Assembly: GCA_023818695.1 (NCBI GenBank)
Contig: JAMWCF010000002.1
Coordinates: 66 to 64,065, forward strand
Direction of reading: 5' to 3'
From: Candidatus Omnitrophota bacterium
Lineage (GTDB): Bacteria; Omnitrophota; Gorgyraeia; 1-14-0-20-64-10
DNA: 64,000 bases
In this document: piece after piece, positions 1 to 64,000 of the stretch
How positions within the stretch are numbered: position 1 is the stretch's first letter
Layout of the letters: every line of letters begins with the position of its first letter
The notes under the pieces: model-generated
What the model saw: the letters and a program-made list of their open reading frames with translations, nothing else
Told to the model about the DNA's origin: nothing
Database searches by the model: none
Position numbers and translations under genes: made by a program

Positions 1-3000
1 GGAATCCGCCGTCGGGGGGGGAGACGGTGAACACGGGATCCGGGCTGTTTCCGATCAAGGGATCGCTGGACCTGACCGCCCCGGATGGAGGGGAGTCCTG
101 GGATGTTGGCAACACTTATCAGATCACCTGGACGAAGAAGGGAGATTTCGCCGGGGCGGGACACACGGTTCGGCTGGAATACGCCCCGGATGGCAACTCC
201 ACCTCCCCGACCTGGGCGACGATCCCCGGGGCCGCCGTTCTGCCGGCCGCCAACCTGTCTTTCGATTGGTACATCGATGAGACGACCGCCACCAGCCTCA
301 ACGGAAAGGTCCGGATTATCGACAACCTGGATAGCACGGTCAACTCCCCTTCCAACCTGGTTTTCACGGTCAAGGGACAGGTGATCCTGACACAGCCGAA
401 TCCAGACCAGAATGGCATCGTTCTTTTGGTTGGAGACGCCTACGAAATCAAGTGGTCGAAGTTCGGCAACGTGGCCAACCTCAACCTCTATTACTCGACC
501 GATAACGGCTCCAACTACCCGAACCAGATCAACAGCAGTCCGGTCAACGCAGGACTTGGTGCCTTCCCGTGGCCGGGGGGAATTCCGGACCAGATCGGGG
601 ACCAGCTGAAGATCAAGATCGTCGATGCCGATAACCCGAACGTCTTCGACACCTCCAATGTGCCGTTTACCATCAAGGGGAAACTGATTCTGACCTACCC
701 GAATGGAACCGAGAACTTCCAGGTAAACGATACCGTCAACATCCAGTGGACCCCGACCGGTTCCCTTGGCAACATTAAGATTGAATATTCCCCGAACGCC
801 GGGACAACCTGGACCACGATCAACGGATCGACCCCGGCCGCTGATGGCAACGAGAACTGGACGATCGCGCCGACCACCACCACCTCCAACACCGCCCTGA
901 TTCGGCTGACCTCCAACCACATCAATCCCGCTCTGGTGGTGTCGGACGTGTCGGACGGGATCTTCACCGTCCGGGGCGTCGTGGATGTGACCTACCCGAA
1001 CGCAGGGACGGAGATTTGGTTCCCTGGAGATAACCCGGCCATCACCTGGACCACCGCCGGCCAGATCAACAACGTTTCAATCGATTATTCGATCAATAAC
1101 GGTTCAAGCTGGACCAACATCACCCCCTCCTTTTCGGCGGCTGCCGGATCGTATAACCTGTGGACTATCCCCGACACCGCCCTGACGACACAGGGCCGAA
1201 TCCGGGTCACCGATGTGGACAACGGAGCGGTGACAGACCAGTCGGCCAACCCGTTCAAGATCCGGGGGAAACTGCGGGTGGATGCCCCGACGACGGGAGA
1301 GATGGTCGTCGTTGGCAACACCTATCAGATCAAATGGACCCGATGGGGAAACTTTCCGACGGTGGATATCGAATACAGCACCGACGGCGGGTCGACCTAC
1401 AGTTTCTGCAGGGATTCCTTGAACAACGAGGCCAATGCCTACGATGCCTCGCAGGGAGCGACCGGTTTCCCCTGGAAGGTGCCGGATTCCCTGGGGGGGA
1501 ACACAAAGATCCGGATCACAGCTGATTCCGGGCCGGAGCCGGGGGTGGTGATGGCGGAAACCGGTCTCTTCAAGATTGTGGGCGCCTTGACCATCAGCAG
1601 GCCGAACAGCAGCGACAAATGGCTGGTGCAGTCCCAGAACAACATCACCTGGAGCCGGACCGGTTCCATCGCTTACGCCCGTCTGCAGTATTCCACCAAC
1701 GGCGGCTCCAGCTACACCCTGATCATCGATCAGACGGCGGCGGACGCCCTCTCCTATCCCTGGACGATCCCCAACAACCCGGGAATTGTTTCCACCAACG
1801 CGGCGGTGAAGATCACCGACTACAATGAACCGGCGGTCTTCGACGTCTCGGATATTTTCACGATCCTGCCGGCCTACACGGTGACTCGGCCGGCTGACGG
1901 GGCGGTGGAGAAGCTGGTGGTGGGGACGCCCTTCAACATCACATGGACAAAACTTGGCGATAACCCGAGGGTCAAGATCACCTATTCGATCAACGGAACC
2001 GATTTCAACCCGATCGCAGAGACCGAGGAGGGAACCAACGATGACGGTATTGTCACCAACGACGGCTCCTTCTCCTGGATCGTTCCGGACGATTGGCAGG
2101 GAGGGTCCGGTCTAACGACCAACGGGCGGATCCGGGTGGCTTATTCCGATGCCCCGGCCGACTCTTTCGACGACTCGGATGTCTTCTATATCAACGCCGG
2201 CTTCACCGTAGTGGCTCCGAACAGTTCCGCCGACAAGTGGGATATCGGGAGCCAGCAGTTCGTCCGCTGGACCACAACAAGCACGCATGTCCCGCAGGTC
2301 AAGATCTTCTATTCCACCGATGGAGGGTCCACCTACCCGAACCTGCTGACGGCCGCTGCGGACAACACCGGTCCGATCAGCCAGGAGCGGACGTGGGAGT
2401 GGAACCCGGTGGACGGTCCGATCACCTCCCAGTTTCGGGTGAGGGTGGAGGACGCCAACGAGTCAACCGCCTTTGACACATCCAACTTCAACGCCAAGAT
2501 CAAGGCCTTCTTCCAGGTGCTGAACCCCAACGGCAACGCCGCCGGCACGCAGAACTTCATCGTGGGGACCAATGACGCCAGCACCCAGATCGGCTGGACA
2601 TGGAACGGCGCCGTGCCGGAAGCGAAGGTGGAGTATTCCACCGACGGCGGCTCGACCTGGGGTCCGATCGTAGAGAGTTACAACACACCGAACGACGGCA
2701 TCGTGCTCAACGACGGTTCCCAGCCCTGGACGATTCCGGATAATATCTCCCCGACGGTGAAGGTCAAGGTCGGTTCCCCCACCGATTTCGACGCCTATGA
2801 CGTCTCGGACTACAACTTCAAGATCCGGGGGAACTTCACGCTCACCAGGCCGACGACCGGCGCTGAGCGGTTCAAAATCGGGCTGTCCGACACCATCGAA
2901 TGGACGACGGTCGGCAACATCACACAGGTCCAGCTGATCGCCTACTCCACCGATCCGAACGATCCGGACTTCCGGGATGCTTCCAATAACGTTTACACCT

Positions 3001-5471
3001 TGGCCAACCCCTACGTGATCGAGAACAGCTGGGCCAGCACCCCCAACGGCAGCACCGTCTACACCTGGAACCCGATCCCGAACAAGGCCTCCTCGACGGT
3101 GAAGGTTCGGGTGGTCGACCCGAACGACCCGACCCTGGTCTATGATGATTCCGACAACGCCTTCCAGATCCAGGGGCACTTCATCCTGGCCAATCCGCTC
3201 TTTACCGGCATGGCGGCCCCGGTGGGCAGCACGATCAACGTCGACTGGACCTGGGGCGGCAACATGACCACCGCCTTGATTGAATACTCCACCGACGGCG
3301 GATCGAACTGGAACCCGATCAATGAGAACGAGGGGACCGCTAATGATGGCGTCGTGACCAACGATGGGCGGTACGAGTGGACGATTCCAGACACCATCTC
3401 GACGAACTCCGTGCTGCGGATTCGCCGAAACGCCACCGACTTCGAAGTGATGGATGTCTCCGGCGTTTTCAACATCCACGGGAATTTCACCCTCACCTCG
3501 CCGGTCGGCGGGGAGCGGTTCATCGTCAACAAACCGACCTCCATCACGTGGGACTGGAACGGCACCATGAGCACGGTCAAGATCGAATACTCCGTGGATG
3601 GCGGCACCACCTGGAATCCGATCAATGAGAGCGTGCTGACCCCGGATGACGGCATTGTCACCAACGGGTCCGGCTCCAGCGGCTCCACCGGATACACCTG
3701 GACGGTGCCGGACGACTGGACCACGACGGCCAAGATCCGGATTTCCAATCCGGACGATCCGAACTACGGGTACAGCATTTCACCCGCCGTCTTCGATATC
3801 GACTATTACCTCATTCAATGGACCGTCCGCGACGCTCTATCCAACGCTCATATCACCGGTGCCAGCGTTTCCTCGACCGACGGCTGGGTCGAATCGGGCC
3901 TTTCCTCCGCGGTCAACCCGATCACCTGGCTCCATGCCGGGGGCGGGCAGGGGCATCCCTACGGTTCCTACACGGCCACCTGGACCCATCCGGAGTATGG
4001 GCCCAAGTCGATACCGTTCGTCGCCAACAGCGACCAAAGCATCACGGTCTACCTGGAGTCGGTGGTTGTGCACGTCTATGATGCGAACACCCAGTACGTC
4101 TATGATCCGGTGGCGAATGTGCTCGATATGCAGTCCACGCTGATCCGCGACGGCAACGCGATTGTCCCGACGGGGCAGACCTCCGGGAAGGTGGCCATCT
4201 ATGAGAAAGACGCGGCGGGCACTGATTCCACCCTTCTGTGGTCGGCGCAGATAGGGGACCACGCGACAAATCCCATCTCCCCGACCGCGCTGCCGGGCAA
4301 CCCGAACGTGGGCTACTACTACTTCAAATGGACCGGGACGACCCTCCAGGCCGGCAAGACGTACACCATCGTGACCTCCATCACCAACATCCTGGGCGGG
4401 ATCTTCAATACGCCCAAGACGTTCAGTGTCAACACGGAGAAGAAACTGGTGGACACCGAAGCGGCGGCGGTCGCTGCCCAGGCTAAGGTTGACGCGGTGC
4501 TGGGAACAACGCCTCTGCCCACCCTGATAGCGCAGGCGGAGCAGAACATCGTGACTGCCGTTGAGGCCAAGCTGGATGAAGGTGTCGTTGAGGTCAAGGC
4601 CGCGGCGCAGGAAGTTCGGGACGCCAAGGACGAGTTTGAGACGGCGGCTAATGAGATCCTGACCAGCATGGAGGAGACCGCTGCGAAGGCGGATGCCGCG
4701 ACCGTCCAGCTGCAGGAGACGGCGGCTGAAGCGGAATTGACCCAGAAGAAGAATGCCGCCACCTTGAGCCTGCCGAAGGATGTTTTGTCCGGCACCGAGG
4801 CGTCCATCCGGTTCCAGGCGGCCGAAGGGGGGCTGACGCCACTTGTCACTATCAAGGACCATAAGGGGAACATCCTGGTCAACGCTTTTCCGATGAGCCC
4901 CAGCATCGATGAAGAGTCCCTCTACGTCTTCGACTTTGACACCGCGAAATTCGCCTCCCAGCTGACGCCCGGCAAGCCGTTCAGCGTGACCGTCAACGAG
5001 TCCAAATACGGGTCATTCCGGTTTGGGGACGTTCTGATGACCGCCACCACCCTTGACGCGGTCGCAGCGGCGGCGTCAAGCGAAAGCGGTGTCAAGCGGG
5101 TGGCCAACGACATCATGGAGACGTTGAACCAGATGCGCAGCCAGATCGTCGGGGACACCGATGTATCCGTCGCACTGCAATCTTTGAATTCGAAGGTAGA
5201 CCGGTTGCCGGCCTTAATAGCCCAGGAGAGCGATAAGACGAAGTCGGCCCGGACTATCAACCAGATCGCCCAGCAGTTGAAAGACCTGGGCGGCGATCTA
5301 GGGGTAGACATCGGGACCCTGGTCGCCCAGAAGCTGGAGGAGTCTCCCTCCATGAAACAGGTTGTGAAGTCCACCGATCTGATTCAGGGGGCGGTGGAGG
5401 TGGTTCAGGGCGTGATCGAACAGAAGCTTGGAGGGACCGAAGATGTGGTCGTCAACCTGGTCGTTTCATAA
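1..5471 (+). CDS. Giant repeat-rich surface/adhesin-like protein, 5' end probably cut by the window edge
   Basis: ORF 27..5471 (1814 aa) stays open in the same frame back to base 3. The N-terminus has no signal peptide and begins with the tail of a repeat unit (F-P-I-K-G), so the gene likely starts upstream. It has 12 tandem beta-rich units, each with an Asp-box-like Y-S-x-D-G-G-S-T-W motif and ending F-x-I-x-G. After the repeats come a beta-rich segment, an Ala/Glu-rich coiled-coil-like stretch (EKKLVDTEAAAVAAQAKVDAV...) and a helical tail. Confidence 0.75.
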   Translation, partial: NPPSGGETVNTGSGLFPIKGSLDLTAPDGGESWDVGNTYQITWTKKGDFAGAGHTVRLEYAPDGNSTSPTWATIPGAAVLPAANLSFDWYIDETTATSLNGKVRIIDNLDSTVNSPSNLVFTVKGQVILTQPNPDQNGIVLLVGDAYEIKWSKFGNVANLNLYYSTDNGSNYPNQINSSPVNAGLGAFPWPGGIPDQIGDQLKIKIVDADNPNVFDTSNVPFTIKGKLILTYPNGTENFQVNDTVNIQWTPTGSLGNIKIEYSPNAGTTWTTINGSTPAADGNENWTIAPTTTTSNTALIRLTSNHINPALVVSDVSDGIFTVRGVVDVTYPNAGTEIWFPGDNPAITWTTAGQINNVSIDYSINNGSSWTNITPSFSAAAGSYNLWTIPDTALTTQGRIRVTDVDNGAVTDQSANPFKIRGKLRVDAPTTGEMVVVGNTYQIKWTRWGNFPTVDIEYSTDGGSTYSFCRDSLNNEANAYDASQGATGFPWKVPDSLGGNTKIRITADSGPEPGVVMAETGLFKIVGALTISRPNSSDKWLVQSQNNITWSRTGSIAYARLQYSTNGGSSYTLIIDQTAADALSYPWTIPNNPGIVSTNAAVKITDYNEPAVFDVSDIFTILPAYTVTRPADGAVEKLVVGTPFNITWTKLGDNPRVKITYSINGTDFNPIAETEEGTNDDGIVTNDGSFSWIVPDDWQGGSGLTTNGRIRVAYSDAPADSFDDSDVFYINAGFTVVAPNSSADKWDIGSQQFVRWTTTSTHVPQVKIFYSTDGGSTYPNLLTAAADNTGPISQERTWEWNPVDGPITSQFRVRVEDANESTAFDTSNFNAKIKAFFQVLNPNGNAAGTQNFIVGTNDASTQIGWTWNGAVPEAKVEYSTDGGSTWGPIVESYNTPNDGIVLNDGSQPWTIPDNISPTVKVKVGSPTDFDAYDVSDYNFKIRGNFTLTRPTTGAERFKIGLSDTIEWTTVGNITQVQLIAYSTDPNDPDFRDASNNVYTLANPYVIENSWASTPNGSTVYTWNPIPNKASSTVKVRVVDPNDPTLVYDDSDNAFQIQGHFILANPLFTGMAAPVGSTINVDWTWGGNMTTALIEYSTDGGSNWNPINENEGTANDGVVTNDGRYEWTIPDTISTNSVLRIRRNATDFEVMDVSGVFNIHGNFTLTSPVGGERFIVNKPTSITWDWNGTMSTVKIEYSVDGGTTWNPINESVLTPDDGIVTNGSGSSGSTGYTWTVPDDWTTTAKIRISNPDDPNYGYSISPAVFDIDYYLIQWTVRDALSNAHITGASVSSTDGWVESGLSSAVNPITWLHAGGGQGHPYGSYTATWTHPEYGPKSIPFVANSDQSITVYLESVVVHVYDANTQYVYDPVANVLDMQSTLIRDGNAIVPTGQTSGKVAIYEKDAAGTDSTLLWSAQIGDHATNPISPTALPGNPNVGYYYFKWTGTTLQAGKTYTIVTSITNILGGIFNTPKTFSVNTEKKLVDTEAAAVAAQAKVDAVLGTTPLPTLIAQAEQNIVTAVEAKLDEGVVEVKAAAQEVRDAKDEFETAANEILTSMEETAAKADAATVQLQETAAEAELTQKKNAATLSLPKDVLSGTEASIRFQAAEGGLTPLVTIKDHKGNILVNAFPMSPSIDEESLYVFDFDTAKFASQLTPGKPFSVTVNESKYGSFRFGDVLMTATTLDAVAAAASSESGVKRVANDIMETLNQMRSQIVGDTDVSVALQSLNSKVDRLPALIAQESDKTKSARTINQIAQQLKDLGGDLGVDIGTLVAQKLEESPSMKQVVKSTDLIQGAVEVVQGVIEQKLGGTEDVVVNLVVS
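57..3810 (+). repeat. 12 in-frame tandem coding repeats of ~300-315 nt (~100-105 aa) inside the giant surface protein
   Basis: Recurrent protein pattern W-x-x-G-x-x-x-x-I-x-W ... [IL]-x-Y-S-x-D-G-G-x-x-W ... W-x-[IV]-P-D ... [KR]-[IV]-[RK]-[IV] ... D-x-S-D-x-x-F-x-I-x-G. The 12 Asp-box-like cores are LEYAPDGNS, LYYSTDNGSNY, IEYSPNAGTTW, IDYSINNGSSW, IEYSTDGGSTY, LQYSTNGGSSY, ITYSINGTDF, IFYSTDGGSTY, VEYSTDGGSTW, IAYSTDPNDP, IEYSTDGGSNW and IEYSVDGGTTW. The copies are diverged rather than recent identical duplicates. Confidence 0.8.
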
Positions 5472-6285
5472 AACATCCGCCCTTTCGGCGTTGCTCTTCA
5501 TGGCGCTGACGGTTTTACCGGCCCAGCCAGCCGCCTCGGCCGAGGAGGCCAGCAGGGAGCCAGTCTCTTTCCGGGTGGTGGCGGTGAACCCCTCCGCGAC
5601 CAAGGCCCAGCAGGTGCCGGTGAAGATTTATCTCCCCCAGGAGGTCACGCCGAAGGATGTGATCGATTCAGGCGAGCTGGACCTGGAGTACGACGATGTG
5701 AAGTCGACCTACTACGTCTACAAGGACGCGGTCCAGCTGGCCCCGCAGGAGACGAAGATCTTCGAGGTCCTTGTCAAAGACGTCTGGATGGTTCCCCAGG
5801 CGGAGCTGGACGCCCTGCGCAACCATGCCCGCCTGGTGCTCAAGCGCCTGGAGCCGTCCGAATTCTACCAGTCCGGTAAGGCCCTGTTCGACGCCCTCGA
5901 CGAACGGCTGGCCGGCATCGAGCAGACGCAGAACGACGAGACATTGAGCCGGAAACAGCGGATCGGCGCCTACCGCCTTTCTCTGGAGGCGATCGAGAAG
6001 GTCAAGGAGGATGTTGCCAAGATGGAGAAGCTCCTGACCTTCACCGGCGGGGTGCCGGTTCCTGAAATGCTGGAGGAGTCAAAGATCAAATCAGACGCGC
6101 CGTCGACAAAGACGACGTGGATGCTGATCATCATGATTCTTATTTTCTTAGGATGTTTGGGAGGGCTGTTCTTCTGGACGTGGCACCGCAAGGCGCAGGA
6201 GGAAAAGAGCATCGGCGTCTTGAAGCAGGGCGTTTTCGGTTCGGAGGAGCAGCCGAACCCAGAAAATAGAGGGAAAGCGGCATGA
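5443..6285 (+). CDS. Secreted, C-terminally membrane-anchored protein of unknown function
   Basis: ORF 5428..6285. The ATG at 5443 gives MWSSTWSFHKTSALSALLFMALTVLPAQPAASA, which looks like a signal peptide. There is a central helical region and one C-terminal TM helix (WMLIIMILIFLGCLGGLFFWTW). It overlaps the upstream gene end (5471), and its stop overlaps the next start (ATGA at 6282-6285). Confidence 0.6.
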   Translation: MWSSTWSFHKTSALSALLFMALTVLPAQPAASAEEASREPVSFRVVAVNPSATKAQQVPVKIYLPQEVTPKDVIDSGELDLEYDDVKSTYYVYKDAVQLAPQETKIFEVLVKDVWMVPQAELDALRNHARLVLKRLEPSEFYQSGKALFDALDERLAGIEQTQNDETLSRKQRIGAYRLSLEAIEKVKEDVAKMEKLLTFTGGVPVPEMLEESKIKSDAPSTKTTWMLIIMILIFLGCLGGLFFWTWHRKAQEEKSIGVLKQGVFGSEEQPNPENRGKAA

Positions 6286-6515
6286 TTCTGGATGTCGTTA
6301 TTTTGGGGCCTGACCGCTCCTTATTCGAAGGCAGGGCTTCGCGCGTCATATGTCCCGGTGAGCAAGGCGTATTCGAAATAGGTCCTTTCCATCGGCCGCT
6401 GGTGAGCCGACTTTTCCCGGGCGCTGTTATCGTTGACGACAAATCCCTGCCGATTCATCGGGGAGTAGTGAAGGTCGAAAAGAATCGGGTCACCGCTTTG
6501 GTGGAGCCGGTCTGA
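6282..6515 (+). CDS. atpC: F-type ATPase epsilon-like subunit, beta-sandwich domain only (77 aa)
   Basis: MILDVVILGPDRSLFEGRASRVICPGEQGVFEIGPFHRPLVSRLFPGAVIV...GVVKVEKNRVTALVE follows the canonical epsilon N-terminal pattern (I-V-T-P-x ... G-x-x-G-I-L-P-x-H-x-P-L ... G-x-V ... G-G-F-x-E-V ... V-T-I-L-A). The C-terminal helical hairpin is absent. Confidence 0.55.
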   Translation: MILDVVILGPDRSLFEGRASRVICPGEQGVFEIGPFHRPLVSRLFPGAVIVDDKSLPIHRGVVKVEKNRVTALVEPV

Positions 6516-6580
6516 ACGACGTTCCGATCGTCCCGCCGTTTCCCTCAAAGACAAAACGTGAAAAACCGGAGGAAAGGTGC

Positions 6581-6808
6581 GTGAGCAGGAATTTCGCTCT
6601 GACCGTTATCTTTTCTTTGTGCGTCATGGGTCCGATGCTGGTGATGGCCGCCGCCGGTTTCGCCAGCATCTCAGCGCTGGGGAGGAACCCCTCCAGCGCG
6701 CCGAAGATCCTGACGGCCATGGTGATGACGCTGCTGTGCGCCGAGGCGCTGGCGATCATCGCTTTCCTCGTGGTGTGGCAGCTGTTCGCGCCGGGGCGGG
6801 GAGGGTGA
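6581..6808 (+). CDS. atpE: F-type ATPase c subunit (75 aa, two TM helices)
   Basis: The hairpin of two hydrophobic helices joined by the polar loop ALGRNPSSAPK resembles the R-Q-P-E loop. A conserved carboxylate sits in helix 2 (LLCAEALAIIAFLV). GGAGGA lies upstream of the GTG start. Confidence 0.7.
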   Translation: MSRNFALTVIFSLCVMGPMLVMAAAGFASISALGRNPSSAPKILTAMVMTLLCAEALAIIAFLVVWQLFAPGRGG

Positions 6809-6809
6809 G

Positions 6810-7541
6810 ATGACCCTCTTGGCCCCTGTGCTGGTTCTGTTGTTCATCGGGGGACTTCTGTTCCTGGTAATGCGCCATGTCCTGACCCGCCATTTCACCC
6901 AGGCGACGGGGCACCTCTACACCTTGAGCCAGGAGACGTTGGCCCAGCAGGAGACGCTGAAAAAGAAGATGCTGGAGGGGGACCGCCACTACCAGGAGCA
7001 GCTGGCGAAGGCGCAGGAGGAGGGGAACAAGATCAAAAACAGGATCCTCTCGGAGGCCGAGTTGGCCAAACAGCAGGTCATCGACGAGGCCCGGCGGGAA
7101 GCGGAACGGATCGTCCAGCAGGCGCTGCAGACGAGGCAGGCGCTTCAGAAGGAGTTGTCCGAGTCGATGGAATCCAAGGCGGTGGAGTGGGCCGGCCAGC
7201 TTTTGGAGGGGGCTCTGCCGGAAGAGCTGCGGGAAGCGGCGCACGCCCAGTGGGTGGACGGCCTGATGAAGAACGGGCTGGTCAAGACGGAGGGTTTGAG
7301 CCAGAAATCAAAGGTGGATAAGGCCAAGGTTGTTTCCGCCTTTCCCCTGACGCCCGCCCAGAAAAAGCTGTTGGGCAGCCGATTGCAGGAGGCGATGGGG
7401 CTGGAGGTCAAGCTGGAAGAGGAAGTGGACGCCCGTCTGGTGGCTGGGCTCGTGATCACGCTCGGAGATCTGGTTTTCGACGGCTCCCTGGCGAGCCGGT
7501 TGAAGGAGATAGCGCGGCATGCTCAAAATCGAATCCAGTGA
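6810..7541 (+). CDS. atpF: F-type ATPase b subunit fused to a delta (OSCP)-like C-terminal segment
   Basis: N-terminal TM helix (LLAPVLVLLFIGGLLFLVM), then a long charged coiled coil (EAELAKQQVIDEARREAERIVQQA). The C-terminus KVVSAFPLTPAQKKLLGSRLQEAMGLEVKLEEEVDARLVAGLVITLGDLVFDGSLASRLKEI matches the typical delta-subunit C-terminal pattern (V-D-P-x-L-I-G-G-x-x-I-x-V-G-D-x-V-x-D-G-S). Confidence 0.6.
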   Translation: MTLLAPVLVLLFIGGLLFLVMRHVLTRHFTQATGHLYTLSQETLAQQETLKKKMLEGDRHYQEQLAKAQEEGNKIKNRILSEAELAKQQVIDEARREAERIVQQALQTRQALQKELSESMESKAVEWAGQLLEGALPEELREAAHAQWVDGLMKNGLVKTEGLSQKSKVDKAKVVSAFPLTPAQKKLLGSRLQEAMGLEVKLEEEVDARLVAGLVITLGDLVFDGSLASRLKEIARHAQNRIQ

Positions 7542-9008
7542 AATCCGGCCTTCGCCGCCGGCCTTCGATGTCCGGGAGGTGGGGAGGGTGGTTTCCGTCC
7601 GCGAATTCATCGCGAAGGTGCGGGGGCTGCCTTCCTGCCGGAATGGCCAGAAGGTCCAGTTCTCTTATGGAGACCCGGGGATGATCATGGGGTTCACGGA
7701 GGATGCCGTCTTGGTGCTTGTCTTCGGGAACAAGGCGCGCCTGCATGCGGGCTGCGAGGTCTATTCCCGCCAGGAGCCGTTCTGCGTGCCGGTGGGGGAG
7801 GAATTCGTGGGCAGGGTGGTCACCTCTTTGGGCGAGCCGGTCGACGGCCTGGGGTCCATCAAGGCGGCCGGCATGAACCCGATTTTCAGGGACGCGCCTG
7901 GGGTCATGGAGCGGGAGCCGGTGAACAACCCGTTGGAGACCGGCGTGCGGATCATCGATTCCTGCTTTCCGATCGCCAAGGGGCAGAGACAGCTGATCAT
8001 CGGCGACCAGATGACCGGCAAAACGACCATCGTGACCGACACGATCCTCAACCAGAAAGGCAAGAACGTCATCTGCATCTACTGCGCGGTCGGACAGAGC
8101 CAGTCCGCTTTCCAGAAGACCATGAAACTGTTGAGGGAGAAAGACGCCCTGGATTACACCACCGTCATCGCGGGGACCGCCTCTGCTCCACTGGCGGAGC
8201 AGTTTCTGGCGCCGTATTCGGCGGCCGCCATGGCCGAATATTTCGCCTCCCTGGGAAGGGACGTCTTCGTGGCCTTCGATGACTTGAGCAAGCACGCCTG
8301 GGCCTACCGCCAGCTTTCGCTGTTGCTGGAGAGACCGCCCGGGCGGGAGGCCTATCCGGGCGACATCTTCTACATCCATTCGCAGCTTCTCGAACGGGCC
8401 GGAAAGTTCATCAGGGAGCTGGGAGGCGGGACCATCACCTTTTTCCCGATCGTTGCCACCATCCAGGGGGATATCACCGGCTACATCCAGACCAACATCA
8501 TCTCCATCACCGACGGCCAGCTGTACTTGAATACCTCCCTTTTTCAGAAGGGGTTCAAGCCGGCCATCGATGTGGGACTCTCTGTCTCCCGCATCGGGAA
8601 CAAGGCGCTCTCGTCGGCGATGAAGGAGGTGATCGGGAAACTTCGCCTGGAGTACCTGCAGTTTCAGGAACTGCAGCGGATGACGACCCTCAAGGCGGAT
8701 CTCTCCTCCGAGGCGGAGACCCGTTTGAGAAGAGGGGAACTGGTGAACCTGTTTTTCACCCAGCCGAAATCCAAGCCGGCCGCCCTGGCCGACCAGGTCC
8801 TTTTCCTGTACGGGATCCGCAGCGGCCTGCTGGATGCCGTCCCGCAGATTTGGAGTCGGTTCAAGGAGGAGGCGGGCGGCTGGATGCGGCGGGTTCACCC
8901 GGAGATCATGCGGGAGATTCAGGAGAAGCAGGCACTGGCGCCCGAATTGAAGCAGAAGATGAATGAGGCCCTGCTGGAGTTTATCCAGGACACGGGGGTG
9001 CCGACGAA

Positions 9009-9012
<4 letters not shown>
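7519..9012 (+). CDS. atpA: F1 ATPase alpha subunit
   Basis: 497 aa. Walker A is GDQMTGKT (canonical GDRQTGKT). Other matches are IYCAVGQ, FDDLSKHAWAYRQLSLLLERPPGREAYPGDIFYIHSQLLERA and ITDGQLYL. It overlaps the b/delta gene by 23 nt. Confidence 0.9.
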
Positions 9013-11719
<2,707 letters not shown>

Positions 11720-11730
<11 letters not shown>

Positions 11731-13384
11731 GCGGATCGAAGAACTGCTGCTGAAGAAAAAATGGCTTTCCGATGAGCAGTTGCAGGAGGCCCAGCGGGAA
11801 CAGCGGGCTTCAAAAGTTCCTCTGGGGACGATCCTCGTGCAGAAGGGGTTGATCAGCCCGGAACAGCTGGCTCAAGCTCTGGCGGAACAGTACAAGATGC
11901 CTTTTGTCTCCTTGAGGGAGATGGAGATCAGCAGGGAGGCGGTGGACCAGGTCCCCGTGAAGGTCGCTCTCCATTTCAAGATCGTCCCGGTCCGTCTGGA
12001 AAACGGGGTCTTGACCGTCGCGATCTCGAATCCCCAGGATGTTCGGCTGCTGGATGATCTGCGGGTGGCGTTGCAGGGGCGGTTCTCCATAAATCCGGTG
12101 CTGGCGACGGAGGAGGAGATCGGCCAGGCCCTGAAGAGAAATTACGGCGTCGGAGCAGAGACGGTGGATCAGATCCTGGCCGGCCAGCGGCCGGGGGCCG
12201 CCGAGACGGCCGGGGACGAGGCGATCGAAAACATCCAGGAGCTTGCCGGGGACGCCTCCGTCATCAAACTGGTCAACCAGCTGATTCTGGAGGCCCACGC
12301 CAGGAGGGCCACCGACATCCACCTGGAGCCGTACCGGGAGAAGATCAAGTTGAGGTACCGGATCGACGGGATCCTCCATAACATCGATGTTCCGCCCACC
12401 ATCCGCCAGCTCTTTCCGGCGATCATTTCCAGGGTCAAGGTTCTCTCGAATTTGAGTCTGGTCGAAAGGCGGCTTCCGCAGGACGGCAGGGCCAGCGTCA
12501 AGATTGGGGAGGAAAAGCTGGATTTGAGGATCTCCATCCTGCCGAGCTCTCGGGGCGAAAGCATCGTCGTTCGGATTCTCCCGAACCAGCGGATGATCGG
12601 GTTGAAGGATCTGGGGTTCCGGGAGGAGGACCTGCGGATGCTGGAGGCGATCGTCAGGAAGCCGCACGGGCTCGTCTTTGTGACCGGCCCGACCGGTTCC
12701 GGCAAGACGACGACGCTTTACGCCTGTTTGAATACCATCAACTCGGATGACAGGAAGATCATTACCATCGAGGACCCGGTGGAATACGAAATGGAGGGGG
12801 TCACCCAGGTCCAGGTCAATCCGGCCATCGGGCTGACCTTCGCGCAGGGGTTGAGAAGCATGCTCCGCCACGACCCCGACGTCATGATGGTCGGAGAGGT
12901 TCGGGACACGGAAACGGCCGAACTGGCCATCCGGATCGCGCTGACCGGACACCTGGTCCTTTCCACCATCCATACCAACGACGCTACCAGCGGGATCAGC
13001 CGGCTGATCGATATGGGGATCGATCCCTATCTGATCACCTCTTCGGTGGAATGCATCGTGGCCCAACGGCTTGTCCGGCTGCTCTGTCCGGAGTGCAAGG
13101 TGGCCGGCGCCTCCTCCCTGCCGGGGATGGAAAAGGCGTTTCAAGCCAAAGGGTGTCGGGCATGCCATCGGACTGGATTCCGGGGCCGGACGGCGATTTA
13201 TGAGTTTTTCCTCCTCTCCCAGCAGATCAAGGATCTTATCCTCCAAAGGTCTTCGGCGGACGCCATCCGCAAGGCGGCCATCGAGCTGGGAATGCAGCCG
13301 ATGAGGGAGATGGGCTGGGAGAAAGTGAAGGCCGGCTTGACCACCCTGGATGAAGTGTTGAGAGCGACTCAGGATGAGAAGTGA
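11720..13384 (+). CDS. gspE: Type II secretion / type IV pilus assembly ATPase (GspE/PilB family)
   Basis: 554 aa. There is an N-terminal MshEN-like motif (PLGTILVQKGLISPEQLAQALAEQ) and Walker A GPTGSGKTTT. Also present are the Asp box, Walker B (MMVGEVRD), the His box (LVLSTIHTND) and a tetracysteine cluster (CPECK...CRACHRTGFRGR). Confidence 0.9.
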
Positions 13385-14604
13385 GGCGCAAAGACATCAT
13401 GCCTGCTTACCGGTATGTCGCTAAAAAGGGGCCGCAGGAGCTGATCGAGGGGATCCTGGAGGCGGATACCCGCGCCAATGTTCTCACCCAGCTGGTAAAC
13501 CGGGGCTACACGCCGGTGGAGGTGACGGAGGCCTCCGGCTCTTCCGATTCGGCGGCGGTCAGCCGGGTCAAGGTTCCCGTCAGGGAGCTGAACCACGTGA
13601 CCCGCCAGCTGGCCTCCCTGGTCCGGTCGCAGGTTCCGATCCTGCGGGCCTTGCGGGTGATCGGCGACCAGACGAGCCATCCGAAAATCCGGGCCGTCAT
13701 CCGGAAGATCGAGGAAGACGTCCGTCAGGGGAATACCGTCGCCCAGGCCATGGGACGATACCCCCGCGTCTTTCCCCCCCTCTACACGAGTTTGGTCCAT
13801 TCCGGAGAGATCGGCGGCATGCTCGAGGAGGTGCTGGACCGTCTGGTCCAGCAAGCGGACAGGGAGGAGGCCCTGATGGGGAAGGTTCGCTCGGCGCTGA
13901 TCTACCCTTTTTTTGTGGCCGGGGTGGGAATCCTGACGGTCCTTTTCCTGCTCTCCTTCGTGATGCCAAGAATCGTCCGGTTGTTCGACAATTTTGAAGG
14001 GGTCCTCCCGTTACCCACCCGCATTTTGTTGACGTTGTCCGATTGGGTTTGCAATCCTTCATTTTGGGGTATATTAGGGGGAGCCGTTTTCTGTTTTTTT
14101 GTCGGGCTTCGGATTCTCGGAGAGAGGGGATACCTGGTGCGGGACCGGCTGATTCTGAAGCTGCCCCTCATCGGGCCGATGATAAAGCAGGTGGAACTGG
14201 CCCGATTCGCCAGATCTTTCGGGCTCCTGCTGGATCATGGGATCCCGATCCTGCATGCCACGGAGATCGCGGTGCCGGTCGTCGGCCACCGGGTGATCCG
14301 GATGCAGTTGAGCCGGCTTTCCGGCGGTTTGAAGGATGGTCAGCTGTTGTCGGCCTGCTTGAAGGGGATGCCGGTCGCCACGCCGTTTTTAGTCAACACG
14401 GTGGCCGTTGGGGAGGAGTCAGGCAAAGTGGGGGAAGCGCTGATGGAGGTCGCCGGTTTCTATGAGAAGGAGGCCGATCGCACCCTCGGGACGCTGGCCA
14501 CTCTCCTGGAGCCGACCGTCATTCTGCTCGTCGGCGCCATCGTCGGTTTCATCGTCATGGCTGTTTTGCTGCCTATTTTCGAGTTGAGCTCCATTGTCCG
14601 TTAA
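13381..14604 (+). CDS. gspF: Type II secretion / type IV pilus platform protein (GspF/PilC family)
   Basis: There are two GspF-type repeats with TM segments. MPAYRYVAKKGPQELIEGILEAD is a typical family N-terminus, so the ATG at 13399 is the more likely start. The GTG at 13381 would give a GTGA overlap with gspE. Confidence 0.85.
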   Translation: MRRKDIMPAYRYVAKKGPQELIEGILEADTRANVLTQLVNRGYTPVEVTEASGSSDSAAVSRVKVPVRELNHVTRQLASLVRSQVPILRALRVIGDQTSHPKIRAVIRKIEEDVRQGNTVAQAMGRYPRVFPPLYTSLVHSGEIGGMLEEVLDRLVQQADREEALMGKVRSALIYPFFVAGVGILTVLFLLSFVMPRIVRLFDNFEGVLPLPTRILLTLSDWVCNPSFWGILGGAVFCFFVGLRILGERGYLVRDRLILKLPLIGPMIKQVELARFARSFGLLLDHGIPILHATEIAVPVVGHRVIRMQLSRLSGGLKDGQLLSACLKGMPVATPFLVNTVAVGEESGKVGEALMEVAGFYEKEADRTLGTLATLLEPTVILLVGAIVGFIVMAVLLPIFELSSIVR

Positions 14605-15580
14605 ACGGTTGTCATTCCTTGGCGCGCTTCTTTTCGCCGCCGTTCTTTCTACCAGCGGGCCCGCGGAGCCGGTTGAAGATCCCTCTGCCGCTGACCCGGC
14701 CGGCGAGATCTTCGGCACGCCGGTCCCTTTGTCCAACTACCAGTTTGCCAGGAGAGTGACCGCCATGTTCCCCAGGCCATGGGGGGCGAACAGCGCTTCG
14801 GCCGAGGAGCAGGAGCGTTTCACCTGGGAAAACCTGATTCTGCACTTTGAAGGCCACCGCCGCGGGATCACCGTCTCGGATGACGAACTGGAGCGGCAGA
14901 TCAACGAATTTTTGAAGGGAAACAAGCAAACCTTCACCCGCCGGGGCGATCCGGATGCCTACCAGAAATGGGTGAAGGAATACATCGGGGAAACGCCGGA
15001 TCTCTTCGAAAACCAAACCCGTTATCTGGTCCAGATCGCGAAGGTCCGGGACCTGATCTGGAACGATGTTCAAGTGACGGTGACAGAAGAGGAGATGCAG
15101 CAGGAATTCTTGAACGAAAAGCATCATGTCGGCGGCGAGATGGTCATCTTCGACTCCCGAGAGGAGGCGCAGGCCTTTTACGAAAAACACAAGAGCCGGC
15201 GTGCCTGGGAGAAGATGAAGGCCGCAGACAGGAAGAAGCCGGAGAAAGAGCGCCGGGTCCGGCCCGTCAGCACCATGACGCTGGAGGCCTACATCGAGCT
15301 GTGGGGGATCCCGAAGGAACAGATATACGCCTTTCACGCCGGCGAGATCGGTTCGGTCGCACCTCCTATGCCGTTTGGGTCCTCCCAGTGGTGCGTCTAC
15401 CGACTGCTGGACAAAAGGTCAGGGGATCTCGCCGATTTCCCGAAGGAGCGGGACCGGTATAGGGAGCAGATCGATTACAAGAATCGTCTGAAGGCCCAGC
15501 GCGCGAAGATCGACGAGCTTATCGCCTCGGCGAACCTGAAGGTTTTTGTGGACCGGGATTCTGCGGCAGGCGGATCTTGA
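14594..15580 (+). CDS. Secreted protein, weakly SurA/PpiD-N-terminal-chaperone-like; function uncertain
   Basis: Signal peptide MSVKRLSFLGALLFAAVLSTSGPA. The helical, charged body has segments reminiscent of SurA_N-type chaperones (ITVSDDELERQINEF; RYREQIDYKNRLKAQRAKIDELIASANLKVFVD). No PPIase motif is seen. The 3' end overlaps the convergent kinase gene by 62 nt. Confidence 0.4.
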   Translation: MSVKRLSFLGALLFAAVLSTSGPAEPVEDPSAADPAGEIFGTPVPLSNYQFARRVTAMFPRPWGANSASAEEQERFTWENLILHFEGHRRGITVSDDELERQINEFLKGNKQTFTRRGDPDAYQKWVKEYIGETPDLFENQTRYLVQIAKVRDLIWNDVQVTVTEEEMQQEFLNEKHHVGGEMVIFDSREEAQAFYEKHKSRRAWEKMKAADRKKPEKERRVRPVSTMTLEAYIELWGIPKEQIYAFHAGEIGSVAPPMPFGSSQWCVYRLLDKRSGDLADFPKERDRYREQIDYKNRLKAQRAKIDELIASANLKVFVDRDSAAGGS

Positions 15581-16784
15581 ACGAGGTTCCATTCCCGGCT
15601 TCGCTCTGAACTGCGATCGTCCCTCCGTGACCCTCCACCAGGGCCTTCGTGATGAAAAGCCCCAAGCCGAGCCCGCCGGTTTTCCTCTCGTGGATTCCTC
15701 CGATCGACCGGAAAGAGTCGAAAAGGGAGGGGAGCGCTTCATGGGGGATCCCCTTGCCGGTGTCGGTGATCCGGATTTCCAGTTCGTTGTCGTCCGCCGC
15801 CGCGCTGATGGAGACCTTTCCGCCTGAATCGGTGGCCTGCACGGCGTTTTCGATCAGGTAGACGAGGCCCTGCTGGAGGTGGCGCTTGTCGGCCTTCCAG
15901 GTCAATCCGTGGGGGATCTGCCCCTTTTCCAGCCGGACCCCCTTGCCGTCGGCCGCCGGCCGCTGGGCGATCTCGGTCTCGGACAACAGCTGATCAATGT
16001 CCACGGTTTCGAAGGAGAAGGCGAGTTTGCCGGTGATCACCTGCGTCGCCAGCAGGACTTTGTCCAGGAGATGGTGGAGCCGATCGACGTTCTGCGAGAC
16101 GGTCCCCAGGAATTCGGTCTGCTCCGCGTTGACCGGGCCCAGCGCCCCTTCCGAGAGGAGACTCACCCCTTCCCGGATCACCGTCAGAGGGATCCTCAAT
16201 TCATGGGAGATGATGGAGAGCAGCTCGTTCTTCGAGCGGTCCGCCTCCTGGAGGCGCTCCACGAGCAGGGCGTTGCGAAGCGCCGCCTGAAGCTGGTCCA
16301 CGACGGTTTGGATGGCGTGGATGTCCTGTTCGTTGAAGATGTTCTGCTGGGCGCTGAAGATCGACAGGATTCCCCCCGTCGTTCCCCCGATCGTCATCGG
16401 GAAGGAAAGATGGGAGCGGATGCTTCCGATCGGTCCGGAGCCGGTGGTGCCGAAATCGTCTTCCGTCATGACGGCAACTGAGTCTTCATCAAAATGTTTC
16501 TGCGTCTTTTCGGAGGCGGTCCGCAGTATCTGGCGGGAGATGTTGGTCATGTCGACCTGGGAGATCGGGGCGAACCGGGTCAGGAACAGCTTGCGGGGTT
16601 CCGCCAGGAAAATTCCGCACAGGGCGATGGGAAAGGTTTGCTTCAGATAGGAGGCGACGTGCCGGATCATCTGCCTGGTCTGGAGGGTGGCGCGCAGGAG
16701 GCGGCCGATCTCGTTGACCGTCTTGATCTCTTCCTTCAGCAGGGCGATCTGGGATTTCAGCTCCGCCGGCGTCACGTCAGGCAT
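15519..16784 (-). CDS. Cytoplasmic GAF-domain sensor histidine kinase
   Basis: 421 aa with no TM helix. A GAF-like N-terminal half is followed by H-box SHELRIPLTVIREG, an N-box (LIENAVQAT) and G-boxes (DTGKGIP, GGLGLGL). Confidence 0.85.
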   Translation of the reverse strand: MPDVTPAELKSQIALLKEEIKTVNEIGRLLRATLQTRQMIRHVASYLKQTFPIALCGIFLAEPRKLFLTRFAPISQVDMTNISRQILRTASEKTQKHFDEDSVAVMTEDDFGTTGSGPIGSIRSHLSFPMTIGGTTGGILSIFSAQQNIFNEQDIHAIQTVVDQLQAALRNALLVERLQEADRSKNELLSIISHELRIPLTVIREGVSLLSEGALGPVNAEQTEFLGTVSQNVDRLHHLLDKVLLATQVITGKLAFSFETVDIDQLLSETEIAQRPAADGKGVRLEKGQIPHGLTWKADKRHLQQGLVYLIENAVQATDSGGKVSISAAADDNELEIRITDTGKGIPHEALPSLFDSFRSIGGIHERKTGGLGLGLFITKALVEGHGGTIAVQSEAGNGTSFKIRLPQNPGPQKPSGSPRR

Positions 16785-16790
16785 GAGTGG

Positions 16791-16819
16791 ATTATATCAG
16801 CCGGTCAGCCGGTTGGCCA
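16791..16819 (-). promoter_or_regulatory. Candidate sigma70-like promoter abutting the kinase start codon (possible leaderless mRNA)
   Basis: On the minus strand there is TGGCCA (16819-16814), a 17-nt spacer and a perfect TATAAT (16796-16791). The -10 ends only 6 nt before the ATG (16784-16782), and no Shine-Dalgarno sequence fits in between. Confidence 0.3.
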
Positions 16820-16838
16820 GACGGCCGGCGGGCCGGGG

Positions 16839-17213
16839 TTCACAGACACGCTCGGCCGGCCCGGCGTGCCGGCCTCGCTCGGTTTTCTCGGTCGCTCTCC
16901 GGCCTTCCTGAACAGGCGCAAACGAAAATTCGACCCCGACGAATAAGAGGAAGCCGGAACCGTGCCCGCTGCCTCGAAAAACGGTCTGCTCACCCCGATC
17001 CCGCCGGCCGGTGTGCCGGATACCCGGCGGTGCTGGGGCCCCCGCGAGGGGTTGGCCCGCGCGCGGACGCTCATGAGGCCGGGGCGGGCACGGTGTCCCC
17101 GGCGGACTTTCCGTTGGGGGACGAGCCCGGCCGAATGCGCGAGTGAGGCTTGCCTCGCTGGGGTAGGCCGAACGGTCCGCGGCGGGCCAACCCGAAGCAG
17201 GGGTGGCACCGCT
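16839..17213. repeat. Copy 1 of a bipartite GC-rich intergenic element, split by a ~280-nt hairpin-rich insertion (possible structured RNA)
   Basis: Block 1 (16839-16870, ttcacagacacgctcggccggcccggcgtgcc) and block 2 (17170-17213, gaacggtccgcggcgggccaacccgaagcaggggtggcaccgct) match 26000-26031 and 26044-26087 at 29/32 and 41/44 positions. The intervening DNA is non-coding by composition, flanked by 8-nt direct repeats gcctcgct (16872-16879 and 17152-17159) and full of short GC stems. Confidence 0.6.
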
Positions 17214-17340
17214 GGATGCCGGCAACCAGCAACAAGCGACTAGCAACGGGCCGCCGTCTTAAGGTATTATGGTGACTGGAGATCAGAGAAGCCAGATGAG
17301 TCTACCGACAGCATACTGTCTCACCTGCGGAGGGTAGCGG

Positions 17341-20300
17341 GTGCTCCGTTTTTCGCAGGGGCGGAGAGTGGCTTTTCCCATTCTCCTGCTCTGTCTCTTT
17401 CTCACGGTTCTCTTCTGGCGGTACACCGCCTACAACACCGCCCGCGAAGCGAGGCGGAAATTCCAGGATGCCGTTGACGCCTCCCATCAGCTGATCAAAA
17501 GCCGGCTGGATCTCTGTCTGAATGCCCTCTACGGCTACCAGGGACTTTTCGCCGCCAGCCAGACCGTCACCAGGCAGGAGTTTGCGGCTTACTCGAAGGG
17601 GATCGACCTCCGGCAGAATTACCCCGGCCTTTCTTCCGTCAGCTTCGTGGAAAGGGTTCCCGCCGACAGGAAAGCGGAATTCCTTCAGAGGGTCCGGACC
17701 GACACCAGCGTCAATCCGGAGGGCTTCGGCCAGTTTTCCATCTACCCGGTCGGCTCGAGGGAAGAGTACTGGGTCGTTAATTACATCGAGCCGTTTCAGG
17801 GACACGAGGAGGCACACGGTTTCGATTTTTCGACCGAACCGGTCCGCAGAGCGGCGCTTGAAAAGGCCTGGCAGACAGGCAAACCGACCGCCACAGGCCG
17901 GATCTCCCTGCTGACCGGCACCGGCAACCGGGCCGGATTCCTGGTCTTCCTGCCGGTCTTCCCGCCGGAGAGCCCGGATCTGCCGCTTGAAGAGCGCCGC
18001 CAGCAGCTCAAAGGTTTCATCGTCGGAGAGTTCCACGTCTTAGAGCTGTTCCGCGAGCTTTCCAGCCGCCCCCACTTTGCGCCACGCGTCGATTTCGAGA
18101 TTTTCGACGGCCAGGGGCTGACCGACCAGCACCTCCTTTACGACCACCGGAAAGGGCAGAGGACCTGGGTGCCGGATTACCGCCCCCGTTTTTCCCAGCA
18201 GAGGACGCTGGCGGTGGCGGACCAGCAGTGGCGCCTCTCCTTCGCCGCGATGCCGGGGTTCGGCCTGACGGAGGCCAAGGAGGGGCTGCCGATCCTCGTC
18301 CTGTGCGCGGGGATCGTCTTCAGCTTCCTTCTTTTCGGGATCGTTTATTCGCTCTCCTCGTCCCGCATCCGTTCGATGAGTTTGGCCGAGCGAATGACGC
18401 GGGAGTTCAAGGAGAGTGAAGAGCGCTACCGCCTGATGGCGGAAAACTCCACGGACATGATCTCCCGGCACACCCCCACCGGCATCTATCTTTACGCCTC
18501 TCCCGCCTCCAAAAACCTGACCGCTTACGAACCCCAGGAGTTGACCGGCCACGCGATGCAGGAGTTCATTCACCCTCAGGACCTGCCGAAGGTGGAAACG
18601 GTGATGTCGGCGGCTTCGGGGGAGGACGTTTTCACGATCCGGTACAGGGTTCGCCGGAAGGATGGCGGGATGCTGTGGGTGGAGACGACCTGCCGGCGCG
18701 TTCGCGATCCCCAAACGAAGGCGGTCCGGGAGATCATCGCCGTCTCCAGGGATATCAGCGACCGACAGAAGACGGAAAAGGAGTTGGCCCGGTTGGCCGC
18801 CTTCCCGGAGGAAAATCCCAACCCGGTCATTGAGCTGGATGAGGAGGGGGCTATCTCCTACCTGAACCAGGCCGCTAAATCGCAGTTCCCAAAACTCCTG
18901 GATCAAGGGCTTCGCCACCCAATCCTGGAGGGGGTGGTGCTGGCGGCCGCGGAGCTGGAAAAGGGGGAGCGGCGGTCATTGGAGAGGGAGGTCCAGGTCG
19001 GCGAGTCGGTCTTTGAGGAGCTGATTTCCCTCGTTCCCGAAAGCCGCTCCATCCGCATCTACGCGCTGGATGTCACGCATCGAAAACGGTTCGAACGCCA
19101 GCGCCAGGAACAGGCGCGGCAGCTCGAAAAAACGAACAAGGAGCTGGTTCACCAGCAGAAGATCATGCAGCAGCTGCTGGCGGATCTGCAGTCGTCCAAG
19201 AGCCAGCTGGAGGCCTCCAACAAGAAGCTGGCAGAACTGCTCTCCGTGAAGGATGAGTTCGTGGCGAAGGTCAGTCACGAATTGAGGACCCCGTTGACGG
19301 CGATCAAAGAGGGGGTCCGCCTCCTGCTGGATTCCGCGCTGGGGCCTGTCAATGAGGAACAGGTCGATTTCCTCAAGACGATCGAGGAGAGTATCGATCG
19401 GCTCGCCGAGCTGATCAACAATCTCCTGGACCTCTCGAAGCTGCAGGCGGGCCGTCTGCGGCTGGTCCGGCAGAAGGTCAGCATCCAGGAGCTGATCGAA
19501 TCCACCATCCGCAGCTACAGGATGATCGCCGGCTCCCGGAGATTGACCGTCGAGTGCGGCGTGGTGCCGGCGGTCTTCGCCGATCCGAACCGGATCCTGC
19601 AGGTTCTGGGCAACCTTTTTTCAAACGCTATCAAGTTCACCGGCGAGCGCGGCAACATCGTTTTTTCCGTTGATGTCCGGGACGGGCAGGTGGCCGTCTC
19701 GGTCAAAGACGACGGTCCGGGCATTTCCGAAGAGGACCTCAAGAAGCTGTTTCAGAAGTTTTCGCAGGTCGGGGATGCAGCCAGCCAGACGCGCGGAACC
19801 GGTTTAGGGCTGGCGTTGTGCAAGGAGCTGGTGGAGCTGCACGGAGGATCCATCGGCGTCACATCCGAGCTCGGCACGGGGACCGTTTTTACCTTCACGC
19901 TGCCGATCTATACATCGGAAATGGCCCTGGAGAAATCTTTCGAGCAGCTTGTGGAATCCGCCGGCCGGGCCGAGAACGAGGTGGTCGCCTTGATCGTGGT
20001 CGACCTGGCGCAGTTCACCGGTCCCTTAGCCGCCGCCAAGGAATGGGACCCGGCGACCTGCGCTCAAAAAGTCGTCGACCTGGCTAGGTCCCATCTGAAA
20101 AGGAACGATGTCGTTATGGAGATCGGCAGCCACTCGGGCGTCGTGCTGCTCTCCGCCCAGTCGGCCGGGATCGCGTCGGTGGCCCAGCGGTTGAAGAAAC
20201 TTTTGGCGGAGTGGCTCATGTCGACCGCGTCGTTGAAGATGCTTCCGGACATCCGAATCGGGACGGCCGTCTACCCGGAGGACGGTTTGGACGTCATGAC

Positions 20301-20355
20301 GCTGCTGGCCAAGGCGAATTCCGCTCTTCAGGCGGCCAGCGGAAAGCACGCGTGA
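17341..20355 (+). CDS. CHASE-PAS hybrid-architecture sensor histidine kinase with a degenerate GGDEF-like C-terminal domain
   Basis: 1004 aa.
- N-terminal TM helix, then a periplasmic CHASE-like domain (YWVVNYIEPFQGHEEAHGFDFSTEPVRRAALEKAWQTGKPTATGRISLL), then a second TM helix.
- PAS domain (EERYRLMAENSTDMISRH...) and a coiled coil.
- H-box SHELRTPLTAIKEG and HATPase motifs (DDGPGIS, GTGLGLALCKELVELHGG).
- A C-terminal ~170 aa segment shaped like a GGDEF domain but with IGSHSGVVLL in place of GGDEF. Confidence 0.85.
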   Translation: MLRFSQGRRVAFPILLLCLFLTVLFWRYTAYNTAREARRKFQDAVDASHQLIKSRLDLCLNALYGYQGLFAASQTVTRQEFAAYSKGIDLRQNYPGLSSVSFVERVPADRKAEFLQRVRTDTSVNPEGFGQFSIYPVGSREEYWVVNYIEPFQGHEEAHGFDFSTEPVRRAALEKAWQTGKPTATGRISLLTGTGNRAGFLVFLPVFPPESPDLPLEERRQQLKGFIVGEFHVLELFRELSSRPHFAPRVDFEIFDGQGLTDQHLLYDHRKGQRTWVPDYRPRFSQQRTLAVADQQWRLSFAAMPGFGLTEAKEGLPILVLCAGIVFSFLLFGIVYSLSSSRIRSMSLAERMTREFKESEERYRLMAENSTDMISRHTPTGIYLYASPASKNLTAYEPQELTGHAMQEFIHPQDLPKVETVMSAASGEDVFTIRYRVRRKDGGMLWVETTCRRVRDPQTKAVREIIAVSRDISDRQKTEKELARLAAFPEENPNPVIELDEEGAISYLNQAAKSQFPKLLDQGLRHPILEGVVLAAAELEKGERRSLEREVQVGESVFEELISLVPESRSIRIYALDVTHRKRFERQRQEQARQLEKTNKELVHQQKIMQQLLADLQSSKSQLEASNKKLAELLSVKDEFVAKVSHELRTPLTAIKEGVRLLLDSALGPVNEEQVDFLKTIEESIDRLAELINNLLDLSKLQAGRLRLVRQKVSIQELIESTIRSYRMIAGSRRLTVECGVVPAVFADPNRILQVLGNLFSNAIKFTGERGNIVFSVDVRDGQVAVSVKDDGPGISEEDLKKLFQKFSQVGDAASQTRGTGLGLALCKELVELHGGSIGVTSELGTGTVFTFTLPIYTSEMALEKSFEQLVESAGRAENEVVALIVVDLAQFTGPLAAAKEWDPATCAQKVVDLARSHLKRNDVVMEIGSHSGVVLLSAQSAGIASVAQRLKKLLAEWLMSTASLKMLPDIRIGTAVYPEDGLDVMTLLAKANSALQAASGKHA

Positions 20356-20729
20356 AGATCCTTCTGGTCGACGATGAGCCGAGCATCGTCAAGATGGTGG
20401 GCAAGCGTCTTGAGATCGCCGGTTTTCAGGTGGTCGTCGCCATGGACGGGGAGGAGGCGCTTCAGAAGGCCAGTTCCGAAAAACCGGATCTGATTATTCT
20501 GGATTTCATGCTGCCCAAAAAAAACGGCTATGAGGTCTGTTCTCTTTTGAAGAAGGATCAGCGGTACCAGAAGATCCCCGTACTTCTTTTCACGGCGAAG
20601 GCGGCCGAGGAGGGGGAGAAGATCGGGGCCGGCTGCGGCGCCGACGGTTATATCCGCAAGCCGTTCCAGGCCCAGGAGTTTTTGGACACTATTCACGGCC
20701 TTATCGGGAAATCAAAGGGGAGTGTCTGA
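20352..20729 (+). CDS. Single-domain response regulator (REC only)
   Basis: The GTG at 20352 overlaps the kinase stop (GTGA). VKILLVDDEPSIVKMV...PDLIILDFMLPKKNGYEV...PVLLFTAKA...GADGYIRKPF carries the DD, D, T and K receiver residues. The ORF-track start at 20211 lies inside the kinase gene and is unlikely. Confidence 0.85.
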   Translation: MKILLVDDEPSIVKMVGKRLEIAGFQVVVAMDGEEALQKASSEKPDLIILDFMLPKKNGYEVCSLLKKDQRYQKIPVLLFTAKAAEEGEKIGAGCGADGYIRKPFQAQEFLDTIHGLIGKSKGSV

Positions 20730-20736
20730 AAAAACA

Positions 20737-21177
20737 ATGAAAATGAGAAAAAAGAAGGGGTTCACCCTCATCGAACTTATGCTGGTGATTGTGATCATCG
20801 GCGCGCTGGTCGCCATGGTCGTTCCCAAACTGGCGGGCCGCTCCGAACAGGCCCGCCGGACGGCGGCGGAAGCCGACATTAAGGGAAACTTGAGTTTGGC
20901 GCTGCGGCTTTATGAGGTGGACAACGGCCGCTATCCCACCACCGAACAGGGGCTTAAGGCGCTCCTTGAAAAGCCGGCCGCCCCACCGCTGCCGACCAAC
21001 TGGAAGGGCCCCTACATTGAACAAGAGCCGGTTGATCCGTGGGGAAAACCTTACAACTATCGGTATCCGGGGACCCATCCGCCCCGGGATTACGATCTTT
21101 TTTCCTATGGTCCCGATGGGGTGCAAAGCGATGACGACGTCACGAACTGGGGGCAGGCGACAAGCGAAGGTAAATAA
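20737..21177 (+). CDS. gspG: Type II secretion major pseudopilin (GspG family)
   Basis: The prepilin leader and cleavage site are MKMRKKKG/FTLIELMLVIVIIGAL. GspG-type motifs include EADIKGNLSLALRLYEVDNGRYPTTEQGLKAL, the C-terminal DPWGKPYNYRYPG and the tail SYGPDGVQSDDDVTNW. Confidence 0.85.
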   Translation: MKMRKKKGFTLIELMLVIVIIGALVAMVVPKLAGRSEQARRTAAEADIKGNLSLALRLYEVDNGRYPTTEQGLKALLEKPAAPPLPTNWKGPYIEQEPVDPWGKPYNYRYPGTHPPRDYDLFSYGPDGVQSDDDVTNWGQATSEGK

Positions 21178-21575
21178 TGACCAGGTGCCAGAGGGGGTTG
21201 ACGCTGATCGAGGTGCTGGGGGCGATCGTGCTGATCGCCATCGCGGGGGTGGGATCGCTCCAGGCCCTGGCGGCCATTTCGCGGGCCATCCAGACGGCCG
21301 AAAGCCGGGTGATCGCCTATCAGTTCGCCAGCTCCAAGTTCGGGGATCTGCAGGTCACATTTTTTGAAAAACGCTCTTTCGACATCTCGGAAGAGGGCTC
21401 TTTCCGGCAGGGTGGAATCGAGTATCGCTGGTTTGCCCGGGCCGAAGAGGTTGAAGAGGGTACTTCGTTGGGGCAGCTTTCAGTGGGTGTCGACTGGGGC
21501 GCGGGCAGGGGAGCCGGAAATTACGGGATCACGATGTTTCTCTTGCAGCGGCCGGAGGAGGCGGCGGGGGAGTGA
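21177..21575 (+). CDS. Minor pseudopilin (GspH/GspI-like)
   Basis: The N-terminal prepilin-type motif is QRG/LTLIEVLGAIVLIAIAG. It is 132 aa, and its start overlaps the gspG stop. Confidence 0.65.
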   Translation: MTRCQRGLTLIEVLGAIVLIAIAGVGSLQALAAISRAIQTAESRVIAYQFASSKFGDLQVTFFEKRSFDISEEGSFRQGGIEYRWFARAEEVEEGTSLGQLSVGVDWGAGRGAGNYGITMFLLQRPEEAAGE

Positions 21576-22168
21576 AGCCAAGAACCGGTTTTACGCTGGT
21601 GGAGCTGCTGGTGTCCGTGACGCTGGTCGCCATGATCACCGGCGTCACCGTTTCGATCGTCATGGGGGGATTCAGGGTTTGGGACCGGTGGAGGGAATAT
21701 TCCGGGCGGCATCTGCAGGTCCGTCTGGCGCTGGAGGAGTTCAGCCGAGATCTTCGCAACATGCACCGGTTCCGACCCATCCCCTTGGACGGGCGGTACG
21801 ATCAGATTTCTTTCCCCGCTCTTCTGGAGTTTGACACAAGGGAGGGGAAAAGGGTCCTCGACATAGGCAGGGTCGCTTATTTTTTCAACGACGCCGCGGG
21901 GACGTTATCTCGATCCGAACATTCCTACAGAGGTTTAAGCGGCTCCTCCATTCGCGATGGGGAAAAGATCATTGTGGAAGGGATCGACAGGGTCCGTTTC
22001 TTTTTTTATAAGCCGGAGGCGATGGGCGGGACCGGCTGGACCGATGCCTGGGATGAAAAGGAAGAGAATTTTTCGCCGCAAGCCATCAAGCTGGAGATTG
22101 GGTACACCCCTTATGACAAAAAAGAGATGGTGCAGCAGTCCGTCGTGGTCATTATTCCCACGTCGTGA
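21572..22168 (+). CDS. Minor pseudopilin (GspJ-like)
   Basis: The prepilin-type N-terminus is MKPRTG/FTLVELLVSVTLVAMITG. It is 198 aa, with a GTGA-type overlap with the upstream gene. Confidence 0.65.
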   Translation: MKPRTGFTLVELLVSVTLVAMITGVTVSIVMGGFRVWDRWREYSGRHLQVRLALEEFSRDLRNMHRFRPIPLDGRYDQISFPALLEFDTREGKRVLDIGRVAYFFNDAAGTLSRSEHSYRGLSGSSIRDGEKIIVEGIDRVRFFFYKPEAMGGTGWTDAWDEKEENFSPQAIKLEIGYTPYDKKEMVQQSVVVIIPTS

Positions 22169-23102
22169 GAGCGGTTCAGTCTTCATTCTTGCTGTTTGGG
22201 CGGTCACGCTGTTGAGTTTCATGGCGGTGGCGATCGGCGTGAACGTGGAGGCCATGCTCGGGTTTGTCAGGCGTCTGGAGAAGCAATCCCGGGTTTATTA
22301 CCGGTTAGCCGGGGGGCCGCATTGGGTGCTGATGGTTTTGTCCCAGGATGATACGCCCGGATACGACAGCGCCGAAGAGACGATGTTTCTCCTGAAAGAA
22401 TGGGCTGTGCTGCGGGACCCCGATGTGAAGGTGGAGACGGAGCAGGAGTTTTTGCCGGATGAAGACGGGAAGATCAACCTGAACACGGCGCCGGAGGATG
22501 TCTTGAAGCGTCTCTTCCACCGGGCCGGCGTGGAAGATCCCGCCATGATAACCGATTCGATCATTGACTGGAGAGACGAAGACGACGACGCCCGTCCCTA
22601 TGGGGCTGAAGATTTTTACTATCAGACGCTGCCCGAACCGTACGAATGCAAAGACGAAGCGTTCGAGTCGGTGGAGGAGCTTCTGCTGGTCAGGGGGATG
22701 AGTTTCGATCTCTGGGAAAGGGTGAAGAGTTCCATCACTGTCTATGGTTCGGGAAGCGTGAATATGAACACGGCCAGCGAGGAGACCCTGGCTGTGATGG
22801 GCCTGTCGGAGCCGGCCGTCTCGGCCATTGTCGTTTATAAAGCAGGGGAGGATGACCGCCTGGGGACGCCGGACGACAGAGTTTTCACCTCCACCCAGCA
22901 GATACTCATGGAAATGGACCAAAAGGTTCCGATCGAAGATCAAAATCGGCTGGCCCAGTTTGTCCAGGACGGTTTTCTGGGTGTGACATCGCAAGCGTAC
23001 ATTTTTTCGGCCCGCGGGGAGTTGACGTCCGAGAAAGACAGGAGGTCCCTGTGGGCTGTCGTGGACCGCGCAGGCCGGATCGCGGCCTGGCGGGAGGGAT
23101 AA
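22113..23102 (+). CDS. GspK-like minor pseudopilin
   Basis: The hydrophobic N-terminus RRESGSVFILAVWAVTLLSFMAVAIG is GspK-like (RGSALLxVLW). Two helix-hairpin-helix-like segments are present (INLNTAPEDVLKRLF; VNMNTASEETLAVMGLSEPAVSAIVVYK). I chose the ATG at 22113; the ORF-track start at 21957 would overlap the previous gene by 212 nt. Confidence 0.6.
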   Translation: MTKKRWCSSPSWSLFPRRESGSVFILAVWAVTLLSFMAVAIGVNVEAMLGFVRRLEKQSRVYYRLAGGPHWVLMVLSQDDTPGYDSAEETMFLLKEWAVLRDPDVKVETEQEFLPDEDGKINLNTAPEDVLKRLFHRAGVEDPAMITDSIIDWRDEDDDARPYGAEDFYYQTLPEPYECKDEAFESVEELLLVRGMSFDLWERVKSSITVYGSGSVNMNTASEETLAVMGLSEPAVSAIVVYKAGEDDRLGTPDDRVFTSTQQILMEMDQKVPIEDQNRLAQFVQDGFLGVTSQAYIFSARGELTSEKDRRSLWAVVDRAGRIAAWREG

Positions 23103-23111
23103 AGGCGGCTG

Positions 23112-24662
23112 ATGGAGGATCAGGGAAAAGAGAAAAAGGGGGGCGGTCAAACAGCGGCGGACCGGAAACCGGTTCCGGCCAAACCGGTCCAGCGTTCCTT
23201 GAGGGTTTTGCCGGGCTGCAGGAGCGTCGTTTCCCTGGACAGCCAGTGGTTTAAGCTGGTGTACACCCTGCCGGGGCCGCAGGGACGGGTCATCCACCGC
23301 TTTTTCGCCGAATCGATCACCGGCTTGAGCGACGCCCAGATCGCGAAGCTTCTCGCGGAGAAATTGGGCCGGTCGGCCGGCTTCGATCCCGGCCGAGTCA
23401 CGATCGCCAACCCATCCCAGTTCACCACCATCCGGCTCACCGACCTGCCCTCGGTCGATCCCGCCGAGATTCGGCAGATTGTCGACCTGCAAGCCGAACG
23501 GTACACCCCCTACGCCAAAGAGGAGATACTCGCCGGCTTCAAGATCGTCGGACAGGGGAAAACCGGCTATTCCCATGTCCTGATCGCGATTTCCCACCGG
23601 GACGTCGTCCAGCGGACCGTTTCGGTGCTGGACAGCATCGGATGGATGGCGGTTCATGTTGGGGCCGACCTGGAGGGATTGGTCAACTGGTTCCGCCTGG
23701 TCAAGGCAGGCAAGGGGGCCGGCTTTACGGAAAAGACGGTCGTTCTTGTCGATGTGGATTGGAACAATTCAACGGTGGTGGTTCTTCAGGGAGGGCAGCC
23801 GGTTTTCCACCGCTCCATCGAATGCGGAGCGGCCCACCTGGCCGCCGACGCCGTGGCAGGGACCGCCACCTTGACGGGAGAGCTCCAGCGCTCTCTGGAG
23901 GCCCTGGAGGGGGAGGAAGGGGTTTTGCCCCCTTCCGAAATCGTCTTGAGCGGCCTGGCCGAGCGCCGGCCGGCCCTCCAGACCGATCTCCAGCGGGATC
24001 TCAAACTGCCGGTGACCATCGTCAGCACCTTTTCCAAGCCGATTCCGATCCATGGCAGCGCCGCTTCCCAGCCAAACACGGCCCGCGTTTCCTTCTCCGG
24101 GCTGATCGGTTTGGCTCTGGGGTCGACCGACGTTGATTTGACGCCGCAGCCGGTCAAACTGCGTCTGGCGTTCGAAAGCCGATCGCGGGCTCTGGTCATG
24201 CTGGGCGGTCAGCTGGTTGTGCTCCTGCTGCTGCTGACCTGCTGGGGGCTGGAAAAGATGATCAAGGTGGAGCGCTACGCCGCGAGGATCGAACGCCAGG
24301 AGCTCGCTATTCGGGCCAATGCCCGCGGTCTGGCCAAGGCCCTGGACCAGATCGGCGTCGTTCAAGACCGTCTCACGATGAGGGGCAAGCTGCTCGAGGT
24401 CACCTCCGCGGTGACGAAGGTTCTGCCGCCGGAAATCCGCCTGGAGTCGATCGCGTTCACAGCGAACGAAAGCGTCATTCTGAAAGGGGTCTCCTCGGAG
24501 CTTCCTAAGGTTTACGAATTGACGAACGGTTTGGGCAAGCTGCCTGATTTTTCAAGCGTGACGGCCAGGCGGACCGCCAAACGCAGGGAAGGAGAGCAGA
24601 GCGTGACCGATTTCGAGATCGAGTGCCTGCTGAACGTTCCTGGGAAGGGGGCGTCGCCGTGA
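23112..24662 (+). CDS. PilM-like actin-fold domain fused to a TM helix and PilN-like periplasmic segment (GspL-like architecture)
   Basis: 516 aa. The cytoplasmic PilM-like half includes VVLVDVDWNNSTVVVLQGGQPVFHRSIECGAAHL. It is followed by a TM helix (ALVMLGGQLVVLLLLLTCWGL), a coiled segment and a small C-terminal alpha/beta domain. Confidence 0.6.
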   Translation: MEDQGKEKKGGGQTAADRKPVPAKPVQRSLRVLPGCRSVVSLDSQWFKLVYTLPGPQGRVIHRFFAESITGLSDAQIAKLLAEKLGRSAGFDPGRVTIANPSQFTTIRLTDLPSVDPAEIRQIVDLQAERYTPYAKEEILAGFKIVGQGKTGYSHVLIAISHRDVVQRTVSVLDSIGWMAVHVGADLEGLVNWFRLVKAGKGAGFTEKTVVLVDVDWNNSTVVVLQGGQPVFHRSIECGAAHLAADAVAGTATLTGELQRSLEALEGEEGVLPPSEIVLSGLAERRPALQTDLQRDLKLPVTIVSTFSKPIPIHGSAASQPNTARVSFSGLIGLALGSTDVDLTPQPVKLRLAFESRSRALVMLGGQLVVLLLLLTCWGLEKMIKVERYAARIERQELAIRANARGLAKALDQIGVVQDRLTMRGKLLEVTSAVTKVLPPEIRLESIAFTANESVILKGVSSELPKVYELTNGLGKLPDFSSVTARRTAKRREGEQSVTDFEIECLLNVPGKGASP

Positions 24663-25213
24663 AAAAGCTGAAATTTTCCATCCCGAAGATCAAATGGGGA
24701 CGCCGGGAAAAAATCCTGGGAACGGCGTGCGCCGCGATGATCTCCCTTGTTTTTATGGACCGCTTGGCAATCACCCCCTGGTTGCAGCGGATGGAATACC
24801 TCCGGGAGAACCTGGATTCCCTGGAGCAGACCCTGCTGACGGAGCAGCGGCTTTTGGCCAGGGAAAAGATGGTGCGCGACCATCTGGAACGGTTCAAAAA
24901 GTATCTCGTTCCGGTTTCAGACCCGGGCCTTCAGATGGCCACCTTCCTGAAGGAGATACAGAAGCTGGCGGATGAGCATCAGATCGCTTCGCTGGAGATC
25001 AAGCCGCAGGAGGGGGAGGTCAACGATCTGTTCCAGATTTACATCTTTGATCTGCAGGGAGAGGGAGATTTCCGGCAGTGGATTCGCTTCGTCCATGCGA
25101 TCGAATCCTCCCCGTCCCTCTTCCAGGTGGAACGGGCCAGGGTGGGCGTGAAAGAAAAACAGGAGGGGGTCCTAGACATCACCCTGCGCCTGACAGCCAT
25201 CTCCTTCAGGTAG
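24659..25213 (+). CDS. GspM/PilO-like bitopic assembly protein
   Basis: The GTG at 24659 overlaps the upstream stop (GTGA). It has one TM helix (ILGTACAAMISLVFM), a coiled coil and a small C-terminal domain. The call rests on size, topology and position only. Confidence 0.45.
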   Translation: MKKLKFSIPKIKWGRREKILGTACAAMISLVFMDRLAITPWLQRMEYLRENLDSLEQTLLTEQRLLAREKMVRDHLERFKKYLVPVSDPGLQMATFLKEIQKLADEHQIASLEIKPQEGEVNDLFQIYIFDLQGEGDFRQWIRFVHAIESSPSLFQVERARVGVKEKQEGVLDITLRLTAISFR

Positions 25214-25222
25214 CTCAAGAGT

Positions 25223-25876
25223 TTAAAGCCAGCCGCGGCGGTTTAAATCCGCCTCGATGTCGTGGAAGGTGGCGTAGGCAACCGCCGGAATTTTTTGCGT
25301 TGCGCACCAGGCCGCCAGTTCATCCTTCGCGAAGGTCAACCCCGCCACTTCGGCGGCGCAACGGTCGGTGACGCCGTTACCCACAAAGACGGTGAAATAT
25401 CCCTGTTCTTTCCACGCTTTGACGGCGTCCGCTTTGCAGTGGCCGCAGTTGTCGCAGGCGGCCGACGGGTGGGGGTATTCCACACGCCACGACCCATTGT
25501 CGCGGACCAGCCGGTTTGCCAGGTACGGAACAGGCCACAGGCCGTGCCGCTGCATGACCGTTTCGACGCAGAGGTCGAATCCACCGCTCAAGAGGACGAC
25601 CGGAATGCCGCTGTTTCTCATCCGGCTGAAGAACGGGGGGAACCCGGCGTCTAGGGCCACCCGTTCGCTCAACAGGTTTTTCAGTTGATGAAGATCCGCC
25701 CGGACGGAGCTCATCTCCTGCCGGAGACCTTCCCGGATCGACAAGGTTCCCGCGACGACCTGATCCTGGACGGATCGCCAGGAGGCGGAACCGTACCTGT
25801 CCAGGATCTCCACGAGGGTATCCTGCTTCGTCACGGTGCCGTCAAAATCGCATGCGATCAAAAGCGGCTGCTTCAT
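25223..25876 (-). CDS. HAD-IB phosphatase, MtnX-like (2-hydroxy-3-keto-5-methylthiopentenyl-1-phosphate phosphatase family)
   Basis: 217 aa. Motif I is IACDFDGTVT, then TLSIREG, LLSGGFD, a Cys cluster (CDNCGHCK) and motif IV (VGNGVTDRCAA...FAKDEL). From memory, this architecture parallels Bacillus MtnX. AAGGAG lies 6 nt upstream of the ATG. Confidence 0.7.
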   Translation of the reverse strand: MKQPLLIACDFDGTVTKQDTLVEILDRYGSASWRSVQDQVVAGTLSIREGLRQEMSSVRADLHQLKNLLSERVALDAGFPPFFSRMRNSGIPVVLLSGGFDLCVETVMQRHGLWPVPYLANRLVRDNGSWRVEYPHPSAACDNCGHCKADAVKAWKEQGYFTVFVGNGVTDRCAAEVAGLTFAKDELAAWCATQKIPAVAYATFHDIEADLNRRGWL

Positions 25877-25902
25877 GTTCTCCTTGCATTCACAAGGTGG
25901 TT

Positions 25903-25932
25903 ATTATCCCGGCCGACACAATCTCTTGTCAA
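25903..25932 (-). promoter_or_regulatory. Candidate sigma70-like promoter for the HAD phosphatase gene
   Basis: On the minus strand there is TTGACA (25932-25927), an 18-nt spacer and GATAAT (25908-25903). This sits ~27 nt upstream of the ATG with an AAGGAG RBS in between. Confidence 0.35.
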
Positions 25933-25999
25933 TCCTTTCCTGCCCATGCGAGGGGGTCCATATGCAGTACGAGTCCCGCCATTCGTCCGGCGGCCGGAG

Positions 26000-26087
26000 T
26001 TCGCAGATACGCTCGGCTGGCCCGGCGTGCCCGCTCTCTCGAAGAACGGTCCGCGGCGGGACACCCCGAAGCAGGGGTGGCACCGTT
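26000..26087. repeat. Copy 2 (compact form) of the bipartite GC-rich intergenic element
   Basis: ttcgcagatacgctcggctggcccggcgtgcc (26000-26031) and gaacggtccgcggcgggacaccccgaagcaggggtggcaccgtt (26044-26087) are separated by only 12 nt. The element contains the hairpin CACCCC-GAAGCA-GGGGTG. It lies between two divergent candidate promoters. Confidence 0.6.
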
Positions 26088-26100
26088 GCGGTTGCGGAAA

Positions 26101-26129
26101 TTGACCCGCTACCCTGGGGATGGTAGACT
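26101..26129 (+). promoter_or_regulatory. Candidate sigma70-like promoter for the sugar ABC transporter operon
   Basis: TTGACC (26101-26106), a 17-nt spacer and TAGACT (26124-26129). AAGGAG at 26153-26158 precedes the TTG start at 26166. Confidence 0.35.
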
Positions 26130-26165
26130 AAATGCCTTCCGACGTTTATTGCCAAGGAGTGAAGG

Positions 26166-28412
26166 TTGATACGACTTCGAAACAGCTTCCGAAAACTCTT
26201 TATCCTGTCTGTTTTATCCGCTTTTCTTATCTTCTTTTCGCCCCTGCTCTATCCTTCGCCTGCTTTTTCAGAGGTCACCATCGATTTCTGGGAGTTTGTC
26301 GTCGGCGAAGAGCTGATGCGCTCTCTCCTGGACAAGTTCGAGCGGCAGAACCCGGGGATCAAGGTCCGATTCCAGCAGCTTTCATGGGACTACGGATTGA
26401 ACAAACTCATCACCGCCATCGCGGCGGGCAACGCCCCCGATCTCGTGGAGCTTGGGACCGACTGGGTGCCCCAGTTCTCCTCCTCGGGGATTTTACGGGA
26501 CATCACAGAGAAGGTGGAGCCGATCCGGGATCAATATCTCCTGTGGGATCCGGTCACCTACAAGGGGCGGGTTTATGGCATTCCTTGGCTGGCCGGCACG
26601 CGGATCCTTTTCTACAACCGAGCTCTTTTCGCCAAAGCGGGTCTGAATCCGGACAGGCCCCCCGCTACCTGGGAGGAGCTTCTGCACGCCGTCAAGGCGG
26701 TGGATGCCTTGGGGCCGGAGATCTACGGGTTCGGCATCCATGTGGCGGAGCCATATGCTCCCTGGCAGCAATTCCTGCCTTTTGCCTGGGGCAACGGGGC
26801 CGATGTGCTGGATAAGGAGTGGACCCGTCCGCTTCTGGACGAACCGCCGATGGTGGAGGCGCTGAACTTCTACGCTTCCCTAAAGCCGTACTCCCTGGTG
26901 GATCGCCAGTCCCAGGTCAACCAACTTTTCGCCGAGGGCAAGGTCGGCGTTCAGATCTCCGGTTCCTGGAACTTCGCTCTGATCCCCCGCATGAACCCGA
27001 CCCTCAATTTCGGCATCGGCCTGCTTCCAAAGCCGGCCGCCAACAAAGGGACCCCGGCCTCTTTTGCCGGCGGCGAGATGTTGGTGATTCTCAAGCAGTC
27101 CCGTCATCCGGAGGAGGCCTTAAAGCTGGCCCTCTTCCTGATCCAGGAGGAGCAGGCGATGGCGATCGTCGAGGCCCAGCGCAATATCGTTCCAACGACC
27201 AAATCGGCGATCCAGCATCCCTATTACCAGACCCATCCCGAACAACGGGTCATGTTTGAACAGGCCCGTTTCGCCGTTGCCCCCCCGGCCCATCCGAACT
27301 GGGTGAAGATGGAGGAAAAGATTACCCGGATGATCGAAGAGGTGATTCTGAACAACCGGCCCCCCGAGAAGGTCTTAAAGGAAACGGCGGCGCAGATCAC
27401 TCCGCTTCTGTCCCCAGAGGAAATACGAGGAACGGTCAGCGACATCGTTGTTTTCGGCGGGGTCCTGCTCTGCTTCGCCGGGGCTGGGGTCGTCTCCTGC
27501 GTCCTGCGGCGCCGCAAGGGCCCCGCGAAGCGGGTGAAGCACAGCTTTTACAGTCTTTCCACCAGCGCCATATTCCTCGCCCCATGGCTCATCACCTTCC
27601 TCTGCTTCAGTCTGGTCCCCCTTCTGCACTCATTGGTCTTGAGTTTCTGCAGGTACAACCTCTTGAGTTCCGACATAACGTTCGTCGGATTGAGGAATTT
27701 TTGGGATGTCATTCGGGACAAAGAATTTCGGGACGCGCTGGGACACACGATCTTTTTCGCGGTCGGGACGATTCCGTTCACGATGATGCTGGCGCTGTTC
27801 GCCGCGGTGCTGATCAACACGAAGATCCCGTTCAAGCGGCTTTACCAGGCCGGGCTGTTTTTGCCGGTGGCGACCTCCGTGATCGTCATCTCGATGATCT
27901 TCACCTACCTGTACGCCCCGGACGGCCTCATCAACAAGGCGCTGGAGATGCTGCACCTGCCGGTCCCCTCGCCCAGCTGGCTGCTCAACACGCAGCTGGC
28001 GCTTCCTGCCATCATGATCATGAACATCTGGTCCAGCTTCGGCTATTACATGGTCCTGTTCCTGGCTGGCCTGCAGACGATTCCGGTGGAGCTTTACGAG
28101 GCCGCCTCCATCGACGGGGCCAACGAATGGGAAAAGTTCAGGCACATCACGCTGCCGCAGCTGCGCCCCATCATCCTGCTGGCGACCGTCATCAACACGA
28201 TCCACACCTTCCAGGTTTTTCCAGAGATCTTCGCCATGACCCAGGGCGGGCCCTTGGGGGCCACCACTACCGTTGTCTGGTATCTTTACCAGGCCGGTTT
28301 TTCCAGGTTTGAAATGGGCAAGGCGGCGGCGGTCGGGTACATGCTCTTCCTGATCACCATGTGCTTTTCCTGGGTCCAGATGCGGATGTTCAAGTATGAG
28401 GAGCCGACCTGA
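26166..28412 (+). CDS. Fusion of an ABC sugar-binding protein (family-1 SBP) with a MalF/UgpA-type permease
   Basis: 748 aa.
- Signal peptide, then an SBP-like half (ITIDFWEFVVGEE...KFERQNPGIKVRFQQLSWDYGLNKLITAIAAGNAPDLVELGTDWVPQF).
- A TM linker (IVVFGGVLLCFAGAGVVSCVL).
- A six-helix permease half with the EAA loop EAASIDGANEWEKFRHITLPQLRP. Confidence 0.8.
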   Translation: MIRLRNSFRKLFILSVLSAFLIFFSPLLYPSPAFSEVTIDFWEFVVGEELMRSLLDKFERQNPGIKVRFQQLSWDYGLNKLITAIAAGNAPDLVELGTDWVPQFSSSGILRDITEKVEPIRDQYLLWDPVTYKGRVYGIPWLAGTRILFYNRALFAKAGLNPDRPPATWEELLHAVKAVDALGPEIYGFGIHVAEPYAPWQQFLPFAWGNGADVLDKEWTRPLLDEPPMVEALNFYASLKPYSLVDRQSQVNQLFAEGKVGVQISGSWNFALIPRMNPTLNFGIGLLPKPAANKGTPASFAGGEMLVILKQSRHPEEALKLALFLIQEEQAMAIVEAQRNIVPTTKSAIQHPYYQTHPEQRVMFEQARFAVAPPAHPNWVKMEEKITRMIEEVILNNRPPEKVLKETAAQITPLLSPEEIRGTVSDIVVFGGVLLCFAGAGVVSCVLRRRKGPAKRVKHSFYSLSTSAIFLAPWLITFLCFSLVPLLHSLVLSFCRYNLLSSDITFVGLRNFWDVIRDKEFRDALGHTIFFAVGTIPFTMMLALFAAVLINTKIPFKRLYQAGLFLPVATSVIVISMIFTYLYAPDGLINKALEMLHLPVPSPSWLLNTQLALPAIMIMNIWSSFGYYMVLFLAGLQTIPVELYEAASIDGANEWEKFRHITLPQLRPIILLATVINTIHTFQVFPEIFAMTQGGPLGATTTVVWYLYQAGFSRFEMGKAAAVGYMLFLITMCFSWVQMRMFKYEEPT

Positions 28413-29704
28413 TGCGTGAACGGCTGGCGATCCTGGCGGCGGTCAGCGTGCTGACCGTCATGCTGGCGATGACGCTCGCCCCGCTGGTGCTGATGTTTTA
28501 CACCTCGGTCAAGCCGACCGGCACCCTGTTCCAGCGTTCGGAGGAGATCCTGGTGGCCGATTTCGAAGTTGGCCAGCTCAACTCGATCGGCGGGCCTTTT
28601 GCCGTGACGGCGCAGGGGACGTCCAAGGTGGAGATGGCTTTCCTGCCGCCGGAACCGGTCGTCCGGCAGAACAGAAGGTTGAGCATCCGTTATGAGAAGG
28701 GGGATGGCCCGGCCCGCTGGTCCACCCGAATCTCGCAGGACATGAGAAAATTTTCCTTCCTGGAGTTCAGCGCGAAGGGGGAGGTCGGCGGGGAGAGCTT
28801 TACCATCGAGCTGGCCGACATCAAGGGCCGAAGCACCGGGCTGGGGCTGCAGAAATTCCTGCGGGGCGGGCTGAAAACCTCCTGGGAGACGATCCGGATT
28901 CCGGTGGAGGCCTTCAACCTGACGGTTTTGACCCCCAGCTTGCCGGAGAGCCAGGCGGAGGACCTGGTCTTCAGTTTCGACGAAGGGGCCGGCACCTTCT
29001 ACGTGGACGACGTGAAGCTGATTTTCAAGAAGTGGACCTACAACAATTATTGGGACGTCCTGATCAGCGGGCCGTTTGGCCGGTACTCCTGGAACTCCTT
29101 CTTCATCGCCATCGCCGTGACCTTCGGGAACCTCCTTTTTTCCACCATGGTGGGGTACGCCTTCGCCAGGCGGGAGTTCCCCTTCAAGAAGCTGATGTTC
29201 TTCATGATCGTGGGGTCCATCGCCATCCCGCCGCAGGTCCTGATGGTGCCGGTTTTCATCCTGATGAAGCACCTGGGGTGGCTGAACACCTACTGGGCCC
29301 TGATCGTCCCAAACCTGGTGGCCCCCTTCAACATCTTCCTGATGCGGCAGTACATCTCGAAGCTGCCGCTGGCTGTGGAAGAGGCGGCCCGCATCGACGG
29401 GGCTTCGGAATACCAGATCTTCACGCGGGTGATCATTCCGCTTTCCCAGCCGGCTCTGGCCGTGGTGGGGATCAATACCTTCATGGGGTCTTGGAACACC
29501 TTCCTTTATCCCTTCCTGTTGACCAACACGGTCGAGATGCGGACCCTGCCGGTCGGTCTGGCCCTCTACAAATCCCTGCACGGGGTCGATTGGGTCCACC
29601 TGATGGCCGGCTCCGCGATCACAGCCCTGCCTGTCATCGTCGTCTTCCTCTGTTTCCAGCGCTACATCATCGAAGGGTTGACCCGGGGTTCCACGGTTGG
29701 CTAA
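28412..29704 (+). CDS. MalG/UgpE-type ABC sugar permease with a ~170-aa extracytoplasmic insert after TM1
   Basis: 430 aa. TM1 (LAILAAVSVLTVMLAMTLAPLVLMF) is followed by a soluble beta-rich insert (aa ~30-205) ending GTFYVDDVKLIF, which looks like a carbohydrate-binding-module-like strand pattern. The permease core follows, with the EAA loop EEAARIDGASEYQIFTRVIIPLSQPAL. Confidence 0.8.
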   Translation: MRERLAILAAVSVLTVMLAMTLAPLVLMFYTSVKPTGTLFQRSEEILVADFEVGQLNSIGGPFAVTAQGTSKVEMAFLPPEPVVRQNRRLSIRYEKGDGPARWSTRISQDMRKFSFLEFSAKGEVGGESFTIELADIKGRSTGLGLQKFLRGGLKTSWETIRIPVEAFNLTVLTPSLPESQAEDLVFSFDEGAGTFYVDDVKLIFKKWTYNNYWDVLISGPFGRYSWNSFFIAIAVTFGNLLFSTMVGYAFARREFPFKKLMFFMIVGSIAIPPQVLMVPVFILMKHLGWLNTYWALIVPNLVAPFNIFLMRQYISKLPLAVEEAARIDGASEYQIFTRVIIPLSQPALAVVGINTFMGSWNTFLYPFLLTNTVEMRTLPVGLALYKSLHGVDWVHLMAGSAITALPVIVVFLCFQRYIIEGLTRGSTVG

Positions 29705-30941
29705 CTGGTTCCTGGGGAGGGTCGTGACCGGCTCCGGTGTGGTGGAGAAGGGAGCGGTCGGGATCGACGGTGAGAGGGTTATCTACGCCGGCCCTGCGTC
29801 CGGCGCCTCCAGGGATCCGCGGGAGATCTGTCAGCCGGTCGAGGGGTGGATTACGCCTGGGCTGATCGACCTGCACATTCATGGAGCCGGCGGACGGGAC
29901 CTCATGGAAGGGACCGTCGAAGCGGTGCGGGCCGTCGCCGGCACCCTGGCGGCCCACGGCACCACCGGTTTCCTGGCGACCAGCGTCGTCTGCCGGCGGG
30001 ATGAAGAGAACCGTCATCTGGAAGCGGCCGCCGAGCTGTTTTCACAGGCCACGGAGGGGGCGGAGGTCCTGGGGATCCATGTGGAGGGACCATATGTGAA
30101 CCCCGCCAGGGCGGGGTTAATTCGGCGGGAGAGGATTTGGCCGCCGGACCGGACCGATCTTCAGAGGATCCTCCGTTTGAGTCGAAACCGCCTGAAGATG
30201 ATGACGCTGGCCCCTGAATTGCCGAAGGCGCTGGAGCTGATTCCCGCTTTGGAGGATGCCGGGGCGATCGGCTCCATGGGCCACACCGAGGCCTCTTTTG
30301 AGCAGGCGAAGACCGGGTTTTCCCGCGGGGTCCGCCATGTCACCCATCTTTACAACGCCATGAGAGGACTGCATCACCGGGAACCGGGTGCTCTGGGGGC
30401 GGTCCTGACCGATCACCGGGTGACGGCCCAGCTGATCACCGACGGGGTGCACGTCCATCCGGAGGTCCTGCGGTGGACGACAAAGGTCCTTTCGGCCGAT
30501 GCGCTGGTGTTGATCACCGACGCCCTCCCGTCGGCAGGCCTGCCGGACGGGATCTACGCCTATGACGGTCGGTCCTACGAATCGAAGAACGGCTCCGCGT
30601 GGCACCATGAGGGGCCTGACCACGATGACCGACAAGTAGCCGCAAAGCGGTCGAAGGAAATGGCTGCGCTTCCTTTGAGCGCAGACCACAGATTATTTGG
30701 AACGACGATTCTGCTGGATGAGATGGTCCGCAGGGCGGTTCGGCTGGCAGGGGTCAGTTTTCCGGAAGCGGTCCGGATGGCCAGCGCCAACCCGGCCAGA
30801 ACGCTGGGCCTTGAAAAGGAGATCGGCTCGCTGGAGAAGGGGTGCCGGGCCGATCTGGTATTGTGGGATTCCGGCTACCGGGTGACTGAAACGATCATGC
30901 GGGGCAAAACCGTCTGGAAGCGGACCGAATCCAATGCTTAA
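29697..30941 (+). CDS. nagA: N-acetylglucosamine-6-phosphate deacetylase
   Basis: PGLIDLHIHGAGG, GIHVEGPYVNP, GHTEASFEQ, VTHLYNAM and the C-terminal GSLEKGCRADLVLWD match the NagA amidohydrolase pattern. There is a ~25-30 aa charged insertion (HHEGPDHDDRQVAAKRSKEMAALPLSADHR) before the LAGS-equivalent segment. The start (TTG 29697) is uncertain. Confidence 0.8.
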   Translation: MANWFLGRVVTGSGVVEKGAVGIDGERVIYAGPASGASRDPREICQPVEGWITPGLIDLHIHGAGGRDLMEGTVEAVRAVAGTLAAHGTTGFLATSVVCRRDEENRHLEAAAELFSQATEGAEVLGIHVEGPYVNPARAGLIRRERIWPPDRTDLQRILRLSRNRLKMMTLAPELPKALELIPALEDAGAIGSMGHTEASFEQAKTGFSRGVRHVTHLYNAMRGLHHREPGALGAVLTDHRVTAQLITDGVHVHPEVLRWTTKVLSADALVLITDALPSAGLPDGIYAYDGRSYESKNGSAWHHEGPDHDDRQVAAKRSKEMAALPLSADHRLFGTTILLDEMVRRAVRLAGVSFPEAVRMASANPARTLGLEKEIGSLEKGCRADLVLWDSGYRVTETIMRGKTVWKRTESNA

Positions 30942-31938
30942 ACTGGGCGTCAGCTACTACGGCAACCGGATTCCCTGGCGGGTTCGGGAAGACCTGAAGG
31001 TGATCCGGGAAGCGGGCTGCAATTACATCGTGCTCACCTTCAGCGAAGAGGATGTGGAGTTTTACCAGGGGGCCTTTCAGGAGATCGTCAAAGCCTGCCA
31101 TGAGGAGGGACTGGAGGTTTGGATGGACCCCTGGGCGGTGGGGCAGGCCTTCGGCGGGGAGACCTACTCGAGTCTGGTTGCCAAAAACCTTGCTGTGCGG
31201 CAGGTCAATACCCACGGGGAATCCCTGGCGATCGCCTGTCCAAACCATCCGGCTTTCCGCGATTATCTCCTGAAGTGGATCCAGGCCGCCAAAAAGGCGG
31301 GAGCTGACGTCCTTTTTTGGGATGAGCCCCATTTTATGATCTACCCGGAACCGGACGCCCAGTATCCGGCCAAGCTGTGGGCCTGCTGCTGCGGCGTCTG
31401 TCAGGCCCTTTTTGAGAGGAAAACGGGTCAGGAGATGCCCCAGCTGCTGACACCGGAGGTCCGGCTTTTCAAAGAGGATTGCCTTGTCGCGACGACCCGG
31501 TTTCTCTGCGAGGCCACCGTTGAAAACGGGATGAAGGCCTCCGTTTGTCTTCTGCCTTTCGAGAATTCATCCACCGTCAACGATTGGTCCAAGATCGCCT
31601 CCCTTCCGGCCCTCTGGTCGATCGGAACCGACCCCTACTGGCGTCCGCACCAGAGCGATGTGGAGCAGTTCGTCGGCAGGTTCGCCAGGCGGATCAAAGA
31701 GCTAGCCGACCGCTACCGGAAGGAGCCCCATCTGTGGATCCTGAATTTCAAGATCCCTAAAGGGGAGGAGCGAACGATCCGGACCGCCATCGAAACCGGC
31801 TATCAGGCGGGTATCCGCAACTTCGCCGCCTGGAGTTATTACGGGGCCTCCTATATATCGATCCGGGCGGAAGATCCGCAGGCCGTTTGGAAAACATTAA
31901 CCGAATGTTACCAGGAGCTTTTGAAGCGGCCCTCTTAA
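30934..31938 (+). CDS. TIM-barrel glycoside-hydrolase-like protein, family not recognised
   Basis: 334 aa. The alternating beta/alpha pattern (LGVSYYG..., NYIVLTF, LEVWMDPW, ACPNHPAFRDYL, VLFWDEPHF, HLWILNF, FAAWSYYG) suggests an (alpha/beta)8 barrel. A C-C-C-G-V-C cluster is present at aa ~151-156. The functional call is weak. Confidence 0.35.
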   Translation: MLKLGVSYYGNRIPWRVREDLKVIREAGCNYIVLTFSEEDVEFYQGAFQEIVKACHEEGLEVWMDPWAVGQAFGGETYSSLVAKNLAVRQVNTHGESLAIACPNHPAFRDYLLKWIQAAKKAGADVLFWDEPHFMIYPEPDAQYPAKLWACCCGVCQALFERKTGQEMPQLLTPEVRLFKEDCLVATTRFLCEATVENGMKASVCLLPFENSSTVNDWSKIASLPALWSIGTDPYWRPHQSDVEQFVGRFARRIKELADRYRKEPHLWILNFKIPKGEERTIRTAIETGYQAGIRNFAAWSYYGASYISIRAEDPQAVWKTLTECYQELLKRPS

Positions 31939-32058
31939 GAGGTTTGGTTATTTCTGCCCGATATTTTCGTTGACAAGAGGGGAAGCCACAGGGGAAGATA
32001 ATAGCCGTTGTTCCGCAGCTCACCTTAATAACCTTTTCAAAACAGAAGGGGCATTCCA

Positions 32059-33264
32059 GTGGTTCGCGGCGTTGAAACAGATGAACATTCACTCACGGAG
32101 CGTGAACGTAAAAACGTTTCGATCTTGGAAGCGATCAAGCGGTACGGGCCAATCTCCCGCACCGACATCTCGAAGCTGACGAAGCTGAACATCGTGACGG
32201 TCTCCAATTACGTGAACAGCTTCATCGAACAGGGGATCGTCATCGAAAAGGGGCTCGACATCTCTTCCGGCGGCCGGCGTCCCACCATCGTGGTTCTCAA
32301 CCCCAAGTCGGCCTATGTGATCGGGCTTGATTTGGGAGTTTTTTACATCAATGCCGTTCTCGCGGACCTGGAGGGGGCGGTGGTGGCCTCCTCCAAGACC
32401 CCTCGTCCCCGGGATACCGCCGATAATGTCGTAAAAGCCGTCGTGGAGCAGATTGAAAAGGTGGTCCAGCAGTCCAATCTGGACATCAAGAAGATACGGG
32501 GAATCCAGATCGGAGCCTCCGGCGTCATCGACCGGGAGGTCGGCACGATCCGCTGCACCGAGGGGGTCGCCTCCATTTACGTGCCGATTACCACGATTCT
32601 GCAGGAAAAGTTCAAAATACCGGTGAAGTTGGATCACGACGTGACCACCGCCGCCTACGGGGAGTGGTCCCTGGGGGCGGGAACCGACGTCGACATCATG
32701 CTCTTCATGTTCTCCGGGGTCGGCTGCGGCATGATCATCAACGGCGAGATCTATCACGGCAGCAGCGGAACCGCCGGCGAGGTTTCCATCAAGGAGCAGG
32801 CCGATGTGACCGACGTCTGGATTGGCAACATCTCGGCGCTCAAGCCGTGGGCCGCCCATCTGGGGATCCCGGATGAGGCCAAGGAGCAGATCAAGGCGGG
32901 CGCCGTTTCCAGGATCTCCGATCTGGTCAAGGGCAAGCTCGATGAGATCAAGCTGGAAACCGTTTTCCAGGCGCTCAAGGACGGGGATAAACTCGCCTCC
33001 GAAGTGGTTCAGAAAGCGGGCGAGCGGCTGGGTGTCCGCGTCGCTTTTCTGGTCAACCTGATGAATCCGGGAGCCGTTGTGATCGGCGGAGGCATCGAAG
33101 CGGCCGGGCCGGTGCTCATCGAGGCGATCAAGAAGATGATCCGCATGTATTCGTTTGAAGAGATGGCTAACGCCGTGAAAATCGTGCCGGCCCGACTGGG
33201 GGACAACAGCGTCGCCTTGGGGGCGGCTTCCCTGGTGATTCGGGACGTTTTCGCCGGTTTATAA
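32059..33264 (+). CDS. ROK-family transcriptional regulator (NagC/Mlc/XylR-like)
   Basis: 401 aa. The N-terminal winged helix-turn-helix is SILEAIKRYGPISRTDISKLTKLNIVTVSNYVNSFIEQGIV. The ROK sugar-kinase-like body includes VIGLDLGVFYINAVLAD and GSSGTAGEV. Confidence 0.8.
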   Translation: MVRGVETDEHSLTERERKNVSILEAIKRYGPISRTDISKLTKLNIVTVSNYVNSFIEQGIVIEKGLDISSGGRRPTIVVLNPKSAYVIGLDLGVFYINAVLADLEGAVVASSKTPRPRDTADNVVKAVVEQIEKVVQQSNLDIKKIRGIQIGASGVIDREVGTIRCTEGVASIYVPITTILQEKFKIPVKLDHDVTTAAYGEWSLGAGTDVDIMLFMFSGVGCGMIINGEIYHGSSGTAGEVSIKEQADVTDVWIGNISALKPWAAHLGIPDEAKEQIKAGAVSRISDLVKGKLDEIKLETVFQALKDGDKLASEVVQKAGERLGVRVAFLVNLMNPGAVVIGGGIEAAGPVLIEAIKKMIRMYSFEEMANAVKIVPARLGDNSVALGAASLVIRDVFAGL

Positions 33265-33323
33265 ACAGATCCCGCCGATCCTGCCTGAAGCGAATCAATC
33301 ACAAGAGAAAGAAAAGGGAGACC

Positions 33324-35747
33324 ATGAAATACGGAGATTTCAGCAAAGACGGACGCGAATTCATCATCACCAACCCGGCCACGCCGAGGCCCTGGTTTAA
33401 TTATCTTTTCAACGACATCTATCATTGTTTGATCTCGCAGACGGGGGGCGGTTTTTCCTACCTTCGAGACCCGAAATATTACCGCATCCACCGCTGGGAT
33501 CATTTAAGCTCCGACCGCGCCGGCCGGTACATCTACATCAAGGAAAAGTCAAAAGGGAAGCTCTGGACCCTCAACTGGCAGCCGAGCCGCCAGAAGCTCG
33601 ACAAATGGGAAGCGCGGCATGGTTTCGGCTACACGACGATCTCCTCGAGCTACCAGGGGATCCAGGGATCGGTCACCTATTTCGTCACGCAGGAGGCGCC
33701 GGTGGAAATCTGGCTGGTTTCGCTGACCAACACCGGCCGTTCCGCCAGGACGCTGCAGGTCTATCCCTTCGTCGACCTGATCTGCGGCGACGTTGCCCTG
33801 GAGACCCATTACCGGAATATCCTGTGCCTCTACAACGAATCTTATTTCGACAAGGCGGTCCAGGCGATCGTTTCCTTCAAGCAGCCGTTCAAGTCCTGGC
33901 ACAAGCCGGGCTACGGCTTTTTCGCCGCCAGCTTCAAGACGGAAAGTTTCGAATGCCGGCGGGAGGCCTTCGTGGGTCCCTACGGCGATCTGGATGATCC
34001 GGTAGGGCTGAAGGCCGCACGGCTCTCCAACAAAGGGGCCCGAGGAGAGGACATGGTCGGCGTTCTTCAGACGACCCTCTCCCTGAAGCCAGGAGAAACG
34101 AAAGAGTTTGTGGTGGTTTCCGGCATCACCGACAACAAGGCGGATGTCCCGTCGCTGGTCAAGCGCTTCCGCTCCGTCGGCGTGGCCAAAAAGGAGCTGG
34201 AGGCCATCAAGGCCTACTGGAAAAGGCACCTCGAGCAGGTTTGGGTGGAGACCCCGGACCCGAAATTCAATCTGATGGTCAATCTCTGGGGGAAGTACCA
34301 GCTTTACGCCATCACCCATTGGCGCGGCACCTCCCATTATCATGGGGCAGAAGGGGGACAGGGATACCGGGACACCGCCCAGGACGTGGAAGGGCTCTTG
34401 AGCGCCGACTTGAGCACCGCCCGGGCCAAGCTGGAGCGGCTCCTTTTCTACCAGTACGAAAGCGGTCACGCCGTTTCTGGCTTCTCCGAGGTAGAGGGCA
34501 CCTGGGAAAATCAGGGGGTTCAGGGGGTGCTTAAGAAGGCCGATGTGGCGGTCTGGCTGCCTTACAGCGTCGTCTCCTACATCAAAGAAACAGGAGACAT
34601 ACAGTTCCTTGAGAAGGTGATTCCCTTCCACGACAAGGGGGAGGCGACCGTTTACGAGCATATTTTGAGGGCGGTTCGCTTCATCTACGAGGCGCGCGGC
34701 GAGCACGGCCTTCCGCTGATCGGCCATGCCGATTGGAACGACGCCTATGACCACGTCGGGATCAAGGGCAAAGGAGAATCGGTCTGGCTGGGGATGGCGC
34801 TTGTCAGAGCCGCCAAACAGGTGAAGGAGCTGGCGGAGTTTCTGGGCGACGAGGCGGTCGCCAGGGAGATGCAGCAGAAGGCGGACGAGCTGACCCGGAT
34901 CATCAACGAGGTCGGCTGGGATGGTTCCTGGTACCTGGCCGCCTTCAACGACACCGGCCGGCGGATTGGCTCCCAGCAGAACAAGGAGGGAAAGGTCCCT
35001 CTGAACTCCCAGACCTGGGCCATCTTGAGCGGCGTTGTTCCACCCCAGCGGTTGGCCAGCATCCTCAATAAGATCGACAAGTATCTCGATACCCCGTATG
35101 GACCGGCCCTTTTCCTGCCCAGCTACACGGAGTTCAATCCGGGGATCGGGCGGGTGACCTCCTTCTGCCCGGGGACGAAGGAAAACGCGGCGGTCTTCTC
35201 CCACGCCTGCGCTTTCAAGGTGGTGGCGGACTGCACCATCAAAAGGGCGGACAAGGCGTACGAGACCTTCTCGAAGCTGATGCCGATCTCCAAGGCGAAG
35301 CAGGATCACGACAAATACAAGGTGGAGCCCTATGTTTGGGCCGAGTACGTGATCGGTCCGGGAGCTGGGGAGCGTTTCGGCGAGGGGGCTTTCACCTGGA
35401 ACACCGGGACGACCCCCTGGATGTATGTGGCGGCCACTGAGTGGATTTTAGGGGCCCGGAGGGAGTTCAAGGGGCTGCTGATCGATCCCTGCATCCCGAA
35501 GAGCTGGAAAGAGGCGACTATCCGCAGACCGTTCCGGGGCGCCGTTTATGAGATCACCATCAAGAACCCCATGGGGGTATCCTCCGGCGTCCGGGCACTG
35601 ACGGTGGACGGCAAGCCGATCCGGGGGACGTTGATCCCAGTCCACGGCGACGGCAAGACGCACCGGGTGGAGGTTGTTTTGGGTAAAGGGGGATCCAATC
35701 ACTCCCACAGAACGGCCGGCAAAAGGGTGCTCTCGCGAATCTCGTAA
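33324..35747 (+). CDS. GH94 disaccharide phosphorylase (cellobiose / N,N'-diacetylchitobiose phosphorylase family)
   Basis: 807 aa. The N-terminus MKYGDFSKDGREFIITNPATPRPWFNYL and the catalytic-region motif LPLIGHADWNDAY match the family as I recall it. The size is typical. A chitobiose substrate is inferred only from the neighbouring nagA and ROK genes. Confidence 0.8.
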   Translation: MKYGDFSKDGREFIITNPATPRPWFNYLFNDIYHCLISQTGGGFSYLRDPKYYRIHRWDHLSSDRAGRYIYIKEKSKGKLWTLNWQPSRQKLDKWEARHGFGYTTISSSYQGIQGSVTYFVTQEAPVEIWLVSLTNTGRSARTLQVYPFVDLICGDVALETHYRNILCLYNESYFDKAVQAIVSFKQPFKSWHKPGYGFFAASFKTESFECRREAFVGPYGDLDDPVGLKAARLSNKGARGEDMVGVLQTTLSLKPGETKEFVVVSGITDNKADVPSLVKRFRSVGVAKKELEAIKAYWKRHLEQVWVETPDPKFNLMVNLWGKYQLYAITHWRGTSHYHGAEGGQGYRDTAQDVEGLLSADLSTARAKLERLLFYQYESGHAVSGFSEVEGTWENQGVQGVLKKADVAVWLPYSVVSYIKETGDIQFLEKVIPFHDKGEATVYEHILRAVRFIYEARGEHGLPLIGHADWNDAYDHVGIKGKGESVWLGMALVRAAKQVKELAEFLGDEAVAREMQQKADELTRIINEVGWDGSWYLAAFNDTGRRIGSQQNKEGKVPLNSQTWAILSGVVPPQRLASILNKIDKYLDTPYGPALFLPSYTEFNPGIGRVTSFCPGTKENAAVFSHACAFKVVADCTIKRADKAYETFSKLMPISKAKQDHDKYKVEPYVWAEYVIGPGAGERFGEGAFTWNTGTTPWMYVAATEWILGARREFKGLLIDPCIPKSWKEATIRRPFRGAVYEITIKNPMGVSSGVRALTVDGKPIRGTLIPVHGDGKTHRVEVVLGKGGSNHSHRTAGKRVLSRIS

Positions 35748-35825
35748 TCCGGCATATTTTTCTGACTTTAAAGTCGTCTTCTTCAGAAAAATCGTTAGGA
35801 AGCGTGCCTCCTAATAATCACAATA

Positions 35826-35866
35826 TTATATATTATAATAAGTTAAGACTTATTATTAATATATAA
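35826..35866. promoter_or_regulatory. Near-perfect AT-only inverted repeat inside a ~140-nt AT-rich island upstream of the giant-gene operon
   Basis: The left arm ttatatattataataagt (35826-35843) and right arm acttattattaatatataa (35848-35866) flank a 4-nt spacer, with a one-base indel between the arms. The surrounding DNA (35750-35885) is strongly AT-rich in an otherwise GC-rich window and holds two further small hairpins (35757-35791 and 35795-35814). Confidence 0.5.
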
Positions 35867-35923
35867 TAAATCCAGATATTCTCCTTGACTTTTTCAAAGC
35901 GCCCCACTATACTTCAAAGTAAC

Positions 35924-37741
35924 ATGGAAAGCACACCCCAACCCATACTCCAACCCCGAGTGGGAAGGGAGAAAAGGGCACCATTTCCTCTCATCATCGC
36001 GACGGCCATGGCGGTCGCCGTCACCCCTTGCTTGCCTTTCTCTTTATCCCACGCGGCTGAAGAAGAGCAGACGACCACTTTCTGGGAGCACCACGGGAAG
36101 GTGGAGGAACCGTCCGCGGCAGGTCAGGCGACCGCCGACAAACCGGAACTGCCCAAGGAGAAGGTTCCCCTGACCATGGAAAACCTGCGGGTGCCGGTGC
36201 AGTACGGAACGATCAAGGTCACCCACAGTTCCCGCGAACCGATCATCATCCATATTCAGGATGCCCACGCCAATTACAACGCCCAGAAGAATCTCTCCAG
36301 CATCCTCGAATACCTCATCGTCGCTCACGGCCTTTCCCTGGTCCTGGTGGAGGGGGGATCCCGCAACGACTCCCTTTCCTATATGCGCGCTTATGCCCCG
36401 ATCGAGAAAAGGATCCAGGTGGCGGAGGAGTTCCTCAAAAGCGGCAAAATCTCCGGCGAAAATTACCTGGACCTGACCACCGATTATGAATTCACGGTGT
36501 ATGGGATTGAAAAGCCGGAGCTTTATGACCAGAACATGGAATCGTTCTTCACGGTGGAGAAGGTTCAGCCGGAGGCCCTCGAGGCGATGAAAGGGTTCCA
36601 GCAGGCGGTCGCTCTCCTGAAGGAGCGGCTCTATCCGAACGAAGTGAAGGACCTGGAGGGCCGGGAACTGGAAGTCCAGGCCGGACGGATTCCGCTGGCC
36701 AAGCATTATCAGGCGCTCGCGGAAGAGGCGTCGAAGCGCAGTGTGGCCCTTCAGGAGGTGGAATATCCAAACCTGCTTCGATTCTTGAAGGCGAGCCGCC
36801 TGGAGGCGGAGCTGGATTTCAAGAAGGTCGAGGACGAGCGAACGAAATTTCTGGACGCATTGACCCGCAACCTGCCCCAGGCGGAGATGGACCGGCTTCT
36901 GAAGCAGAGCTTGGAATTGAAGGACGGATTGATCAGCCCCGCCACCTTTTACGGCCATTTGAAAGTCCATGTGAAGCCGGAGCAGGCGGCCGATTACCCG
37001 ACGCTGACCTCCTATATAGAGTATCTGGGTCTTTTCGAGGAGATCGATCACGCCGCTCTCTTCAGCGAAGTGGAGAAGATCAGCGCCAGGGTGAAAGAGA
37101 GCTACTTCACGAACAAGGACCAGCGGTCTCTGGCCCTGGTGGCCAAGGATGTCTCCGTCCTGGCGGACCTTCTGGAGCTGAAGCTGACCCCCGAAACATA
37201 CGATTATTACGCCTCCCACAAGAATGAGTTCAAAGCGGAGAAGTGGGCGGAGATTCTGCGCTCTCTCGGAGAGGACCAGAAGCCGCCCCTGACATTCCGG
37301 CTGGTCCCGGGGCCCCTCAACGCCGCCAAGCCGGCGATGGGCTCTTTCTACGAGGTGGCCCGCAAGAGGGACATGGCGATGGTCGAAAACGCCCTTAAGC
37401 GAATCAAGGAGTTCAACGTTCCGGCGGCGGTTCTGATCGCCGGCGGTTTTCACACCCCGATCTTCGAGAAGATCTTCAGGGACAAGAAAGTCTCCTACGC
37501 CGTGGTGGCCCCGAAGGTAGGCAAGGTGACCAAAGAGGACACCGAGAAATACCACCGGGTGCTGAAAGAGACCTATGTGCCGATGTCGGAGACCTACCGC
37601 AAGAAGATGGGCATCCCGGTGGGGCCCAACCTGAGGGCTGACAACGCCGGGGAACAGCAGTCCAAACAGTCTGGCACCGATGAAGTCCGCCCGATCGCTT
37701 TGATCGAGGCCAAGGGTGCCGATTTCGCCGTATCCGATTAA
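35924..37741 (+). CDS. Exported protein with Tiki/TraB/ChaN/GumN-superfamily-like signature; function uncertain
   Basis: ORF 35885..37741; the ATG at 35924 is preferred. The hydrophobic N-terminal segment is FPLIIATAMAVAVTPCLPFSLSHA. An N-terminal motif IIIHIQDAHANYNAQ...SLVLVEGG and a C-terminal motif AAVLIAGGFHTPIF resemble the paired GxxH-type motifs of that superfamily (from memory, unverified). The middle is long and helical. Confidence 0.45.
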   Translation: MESTPQPILQPRVGREKRAPFPLIIATAMAVAVTPCLPFSLSHAAEEEQTTTFWEHHGKVEEPSAAGQATADKPELPKEKVPLTMENLRVPVQYGTIKVTHSSREPIIIHIQDAHANYNAQKNLSSILEYLIVAHGLSLVLVEGGSRNDSLSYMRAYAPIEKRIQVAEEFLKSGKISGENYLDLTTDYEFTVYGIEKPELYDQNMESFFTVEKVQPEALEAMKGFQQAVALLKERLYPNEVKDLEGRELEVQAGRIPLAKHYQALAEEASKRSVALQEVEYPNLLRFLKASRLEAELDFKKVEDERTKFLDALTRNLPQAEMDRLLKQSLELKDGLISPATFYGHLKVHVKPEQAADYPTLTSYIEYLGLFEEIDHAALFSEVEKISARVKESYFTNKDQRSLALVAKDVSVLADLLELKLTPETYDYYASHKNEFKAEKWAEILRSLGEDQKPPLTFRLVPGPLNAAKPAMGSFYEVARKRDMAMVENALKRIKEFNVPAAVLIAGGFHTPIFEKIFRDKKVSYAVVAPKVGKVTKEDTEKYHRVLKETYVPMSETYRKKMGIPVGPNLRADNAGEQQSKQSGTDEVRPIALIEAKGADFAVSD

Positions 37742-37777
37742 AAACCGTATTCATTCGATAGGTCAAAACTAACTGCA

Positions 37778-40700
37778 ATGTTAAATAAGTCAATAGAGAG
37801 AAAATATAAGAAAATGAAAACCGAAAACAGGACGACGATCACCTCCGTTTTCGCCGCTGTCACGGCGGCATCTTTCATTCTGACTCAAGTTATCCCGGCC
37901 TGGGCGCTGCGTCCGCAAGGGGCCTCCAGCCCCACCGTCCGGCAGCTTCTGCAGGCCGGTCTGGAAGAGCCGGGCGAGGCCGTCAGTCCCGTCATAATGA
38001 ACCCGAGGGTGAACGCGGCCTGGCAATCGCTGGCTTCAAGGGCCGCCAGACCGGACACGGGGCAGCCCGCCTCCACGCGCGAAATCCTCTGGGATATCAT
38101 GACCCAGATGGGGGTGGTCGATCCGGAACTGGCCGCCGCTCTGCCGGCCCGGCAGGTCCTGGATGAGCAGCTGGCGCAGATGATTCTGACCGCGCCGGGA
38201 CAGAACTGTCTGACCTGCGCCGCCCACGTCGTGGCCAACGCCTCCTTCTCCAGCAATGAGCAGACCTTGCCGGAGCCCTCGCAATCCGCCTGGTTCAACC
38301 AGAACGAGTTTCTGACGGCCCTTTTGATTACGCTGGACCTTTTGAACCACGGCCGGATCCTGTCCATCCCCGGTGAGGACGGCCATGTCCGCCTGGCGAA
38401 TTCCCTCTTGTCGGTGAAGGAAGCGCTGGAGGTGCTCCAGCGGAGACTTCCAGCGGAACGGCACCGGGACTGGACCGCCAGCCGGGTCAGCGCCAAGGAC
38501 CTTCAGCAGCTCCTGTCGCAGGGGGCCACCGTGGTGGCCCATGTCGGAGGGAACCACTTCGTTCACGTTCTCGGCATCGAACGGGGAGAGGTGATCTATT
38601 CCGAACCGGCCGTTGACCGCCTGGACGGCCAGCAGAGAAAGCCGATGGATGAGTTCCTCTCCTGGTGGAAGGGCAGAAGCAACGAGGGGGTCGTCCTCAT
38701 CGACCGGGCCGCGCCGGAAGGGCGGGAGGCGCTCACCGAGAATCAGATGCGTGGGATCATCGGCTGCTGCGGCATCAACTCCGTTTTCGGTCAGTACGGC
38801 GGTATTCGTTCCATTTTAGACGCGGTTTTGCGCCTGAAGTACCGGGCCCCGGACAACACAGGCATCGCCGTCATCTCCGAGGACGGCTACAGGGTGGTCA
38901 AGGCGGGCAAGGACGTGCACGGCCAGGGAGACGGCGGGCCGGATACGATGATCGAGTACATGTATTCCCACCCGATCTATCCGGAAGGTTTTCCACAGCC
39001 GTTCACCATCGTTCCGGGCAACTCATACCAGCCGGACCAAGGTGTCGTTCAGGCGATCCAGGAGTTCATTGACAGAGGCCGCGACGCCTGGAGGCGGTCA
39101 CGGCAGACCTCGAACGCCCAGGAACGGGTGGCGCTCCGGCAGCAGGCAGCCGGTTTCTGGGCCGAGGCCCGCCGCCGGGAGAGAGACTGGCTCATCAGGT
39201 CGGCTGTGCATCAGGCCAGAATGCAGGGGTTTGATCTTCTGCGTGAAGAGGGATTACTGGAGTTTGTTCCCACTCCGACCGACGCGCAGCAGGGCAACTG
39301 GCCCCTGCACGATCTGACCCAAACGCCGTTAAGGGACCTTTTTGAAGGGCGGGTGAGCGTCCAGGCCGGCCGCGTGGGCGGCGTCTGGGCGGGCGATCAG
39401 TTTCTCATCCGGCACGATGAACTGCCGGCGATGGTTAAGGAGATCGGACGTCTCTTCGACCTGACCCCGGAATTCGTCCGGATCTTCCTCAGGGCGGAGC
39501 TGGTCCGCTCCCTGCAGGAGGCAAGGGGATTGCCGGCCGGCAAGGCCCAGGAGATCCTGAAGGTTTACGATCTGCTCTCCAACCGGGCCCTGGCCGGCCA
39601 GATAGAGTCCAAGCACCAGGAGCGGTGGGATGAGGTGATGGACTATTTGGTGGGCCGGTGGCTTTGGATCCCGTCCGACTACAACGTCGATACGGTCCGG
39701 CACACCTTCCGGATGCAGATGGCCTTGATCGGCATGTTTCAGGTCAACGCGCAGTGGCGCGCCGAGGTCGAACGCCGTTTTGAGGAGCGGGTGCCGGGAA
39801 AGGACAAGGACTGGCTGAAATACTGGAAGCGGGAAAGGGATTTGAACACACCGGGCCATGCCTATGCCGCGCTGGTCGACTGGTTCCATGACTGGGCTCA
39901 CGAGCAGAAGGTCGATGTTACCACCCCGGAAGGGGCGGTCGTCGAGGTGCCGCTCCTTGCAAACGAGGTCTACGAGCATATTGTCCAGATCCGTACCCAG
40001 CAGAGGAACACCACCGTCTTCAGCCCGACTCAGCCGACGAAGGGGACCTATCAGCGGGGCTACTCCCTGGGCACCGTGAATGAGGCGACCGTCCGTCTGA
40101 TGGGGGAGGTCATCGTCGGTCACGGCCGGTGGGCCATGACCGGAGATCCCAGCCGGTGGAACGCCCATCCCCACAATACCCAGACCCGCGTTGTCGCCCA
40201 CAACGGGCAGGTGAAGGGGACCACCAACAGCGCTTTGAGGAAAGAGCATAAGGAAGCTCACACCCAGCCGGGGCCGGAAGCCGCCCAGTTCAAGCCTTAC
40301 GAAGCGTATTACTGGGAGGAGGAGGCGACCCCGTCGGGAAAGGCCCGCTACGAGATCGTCACCGACACGCGGACGATCGTCGTCCACTGGGACTATGTGG
40401 CCAAGCAGTTCGAGGTGGACAAATCGGCCGGCCGCGTGCAGGCCGACGGCCTGACGGTCAAGACCGACGTCCCGGGACAGCTCAACCAGAACCGAAACGA
40501 GTTCAACCGAGCCGAGGCCTGGAACAGGGTGGTGGAGAACCTGCGCCGGCAGGGTCGCAAGAACATCAGCGTGGACGAGGTGGCTTTCCGGGTGGCCCTG
40601 ATGGAGATGCAGGACGGTTCCGAGCTGGGAGTGAACGCCAGCAGTCTCCACAATCCGCTGGTCAACTACGTGGTCAGCCACGACCGGCCGGTAGACATCG

Positions 40701-43700
40701 TCCTCCTGGGTGACCGGATCCTCGTGACCTCCGACTACGCCGCCGGCATCGCCCTTTTCCCGGCGCCGGAGGTGGCCCAGGCGGCCCAGACCCTTTCCCA
40801 AATGCAGCAGGATCTTTTGAGGACGCTGGAGCAGTTCCGTGAGCTGCGCGCCTCCGGCCAATATACGGAGGAGATGTATGTCGAGGAGGTCAAAGAAGCC
40901 CTCGCCGATTATGAGAGAAGGGCCGATCCAATCCGGAAGAAATACCAGGTAGATGTCTACCACCTGAAGGAGCTGAACAAGTTCGCCCGGATCACCCGGC
41001 GCGTCGATGAGAAGGGCCAGGCCCGGCTCAACATCGACATCACCCACCTCGACGGCTCCCCCTTGTCCGAGAATGAGGTCAAGAACGAGGCCCGTCTGAA
41101 GAAGGAGACGGTTTCTCCCGAGCTGGGCGTCAAGGGGTCCTACCGGACCTTCATGGAGCTGCACATCGATGAGATCCCAAAGATCCTCCTGGATAACGCC
41201 GTTTCCTACATGACCATCACGGGAGGGCAGGCGACCGCCGTCAACATCCCGACCATAAAAGTCGACAACCTGCGGCAGCGGTTTGGACAGAACCTGCAGA
41301 ACTTGAAGCGGCTCTTCCTGATCGGGGTGGGAAGCTCCTGGCGGGATGCCAAGGTGGCGGAACAGCTGTTCCGCCAGCTTCTGCCCGGCGTGGAGATTCT
41401 GGTCTACGACCCGGTGGAGATCCAGAACCTTGGTATCAAGCTGAATCCCGAAACGGACCTGGCCATCGGCATGAGCTGGTCCGGTACGACGGCCTCCATG
41501 GTGAAGCTTTTCGAAGGGTTTTCCAAGGAAGGGATCGCCATGATGGCGGTGACCGGGAAGCCCGGCTCGACCCTGGCCCAGCTGGGGTCGGACAGCGCCG
41601 GCATGATCGACGTCAAGTCCGGCCCGGAGGCCTCCGTGGCGACGACGAAAGGGTTCGAGTCGGTTCTCTATTGCCTTTGTCTGACCGGCGTCCAATTGAG
41701 CCAGGTCCAGGGGGATCCCTCTCTGGAGCAGGAACGGCGGCTTTTCGTGCAGGATCTCTGGAGAGTGGTGGATCATGTCCACAGCCTGATTGTTGAGCCC
41801 GGCAAGCAGGGGGCGCAGCGGGTGTTGGACAGCAGCGAGGATGTGGATTCCCTCGTCAACCGGGTCGCCCGCACCTGGAAAAACAGGCAGAAGGTCCTGG
41901 TGATCGGCAGCCGCAACAATCCGGTCTACATCGAAGGTGAACTGAAGGCAGAGGAGATCGCCTGGCTGGTCGGCAAGGCGGCCGACATCAGCGATGAGAG
42001 CTGGCGGAACCTTGTTGCCCGGACCGGGGATCCGAATGTTCCGGAGGCGGAACGGGTCGCCACCATCTTCAACATGACCGATCCGGCCCGGTTGGACGAG
42101 TTTATGAGAGCGATCCAGGAGGTGACAGACGCTGGCATCCAGGTGGTGGTCCAGACCTTTGATAAGGACAACAAGCATCTGGCAGCACTGCAACAGCTCC
42201 AGCGGGAGGGAAAGATCGAGCTGGTGATCGTTCCCCGGGTGCGCCTGACCCTGCAGGGTCTGGTGGATGCCCCGCTCTTCTTCCGGTTCTCCCTGGCGCT
42301 GGCCCGGGCGCGCGGGTTGACGGATGCCAACATCGACAATTCCCGCAACCTGGCCAAATCGGTCGTGGTCAGCGGCGCCCGCTCCCTCCAGGAGCTGGTC
42401 CGCACCTCGGCTGCCCGGTACGTCACGATCCAGGAGCAGGCCGGGTATGTTGGAGACGCGGGAAGTAAGTTCAACGCCTACCGACGGCAGATGCCGAGGA
42501 TCTGGGCCAGTCTGCAGTCCGGGCGGGTCCAGGCGATTGCCAGACTGCCCGTTCTCCTCAATGCCGCCGTGAACCGCTGGTTGGAGCCAGGGGCCTCCAG
42601 CATTTTGGCCCAGCCCGCCGACAGGGACCGGGCCCAGAAGCTCCTTGAAGGGTTTATCCAGGCCGCCAAGGCGCCCAAACCGGCGGCGCGGGTGGTGATC
42701 GTGACGGACGAGGAGGCGACCCAATACGCCGGCGAAGCCGCCGTGGGCCCTCTGGGTTCCAGGGAGGTGGTGGTTTCAGGCGAACATTCCGACCTGTACA
42801 ATCCGGACAAAGGGGTCCGCGTCAGGGTCGGGGGCTGGTATTACAGGGTCTTCTATGATCAGGCCCAGAGCCGGTACCGGATCCGGTACGTGCCGGAACT
42901 GAACCCGTTCGCCCAGGGACAGCAGCCGGTCGACACCGACATCACGATCGCCTCGGGACAGGCCTCGGTGATCATCAACGGCCGGGAGTATCAGGTGGAT
43001 CCGCGCTCTTTTGACGTCGATAAAGGCCAGCTGGTCTCCGGCCTTCAGATGAAGGCCTCACAACCGGATCTGCTGCTGGCGGGGACGGAGAACGTCAAGG
43101 TCTACCGCAGCGTCGACCAGGGGATCGATCAGATGGTGGACCAGGGAACGATGGTGGTCCTGGTTTCCCGGGGCCGCAACCGGGGCGCCGCCAACGTCCA
43201 GGTCCCGCCGATCCCATCGGCGCTCACAATGCGATCCCCCCGGGATCTGCCACGGAACCCGGATGAGCAGCCGGAAGACAACATGGTAGCGCTGGCCCAG
43301 CGATTGCGGGACCGCGGCGTGCCTTTTATCACCATCACGGATGATGTTTCCCGCCTGAATGACCCGCAGTTGGACCCGACGCGGGTGACGCACCTGCCGC
43401 TGGGGACAGATGTGGACGACATCAACCTTTATTCCCTCACCTATCTGGGGCTCTTGACGATCGGGGCCCGTGTGGGTGAACTGCTCGGGCGCGACACGGC
43501 CGATTTTCAGGCCTCTTTGAAGACGGTGCCCGGCATGGTGGCCCAGCTGGTGAGCGACCAGTCCATCCGCCGGCAGATGGAAGATCTTCTGCGGGTGCTC
43601 AAGCAGTACCGGAAGATCCACATCATCGGGGGAGGACAGGCCGACGGCAAAGAGTTTGCCCGCCTCCTTTCCATGAACGGCATCTTTGCCGAAGCGCAGC

Positions 43701-46700
43701 TCAACGATTCGGCCTGGCACGGTCCGCTGGCCGCCGTGGACCCGAACCGGCGCAAATACGCGGATCAACCCAGCGATCCGGGATACCGGTTCAAGTACGG
43801 CGTCAACGGCGCCTATTCGCTGGACAACGATACCCTGGTGGTCTTCCTGATGACCGACAGCAAATTCTCCGATTCCTCCATCACCGACGCGCAGGTGTAC
43901 GATTCCAGGAACGGCCGCTTCCTTCTGGTGACATTGCGTGACAACGCCCGGAAACCGGGAGTTGGAGAGCCGCCGAACCTAGTCCGGCGCTCCATCGTCG
44001 AAGCGGGGCCCGTCAAGATATCGCCGATCGGGGAAGCGGAGGTGAACGACCCGAACCTGCAGAATCCGGAGGGGATCTTCTCTATCCCGAACGCTCCCGA
44101 TGCCTTGGGGAACTTCAACGTGGCGGCCTTCGCGGCCCTTTTCAGCGAAGGTTTCCGGGATTTCCACAACCAGGCCGTCGCGGATGGGCCGAAAGACCCT
44201 CCCTCCAGATTCCGTCCATCCGGCTACACCGGCCCGACGCCGACTCCCGCTGTGGACGTTCCGAGCGATTTCCTCCGGCAGCGGATTCGCCCCGAGGCGC
44301 TGCGCCAGCTCGGAGATTCCGGCCTGGGGGACCTGTACCGGATGTACCAGGCCGTCGTGCAGACCGACCAGCCGCAGGTTCGGTTATACCAGGACATCCA
44401 TGACCCGAACCGGACCGCCATCACCATTGCCGTGTGGGACCGCCGGGGTTTGCTGGGGGAGATCGGGGATGCGATCTCTAGGCAGGGGATCAGCATCGAT
44501 AACGATATCAGCGACAACTATCCGGAGCAGGCGTCGGCCGGGAAGAACCGGGTGGCTTTCTTCCTGATCGATGTGCAGCAGCCGCTGTCAGCGGTTCAGC
44601 AAACGGGGGTAGAGCAAGCCATCAGGAAGACCCTGGTTATCCAGCCGGTCGAAGCGGCGCTCATGGCGCAGTATGGGGTTCGCCTCTCCGAGGATGAGAT
44701 TCGGTCGCTGGTGCAGGCCTATCATACTTACTCGGAAGAGGCACCGCTGGCCGCCGGGGCCGGACCATTGCCCGTTCACGTGGAGTTCGGGGAGCACCCA
44801 AGAGCCGCCAACCGGGCCAGACTGTATCTGGTCGGGCCGTCTCGGAATGCCCCGGCGCAGTTCATCCAGGAGGTGTTGAATCAGAGCAAAATCGCAGGCG
44901 TTGTCACTTTCGCGGAAAGATTCCAATACGGCAGTCAAACTCCAGCGGTGACGCTGGCCGTGGCCGAGGTGGAGATGTCGCCGGAGGATTTGTCGAGAAG
45001 CGGGATCCGGGAAGCGCTGGTTCAGAGCTTCCAGGTCTTCTCCGCCGGTTTGGAAGGGCAGTACATCAGCTGGCAGGAGGAGGTGGACAACCACGATCCG
45101 ATCGCCGCCATCCAGACCGCGATCCGGGATTCCACCTTCCTGCGCGCCATCCGTGACGTGAACGTCACGACAGCGCCGGACCGGTGGCGGGCAGCGGAGC
45201 GGTTGAGGGTTTTGCGGCCGGCAGAGATCGAGCAGCTTCAGCGCCAGGGCAACTGGGCGGAGGATTGGTCCCGGGTCCGGATCGCTTCGACGATGACGGC
45301 GGATAACCTGGAGCTGATCCGGAAGAACGAATTCCACGGCGACATCGAGATCGGCCACATCGACGCCGGGACGGTCACCCTGCCGGATAAGGCGAAGAAG
45401 TCAAGGGGGATCGTCGGCTCCGAGCTACGTAACGTCCGCTTGGGATCGAACGTGGCAATCCACCAGGCCGACATCACCAACTACGTCATCAAGCAGAACG
45501 CCGTCGTGGTCGGCACCCGTCTGGTTGCCGATCCGGAGACGACTTTCGGTCTCCAGCAGGCCTATGAGATCGAGAACGAAGCGGGCCGTCGGGAGCTTTT
45601 GGTCTATCCGGAGCTGACCCTCCAGGGGGCGGAGAATCTGGCCGCCCGGCTGCTTTCCGACAAGAAGCTGGCTGCCGATTACCAGGAACAGCATGACCGG
45701 TACGTTCGCCTGGCCAAGTCCAAGTGGGGCATCGTCGAAGAGGACGCCGTGGTCGACCGGGTGGCCGGCGATATCGTGAACACCTATATCGGCAGGGGGG
45801 CCGTCATCGAGCAGGCCCAGCATATCAAGGAAACGGTGATCCTCACCGGTTTCACGCCGGTCGAGTTGAAGGAGCTGCAGGATCTGGCCAGCGGCGCCGT
45901 GACCAGACCGACGCTCCTGCCCGGTCTCGCTTTGAGGACGCTGGAGGTAGCGCCCAAGGTCAAGAAGAACGCCCTGAAGGCTTTGCGCGAGAACCCCGAG
46001 GTCGCCATGGCCCTGTTGCTCAAGGACCAGCGACCGGTCATCAAGAGCGCCGCTCAGATCCAGTTCGCGGTGATCAAGCAGGGGGTCCATGTTGCCTCCG
46101 CGGCCCAGCTAGTCAAGATCTTCGCGGACGAGCACTCCACTTTCGAAGAATCGGTGAACGTGACCAACATGTATGCCGGTCCGGACAGCTTCTTTGCGAA
46201 GGGGGAGTTCGGCTCGGTTCTGGCGGAGGCCTTCGTGGTCAGCCATCACAAGGGAGCTTTGAGTCTCGGCAACCTGCTTCGGCTGGGGATCAACATCGGA
46301 TCTGCGGGGCAGACCTCCAACCACGATGGCTACGGGCCGGACCAGGAGGCAATCATCGCCCGGGGGACTTTCATCGGGACCGGCGTCATCTTCGTCTACC
46401 CGATTAACCTGGACAAGTCGCCCCATTCGCTGCTGCAGACCCAGATTAAGCTGTCTCCCAGACAGAAGGTGACTTTCCCCGCCATGCTGATGGGCAAGCC
46501 GGATCCGGGGGTCCTCTCGCAGATCGGTGCCAGGTACCGGGACTACAACGAGGTGGTGCCCGGCTGGGTGCTCGACAGGATGCCGTACCTCCTTTTTCGG
46601 AACCAGGACAAGTGGCAGGCCCGGCAGAACGCGCTCCGGTACCAGTTCGATTTCAACATCCTCCAGCCGGACATCGTGGACTGGATGCGAGAGGCGAGGG

Positions 46701-47869
46701 CCAACCTGAACGTGGTCTCCCCCGGCCAGGAGCAGGATTACTACATCGGCGAGCAGGGGAACCAGCAAAGACCGATCGGCATCCAGGGTCTCGGCAACAA
46801 CTATCTCCAGGAGAAGAACCGGAAGCAGGGAATCGAGATCTACACCCGGTTTATCCGGTACTATGCCCTCCAGGCCCTTTACAGGCAATTGGACCGCCTC
46901 CTTGAAGCGGGTCAACTGACGGCGGCCAACGTCAACGCCCTGATCACGCAACCGTCGGATGACCGCCGGTGGGAGCATGCCCGGCGGACGCTGATCCAGG
47001 AGTTGGCCGGCCAACCGCTTAGCTCCATCCTGGACAATGCGGCCGATCAGTCCGGCCTAGTCCAGATCCAGCAGAGGATTCTCAACGATACCATCCAGGA
47101 CCTGGACAATCGCACCACCGCCTTCAACGAGCTGATGGGGCCGGGGGGAGCCGGGGTGATGGTGCCGGCGGAAGCAAACAAGTTTGTCCGGGATGTTTTG
47201 AGGCCTGACACGGAACGACTTACCGCCCGGGTGGGGGAGATCGTTCCGGCCCTGACCGCTGCCGGAGCCAACATCGAAGTGCCTGTGATCTCGGCGGGTC
47301 TGGAAGGGGAACCGGTTTTGGATACACCGGCGCCGACGGTCATCGGGTTGCCGCCTGTCACGTCCGGCACCGCGGTGGATATCGCCGAGCAGAGAGCTCC
47401 CACCGGTTTCGACTGGATCATCCGGCGGGGTTCTTTGCCGGAGGCCAGATCACAACTGGGTTCGGTGGGGGTTGTGGCCAGTAACGCGGCCGACCGACGC
47501 GGTTTGGCGCTGGGGTTGGCCTTGATGCGGGCGGTGACCGCCGACGGCCAGCCGGTCCCGGTCGCGTTTGTCGTGGAGACGGCGAATCAGAAAGCCACCC
47601 TTATCGAGATGGGAGTCACCTCCACATCGATCTTCCAGGCGGGGTTGGAAGGGGAGTATCCCAGTGTGGAAGACGCCAACAGGGCGGCCAACCAGTGGTT
47701 GACCATCGCCTATGGTGTGGGACAGGTGGTGGAGCTTGGAGTCACCCAAAGAATTCTCCAGACTCTTCAGCAGATTCTGGCGAACATCTTCAAAGTTGTG
47801 TTGACGCCCGAGTCGTTGGCGGTCTGGGAGCGGTTCGTGGGAGACGCCACCTTGGCGCTGCAGGCGTAA
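37778..47869 (+). CDS. Giant multi-enzyme protein A (3363 aa): anchor/leader, C39/papain-like peptidase, expanded GlmS-like module, extra SIS-like domains, ACT pair, hexapeptide/LbH region, shared C-terminal domain
   Basis: A single uninterrupted ORF. Motifs are listed in the domain-level features below. The alternative start at M13 (37814) gives MKTENRTTITSVFAAVTAASFILTQVIPAWA. Confidence 0.85.
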   Translation: MLNKSIERKYKKMKTENRTTITSVFAAVTAASFILTQVIPAWALRPQGASSPTVRQLLQAGLEEPGEAVSPVIMNPRVNAAWQSLASRAARPDTGQPASTREILWDIMTQMGVVDPELAAALPARQVLDEQLAQMILTAPGQNCLTCAAHVVANASFSSNEQTLPEPSQSAWFNQNEFLTALLITLDLLNHGRILSIPGEDGHVRLANSLLSVKEALEVLQRRLPAERHRDWTASRVSAKDLQQLLSQGATVVAHVGGNHFVHVLGIERGEVIYSEPAVDRLDGQQRKPMDEFLSWWKGRSNEGVVLIDRAAPEGREALTENQMRGIIGCCGINSVFGQYGGIRSILDAVLRLKYRAPDNTGIAVISEDGYRVVKAGKDVHGQGDGGPDTMIEYMYSHPIYPEGFPQPFTIVPGNSYQPDQGVVQAIQEFIDRGRDAWRRSRQTSNAQERVALRQQAAGFWAEARRRERDWLIRSAVHQARMQGFDLLREEGLLEFVPTPTDAQQGNWPLHDLTQTPLRDLFEGRVSVQAGRVGGVWAGDQFLIRHDELPAMVKEIGRLFDLTPEFVRIFLRAELVRSLQEARGLPAGKAQEILKVYDLLSNRALAGQIESKHQERWDEVMDYLVGRWLWIPSDYNVDTVRHTFRMQMALIGMFQVNAQWRAEVERRFEERVPGKDKDWLKYWKRERDLNTPGHAYAALVDWFHDWAHEQKVDVTTPEGAVVEVPLLANEVYEHIVQIRTQQRNTTVFSPTQPTKGTYQRGYSLGTVNEATVRLMGEVIVGHGRWAMTGDPSRWNAHPHNTQTRVVAHNGQVKGTTNSALRKEHKEAHTQPGPEAAQFKPYEAYYWEEEATPSGKARYEIVTDTRTIVVHWDYVAKQFEVDKSAGRVQADGLTVKTDVPGQLNQNRNEFNRAEAWNRVVENLRRQGRKNISVDEVAFRVALMEMQDGSELGVNASSLHNPLVNYVVSHDRPVDIVLLGDRILVTSDYAAGIALFPAPEVAQAAQTLSQMQQDLLRTLEQFRELRASGQYTEEMYVEEVKEALADYERRADPIRKKYQVDVYHLKELNKFARITRRVDEKGQARLNIDITHLDGSPLSENEVKNEARLKKETVSPELGVKGSYRTFMELHIDEIPKILLDNAVSYMTITGGQATAVNIPTIKVDNLRQRFGQNLQNLKRLFLIGVGSSWRDAKVAEQLFRQLLPGVEILVYDPVEIQNLGIKLNPETDLAIGMSWSGTTASMVKLFEGFSKEGIAMMAVTGKPGSTLAQLGSDSAGMIDVKSGPEASVATTKGFESVLYCLCLTGVQLSQVQGDPSLEQERRLFVQDLWRVVDHVHSLIVEPGKQGAQRVLDSSEDVDSLVNRVARTWKNRQKVLVIGSRNNPVYIEGELKAEEIAWLVGKAADISDESWRNLVARTGDPNVPEAERVATIFNMTDPARLDEFMRAIQEVTDAGIQVVVQTFDKDNKHLAALQQLQREGKIELVIVPRVRLTLQGLVDAPLFFRFSLALARARGLTDANIDNSRNLAKSVVVSGARSLQELVRTSAARYVTIQEQAGYVGDAGSKFNAYRRQMPRIWASLQSGRVQAIARLPVLLNAAVNRWLEPGASSILAQPADRDRAQKLLEGFIQAAKAPKPAARVVIVTDEEATQYAGEAAVGPLGSREVVVSGEHSDLYNPDKGVRVRVGGWYYRVFYDQAQSRYRIRYVPELNPFAQGQQPVDTDITIASGQASVIINGREYQVDPRSFDVDKGQLVSGLQMKASQPDLLLAGTENVKVYRSVDQGIDQMVDQGTMVVLVSRGRNRGAANVQVPPIPSALTMRSPRDLPRNPDEQPEDNMVALAQRLRDRGVPFITITDDVSRLNDPQLDPTRVTHLPLGTDVDDINLYSLTYLGLLTIGARVGELLGRDTADFQASLKTVPGMVAQLVSDQSIRRQMEDLLRVLKQYRKIHIIGGGQADGKEFARLLSMNGIFAEAQLNDSAWHGPLAAVDPNRRKYADQPSDPGYRFKYGVNGAYSLDNDTLVVFLMTDSKFSDSSITDAQVYDSRNGRFLLVTLRDNARKPGVGEPPNLVRRSIVEAGPVKISPIGEAEVNDPNLQNPEGIFSIPNAPDALGNFNVAAFAALFSEGFRDFHNQAVADGPKDPPSRFRPSGYTGPTPTPAVDVPSDFLRQRIRPEALRQLGDSGLGDLYRMYQAVVQTDQPQVRLYQDIHDPNRTAITIAVWDRRGLLGEIGDAISRQGISIDNDISDNYPEQASAGKNRVAFFLIDVQQPLSAVQQTGVEQAIRKTLVIQPVEAALMAQYGVRLSEDEIRSLVQAYHTYSEEAPLAAGAGPLPVHVEFGEHPRAANRARLYLVGPSRNAPAQFIQEVLNQSKIAGVVTFAERFQYGSQTPAVTLAVAEVEMSPEDLSRSGIREALVQSFQVFSAGLEGQYISWQEEVDNHDPIAAIQTAIRDSTFLRAIRDVNVTTAPDRWRAAERLRVLRPAEIEQLQRQGNWAEDWSRVRIASTMTADNLELIRKNEFHGDIEIGHIDAGTVTLPDKAKKSRGIVGSELRNVRLGSNVAIHQADITNYVIKQNAVVVGTRLVADPETTFGLQQAYEIENEAGRRELLVYPELTLQGAENLAARLLSDKKLAADYQEQHDRYVRLAKSKWGIVEEDAVVDRVAGDIVNTYIGRGAVIEQAQHIKETVILTGFTPVELKELQDLASGAVTRPTLLPGLALRTLEVAPKVKKNALKALRENPEVAMALLLKDQRPVIKSAAQIQFAVIKQGVHVASAAQLVKIFADEHSTFEESVNVTNMYAGPDSFFAKGEFGSVLAEAFVVSHHKGALSLGNLLRLGINIGSAGQTSNHDGYGPDQEAIIARGTFIGTGVIFVYPINLDKSPHSLLQTQIKLSPRQKVTFPAMLMGKPDPGVLSQIGARYRDYNEVVPGWVLDRMPYLLFRNQDKWQARQNALRYQFDFNILQPDIVDWMREARANLNVVSPGQEQDYYIGEQGNQQRPIGIQGLGNNYLQEKNRKQGIEIYTRFIRYYALQALYRQLDRLLEAGQLTAANVNALITQPSDDRRWEHARRTLIQELAGQPLSSILDNAADQSGLVQIQQRILNDTIQDLDNRTTAFNELMGPGGAGVMVPAEANKFVRDVLRPDTERLTARVGEIVPALTAAGANIEVPVISAGLEGEPVLDTPAPTVIGLPPVTSGTAVDIAEQRAPTGFDWIIRRGSLPEARSQLGSVGVVASNAADRRGLALGLALMRAVTADGQPVPVAFVVETANQKATLIEMGVTSTSIFQAGLEGEYPSVEDANRAANQWLTIAYGVGQVVELGVTQRILQTLQQILANIFKVVLTPESLAVWERFVGDATLALQA
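38180..38707 (+). other. Domain in giant A: C39/papain-like cysteine peptidase fold (candidate)
   Basis: The candidate nucleophile context is APGQNCLTCAAHVVAN (Cys144, codon 38207-38209). The downstream segment VVAHVGGNHFVHVLGIERGEVIYSEPA (His260, codon 38555-38557) parallels the C39 pattern Q...C-G ... H-[FY]-V-V-L ... D-P. Confidence 0.45.
38762..42376 (+). other. Domain in giant A: GlmS-like (glutamine--fructose-6-phosphate aminotransferase) module, about twice canonical length
   Basis: - GATase-II motifs: GIIGCCGINSVFG...LRLKYRAPDNTGIAV, GHGRWAMTGDPSRWNAHPH and RVVAHNGQV.
- SIS motifs: SYRTFMELHIDEIP, LFLIGVGSSWRDAKVA, LAIGMSWSGTTAS, SGPEASVATTKGFES and IEGELKAEEIA.
- The GlmS C-terminal signature NSRNLAKSVVV (canonical PRNLAKSVTVE) is present.
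- About 400 aa are inserted between the first and second glutaminase motifs. Confidence 0.75.
44378..45040 (+). other. Domain in giant A: pair of ACT-like small-molecule-binding domains (candidate)
   Basis: TAITIAVWDRRGLLGEIGDAISRQGISIDNDIS...RVAFFLIDV follows the ACT beta-alpha-beta-beta-alpha-beta pattern. A second, weaker unit is ARLYLVGPSRNAPAQFIQEVLNQSKIAGV...AVTLAVAEVEM. Confidence 0.4.
45065..47290 (+). other. Domain in giant A: left-handed beta-helix / hexapeptide-type region resembling DUF4954-type proteins
   Basis: It starts right after SAGLEG (45041-45058). LRPAEIEQLQRQGNWAEDWSRVRIA...NEFHGDIEIGHIDAG...GSELRNVRLGSNVAIHQADITNYVIKQNAVVVGTRLV shows hexapeptide-like periodicity. The assignment to DUF4954 is from memory and unverified. 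Confidence 0.4.
47291..47869 (+). other. Shared C-terminal domain, copy in giant A
   Basis: It begins at SAGLEG (47291-47308) and ends ...VWERFVGDATLALQA-stop. It aligns with 59976-60467 over ~160 aa at roughly two-thirds identity by eye. Confidence 0.8.
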
Positions 47870-47881
47870 TTCGAATTTCCT

Positions 47882-47911
47882 GGGCCGGCGGGTTTGGTCC
47901 TTCGCCGGCCC
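47882..47911 (+). terminator. GC-rich stem-loop between giant genes A and B (no U-tract)
   Basis: GGGCCGGCG (47882-47890) pairs perfectly with CGCCGGCCC (47903-47911) around a 12-nt loop, 13 nt after the stop codon. It is followed by AT-rich DNA up to the next start. Without a T-run it may be an attenuator or processing/stability element rather than a terminator. Confidence 0.3.
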
Positions 47912-47984
47912 ATCCATATGAAGCAGGACAACGCGGAGGATTTTTTGTATCCTGTAATTTAATAGTATTTAATTTTTGATTTTC

Positions 47985-50900
47985 ATGATGGAGAGAACGA
48001 GTCGGCATCATTTCATAAACCGCATAAGTGCCTGGCTCCTTATCCAGGCGCTTATTTTATCTCCGGCTTCCGTGCCGGTTTTCGGGACGGATGATCGGGC
48101 CCTTTCCGGCCAGACCCTGCGGGTCCAGCAGCCGGAAGGGGAGGCGGTCCGTTCACAGATCGGCAGCCGTTTGGCGGCTTCCGCCGGGCTTGAAGAGAAC
48201 TTAGTGGTCCAGCCGTACCGCGGTTTCACCACCAGAGTCCGCCGGGTGACCGACAAGGGCCTGCAGGTGGCCAAGCGGGAAGTGGGGGAGCTGATCGGGA
48301 CAACCTCCATCGATCTGGCAAGCGGCACCGTGGCAAACGCCCAGTTGGCCGCCGGGACAGGGGCCGCGGACCAGAACGGTTTGAATGCCGTCCGGGTGGT
48401 GGAGTGGACACAGAGCGGACTCCAGTGGCTCCTCGCCCACCAGGATTTGCCCGCGGTGACACGGCTTCTGCAGCGCCTCCAGGATAAGGACAAAACTTTT
48501 CCGGTCGAGTTGAGAGCCAATCACGCCAACACGCTTGATTTCACCGACCAGGAAGCGGCCATCCGTCTGGACACGACCATCGGCTCTGAGCTCCAAGAGC
48601 CCCAATACAGCGGCGGAAGGACCCTTCTTTACGCCGTCGGCCTTTTCCATGAGTTGGCCCAGGCCGCCGGCTTCACACCGAGGGAAGCGGCCCACCTGGT
48701 GCTGAACATTTACACCGGCATGACAACCGCCGAGAGGCAGCAGCTCCAGGCCGTTTTGAGGACGCCGGTGATCGACCACGGCGATACCTGGGCGCTGTTT
48801 CTGGAGGACGCCACCCGGCTGCCCGCCCCGGAACTGGCTGAATACGCCGGGGTGGACTCCTTGACGCTGGAGGAGCGGTTGGATGGAGAGCCGGACGCGC
48901 AGCAGCAAGGCCGGATGCTGGCGGTCCGGAACCACCGGGACCGGTGGGTTTCCTGGATGATGGGACAGACAATGGTCGACCTGCCGTACGACCGGCTGGC
49001 GTTCCGCCGCGCCATGGAGATCCAAAACGTCGAGGAGAAACGCCAGGCCTCCTATCAGGTCATCCGGAACTTCGACCGGGATGTGGAGGCGGACAATGCC
49101 AGGCGCGTGGGGGCGATCGTCCGGGAGCAGTGGCTGCCGGAAGAGTTCCCGTATCCGGTCCTTTTGGCCGGACGGGAGAGCCGGGCCTTCGGCAACCAGG
49201 CCTTTCTTTTCGCCAACAGCGGCTACGCCTTGAAAACGACCGATGTCGCCGAGGCGGCGCAGGCGCTGATGGAGATCGCCAAGGCGCACGCTCTGGAGCG
49301 GGAACTTCAGCAGGTCATCGAGACAGCCCCGCCGTGGGCTCAAGGGGAGCTCACGAAATCGGTTCGCCAGATCAAAGAGCTTTTGGCTCATCTGGGACCC
49401 GGCACCGGCCGAATCCGCCAGCTGATCTTCGGGCCGGGCACGGTAGTGGCTATGACCCAGTTCAGCGGGGCCCTGCAGCAGCTGCGTGAAAACCTGGAGA
49501 TCTTCTATAACCAGGCGAGGGTTGCCCTGCGCCAGTCCCAGCAGAGGACGGTCAAGACGTCCCAGGAGGGGATCGGCCGGCGGCTTCAGCGGGAGGATGT
49601 GTCGGCCGGTTTCGCCCGGGCCCAACAGGAGCTTTCCCGTTTTGCCGGCGAATCTGGACTGGTGGCGCTGGCGATCAACCGTTTGGAAGAGGCGATGCTG
49701 AAGGCCGAAACGTACGCCGCCGCCTACAGCGTCCTGATGCAGAGGCCTTCCAGGACCGGATCCGAGAAATTCAAGGGCAACGAATTGGAGGAGAAACCGG
49801 AGCAGGAGGAGGCCCTCCGGAAGCTGGTCCGTCTGGGGGGACAAAACACCTATATGAGCCCCAGCTACGAGTGGGTGGCCGAAGCGACCGACATCATCGA
49901 AGCGGCCCCGCTGTTCATTTATGAGCGGACCATTGAGATGGACGGCAAGCATGTGACTGTCTTCGAGGTGGATCAGGAGGGGTTGGAGCAGACGATCCGC
50001 CAGATGGCCGACTACTGGGCCCAGAACATCGAGAAGACGATTGACTCCGAACATCTGGCCTTGGCCCGCGAGGTCGTGGTTCTGTCCAATGGGGCCCTTG
50101 CCGATGCGGCGCGGCTTTTGATCCAGACCGGGCTGCCGGCGGAGGCCGCTTATCGGCAGGTCCTCGCCGAATCGGCGCCGCAGCAGCAAGGTCTGTTGGG
50201 TCAGGTTGCCCGGGTCGCCGCCTGGCTGGCCGCCGAGTATAACAAGCGGGCCGAGAAGATCGAAGCCCGTGTTGAAGAGGCGTGGAGCCGGCAGAATTTC
50301 ATTGGACGGATGGAGGCGCTGCGCCTTGAGGTGATCGGCGATCCCTCCAAAGGAAATTATCCGGACCGGGCCCGACAGGCCGTCGGCCGGGCCGATCGGG
50401 CCTCGACATCTCTCCAGAAGGAAACCGAGCGGCTTCTGCCCAATGCTTTGATGCGGCAGAGGCCTCTGCCGGCTTTCCATCTTCTGACCACGGAGGCGCC
50501 CGGCCTGGTGGAAGGGTTCATCCAGACCGTTCTGGAAGAAGAGATGGCGCTGCGCAATGTGGTTCGGGCCAACGACTTTGAAAACGAGGTCAAGGAGAGA
50601 GAGCGCCGGTATGCCCGCCTGATCCAGGAGATCGGATGGCGGGTGATCCAGGAGTTCGGGTATGAGCCGATCGTCGCCCAGTATGAGGCGCAGGGGATGA
50701 CCCGCCCCCAGGCGATCTCTCAAGTTGTCGGGGACCATCTGCCGATCCAGCAGGAGGTGGCGCGGCTGGCGGTTCTGATCGAGCTGGCCGAGACGGACGC
50801 GCAGGCGCAGGGGACCACATTCACCTTCAATGCCGCCCAGCCGAACATTCCGTGGGTTGCCAACCTCCTGAGCAACGCGGCGACGCTGACCGGTTTCCAG

Positions 50901-53900
50901 GCGCAAGCCCGCCAGCAGGTTTGGCAGCGCAACCAGCTGGATTCGGACTTCGTGAAAAGGGTCGCTCAGCTGACTCAGCAGCTCCAGTCCGAAACGCAGG
51001 CAATCGCGCAGGCGATCCAGGAATCGGAGATTTACCGGCGGGAGTTCGAAGCGACCGTCGAGTGGCTGGCCCGCCGCGAGGCGCTGGACCGGCTTGATCA
51101 GGAGAAACCGGCCCTGCAGATTCAAAACCGGTTTCGGCACTGGTACCGGGCCCACACCGCCTTGGGCAGGACCACAGCCCGCAGAGAGACCGTGGCGGCC
51201 CACAACCTCCACGCCGCCATGAGCGATCCGCGGCACGCCTATTCCAGCGGGACGACTCTGGACACCAAGGACGGGAAATTCCGGCCGACAGGCGGGCGCA
51301 AGCGGTACCACCTGATCTACGCCCCGAGCCGCGTGAACCTCGGCAAGGGGGAGCGGGCCTCCGTGGAGATCTGGCCGCAGTGGGTCGGGGTGGCCGATCC
51401 GCTGGCCGCCGCCCACGCCAAGCGCTTTTACGAATTGATGAACTTCAATCCGCAGATCCGGACCGTGAAAGAGGCGGAGAACCTGAAAGTTTCCGAGAAC
51501 CAGTGGACCGCCATGATTCGGGCCGTGCGCAACGTGCAGGCCTATTTCGTCACCCGTTTGGGATATGGGGACATCGAGGATCTCGCCTTCCAGTTCAACC
51601 AGCGGGGCGGACTGCCGGTGGCAGCCGTCAAGGAGCCGGAATCTTATTCGGCGGGGCCCACCACCGGCTACTGCATCCCGAAGGATCTGTTGTTCAAGCT
51701 TTTCGTTGCCACCCTCCAGGATTCTAGGAAGCTCGCCCAGATCGGCGTGCCGGCCCATCTGCATCCTGTGGTCCAGAGGATGATAGTTCGTATCGCCGCC
51801 AGGCAGGGGGATTTTGAGACAACCGGCGAGTGGGAGCAGTGGGCGGTCGAGGAGCTGCTGTCCGCTCAGGCCCTGCAGGCGATCTTCAAACCGGCCGAGG
51901 CGAGCCAGCTTCAGAAGATCTTTTCCTCTTACGTGGAGGTGACCGGCGGGGCGGTGATCTTCCATATCACCAAGCTGTCCCAGATCCTCCAGACCACCGG
52001 CATGCCCAGCCCCCTGCTGGCCCACGGCAGCAACTTGCACGCTGCCTTGTGGAGCAACTGGGCCGACCGAAGCTTGACTCTGCCGGCGGAGGAGGTCAAC
52101 CGCTCCGTTGTTTTCAGCATGACCCGGGATATCCCGGAGTCGGCGGCGGAAGCCCGGCGGCTTAACCCGGAGGCAGGCGTGGTTCCCGAGCAGCAGCTAC
52201 GGGTCCATTTCTTCGGCACCTACAAGGGGGACGAGGACGAAGCCCCCCCGCCGGACGTCCGCTATTCTTGGACGATGCGGGCCTTCATGATCATGAGCGG
52301 GTACGGCAGGGAGGTGGCGCTGTCCCTCAACGCCGAGGGCCAGCTGTTGGCCCGCTTGAGCTGGGAGGGATTCCGGCCCGATTCCGATGACCCGGAAGAC
52401 GTCAAGGTGACGCGGTATCTTGCCAGGGAATTCGTCGGGCAGGATCAGTTTGCTCCGGAGCACGATGAGATCATCAAGCGCCTGAAAGCCGCCTTCCCGC
52501 CGCACACCACCGTCGGCGACATCACCGTGACCGTTGTGCCGGGTGTTTCGTCCGAAGACCTGCTTGGGTTCAGCGCCGAGACCGCCACCCTCTTGGGGAA
52601 CGAGGCGACCCAAGCCCAGGAATTGCTTCAGTCGAGAGGGATCTCGGTGGAGCAGATGCGGGCCAACGCCGTCCTGCGGCGGCAGTTTCCGGAAGAATGG
52701 ATCCCGCTCAACGATCTCTCCGGACCGGAACAGGATCTGATCAAAAAAGCGATCGGCGGGCAGATCCATCCGCTGGTCCTGCGCTTGAGGGGACCGGGGG
52801 ACGATTTCAAGAGGGATCTGCAGGGGCAGGACGTTGTTGTCTTTTCCGTCACCCATCCGGAGATCATGCAGATGGACCCGGCCCATTTAAGGGACCTGAT
52901 GCTGACCGGCCGTCCGCAGAGCGCCCTCTGCACGCTGGATTTCGTCGCGCAGGGGCGGCATCGGGTCTGGTTCGACCGGGACATCATGCTCTGGTACGCG
53001 GCGGGCCGGGGCGTGGATTCAGAAGGTCGGCCGATCGCCGACTGGCGGCAGAGGGACGCGAAAGGCCGCAAATCGGTTTACCGGGCTTTCGGCTGGGGGG
53101 CGCAGGAGTTCAGGCCTTTGCTGGGCACCGATCTGCGGGATGAGGTGATCCGGCAGGAGCGCCGGGCCACGGATCTGTTCGAAGTTTTGCGCCGGGTGGC
53201 CAACGCCCGCACAGCAGATCTGCCGAAGGCGATCGAGCGGTTCAAAGCCGCCTACCGGGAGAGTTTCCCGCCCGATAAGATCGCCATCGAGGCCGATCTG
53301 GCCCGTCAGTATGAGCAGCAACTCCTTATGAACAAACGCTTCAAATCAAGGGACCGGATCATCCGCCAGGCGTTTGAAGATATCGCCACCGGCATGCCGG
53401 CCGAGCAATTCGGCGTCGTTCATTGGCTTTCCACCGGCGGGCTCTTCCTGCTCAACGGCGCTCCCCAAGCGCAGCAGGAAGAGGTGCTTGGCGTCATCCG
53501 GACCGCGCAGAAGAGGATGCAGGGTGTCAACAATTCCGCGGGCCTCGAGGAGAGCGAACTGGTGGCCCTGCTAATCAAACCGCAGCTGACCGCCGCGGCC
53601 ATCCAGCTGACCGAAAGGAAAGGGGAGATGTTCTCGGTCAAGGCCAGCGAGACGGTGGTGGAGAAAGCGGTGGCCCGCCGAAAAGGACTGGCTCTGCAGG
53701 CGGCCCGCCAGGCGGCCGTGAGATCGCGCGAACAGGGGTTCCATTCGGTGGAATCGCTGACCGCCATCGGTCAGGTCGATGGGGCTCTGCAGGCAGGCCG
53801 ACAGAACGTTCTCTCGATCATCGGGGATCTTGAATCCGGCGTTCCGGTCGATTCCTCATCGGTTCACCGGCGGGTCGGTGTGGTGATGGGGCACACCGTG

Positions 53901-56900
53901 CAGGTCCTGCGGCGCTTGGCCGAGGACCTGGTGCAGGATGAAAAGGAGCGCCAGCGGATCCGGCGTCAGATTGCCGCCTTGACGCAGGGGCGGGAGTTGA
54001 GCTCCCGGGTATGGAACTCCTTCGGTGGGACTTACGAGGATTCGGGGATCCTGGCCCGGCTCTTCGAGCTGGCCGGGGAGGCCAACCGGCCCGCGGTTCT
54101 GGCGGCTATGGAGCTTCTCTACACCTCGCTGGCCCTGGAACGGACCGCCGATTTCCTGGTCCTGCCCGCAGAGGATGTGGATGAGCGCCTCCTTTATCGA
54201 GCCGCCGCCGGCTTCTTCGCGGAAACGATCGACGACCATTTCTATGAATACAACCCCTGGGCTCTTGATCCAAAGAGGGCATCTACCTTTGTCGGCCTCT
54301 ATGACGACCTCGGTGTCCTGAAGCCGGAGCACCGGGAGGAGGTCTACGGCCTCTCCTGGAGCCATCACCGAGTCCTTTACCAGTATTTTCGGTACCTGTT
54401 CCTGAACAAGACCGGCTTCAAGGACCTTTCCACCGCCGATCAGGATCTTCTGCTGGGGCGGGTCCAGATCGGGGATTCCGCCGAGCAGGACCAGCTGACC
54501 GTCCAGGCAGTCGGCGCCAGCGCGCCCGGCCGTTATGAACGGTTGTGGCGGGCCTACGGCCAGTTCCGGGAGCTGGCCTTTGTGCGCAACGACGGTTTCG
54601 CGATCCCCGTGGCCTTCGAGAACCTGGATGCCGACGATCCGGAGATCCTCAATGCTTCCCGCAAGGTGAACCATGCCTTCTTGAGCGGTGTGGGGCGGAC
54701 CCATTATTCCAGGGCCTTAATGGAGGCGGGCCATCTTGGCGAGAACATCTTCATCACCCGCGATGGGGTGGTGGCCACCCCCGCGGGAGCCAGAGGGGCG
54801 GTTCTGCAGATCAGCGACGCCCATTTCTGGCTGACGCCGGGCCGGTACCGGCATGCCCTGATCCGTTACAAAGGAATGAGTCCAACGGAGGCCGATCAGC
54901 AGATCGCAGCGGATATGAAAGCAGGCCGGATCACCCCGAAAGGGATCCGGGTGGCTGCCCGGTTCGCCAGGCCGGTCACCGTCGGATCGGTCGTGGCTCT
55001 CCATCACCATTACCAGGAGCTGGAGCTGGCCAAGGTCGGTTATCCGGCCACCGACAAATCGCCGGTTCTCTTCGAGTACACTTATGACAAGTCTCTTTAT
55101 CCATCCGCTTACAATCCTCCGGACCAGACCGGGGTCAACCTGCCGCCGGAGGTCGACTGGCACGCACAGGACACGCAGCAACTTCCGATGGCCACGGCGA
55201 AGCAGCGGATCAGGGATCTGGTCCGGCCGTTCGCCGAGGAGCACGGCATCATCGTGGCCAAGGGGTCCGCAGAGTCCGGCGCCAGGAACTTCAAGCGGTT
55301 CGACATCCTCGTCAACGGCCAGGTGGATGAGCAGGTTCTGCAGGAAGCGGTTGATTTCATCTATGAGGTTTCCAAGGGACAGAACGTCACGATCCAGCGG
55401 GCGATCATCGTCACGCCGTTGTCCTGGATGGACCCCACCGCCATCGAGCAGTTCGTGGAGCGGCAGATCAGGGACTGGTCGGTGCCGGTCAACCTGGAGC
55501 GGCATCCGAAGAGCTGGGTCTATGGCACCCTGCGCGTGATTCTGTCCGCCGGCATGCCGAAGGATCTAGCGAAACTGGATGATCCGGCCAACTGGCAGGC
55601 CTCCCACTGGATCAGTTTGAACAGCTTGCAGGTGGCCACTAACGTCGGCCGTCAGGGGACTTTGGAGATGCTTCAGCCGGAGATGGTCCGGCCGGAGTTC
55701 CGGCAGACCTTTATCCAGGAGCTTGAAAAAGCCGGCCGGCAGGTGATGGCCGCCACCGCTAGGTACGCCAAGCATTACTGGGACACGGTCTATGTACCGG
55801 CTTACACCCAGAAATACGGCCACCCGCCTCAGGAGTTCGACGCCGTCGGGGTGCCGTACTGGTGGCCGAGATACTTGATGCTGGATTTCTTGCCGGAACC
55901 GATTTGGGCCAAAAACGGCCAGCCGGTGCAGGGGGCAAGGGTGATGGATGTCATCCCCGGCGATCCGAAGAAGGGGACGCCAAGCCGGTTCACGCTAGCC
56001 GATTCCACCGGCGAGATTTTTGAAGGGCAGATCTTGGGATTCAAATTCTGGCTGCTGGAGCCGAACGTCGGGATCGGTTTGTGGCCGAACTACTGGCGCC
56101 GGGAAGAGGTGCATGAAAGGGGCCGGGCGAAAGCGCTGGGGCAGCCGATGGATTGGTCCCGCGTGGGGGTCAGCGATCGGATCGTTTTGAACAATTACCT
56201 GGCCGCGGGCGAAGCGTTCCTGCGTGCCAAATTCGGAGATGATCATTTCGGGCCGGGCGGGCCGCAGCGGGGAGGGCCGGACCCGTTCGTGCCGCCGTCC
56301 GTCACCTCGCCGACAGCGAGCCAGCCGCTGATGGCAACCTCCACCCCCATGCAGCACGGCGTCGAAACCGTTCAGCAGGCCGGCGCGGCGACCATCGGGT
56401 CGGCCCAGATGAGCCGCATTTTCGTGGAGGCGGCCCTTCGTGCCATGGCGGCCCCTATGGAGTCGCTCCGCCTGGAAACCCCGGAGGTTTTGCTGGACCG
56501 CATCAACCAATGGCTGGCCGATCCGGCTCGCGTTCAGGAATTCCCGCAGGGGGTAGGGGTTTCCGTGACCCACGAACAAGTCGACCAAGCGTTGAGCGAC
56601 TCGGTCTACAGGGGGCGGGTTGCCGAGCTGACGCTGGACCGGATTCTCTCCGAATCTGTGGCGCCCCAGGTGGATATCCTGCCGGAACCGCTATCCGCCG
56701 CCGCGACAGCACAGCTGATGCCTCACCTGTTGACCTTCGGTGTTGTCACCGGCAAGCGGGCCGTGATGAACCATCACATTTATCCCTGGGCGGCAGGCCG
56801 CGGTAACGCCCCTGTCAATGTCGTGGGCGTCCATGAGGAATGGTTGACCCCCGATGGCAGGGTTTCCCGGGCGGTTGTCTGGAAGGAAGAGGCGGGCCGG

Positions 56901-59900
56901 TTTGTCGAGGTCTCATTCCAGGAACCGGTGGCGCTGACCCATGCTTTTGTGGTGGAGCTTCTCCCGGACGATGAGCCAGGCCGGCATCAGCAATTGAACG
57001 ACCGACTTGAAAAAGCCGGCGTCCAGCTGATCAACCCGGCGCTGCGATCCGGCCTGCGTCTGGATGACAAGGGATGGATCGCCGAGAACCTGCCGGCTGA
57101 CATGACCGAAACGCTGGTCCGGGTGATGCCGGCCGGGATGGATTCCTCCTATCGTTATTCATTCGCACGGGAGGTGTTGGCACAGAGTCCGCGGGGCGTG
57201 ATTGTCAAACCGACGCCTGGCACCGAAGGCCATGGGGTGAGGTGGTTTCAGGATGCCTCCGGTGTGCTGGATTACCTCAATTCGTTCAAGGGAAAGAGCG
57301 GCGTCCTGATCAGTCCGTTCCGCGGGAATGTGACCTATCAGGGCAGGCCGGTTGTCCTGCGGTTCAACGTGATCAACGGGCGTGTGACCACCGCGACCGC
57401 CGTGGTTGGCGAGGCGGGAGGCAAAATCGCTTCGCTCGGGCAGGGAGGGACGGTGGAGCCGCTGCAGGAGGTCCTGGCCGACCTGCGGGATGAGACCGGT
57501 CAGCCGGTCTCGATCACCGCCGGGGTTTGGGAGGCGCTGCGGTTAAGGGCCCAGGAAGCGGCCCGTCGAGCCGACATCGGCATCGTGGGAGTGGATATGG
57601 TGCTTGAATCCAGCCCACAGGCCGGAGTCCAGGGGATCATCGTGGAGATGAACGCCCGGCCCGGCATCCTGGTCTTCGGGGAGCGGGTGACCTTTCCGGA
57701 GGATGGCCCCATCGAGAGCCAGCCGGCGCCGGTGACTGACTCCCATTTCTGGTCCTCTTTAACCGTGCCGGGGCGTCCTTGGTCTCCCGCGGCCGAATCC
57801 CTGCGCCGGGTGCTGGTCATCTGCGATGACCCGGTCGTGCGCGGACACATCCTGACCGTGATGGCGCGGCGGCATCCCTGGGTCCATGTCGAGGCGGTCA
57901 GTAACCTGACCCAGGCCATCGCTTACTTAGAAGGGGTCAACAACGGCGAGCAGCCGATTCCCGATCTTATTCTGGACCAGTCCTCCGAAAGCGGCCGGCT
58001 GGTCGGCCCCAGTTCGGAACTCTGGCTTGAGTTCCTGCGTCACCAGAGCAGGATGAATATCCCTTACGCCGTAGGCGGGCCGGTCGGCGAATACGACCTG
58101 GACAGCAGCGTCTCCATGATGCGGGGAATGACGGAGACCTTCACCCTCTCCCAGTGGCAGCAGATTCTGGCCGACCCGGTCAAGAGTGGGTTTCGGTCGG
58201 CCCTCTCTCGGTTCGTCCCGGTTGAAAGATTGAACGTCGAAATCGAGCGTGTTCGGCGGTTGGTGGATGAAGCCGCCGCCCGGAACGTTTCCCTGGGGGG
58301 CAACGCCGCGGAGCCGCTGTTCAAGGCGGATGCCCGGGTGGCCCTCTCCTTTTCGCCGGGCCGGGTCCGGTTCTTCATGGGCCACTCCGATATTCGGGGG
58401 ATCGGCGGGCAGACGATCAACGCCGCCACAAACTACGGGATGTGGGCCTTGACGCAGGTGATCGAGGACCCACAGGGTCGCGTCGTGGCCGACAACCTGG
58501 ATCCGCAGTATGGTTTCTATGAATTCAACTTGAACGGCCCCGATTCCCTGCCGCCGGCCGGCATCTCTTCGGTTCGTCCGGATTGGCTGGCTTGGGCCGA
58601 GGCCCACGCGGATGCCGACAAGTGGCATGGGTTGCCCAGAGCGGTGATCGCCCTGATCCGGACCGATATGCTGGACCCGCAAGGGCAGCGGCGGATCTAC
58701 TTCCAAGGCAAAGGGATCCGGTTCTTCTTGGGTGAGAGCGACCTTCCGGTCGGCAAGGGGCTCTCCTCCTCCTCGGCCCTTCCGGCGGTCTTTTACCGGG
58801 GTATCCAGCAGTTCCTGCCCCCCTTCCTGCGCCTGCGCGGGAAGGGGCTCAATGACCTCGATTACGCCGCTTACGTCGTGGGCGACCGGGCCGGCACCGC
58901 CGACATGACCGCCATCAATATGGGGCGGGTCGGCGAGGTCTCGGTGCTGAAATCTTTCCCTGAAGAGCAGGGCGAAACGGTCAAACTGCCTTCCGATTTC
59001 CGGTTTTTTGTGGTCGATTCCGGCGTGAAGCGGATCGACGCCCCTGACCAACCGACGCAGGTGAAAAACTTCGCCGCTTTCATCAAATCGATGACCGGCA
59101 TGGGGCCTTCTTTGGCGGCTGTTTGGCTGCGGCGCCAGGCACGCGTCGACACAGCGCTGGCGGATCTTGAATCGATTTTAATGCATGAGCCGGCGGGGCA
59201 TCCGTTCGGGCTGTTGCGGGAGTTGACAGAGGCGGGCGTGATCACGAAGCCGCAGTACGCGGATATGGTCGGTGGGACCACACCGCAGGCGCGAGGGGAA
59301 TTCGTCAGGGGCCTTTTGGAGCTGATCCCGAACGATCAGACGCTGGGACAGCTCCGGCAGGCCATTGAGCAGACTCCCAATAGCAACGACCTTCTCCAGG
59401 CTTTCGACGGGCTCTTAGCTGGCTTCACCCCGCTGGGGGCCCACCAGATTCCGGTCGACGCCCCGGATAAGGATCAGCAGCTTCATGCGCTTCGTCTGAA
59501 TTCGGTCATTCCTCTGCGGCAGCTGGCCGCCTACGGGATTTTCGAGATCGGGCGCGGGTTGGATTATGTGGAATCGGCTAAGGCGGGGGACACCCGCAGA
59601 CTGATTAAGCTGATGCGCAAGGCGCATGACGGGGATAGGGCGGTTTGGACGCTGGGGCCCGGCGACACCCTGGTGCCGACCGCGTGGGGCCAGACCAACC
59701 CGCCGGAGGCCTTCTTCCGGTCCTTGCCGGAAATTGATGCGATGATCGACGAGTTTCAGACGGCGATGGACGGGCAGTTCGGCGAAAACGCCGCCGCTGG
59801 CCGGATCATGGCGGCCGGTCTGGGCGGCGCTGTAGCCGTCGGTGTTGTGGCCGAGGCGTATGAGGCGGCCAAGCAATGGTTCGCCGCGTACAACGGCGGC

Positions 59901-60467
59901 CGCGAAGTGATCGATGTGGAGCCCAGCGGCGGCGCTACCGGCATCGGCGTCCGGACCGATCTGAAAACCGCTCCCTCAGCCGGGTTGGAAGGGCAGCCGG
60001 TTGCCGTTGCCGACTGGGTTGTCGCCAAAGGTTCTTTGCCATCGGCGAAGACGGAAGTTCCCTCTATTGGAGTGATTGCCGGGACCGCCGATCCTCGTGG
60101 GTTGGCCTACGGAGTGGCCCTGACTCGGGCCGTTACTCCGGACGGCCAGCCGGTTCCGGTCGTCTTTGTCGTCGCCACCGACGGACAGAAAGCCAAACTG
60201 CAGGAGATGGGAATCACCTCCGGCTCGATCTTTCAAGCGGGGCCGGAAGGGGAATACCCGACCGTCGAGGCCGCTTCCCGGGCTGCTTCCCAGTGGCTTT
60301 CCACCGCCTACGGGGTCGGGCAGGTGGTGGAACTGGGGGTGACGCGGCGGATTGTGATGACCCTCCAACAGATTCTGGAGAACCTTTTTGGCATCAAGCT
60401 GGTATCGGAAGCGTTGGCTGTCTGGGAACAGTTCGTCGACCAGGCCACATTGGCCCTCCAGGCGTAA
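47985..60467 (+). CDS. Giant multi-enzyme protein B (~4160 aa): anchor/leader, ~1100 aa unassigned helical region, nucleotide-sugar dehydrogenase-like module, two ATP-grasp-like modules, REC-like domain, GHMP sugar-kinase module, shared C-terminal domain
   Basis: A single uninterrupted ORF (the track gives TTG 47976). The ATG at 47985 or 47988 gives MMERTSRHHFINRISAWLLIQALILSPASVPVFG. Motifs are in the domain-level features below. Confidence 0.85.
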   Translation: MMERTSRHHFINRISAWLLIQALILSPASVPVFGTDDRALSGQTLRVQQPEGEAVRSQIGSRLAASAGLEENLVVQPYRGFTTRVRRVTDKGLQVAKREVGELIGTTSIDLASGTVANAQLAAGTGAADQNGLNAVRVVEWTQSGLQWLLAHQDLPAVTRLLQRLQDKDKTFPVELRANHANTLDFTDQEAAIRLDTTIGSELQEPQYSGGRTLLYAVGLFHELAQAAGFTPREAAHLVLNIYTGMTTAERQQLQAVLRTPVIDHGDTWALFLEDATRLPAPELAEYAGVDSLTLEERLDGEPDAQQQGRMLAVRNHRDRWVSWMMGQTMVDLPYDRLAFRRAMEIQNVEEKRQASYQVIRNFDRDVEADNARRVGAIVREQWLPEEFPYPVLLAGRESRAFGNQAFLFANSGYALKTTDVAEAAQALMEIAKAHALERELQQVIETAPPWAQGELTKSVRQIKELLAHLGPGTGRIRQLIFGPGTVVAMTQFSGALQQLRENLEIFYNQARVALRQSQQRTVKTSQEGIGRRLQREDVSAGFARAQQELSRFAGESGLVALAINRLEEAMLKAETYAAAYSVLMQRPSRTGSEKFKGNELEEKPEQEEALRKLVRLGGQNTYMSPSYEWVAEATDIIEAAPLFIYERTIEMDGKHVTVFEVDQEGLEQTIRQMADYWAQNIEKTIDSEHLALAREVVVLSNGALADAARLLIQTGLPAEAAYRQVLAESAPQQQGLLGQVARVAAWLAAEYNKRAEKIEARVEEAWSRQNFIGRMEALRLEVIGDPSKGNYPDRARQAVGRADRASTSLQKETERLLPNALMRQRPLPAFHLLTTEAPGLVEGFIQTVLEEEMALRNVVRANDFENEVKERERRYARLIQEIGWRVIQEFGYEPIVAQYEAQGMTRPQAISQVVGDHLPIQQEVARLAVLIELAETDAQAQGTTFTFNAAQPNIPWVANLLSNAATLTGFQAQARQQVWQRNQLDSDFVKRVAQLTQQLQSETQAIAQAIQESEIYRREFEATVEWLARREALDRLDQEKPALQIQNRFRHWYRAHTALGRTTARRETVAAHNLHAAMSDPRHAYSSGTTLDTKDGKFRPTGGRKRYHLIYAPSRVNLGKGERASVEIWPQWVGVADPLAAAHAKRFYELMNFNPQIRTVKEAENLKVSENQWTAMIRAVRNVQAYFVTRLGYGDIEDLAFQFNQRGGLPVAAVKEPESYSAGPTTGYCIPKDLLFKLFVATLQDSRKLAQIGVPAHLHPVVQRMIVRIAARQGDFETTGEWEQWAVEELLSAQALQAIFKPAEASQLQKIFSSYVEVTGGAVIFHITKLSQILQTTGMPSPLLAHGSNLHAALWSNWADRSLTLPAEEVNRSVVFSMTRDIPESAAEARRLNPEAGVVPEQQLRVHFFGTYKGDEDEAPPPDVRYSWTMRAFMIMSGYGREVALSLNAEGQLLARLSWEGFRPDSDDPEDVKVTRYLAREFVGQDQFAPEHDEIIKRLKAAFPPHTTVGDITVTVVPGVSSEDLLGFSAETATLLGNEATQAQELLQSRGISVEQMRANAVLRRQFPEEWIPLNDLSGPEQDLIKKAIGGQIHPLVLRLRGPGDDFKRDLQGQDVVVFSVTHPEIMQMDPAHLRDLMLTGRPQSALCTLDFVAQGRHRVWFDRDIMLWYAAGRGVDSEGRPIADWRQRDAKGRKSVYRAFGWGAQEFRPLLGTDLRDEVIRQERRATDLFEVLRRVANARTADLPKAIERFKAAYRESFPPDKIAIEADLARQYEQQLLMNKRFKSRDRIIRQAFEDIATGMPAEQFGVVHWLSTGGLFLLNGAPQAQQEEVLGVIRTAQKRMQGVNNSAGLEESELVALLIKPQLTAAAIQLTERKGEMFSVKASETVVEKAVARRKGLALQAARQAAVRSREQGFHSVESLTAIGQVDGALQAGRQNVLSIIGDLESGVPVDSSSVHRRVGVVMGHTVQVLRRLAEDLVQDEKERQRIRRQIAALTQGRELSSRVWNSFGGTYEDSGILARLFELAGEANRPAVLAAMELLYTSLALERTADFLVLPAEDVDERLLYRAAAGFFAETIDDHFYEYNPWALDPKRASTFVGLYDDLGVLKPEHREEVYGLSWSHHRVLYQYFRYLFLNKTGFKDLSTADQDLLLGRVQIGDSAEQDQLTVQAVGASAPGRYERLWRAYGQFRELAFVRNDGFAIPVAFENLDADDPEILNASRKVNHAFLSGVGRTHYSRALMEAGHLGENIFITRDGVVATPAGARGAVLQISDAHFWLTPGRYRHALIRYKGMSPTEADQQIAADMKAGRITPKGIRVAARFARPVTVGSVVALHHHYQELELAKVGYPATDKSPVLFEYTYDKSLYPSAYNPPDQTGVNLPPEVDWHAQDTQQLPMATAKQRIRDLVRPFAEEHGIIVAKGSAESGARNFKRFDILVNGQVDEQVLQEAVDFIYEVSKGQNVTIQRAIIVTPLSWMDPTAIEQFVERQIRDWSVPVNLERHPKSWVYGTLRVILSAGMPKDLAKLDDPANWQASHWISLNSLQVATNVGRQGTLEMLQPEMVRPEFRQTFIQELEKAGRQVMAATARYAKHYWDTVYVPAYTQKYGHPPQEFDAVGVPYWWPRYLMLDFLPEPIWAKNGQPVQGARVMDVIPGDPKKGTPSRFTLADSTGEIFEGQILGFKFWLLEPNVGIGLWPNYWRREEVHERGRAKALGQPMDWSRVGVSDRIVLNNYLAAGEAFLRAKFGDDHFGPGGPQRGGPDPFVPPSVTSPTASQPLMATSTPMQHGVETVQQAGAATIGSAQMSRIFVEAALRAMAAPMESLRLETPEVLLDRINQWLADPARVQEFPQGVGVSVTHEQVDQALSDSVYRGRVAELTLDRILSESVAPQVDILPEPLSAAATAQLMPHLLTFGVVTGKRAVMNHHIYPWAAGRGNAPVNVVGVHEEWLTPDGRVSRAVVWKEEAGRFVEVSFQEPVALTHAFVVELLPDDEPGRHQQLNDRLEKAGVQLINPALRSGLRLDDKGWIAENLPADMTETLVRVMPAGMDSSYRYSFAREVLAQSPRGVIVKPTPGTEGHGVRWFQDASGVLDYLNSFKGKSGVLISPFRGNVTYQGRPVVLRFNVINGRVTTATAVVGEAGGKIASLGQGGTVEPLQEVLADLRDETGQPVSITAGVWEALRLRAQEAARRADIGIVGVDMVLESSPQAGVQGIIVEMNARPGILVFGERVTFPEDGPIESQPAPVTDSHFWSSLTVPGRPWSPAAESLRRVLVICDDPVVRGHILTVMARRHPWVHVEAVSNLTQAIAYLEGVNNGEQPIPDLILDQSSESGRLVGPSSELWLEFLRHQSRMNIPYAVGGPVGEYDLDSSVSMMRGMTETFTLSQWQQILADPVKSGFRSALSRFVPVERLNVEIERVRRLVDEAAARNVSLGGNAAEPLFKADARVALSFSPGRVRFFMGHSDIRGIGGQTINAATNYGMWALTQVIEDPQGRVVADNLDPQYGFYEFNLNGPDSLPPAGISSVRPDWLAWAEAHADADKWHGLPRAVIALIRTDMLDPQGQRRIYFQGKGIRFFLGESDLPVGKGLSSSSALPAVFYRGIQQFLPPFLRLRGKGLNDLDYAAYVVGDRAGTADMTAINMGRVGEVSVLKSFPEEQGETVKLPSDFRFFVVDSGVKRIDAPDQPTQVKNFAAFIKSMTGMGPSLAAVWLRRQARVDTALADLESILMHEPAGHPFGLLRELTEAGVITKPQYADMVGGTTPQARGEFVRGLLELIPNDQTLGQLRQAIEQTPNSNDLLQAFDGLLAGFTPLGAHQIPVDAPDKDQQLHALRLNSVIPLRQLAAYGIFEIGRGLDYVESAKAGDTRRLIKLMRKAHDGDRAVWTLGPGDTLVPTAWGQTNPPEAFFRSLPEIDAMIDEFQTAMDGQFGENAAAGRIMAAGLGGAVAVGVVAEAYEAAKQWFAAYNGGREVIDVEPSGGATGIGVRTDLKTAPSAGLEGQPVAVADWVVAKGSLPSAKTEVPSIGVIAGTADPRGLAYGVALTRAVTPDGQPVPVVFVVATDGQKAKLQEMGITSGSIFQAGPEGEYPTVEAASRAASQWLSTAYGVGQVVELGVTRRIVMTLQQILENLFGIKLVSEALAVWEQFVDQATLALQA
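51300..52905 (+). other. Domain in giant B: UDP-glucose/GDP-mannose dehydrogenase-family-like module with insertions
   Basis: - HLIYAPSRVNLGKGE resembles PERVxPG.
- The central helix is EAENLKVSENQWTAMIRAVRNVQAYFV.
- The catalytic-Cys motif is GPTTGYCIPKDLL (canonical GFGGSCFPKD; Cys codon 51672-51674).
- The C-terminal domain pattern is VHFFGTYKGDEDEAPPPDVRYS ... DVVVFSVTHPEI.
- No clear N-terminal GxGxxG was found. Confidence 0.55.
55180..56240 (+). other. Domain in giant B: ATP-grasp-like module 1 (candidate)
   Basis: EHGIIVAKGSAESGARNFKRF (K-x-G-S-x-x-G), RAIIVTPLSW and FWLLEPNVGIGLW (E-x-N-type loop) are present. The pattern is weaker than in module 2. Confidence 0.4.
56760..57690 (+). 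other. Domain in giant B: ATP-grasp module 2
   Basis: PRGVIVKPTPGTEGHGVRWF, GVLISPFRG...LRFNVINGRV and GIVGVDMVLE...GIIVEMNARPG follow the RimK/glutathione-synthetase-type ATP-grasp pattern. Confidence 0.6.
57801..58170 (+). other. Domain in giant B: receiver (REC)-like domain embedded between ATP-grasp and kinase modules
   Basis: LRRVLVICDDPVVRGHILTVMARRH...VEAVSNLTQAIAYLEG...PDLILDQ carries the acidic pair and the Asp at the expected spacing of a receiver fold. Downstream T/K positions are unclear. Confidence 0.45.
58320..59960 (+). other. Domain in giant B: GHMP sugar-kinase module (galactokinase-like)
   Basis: The galactokinase-type signature is SPGRVRFFMGHSDIRGIGGQTINAAT (canonical GRVNLIGEHTDY). 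The GHMP ATP-binding motif is LPVGKGLSSSSALP (canonical PxGSGLGSSAA). Confidence 0.65.
59976..60467 (+). other. Shared C-terminal domain, copy in giant B
   Basis: It begins at SAGLEG (59976-59993) and ends ...VWEQFVDQATLALQA-stop. It is a paralogue of 47291-47869. Confidence 0.8.
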
Positions 60468-60480
60468 TGGGACGGAACGC

Positions 60481-63400
60481 ATGACAGAAAAAAAATCCAT
60501 CAACCAGGCGGTGAAACTGATCGCGTGGGTGTTAATGCACGCCCTTGTTGTGACCCAGGCGTGCCCTGCATCCGTCTGGTCCGCTCCTGCCCATTCGGCT
60601 GATGGGCAGACCCTGCGGGTTCAGCAACCGGAAAGCGATGTGAGCCGCGCGCAGATCGCCGGCCGGCTCGCCGCCAGCGCCGGCCTGGAGGAGTTGACCC
60701 CCGCCAAGCTGATCGACGGCTGGAGCGGGTTCTCCCAGCCGGACCGCAAGCGTCTCGGGGACCAGCTTCGCCGCCTCGCCGACAAACCGACCCTCGCCCG
60801 CCTGGTGGAGTACGCCCAGAATTCGATCAATCCCCCGTACACCCTTTATGAGCTGTTGGCCAAGGTTCTCGGCCAGCCGATACCGGTGGTCCAGGCGATG
60901 GTCGAGGGGCTCAACCCTTCGGCCTACCGGCCGCCGCAGACGATTTCGATCGGGGAATCCCACCCTATCCTGTGGAACGCCGACGAGGTCCGGCAGCATC
61001 TGGAGAACACCGTCATTGTCATCGCTGCAGGCGGCGGCGGCGCCCGCTTTAAGCGAAGTTTGTGGACCAAGCTGCGGGAACAGCTGGAGCGCAACCACCG
61101 TTTGGAGAAGCCGACCGTCATGGTGGGACCCTCCGGGACGAGCCCGGTGGTGCATACTTTGGAGGAGATTTCGGAGCTGGCCCGGTTGGTCGGCGCCAAG
61201 AACGTCCGGGTGGTTGTCGTCGCCTCCCCCGACAGCATGGAGGCGGTCCAGGGGGATATCAAGAAGAACAGCCGCTTCGTCGATCCTAAACGGGTCAAGG
61301 TGCGGGTGACCGAACAGAAGACCCACCCCAGCTTTCACACGACTTCAGGGAAGATCCTGACCACCACGGACGAGCAGGGCAGGCCTGTCCTTTTGAGGAA
61401 CCCCAACGGCACCTACGGCGCCTTTTCAGCCGGTTATGAGCTGGCAAAGAAGGAAGGGTTCGCGGCGGGAAAATCTTGGCTCGTCCTTTACGGGGATGAT
61501 CCGGTTCTCAACTCCGGCGATTTCATCGCCCGGGTCCTGACCATCGGAAAGGATCTGGATGTCGCCCCGATCGTCACCAGGAAGATCTCCCGGACGAACC
61601 CGGTGGGCGGGACCCTGGTTGACGTGGAGCTGTCTCCGGGGCTGGTCCTTCCTTTGATCATCGAGAAGGCGGAGAGGGAGCCGAACGCCGCCGCCGGGAT
61701 TCCCGGCTTGCCGGCCTTCAACCAGGTGGAGGATGCGGCGGCCCAGACCGGCAACGACCCGTTCGGGTTCAACACCGGCGTCATGAAGCTGTCGGCTCGC
61801 GCGGCGGAGGTAGCCGGCGGCCTGATCCTGCCGATCCGCCACGCCGACCGGGAGAGGGACGACTTGCCCGGAAACATGCGCCGGAACATGGAGCTTTTCG
61901 CCACCCATATTCCCACCTATGTCATCGGCACGCATCCCGAGATGACCTACCGGCCACTGCAGGTGGAACTGGAGCAGTACGGAGCGACGAAAGATTACGG
62001 AAAGGTGGTGGAGGCGAACCTCTCCCGGGATGCCCGGAGCCGCCAGCGGTTGAACCAACTGCTGCAGGCGGCGCCCGCCGTGCAGGTGCAGATCGGGGAG
62101 AATGTTTACCTGGATATCCGCCCCAGCTTCCAGGGTTTTAAAGGAAAGGGAACTTTGGAGCTGAAGGGTCCGATGGGGGTTGTCCTCTCCCGCGACGGCC
62201 TGACCGCCGTCCGGATCATCGAGCGGCATGCCGAGGGAAACAATCATCCCCTCTATGCCGACCCGGGGCAGGGTCAGCAGATCATCGCGGCCACAAACGG
62301 GATCATCGACCTGACAGGCGATCAGGTTGTGGACGGCTCGCAGATTTTTGCCGGTCAGGAAGAGCCGGTTCAGATCTTAAAGAGCTACTTCCCGGACCAG
62401 CTCCAGGGGCCGGGCGAAAAGCCGTTCTGGATGCAGGGGTTGACCCCGGTGGACACCCTGGCGCAGATCATCCCGGCGGCGCAGCTCGACAGCAATTCTG
62501 AAATCTGGATCCTGGGCGGTGGGGACGGCCGGGTCGGGATTGCCGCCGCGGTCCTGGCCAAGGTGAAAAAGGCGGTTTTTGTGGAAGTCGACGATGGTGC
62601 GCTTGCGGCAATCCACGCGGCAGCAGACCATTTTGTCGGCTTGGGACTGGTCAACCGATCCCAGATCGGGATTATGCAGGCCAATATATTTTCTCCCGAT
62701 TTTCAGGTCGGCCCTGACGCCACCCACATCTACCACACTGTCGGGGGTGCCTATAACCCGGAGGGGCACGGGGCCGAACAGGTCATTCCCAAAAATGTTT
62801 TCCCCCAGGTGATCGAAAAGATCAAACAGGCCCCCGTTGGAACGAGAGTCATCTTTTATCTCGGCGCGGAGGGGGAGGTTCCTCATTATTATGAACAGGC
62901 GGTCATATCTTCCGGTTTGAACCCCTGGTTTGTTTCCGGGTTGGACCAGAACATCGTCCAGATCTACCGGGTCCCGTCCGCCGGGCTGGAGCAGATGCCG
63001 CCCTCTCCCATCACCGGTTGGATCGCGGCAGATCTGGGCAACGGCTGGCGCCGCCTGCTGTACCAGCTCCAGAACGGGGACGCCTGGTTCGGGGGTTTGG
63101 TCCGAAACGACGTGCCGGACTCCCAGATCGATGACACCGCTTATATTTCACCCAGCAGCACCGTGGAAGGGAAAGCATCCCGCCTGGAGGCGGGAGCCGT
63201 TGTCAAGGACGGCAGCGCGGTCGTCGATTCGGTCATCCAGCGTAACGCCCATCTGATTGCTTCAATCGCGGAGTCGGCGCGCATCCGTCCCATGGCGGCG
63301 CTGAAAGGGGCCGTTGTTCGTCCGGCCTACGAGGAGGATGATTGGTCCTACAGCGGGGCGACCTCTTCCGATCCCCGGTTGTCGGTGAAGCACCATGAGG

Positions 63401-64000
63401 TCACTTACGAGGGTTATATCTACCGGGTGGAGGTGGAGGCCGCCGCCCTCGTTGAGTCTTCGGATGTCCAGGGTTCCTTCATCGGCAAAAAATCTGTCGT
63501 GCAGGGAAGCGCGATCGTCATCAGCCAGCTCGGTGACGAGACCGATTCCCATAGAGTCAAGTGGAGTTTGGTCACCGCGCCGGCCGGGCATCTGCAGGTG
63601 CAGGGAATCCAGCGGCTGCCGGGGAGGGAGATCCCGGCCGCCACCGAGATTTCCGAAACCGCCATCCTGGGGGTGTCGGACATCGATTACCGGGGCACGC
63701 AGTTTTCCATCCGGAACACCGGCTACACCGAGATGGTGGCGCTCAACCGGATCCCGCTGGCCTCCTATTTCGGGAAAAACCTTTCCTTCGCCTGGTATCC
63801 CAAGCAGGTCCCGCCCCTGATGCTGCTGGGAGACGGGGCGATCTTTTCCATCTTTGCCGGCGCCCCCAACCCGCAGAGCATTAAGACCGACGGTACCCCG
63901 ACGCCGGGCGTCATTACCAGGATCAGCGGCGCTCCGGGTGAGCAGACCAGCCAGCATGGCCGGATCGTGGCCGATCCGATGACGGTGGTGGCCGGCTTCA
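60481..64000 (+). CDS. Giant multi-enzyme protein C, 3' end beyond the window (at least 1173 aa): anchor/leader, GlmU-like nucleotidyltransferase, spermidine-synthase-like Rossmann domain, hexapeptide/LbH region
   Basis: This ORF is not in the supplied track, presumably because it has no stop in the window.
- I translated frame 1 from the ATG at 60481 to 63999 by hand and found no stop codon.
- The N-terminus is MTEKKSINQAVKLIAWVLMHALVVTQACPASVWSAPAHSADGQTLRVQQPESDVSRAQIAGRLAASAGLEE, nearly the same leader as giant B.
- Other motifs: NTVIVIAAGGGGARF, WLVLYGDDPVL and FNTGVMKL (GlmU/NTP-transferase-like, ~61006-61800); EIWILGGGDGRVGIAAAVLAKVKKAVFVEVDDGAL (spermidine-synthase-type GGGDG, ~62490-62610); hexapeptide-like ISPSSTVEGKASRLEAGAVVKDGSAVVDSVIQRNAHLIASIAESARI (~63140-63290). 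Confidence 0.85.
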   Translation, partial: MTEKKSINQAVKLIAWVLMHALVVTQACPASVWSAPAHSADGQTLRVQQPESDVSRAQIAGRLAASAGLEELTPAKLIDGWSGFSQPDRKRLGDQLRRLADKPTLARLVEYAQNSINPPYTLYELLAKVLGQPIPVVQAMVEGLNPSAYRPPQTISIGESHPILWNADEVRQHLENTVIVIAAGGGGARFKRSLWTKLREQLERNHRLEKPTVMVGPSGTSPVVHTLEEISELARLVGAKNVRVVVVASPDSMEAVQGDIKKNSRFVDPKRVKVRVTEQKTHPSFHTTSGKILTTTDEQGRPVLLRNPNGTYGAFSAGYELAKKEGFAAGKSWLVLYGDDPVLNSGDFIARVLTIGKDLDVAPIVTRKISRTNPVGGTLVDVELSPGLVLPLIIEKAEREPNAAAGIPGLPAFNQVEDAAAQTGNDPFGFNTGVMKLSARAAEVAGGLILPIRHADRERDDLPGNMRRNMELFATHIPTYVIGTHPEMTYRPLQVELEQYGATKDYGKVVEANLSRDARSRQRLNQLLQAAPAVQVQIGENVYLDIRPSFQGFKGKGTLELKGPMGVVLSRDGLTAVRIIERHAEGNNHPLYADPGQGQQIIAATNGIIDLTGDQVVDGSQIFAGQEEPVQILKSYFPDQLQGPGEKPFWMQGLTPVDTLAQIIPAAQLDSNSEIWILGGGDGRVGIAAAVLAKVKKAVFVEVDDGALAAIHAAADHFVGLGLVNRSQIGIMQANIFSPDFQVGPDATHIYHTVGGAYNPEGHGAEQVIPKNVFPQVIEKIKQAPVGTRVIFYLGAEGEVPHYYEQAVISSGLNPWFVSGLDQNIVQIYRVPSAGLEQMPPSPITGWIAADLGNGWRRLLYQLQNGDAWFGGLVRNDVPDSQIDDTAYISPSSTVEGKASRLEAGAVVKDGSAVVDSVIQRNAHLIASIAESARIRPMAALKGAVVRPAYEEDDWSYSGATSSDPRLSVKHHEVTYEGYIYRVEVEAAALVESSDVQGSFIGKKSVVQGSAIVISQLGDETDSHRVKWSLVTAPAGHLQVQGIQRLPGREIPAATEISETAILGVSDIDYRGTQFSIRNTGYTEMVALNRIPLASYFGKNLSFAWYPKQVPPLMLLGDGAIFSIFAGAPNPQSIKTDGTPTPGVITRISGAPGEQTSQHGRIVADPMTVVAGF

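Follow-up and report, generated by a model that had tools for sequence, protein, structure and literature searches.

A third tandem giant gene of a Candidatus Omnitrophota bacterium encodes a modular, putatively multi-enzyme protein with UDP-sugar-related folds

Positions 60481-64000 of the window (the whole 64,000-nt stretch of Candidatus Omnitrophota DNA analysed here) are the 5′ quarter of giant C, a real gene 4584 codons long and the third of three tandem, co-oriented giants whose products A, B and C measure 3363, 4160 and 4584 aa. We consider it about 78% probable that the product of giant C, the third member of this array, is a beads-on-a-string multi-enzyme protein feeding a UDP-sugar pathway. 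A single predicted Sec-type signal peptide, a head motif of the LRxQ type and (S)AGLEE occur in each giant, and the array is laid out as follows.

37778..47869 (+): giant A, 3363 aa, first of the array; leader with ALRPQ and AGLEE, GlmS-like SIS domains, DUF4954
47387-47866 (+): C-terminal tail domain of giant A, the same as in B
47985..60467 (+): giant B, 4160 aa, directly upstream of C; leader, head motif and AGLEE as in C
59985-60464 (+): C-terminal tail domain of giant B
60468..60480 (+): 13-nt spacer between the stop of B (TAA, 60465-60467) and the ATG of C, from sequence and ORF coordinates

The B-C spacer is too short for a terminator plus a promoter, implying co-transcription. Giant B also contains an internal AGLEE at residue 1853 and a galactokinase-like module. 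The genes upstream of the giants encode a sugar ABC importer, a NagA-like amidohydrolase and a ROK protein. A GH94 disaccharide phosphorylase is encoded there as well; its substrate would be chitobiose or cellobiose, and its product is a sugar-1-phosphate. The first ORF of the window encodes an 1814-aa repeat protein of surface-protein type, and the window also holds a co-located F-ATPase and type IV pilus locus, an arrangement reported for Omnitrophota (PMC10066038).

Translation of frame +1 from the ATG at 60481 to the window edge (60481-63999, plus strand) gave 1173 codons and no stop, whereas the other five frames contained 6-44 stops; the sequence-only reading had claimed at least 1173 codons open to the last base and had named a missed in-frame stop as its refutation, and none was found. 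The chance of 1173 stop-free codons at the window GC of 0.611 is ~2e-16, but because shadow ORFs of 1131 and 1279 aa run antisense to giants A and B, frame length alone is weak evidence. The codon-position GC of the frame (0.64/0.44/0.79) matches that of atpA, atpD and the genes for the T2SS ATPase and GH94, a match that holds in every 600-nt block, while the small ORFs listed by the ORF track in 60481-64000 (60532-61338, 61426-62247, 62377-62886 and 63262-63957 on the minus strand, 60848-61309 on the plus strand) are out of phase by the same measure and are therefore shadows, as had been suspected. Giant C itself is absent from the track because the tool does not list ORFs running off an end, again as the earlier reading supposed. 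Its proposed check, extension past 64000, was provided by Logan contig SRR27730039_1944, which is identical to the window across 26 kb and on which a gene with the same ATG and a 4584-aa product is called; this contig was recovered from several samples, and homologues in independent assemblies show 44-59% protein identity. No Rfam families or tandem repeats were found in 60481-64000. That the open frame is a high-GC by-product or an assembly artefact, with the small listed ORFs as the real genes, draws on the long antisense ORFs that arise here by composition, but is effectively refuted by the codon-position GC, the homologues and the high-confidence predicted fold of the product, along with the recovery of the contig from several samples.

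The part of giant C inside the window contains the following features, among them every motif quoted in the sequence-only reading (AAGGGGARF, LVLYGDDPVL, NTGVMKL, GGGDG and SAGLEQ).

60481..64000 (+): coding sequence of giant C up to the window edge, codons 1-1173 of 4584
60481..60588 (+): Sec-type signal-peptide-like leader, residues 1-36; n-region MTEKKSINQAVK, h-region LIAWVLMHALVVT, c-region QACPASVWSAPA
60613..60633 (+): head motif LRVQQPE, of the family-wide LR-x-Q/P type, directly after the signal peptide
60676..60693 (+): junction 1, SAGLEE, residues 66-71, boundary of leader and module 1
60682..62349 (+): module 1, residues 68-623, UAP1/AGX-type (UDPGP family) UDP-sugar pyrophosphorylase-like domain with a C-terminal beta-helix
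61024-61050 (+): AAGGGGARF, residues 182-190
61102-61113 (+): LEKP
61480-61509 (+): LYGDDP, within LVLYGDDPVL, residues 334-343
61771-61791 (+): FNTGV, with NTGVMKL at residues 431-437
61978-61992 (+): YGATK
62350..62364 (+): degenerate junction AGQEE, residues 624-628, modules 1/2
62365..62976 (+): module 2, residues 629-832, class I SAM-dependent methyltransferase-like Rossmann domain
62515-62529 (+): GGGDG loop of module 2, residues 679-683
62977..62994 (+): junction 2, SAGLEQ, residues 833-838, modules 2/3
62995..64000 (+): N-terminal 335 aa of module 3; the whole module (~1050 aa, residues 833-1885) runs past the window

The leader is the sole hydrophobic segment within the first 3329 of the 4584 residues of giant C. 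Relatives display a clear AxA motif directly ahead of the head motif, and giant C has a putative signal-peptide cleavage site. The LR-x-Q/P head is common to B, A (ALRPQG), P0001, P0003, P0004, P0009, P0010 and the L005 genes, and the leaders of B and C, already noted as alike, share 39% identity over ~100 aa, with GQTLRVQQPE and RLAASAGLEE in the shared part. If the leader acts as a Sec-type signal peptide, NTP-dependent enzymes would end up beyond the cytoplasm; this is awkward chemically and counts against our preferred reading.

Module 1 is predicted to adopt the fold of a eukaryote-type UDP-GlcNAc pyrophosphorylase (UAP1/AGX), to which it is closer than to GlmU. Its AlphaFold2 model (pLDDT 90.8, pTM 0.90) matched UAP1, AGX and USP structures over ~500-530 aligned columns in a Foldseek comparison with the PDB (E 2.6e-19), and its profile matched PDB sequences of eukaryote-type UDP-GlcNAc/UDP-sugar pyrophosphorylases at E 1.3e-9 and the GlmU nucleotidyltransferase domain more weakly, at 1e-6; of the earlier description as a GlmU-like nucleotidyltransferase, the fold class stands and the GlmU label needs refining. 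The likeness to UAP1/AGX1 (PF01704; PDB 8yp3, 2yqc, 1jv1) runs the whole length, from N-terminal helices to C-terminal beta-helix, and includes the Gly-rich NTP loop with its Arg, a downstream Lys and the metal-binding Asp; by contrast, the two are no more than 13-17% identical, module 1 escapes the Pfam UDPGP model, ~20 residues are inserted between Gly loop and Lys, and UAP1/AGX1 is a free cytosolic enzyme whereas module 1 sits inside a 4584-aa signal-peptide-bearing protein. Across 17 homologues, G185, R189, K210, D339, E471 and K504 are invariant, and with them the Gly-rich loop and its Arg, the Lys and the Asp of YGDD. We take the AG-x-E...W start of module 1 to resemble the N-terminal start of eukaryotic UAPs; at the position corresponding to K407 of AGX1, giant C has Asn in place of Lys, preceded by Arg-Arg, which speaks against the preferred reading. 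GlmU (GlcNAc-1-P uridyltransferase/acetyltransferase) shares with module 1 the nucleotidyltransferase superfamily, local motifs (LAAGxGxR, YGDxP, NTG) and the pathway logic of UDP-GlcNAc synthesis by a fused multi-domain enzyme, but the match is partial, confined to the nucleotidyltransferase domain, NCBIfam GlmU scores 11 bits where its cut-off is 450, and module 1 is not directly followed by a trimeric acetyltransferase beta-helix of the GlmU type. From fold and motifs, module 1 would act on a UDP-sugar, probably a UDP-HexNAc.

The profile of module 2 matched 5fa8 (the aKMT protein-lysine methyltransferase) at 5.4e-9 and 5bxy (an RNA methyltransferase) at 7e-6. Small class I enzymes, the archaeal aKMT/PrmA-like protein-lysine methyltransferases (PDB 5fa8, 5jwj), have in common with it the SAM-binding GxGxG loop and the acidic strand that comes next, the match (5e-9) spanning ~85 residues of the N-terminal half only. 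In P0012 and P0015 this module is found elsewhere along the chain. The Rossmann fold that the G-G-G-D-G loop had suggested is retained, while a spermidine synthase specifically is rejected, as the Pfam Spermine_synth model scores 14-17 bits, below its cut-off of 22.9, and the best solved relatives are methyltransferases.

Module 3, ~30% of the window part of giant C, shows 47-59% identity over ~1050 aa to modules in P0005, P0006, P0007, P0009 and P0011; it had no significant PDB or Pfam match and is unrelated to the DUF4954 of giant A. The hexapeptide-repeat region described earlier finds weak support in the window, where a brief and weak hexapeptide-like signal covers approximately residues 880-960, with a lag-6 hydrophobic autocorrelation of 0.24 and a GlmU beta-helix match of E 0.08. 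Past the window, giant C continues with a galactokinase-like module and an archaeal GlmM-like module (profile 5e-7 each), where Pfam reports GHMP_kinases_N and PGM_PMM_I; we take the GMGSSSS loop of the former to resemble the GHMP family phosphate-binding motif and TPSHIP to resemble the mutase phosphoserine loop. None of the enzyme modules of giant C reaches a Pfam or NCBIfam family cut-off, so that activity and substrate are judged from fold and motifs only.

The module boundaries coincide with GLEE-type junctions. At junction 1, homology to internal module 1 copies of other giants starts at residues 54-67 of C, and the AlphaFold model is disordered over residues 60-67 with a helix from L69-E71. 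The degenerate AGQEE lines up with the GLEE of P0001, P0003 and P0004, and also with the AGLEQ/AGQDE that starts module 2 in P0015 and P0012; here the model is disordered from residue 628 and BLAST alignment boundaries fall at residues 624-634. SAGLEQ, proposed earlier as a junction, is indeed an inter-module boundary, as alignments to P0005, P0006, P0007 and P0009 all begin at residues 833-834, where the relatives read SSGMEE, QAGLEE, FAGQEE and SAGLEE. BLAST alignment ends of C at residues 65, 624, 833, 1889 and 2649 fall at GLEE-type motifs; family-wide, a motif is no more than 30 aa away from 43% of alignment starts versus 11% of random positions, and GLEE occurs 58 times in the giant family against 2.7 expected from shuffling (21-fold enriched). 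The junction codons vary synonymously, indicating that selection acts on the peptide. Only 27 relatives were found among 1.84 billion cluster representatives, and these carry the same modules at different positions. One relative is labelled Omnitrophota and another Planctomycetia. The syntenic relative GCA_964373715.1 has module 1 at the start of its B-like gene, its C-like gene opening with module 3. Modules are exchanged between giants at [A/S/T]GLEE junctions.

The junctions could also be cleavage sites of a dedicated protease that cuts exported giant C into free enzymes, an unlikely reading in our view, yet compatible with the multi-enzyme chain, to which it adds a processing step. The first GLEE site would free the whole chain from its leader, and the products would be the UAP-like, methyltransferase-like, module 3, kinase and mutase units. 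The motif, with a small residue before Gly, lies precisely where modules start, within disordered linkers rich in Ala, Pro and Ser, comes after the leader in every giant and is kept with the leader in stand-alone versions of modules such as P0001 (658 aa), and a related cluster of leader-bearing large genes includes a papain-like Peptidase_C1 gene. Published work (10.1101/2023.11.21.568195) raises cleavage of giant Omnitrophota proteins as a question, the cleavage points not being known. However, the window, L006 and L008 share no conserved protease gene beside their giants, and GLEE is missing from the same modular giants of a distant low-GC lineage. Some orthologues have degenerate forms of the motif (AGQEE, SGMEE, VGEE), which would be poorly tolerated at a strict cleavage site. 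L-E-E is the first helical turn of the fold in the model of module 1, and eukaryotic UAPs start with a similar AGQEHLL, so that the motif, whatever may read it, could be structural.

Alternatively, the modules might be pseudoenzymes reused as sugar or nucleotide-sugar binders in an exported surface or coat protein attaching to partner or prey cells, as proposed for other giant Omnitrophota proteins, which we regard as quite improbable. A signal peptide with no other membrane segment would put the chain in an extracytoplasmic space where ATP and UTP are absent, every module scores far below family cut-offs, the window opens with the surface-type repeat protein, and giant ORFs are tied to attachment in the literature (10.1101/2023.11.21.568195, PMC10066038). 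Against this, the domains make a coherent hexosamine/UDP-sugar pathway beside catabolic genes, domain and repeat scans found no adhesin repeats, and the G-G-x-G-x-R, Lys and YGDD signatures of module 1 are kept across diverged homologues. GMGSSSS and TPSHIP, in the catalytic roles we assume for them, are kept too. The size, the tandem giant genes and a conserved head and tail possibly like docking domains might recall an NRPS/PKS-type assembly line, but its probability is negligible, contradicted by Pfam/NCBIfam scans of A, B and C in which no adenylation, condensation, ketosynthase, acyltransferase or carrier-protein domain appeared.

Preprints have already described giant multi-enzyme proteins of Omnitrophota, long chains tiled with numerous metabolic enzyme domains and in most cases bearing a signal peptide or transmembrane helices (10.64898/2026.06.07.730766, 10.1101/2023.11.21.568195). 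The 'multi-enzyme metabolic clusters' of the former and the sugar-enzyme giants of the latter resemble A, B and C in tiling metabolic enzyme domains along one chain, among them PGM/PMM, sugar kinases and ROK in relatives, in the N-terminal signal peptide, poor conservation and near invisibility to Pfam, in the F-ATPase/type IV pilus locus of the genome context, and in the puzzle of NTP-dependent enzymes predicted outside the cell. By contrast, the published catalogues list proteins of at least 10,000 aa (or >30,000 aa), whereas A, B and C have 3,363-4,584 aa, lack internal transmembrane helices and stand three in a row. Term searches of both preprints did not bring up the [A/S/T]GLEE junction, the LRxQ head, the C-terminal tail of ~150 aa or a UAP-type module. 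Viral and eukaryotic polyproteins and multi-enzyme fusions (AROM, CAD) likewise join several pathway enzymes by linkers in one chain, and protease-processed polyproteins have short recurring boundary motifs as in giant C, but the giants display no sign of cleavage or an associated protease, and their order is not fixed, modules being shuffled between paralogues.

Taking the multi-enzyme reading as a whole, we propose that giant C comprises one predicted N-terminal Sec-type signal peptide and an LRxQ head followed by independently folding modules, each opened by a short [A/S/T]-G-L-E-E junction within an Ala/Pro/Ser-rich linker. Their order is a UAP1/AGX-type pyrophosphorylase-like domain (1), a SAM-methyltransferase-like domain (2) and the start of a ~1050-aa module with beta-helix segments (3) in the window, then a galactokinase-like GHMP sugar kinase (4), a phosphoglucosamine-mutase-like module (5) and ~1250 further residues (6). 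Together with the GlmS-like A and the kinase-bearing B, giant C may channel hexosamine or hexose phosphates to UDP-sugars, a role that fits the upstream ABC importer, NagA-like, ROK and GH94 genes.

Giant C, the third of three tandem giant genes in the window, starts at an ATG at 60481 and is cut by the window edge, and its absence from the ORF track arises because the ORF tool omits ORFs running off an end. The sequence-only reading had claimed a stop-free frame from this ATG to the window edge, with the small ORFs listed there as shadows. Translation of 60481-63999 on the plus strand gave exactly that, 1173 sense codons and no stop, with 6-44 stops in the remaining five frames and a probability of ~2e-16 for a stop-free run of this length by chance at the base composition of the window. 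Because third codon positions are GC-rich, very long antisense shadow ORFs lie opposite the other two giants, and therefore ORF length alone is no proof of coding in this genome. The ORFs concerned are as follows.

37778-47869: giant A, 3363 aa
39329-42724, minus strand: antisense shadow ORF of 1131 aa opposite giant A
47985-60467: giant B, 4160 aa
48201-52040, minus strand: antisense shadow ORF of 1279 aa opposite giant B

Codon-position GC in the frame of C was 0.64/0.44/0.79 in every 600-nt block, a signature shared with atpA, atpD, the T2SS ATPase gene and the GH94 gene, and all five track-listed ORFs in the interval were out of phase by this measure, as expected of shadows. A Logan assembly contig matching the window over 26 kb with 0 mismatches carries the sequence beyond 64000. 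There, the gene called from the same ATG encodes 4584 aa, and 3329 of these residues are readable on that contig and are covered by our statements on C beyond the window. Homologues of C at 44-59% identity were present in independent assemblies, and neither Rfam families nor tandem repeats were found in the C interval. For giant B, which ends 13 nt before C, the ATG three codons after the TTG start matches the called gene and the TTG-start version has no match. C is a real gene and, as a gene, an ordinary edge case of gene calling, in which callers that drop contig-edge ORFs leave 3.5 kb of real coding sequence blank or filled with shadow ORFs. The interpretation first placed on it is supported, with refined names for its domains.

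Within the window, C comprises three successive modules (residues 68-623, 629-832 and 833 onward). Searches of module 1 against Pfam, NCBIfam and, with a single sequence, the PDB were silent, and UDPGP (PF01704) was absent from the Pfam hits to residues 1-1173 even at E 0.1 and to the 3329 aa at E 1. A word-indexed protein search with C recovered only 2 relatives, and an exhaustive HMMER search was needed to find 27 among 1.84 billion cluster representatives, 17 of which formed the module 1 alignment used for the profile and for structure prediction. The resulting profile matched PDB sequences of the UAP1/AGX type at 1.3e-9 over profile positions 9-487, nearly its full length. AlphaFold gave a pLDDT of only 33 with a 3-sequence alignment of residues 1-680 and reached high confidence only with the 17-sequence alignment (pLDDT 90.8, pTM 0.90), and Foldseek aligned this model with UAP1, AGX, USP and UGP structures at E 2.6e-19 and TM 0.55-0.70 over 500-530 columns. 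The predicted fold consists of an N-terminal helical part, a Rossmann-like pyrophosphorylase core and a C-terminal beta-helix, as in the UDPGP/UAP family.

The glycine-rich NTP loop with its Arg, the Lys and the metal/sugar-binding Asp of the UDPGP family are all present in module 1, where G185 and R189 (in AAGGGGARF), K210 (in LEKP) and D339 (in LYGDDP) are invariant in the 17 homologues. The position that we take to be equivalent to the phosphate-binding K407 of AGX1 is Asn in C. The module had been called a GlmU-like nucleotidyltransferase, and the superfamily stands while the GlmU identity does not: matches to GlmU in the PDB were partial and weaker (1e-6) than those to UAP-type proteins, the NCBIfam GlmU model PRK14354 scored 11.4 bits against a cut-off of 450, and hhalign to GlmU gave a probability of 37%. 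Module 1 is, as predicted by profile and model, a UDPGP/UAP-type pyrophosphorylase domain. A metagenome scan for further module 1 loci returned two distant loci only.

Module 2 carries the sequence ILGGGDGRVG...VEVDD, in which an acidic residue closing strand 2 comes after a GxGxG SAM loop, and its 3-sequence profile matched the aKMT protein-lysine methyltransferase at 5.4e-9 and 1.5e-8 and an RNA methyltransferase at 7e-6. The earlier assignment to a spermidine-synthase-type GGGDG Rossmann domain was right about the loop and the Rossmann-type fold and needs refining as to the enzyme: Spermidine/spermine synthase (PF01564) scored 14.3 and 17.2 bits, short of its cut-off of 22.9, and the PDB match to a polyamine aminopropyltransferase (E 0.037) was weaker than those to the lysine methyltransferases (5e-9). 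Judged by its motifs and profile matches, module 2 is a putative class I SAM-dependent methyltransferase-like domain.

Module 3 starts at residue 833, spans about 1050 aa and runs past the window edge. It shares 47-59% identity with modules of five other giants. Nothing significant matched it in Pfam or, with its profile, in the PDB, and BLAST and hhalign showed no relation to the DUF4954 of giant A. Of the hexapeptide-repeat region proposed here, a weak signal survives inside the window (lag-6 autocorrelation 0.24, and E 0.08 for a match to the GlmU beta-helix), and no Hexapep repeats reach the cut-off; beyond the window, Hexapep appeared at E 0.0022, below its cut-off, with weak beta-helix matches in the PDB. 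There, C continues with a galactokinase-like GHMP module and, after a small helical spacer, an archaeal-GlmM-like mutase. The translation contains a GMGSSSS loop in the GHMP module and a TPSHIP loop in the mutase, which resemble the phosphate-binding motif of the GHMP family and the phosphoserine loop of mutases, respectively. The spacer recurs in one relative (P0012) and, directly before the C-terminal tail, in two others (P0009 and P0011); its position in C is as follows.

30105-30450 of locus L001 (C residues ~2537-2650): helical spacer of ~110 aa between the kinase-like and mutase-like modules

The ends of the giants also follow a common plan. Residues 1-36 of C look like a Sec signal peptide, in which a 13-residue hydrophobic core comes after a basic n-region and ...SAPA stands last. 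They hold the only hydrophobic segment in the 3329 residues and are followed by LRVQQPE at residues 45-51 and SAGLEE at 66-71. The leader of B is arranged in the same way, with 39% identity to that of C over ~100 aa, in line with the leader common to B and C that had been proposed. A and nearly all relatives carry variants of this head, AxA|LRPQ... or AFA|...TLRxxQ... and then AGLEE, where | marks the inferred cleavage site. At the opposite end, A, B and most relatives share a tail of 140-160 aa, always at the extreme C-terminus, with two alignable subtypes and the typical ending ...W..F.D.A.LALQA. The tails in the window are as follows.

47387-47866, plus strand: tail of giant A
59985-60464, plus strand: tail of giant B

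These two are 68% identical and end in ATLALQA. The tail had no match in Pfam or the PDB, and a word-indexed protein search with the tail profile found 1 relative only; the domain may serve in sorting or docking.

The modules are delimited by a short junction motif, [A/S/T]GLEE. In C, SAGLEE or SAGLEQ occurs at residues 66, 833, 1889 and 2650 and a degenerate form, AGQEE, at 624, and BLAST alignments between C and family members end within a few residues of these sites; the boundary at residue 833 agrees with the earlier view of SAGLEQ as a junction. Of the alignment starts in the family, 43% fall no more than 30 residues from GLE[EQ], versus 11% for random positions, and GLEE occurs 58 times versus 2.7 expected from shuffling. 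The residue before the Gly is Ala, Thr, Ser or Gly in 52/56 cases, the flanks are rich in Ala, Pro, Ser and Thr, and in each of the three proteins with module 2 the motif flanks that module on both sides. Synonymous differences between the codons of the motif at its various sites argue for selection on the peptide and, together with the absence of tandem repeats, against a DNA-level repeat as its origin.

Modules have been exchanged between giants at the junctions. In the syntenic relative GCA_964373715.1, with the gene order A'-B'-C', the B-like gene (P0003) consists of a leader, module 1 and the B body with its breakpoint at GLEE, and the C-like gene (P0005) passes from the leader directly into module 3 without module 2, and then into GHMP, PGM, a NagB-resembling stretch, ROK and the tail. 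That stretch resembles, by eye, the NagB/6-phosphogluconolactonase family. Elsewhere, module 1 forms a stand-alone leader-bearing protein (P0001) or lies deep inside other giants.

The motif is possibly a processing or docking signal, or it may be just a structural start motif of each module. In the predicted structure of module 1, the chain is disordered over the eight residues that precede the Gly, and L-E-E makes up its first helical turn. No conserved protease gene was found near the giants in the window or in two loci of relatives (L006 and L008), and a full-text literature search for the AGLEE string returned irrelevant papers only. A distant low-GC relative (L005, JGI Ga0247842_10000135) carries at 16083-16859 a leaderless papain-like Peptidase_C1 gene amid leader-bearing large genes of 4893, 849, 1148, 1752 and 3848 aa, in which the LRxQ head motif is present and GLEE junctions are absent; the peptidase is a candidate processing protease.

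The window is bacterial chromosome, and the giants stand downstream of the following features.

27-5471, plus strand: ORF of 1814 aa with Reelin-subrepeat-B and chitobiase-C-like repeat hits
6810-25213, plus strand: F-type ATPase operon (fused b/delta, alpha, gamma, beta), then type IV pilus/T2SS genes
26166-35747, plus strand: sugar-uptake/catabolism block
35885-37741, plus strand: ORF of a 618-aa membrane protein directly upstream of giant A

The first ORF has no recognisable signal peptide at its GTG start, which is tentative, and probably encodes a large surface repeat protein. The pilus/T2SS genes (PilB-like ATPase, PilC-like, T2SSK-like and PilM/N) directly follow the ATPase operon, an arrangement matching the side-by-side F-ATPase and type IV pilus loci that, like giant ORFs, are reported as hallmarks of Omnitrophota and have been termed a 'symbiosis' locus across the phylum (PMC10066038). 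Sensor kinases lie between these genes and the sugar ABC importer. The sugar block encodes, for uptake, a solute-binding protein fused to an ABC permease and a second permease with a CBM30-like insert and, for catabolism, a NagA-like amidohydrolase, a 334-aa protein, an HTH-bearing ROK protein and a GH94 disaccharide phosphorylase with chitobiose or cellobiose as candidate substrate. The 618-aa protein had no hit in Pfam or PDB searches and shares 37% identity with the N-terminal ~590 aa of P0024, which fuses that domain to a copy of module 1, thereby tying the 618-aa protein functionally to the giants. Its conserved pattern, IIIHIQDAH..LVEGG...ARKRD...GGFHTP, is suggestive of TraB/Tiki/GumN-type proteins. 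Of the genomic relatives, the closest are MAGs labelled Planctomycetia (L002, 57% identity) and Candidatus Omnitrophota (L003, 46%); given also the ATPase/pilus arrangement and the giant ORFs, the host is taken as a probable member of Omnitrophota. Two relatives have BatD-domain genes a short way downstream of their last giant (L006 20554-22533 and L008 26420-26863); in L006, the BatD gene stands between an upstream Lactamase_B_2 gene and a downstream OmpA gene. On the present contig, the corresponding region falls past the window edge.

Giant A contains GlmS-like and DUF4954 domains and giant B a galactokinase-like one. From folds and motifs, giants A-C might together form a pathway from hexosamine or hexose phosphate to UDP-sugar, in which a GlmS-like step would reside in A, sugar-1-kinase-like steps in B and C, and the mutase and UAP-type pyrophosphorylase steps in C; the C orthologue would add ROK and a possible NagB-like stretch. 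The adjacent GH94 phosphorylase would yield sugar-1-phosphate, the direct type of substrate for module 1. None of the modules reaches a curated family cut-off. The main difficulty of this pathway reading is topology, namely a predicted Sec-type leader on NTP-dependent enzymes, a combination previously remarked for Omnitrophota giants in a preprint (10.1101/2023.11.21.568195).

The most far-reaching reading, to which we give a probability of slightly below one in five, is that the giants represent a class of exported bacterial 'poly-enzymes' that has not been described before and is built on a fixed grammar of Sec signal peptide, LRxQ head, [A/S/T]GLEE before each module and a ~150-aa tail. GLEE would then serve as a signal for recognition or cleavage, by which modules are released or docked, a complete hexosamine-to-UDP-sugar pathway would be delivered outside the producer cytoplasm, for example into or onto a partner or prey cell, and the junctions would be the breakpoints at which modules are shuffled between giant genes in evolution.

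C fits the known multi-enzyme giants of Omnitrophota. One preprint catalogues such giants, mostly with a signal peptide or transmembrane helices and with PGM/PMM and ROK in class 1 (10.64898/2026.06.07.730766), and another reports glycolytic and PGM domains in 'Archaeovorins' and has its authors describing the cleavage points of giant proteins as unknown (10.1101/2023.11.21.568195). Like those multi-enzyme clusters, C is tiled by UAP-, methyltransferase-, GHMP kinase- and GlmM-like modules, none dominant by copy number; unlike the catalogued long proteins of at least 10,000 aa, it has 4584 aa, the former figure being a catalogue threshold and not a biological criterion. An NRPS/PKS megasynthase was rejected, as Pfam and NCBIfam scans found no carrier-protein, condensation/ketosynthase or adenylation/acyltransferase domains. 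The head/junction/tail grammar and the UAP-type module may be new; a term search of the two preprints turned up nothing on junction motifs, linkers, cleavage-site motifs or nucleotidyltransferase modules (10.64898/2026.06.07.730766; 10.1101/2023.11.21.568195).

Giant Omnitrophota proteins are nearly opaque to domain databases, and they may act whole or be cut into pieces. As a compact and well-delimited representative of these multi-enzyme giants, C holds moderate interest, and its locus offers a tractable small model, with three giants of 3-5 kaa whose modules are bounded within a few residues by a 5-residue motif and one module that is confidently predicted to fold as a UAP1/AGX-type pyrophosphorylase. 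The syntenic relative with module 1 in another giant gene is a natural experiment, and the junction motif provides concrete sites to seek in proteomics data and clean boundaries for the expression of single modules.
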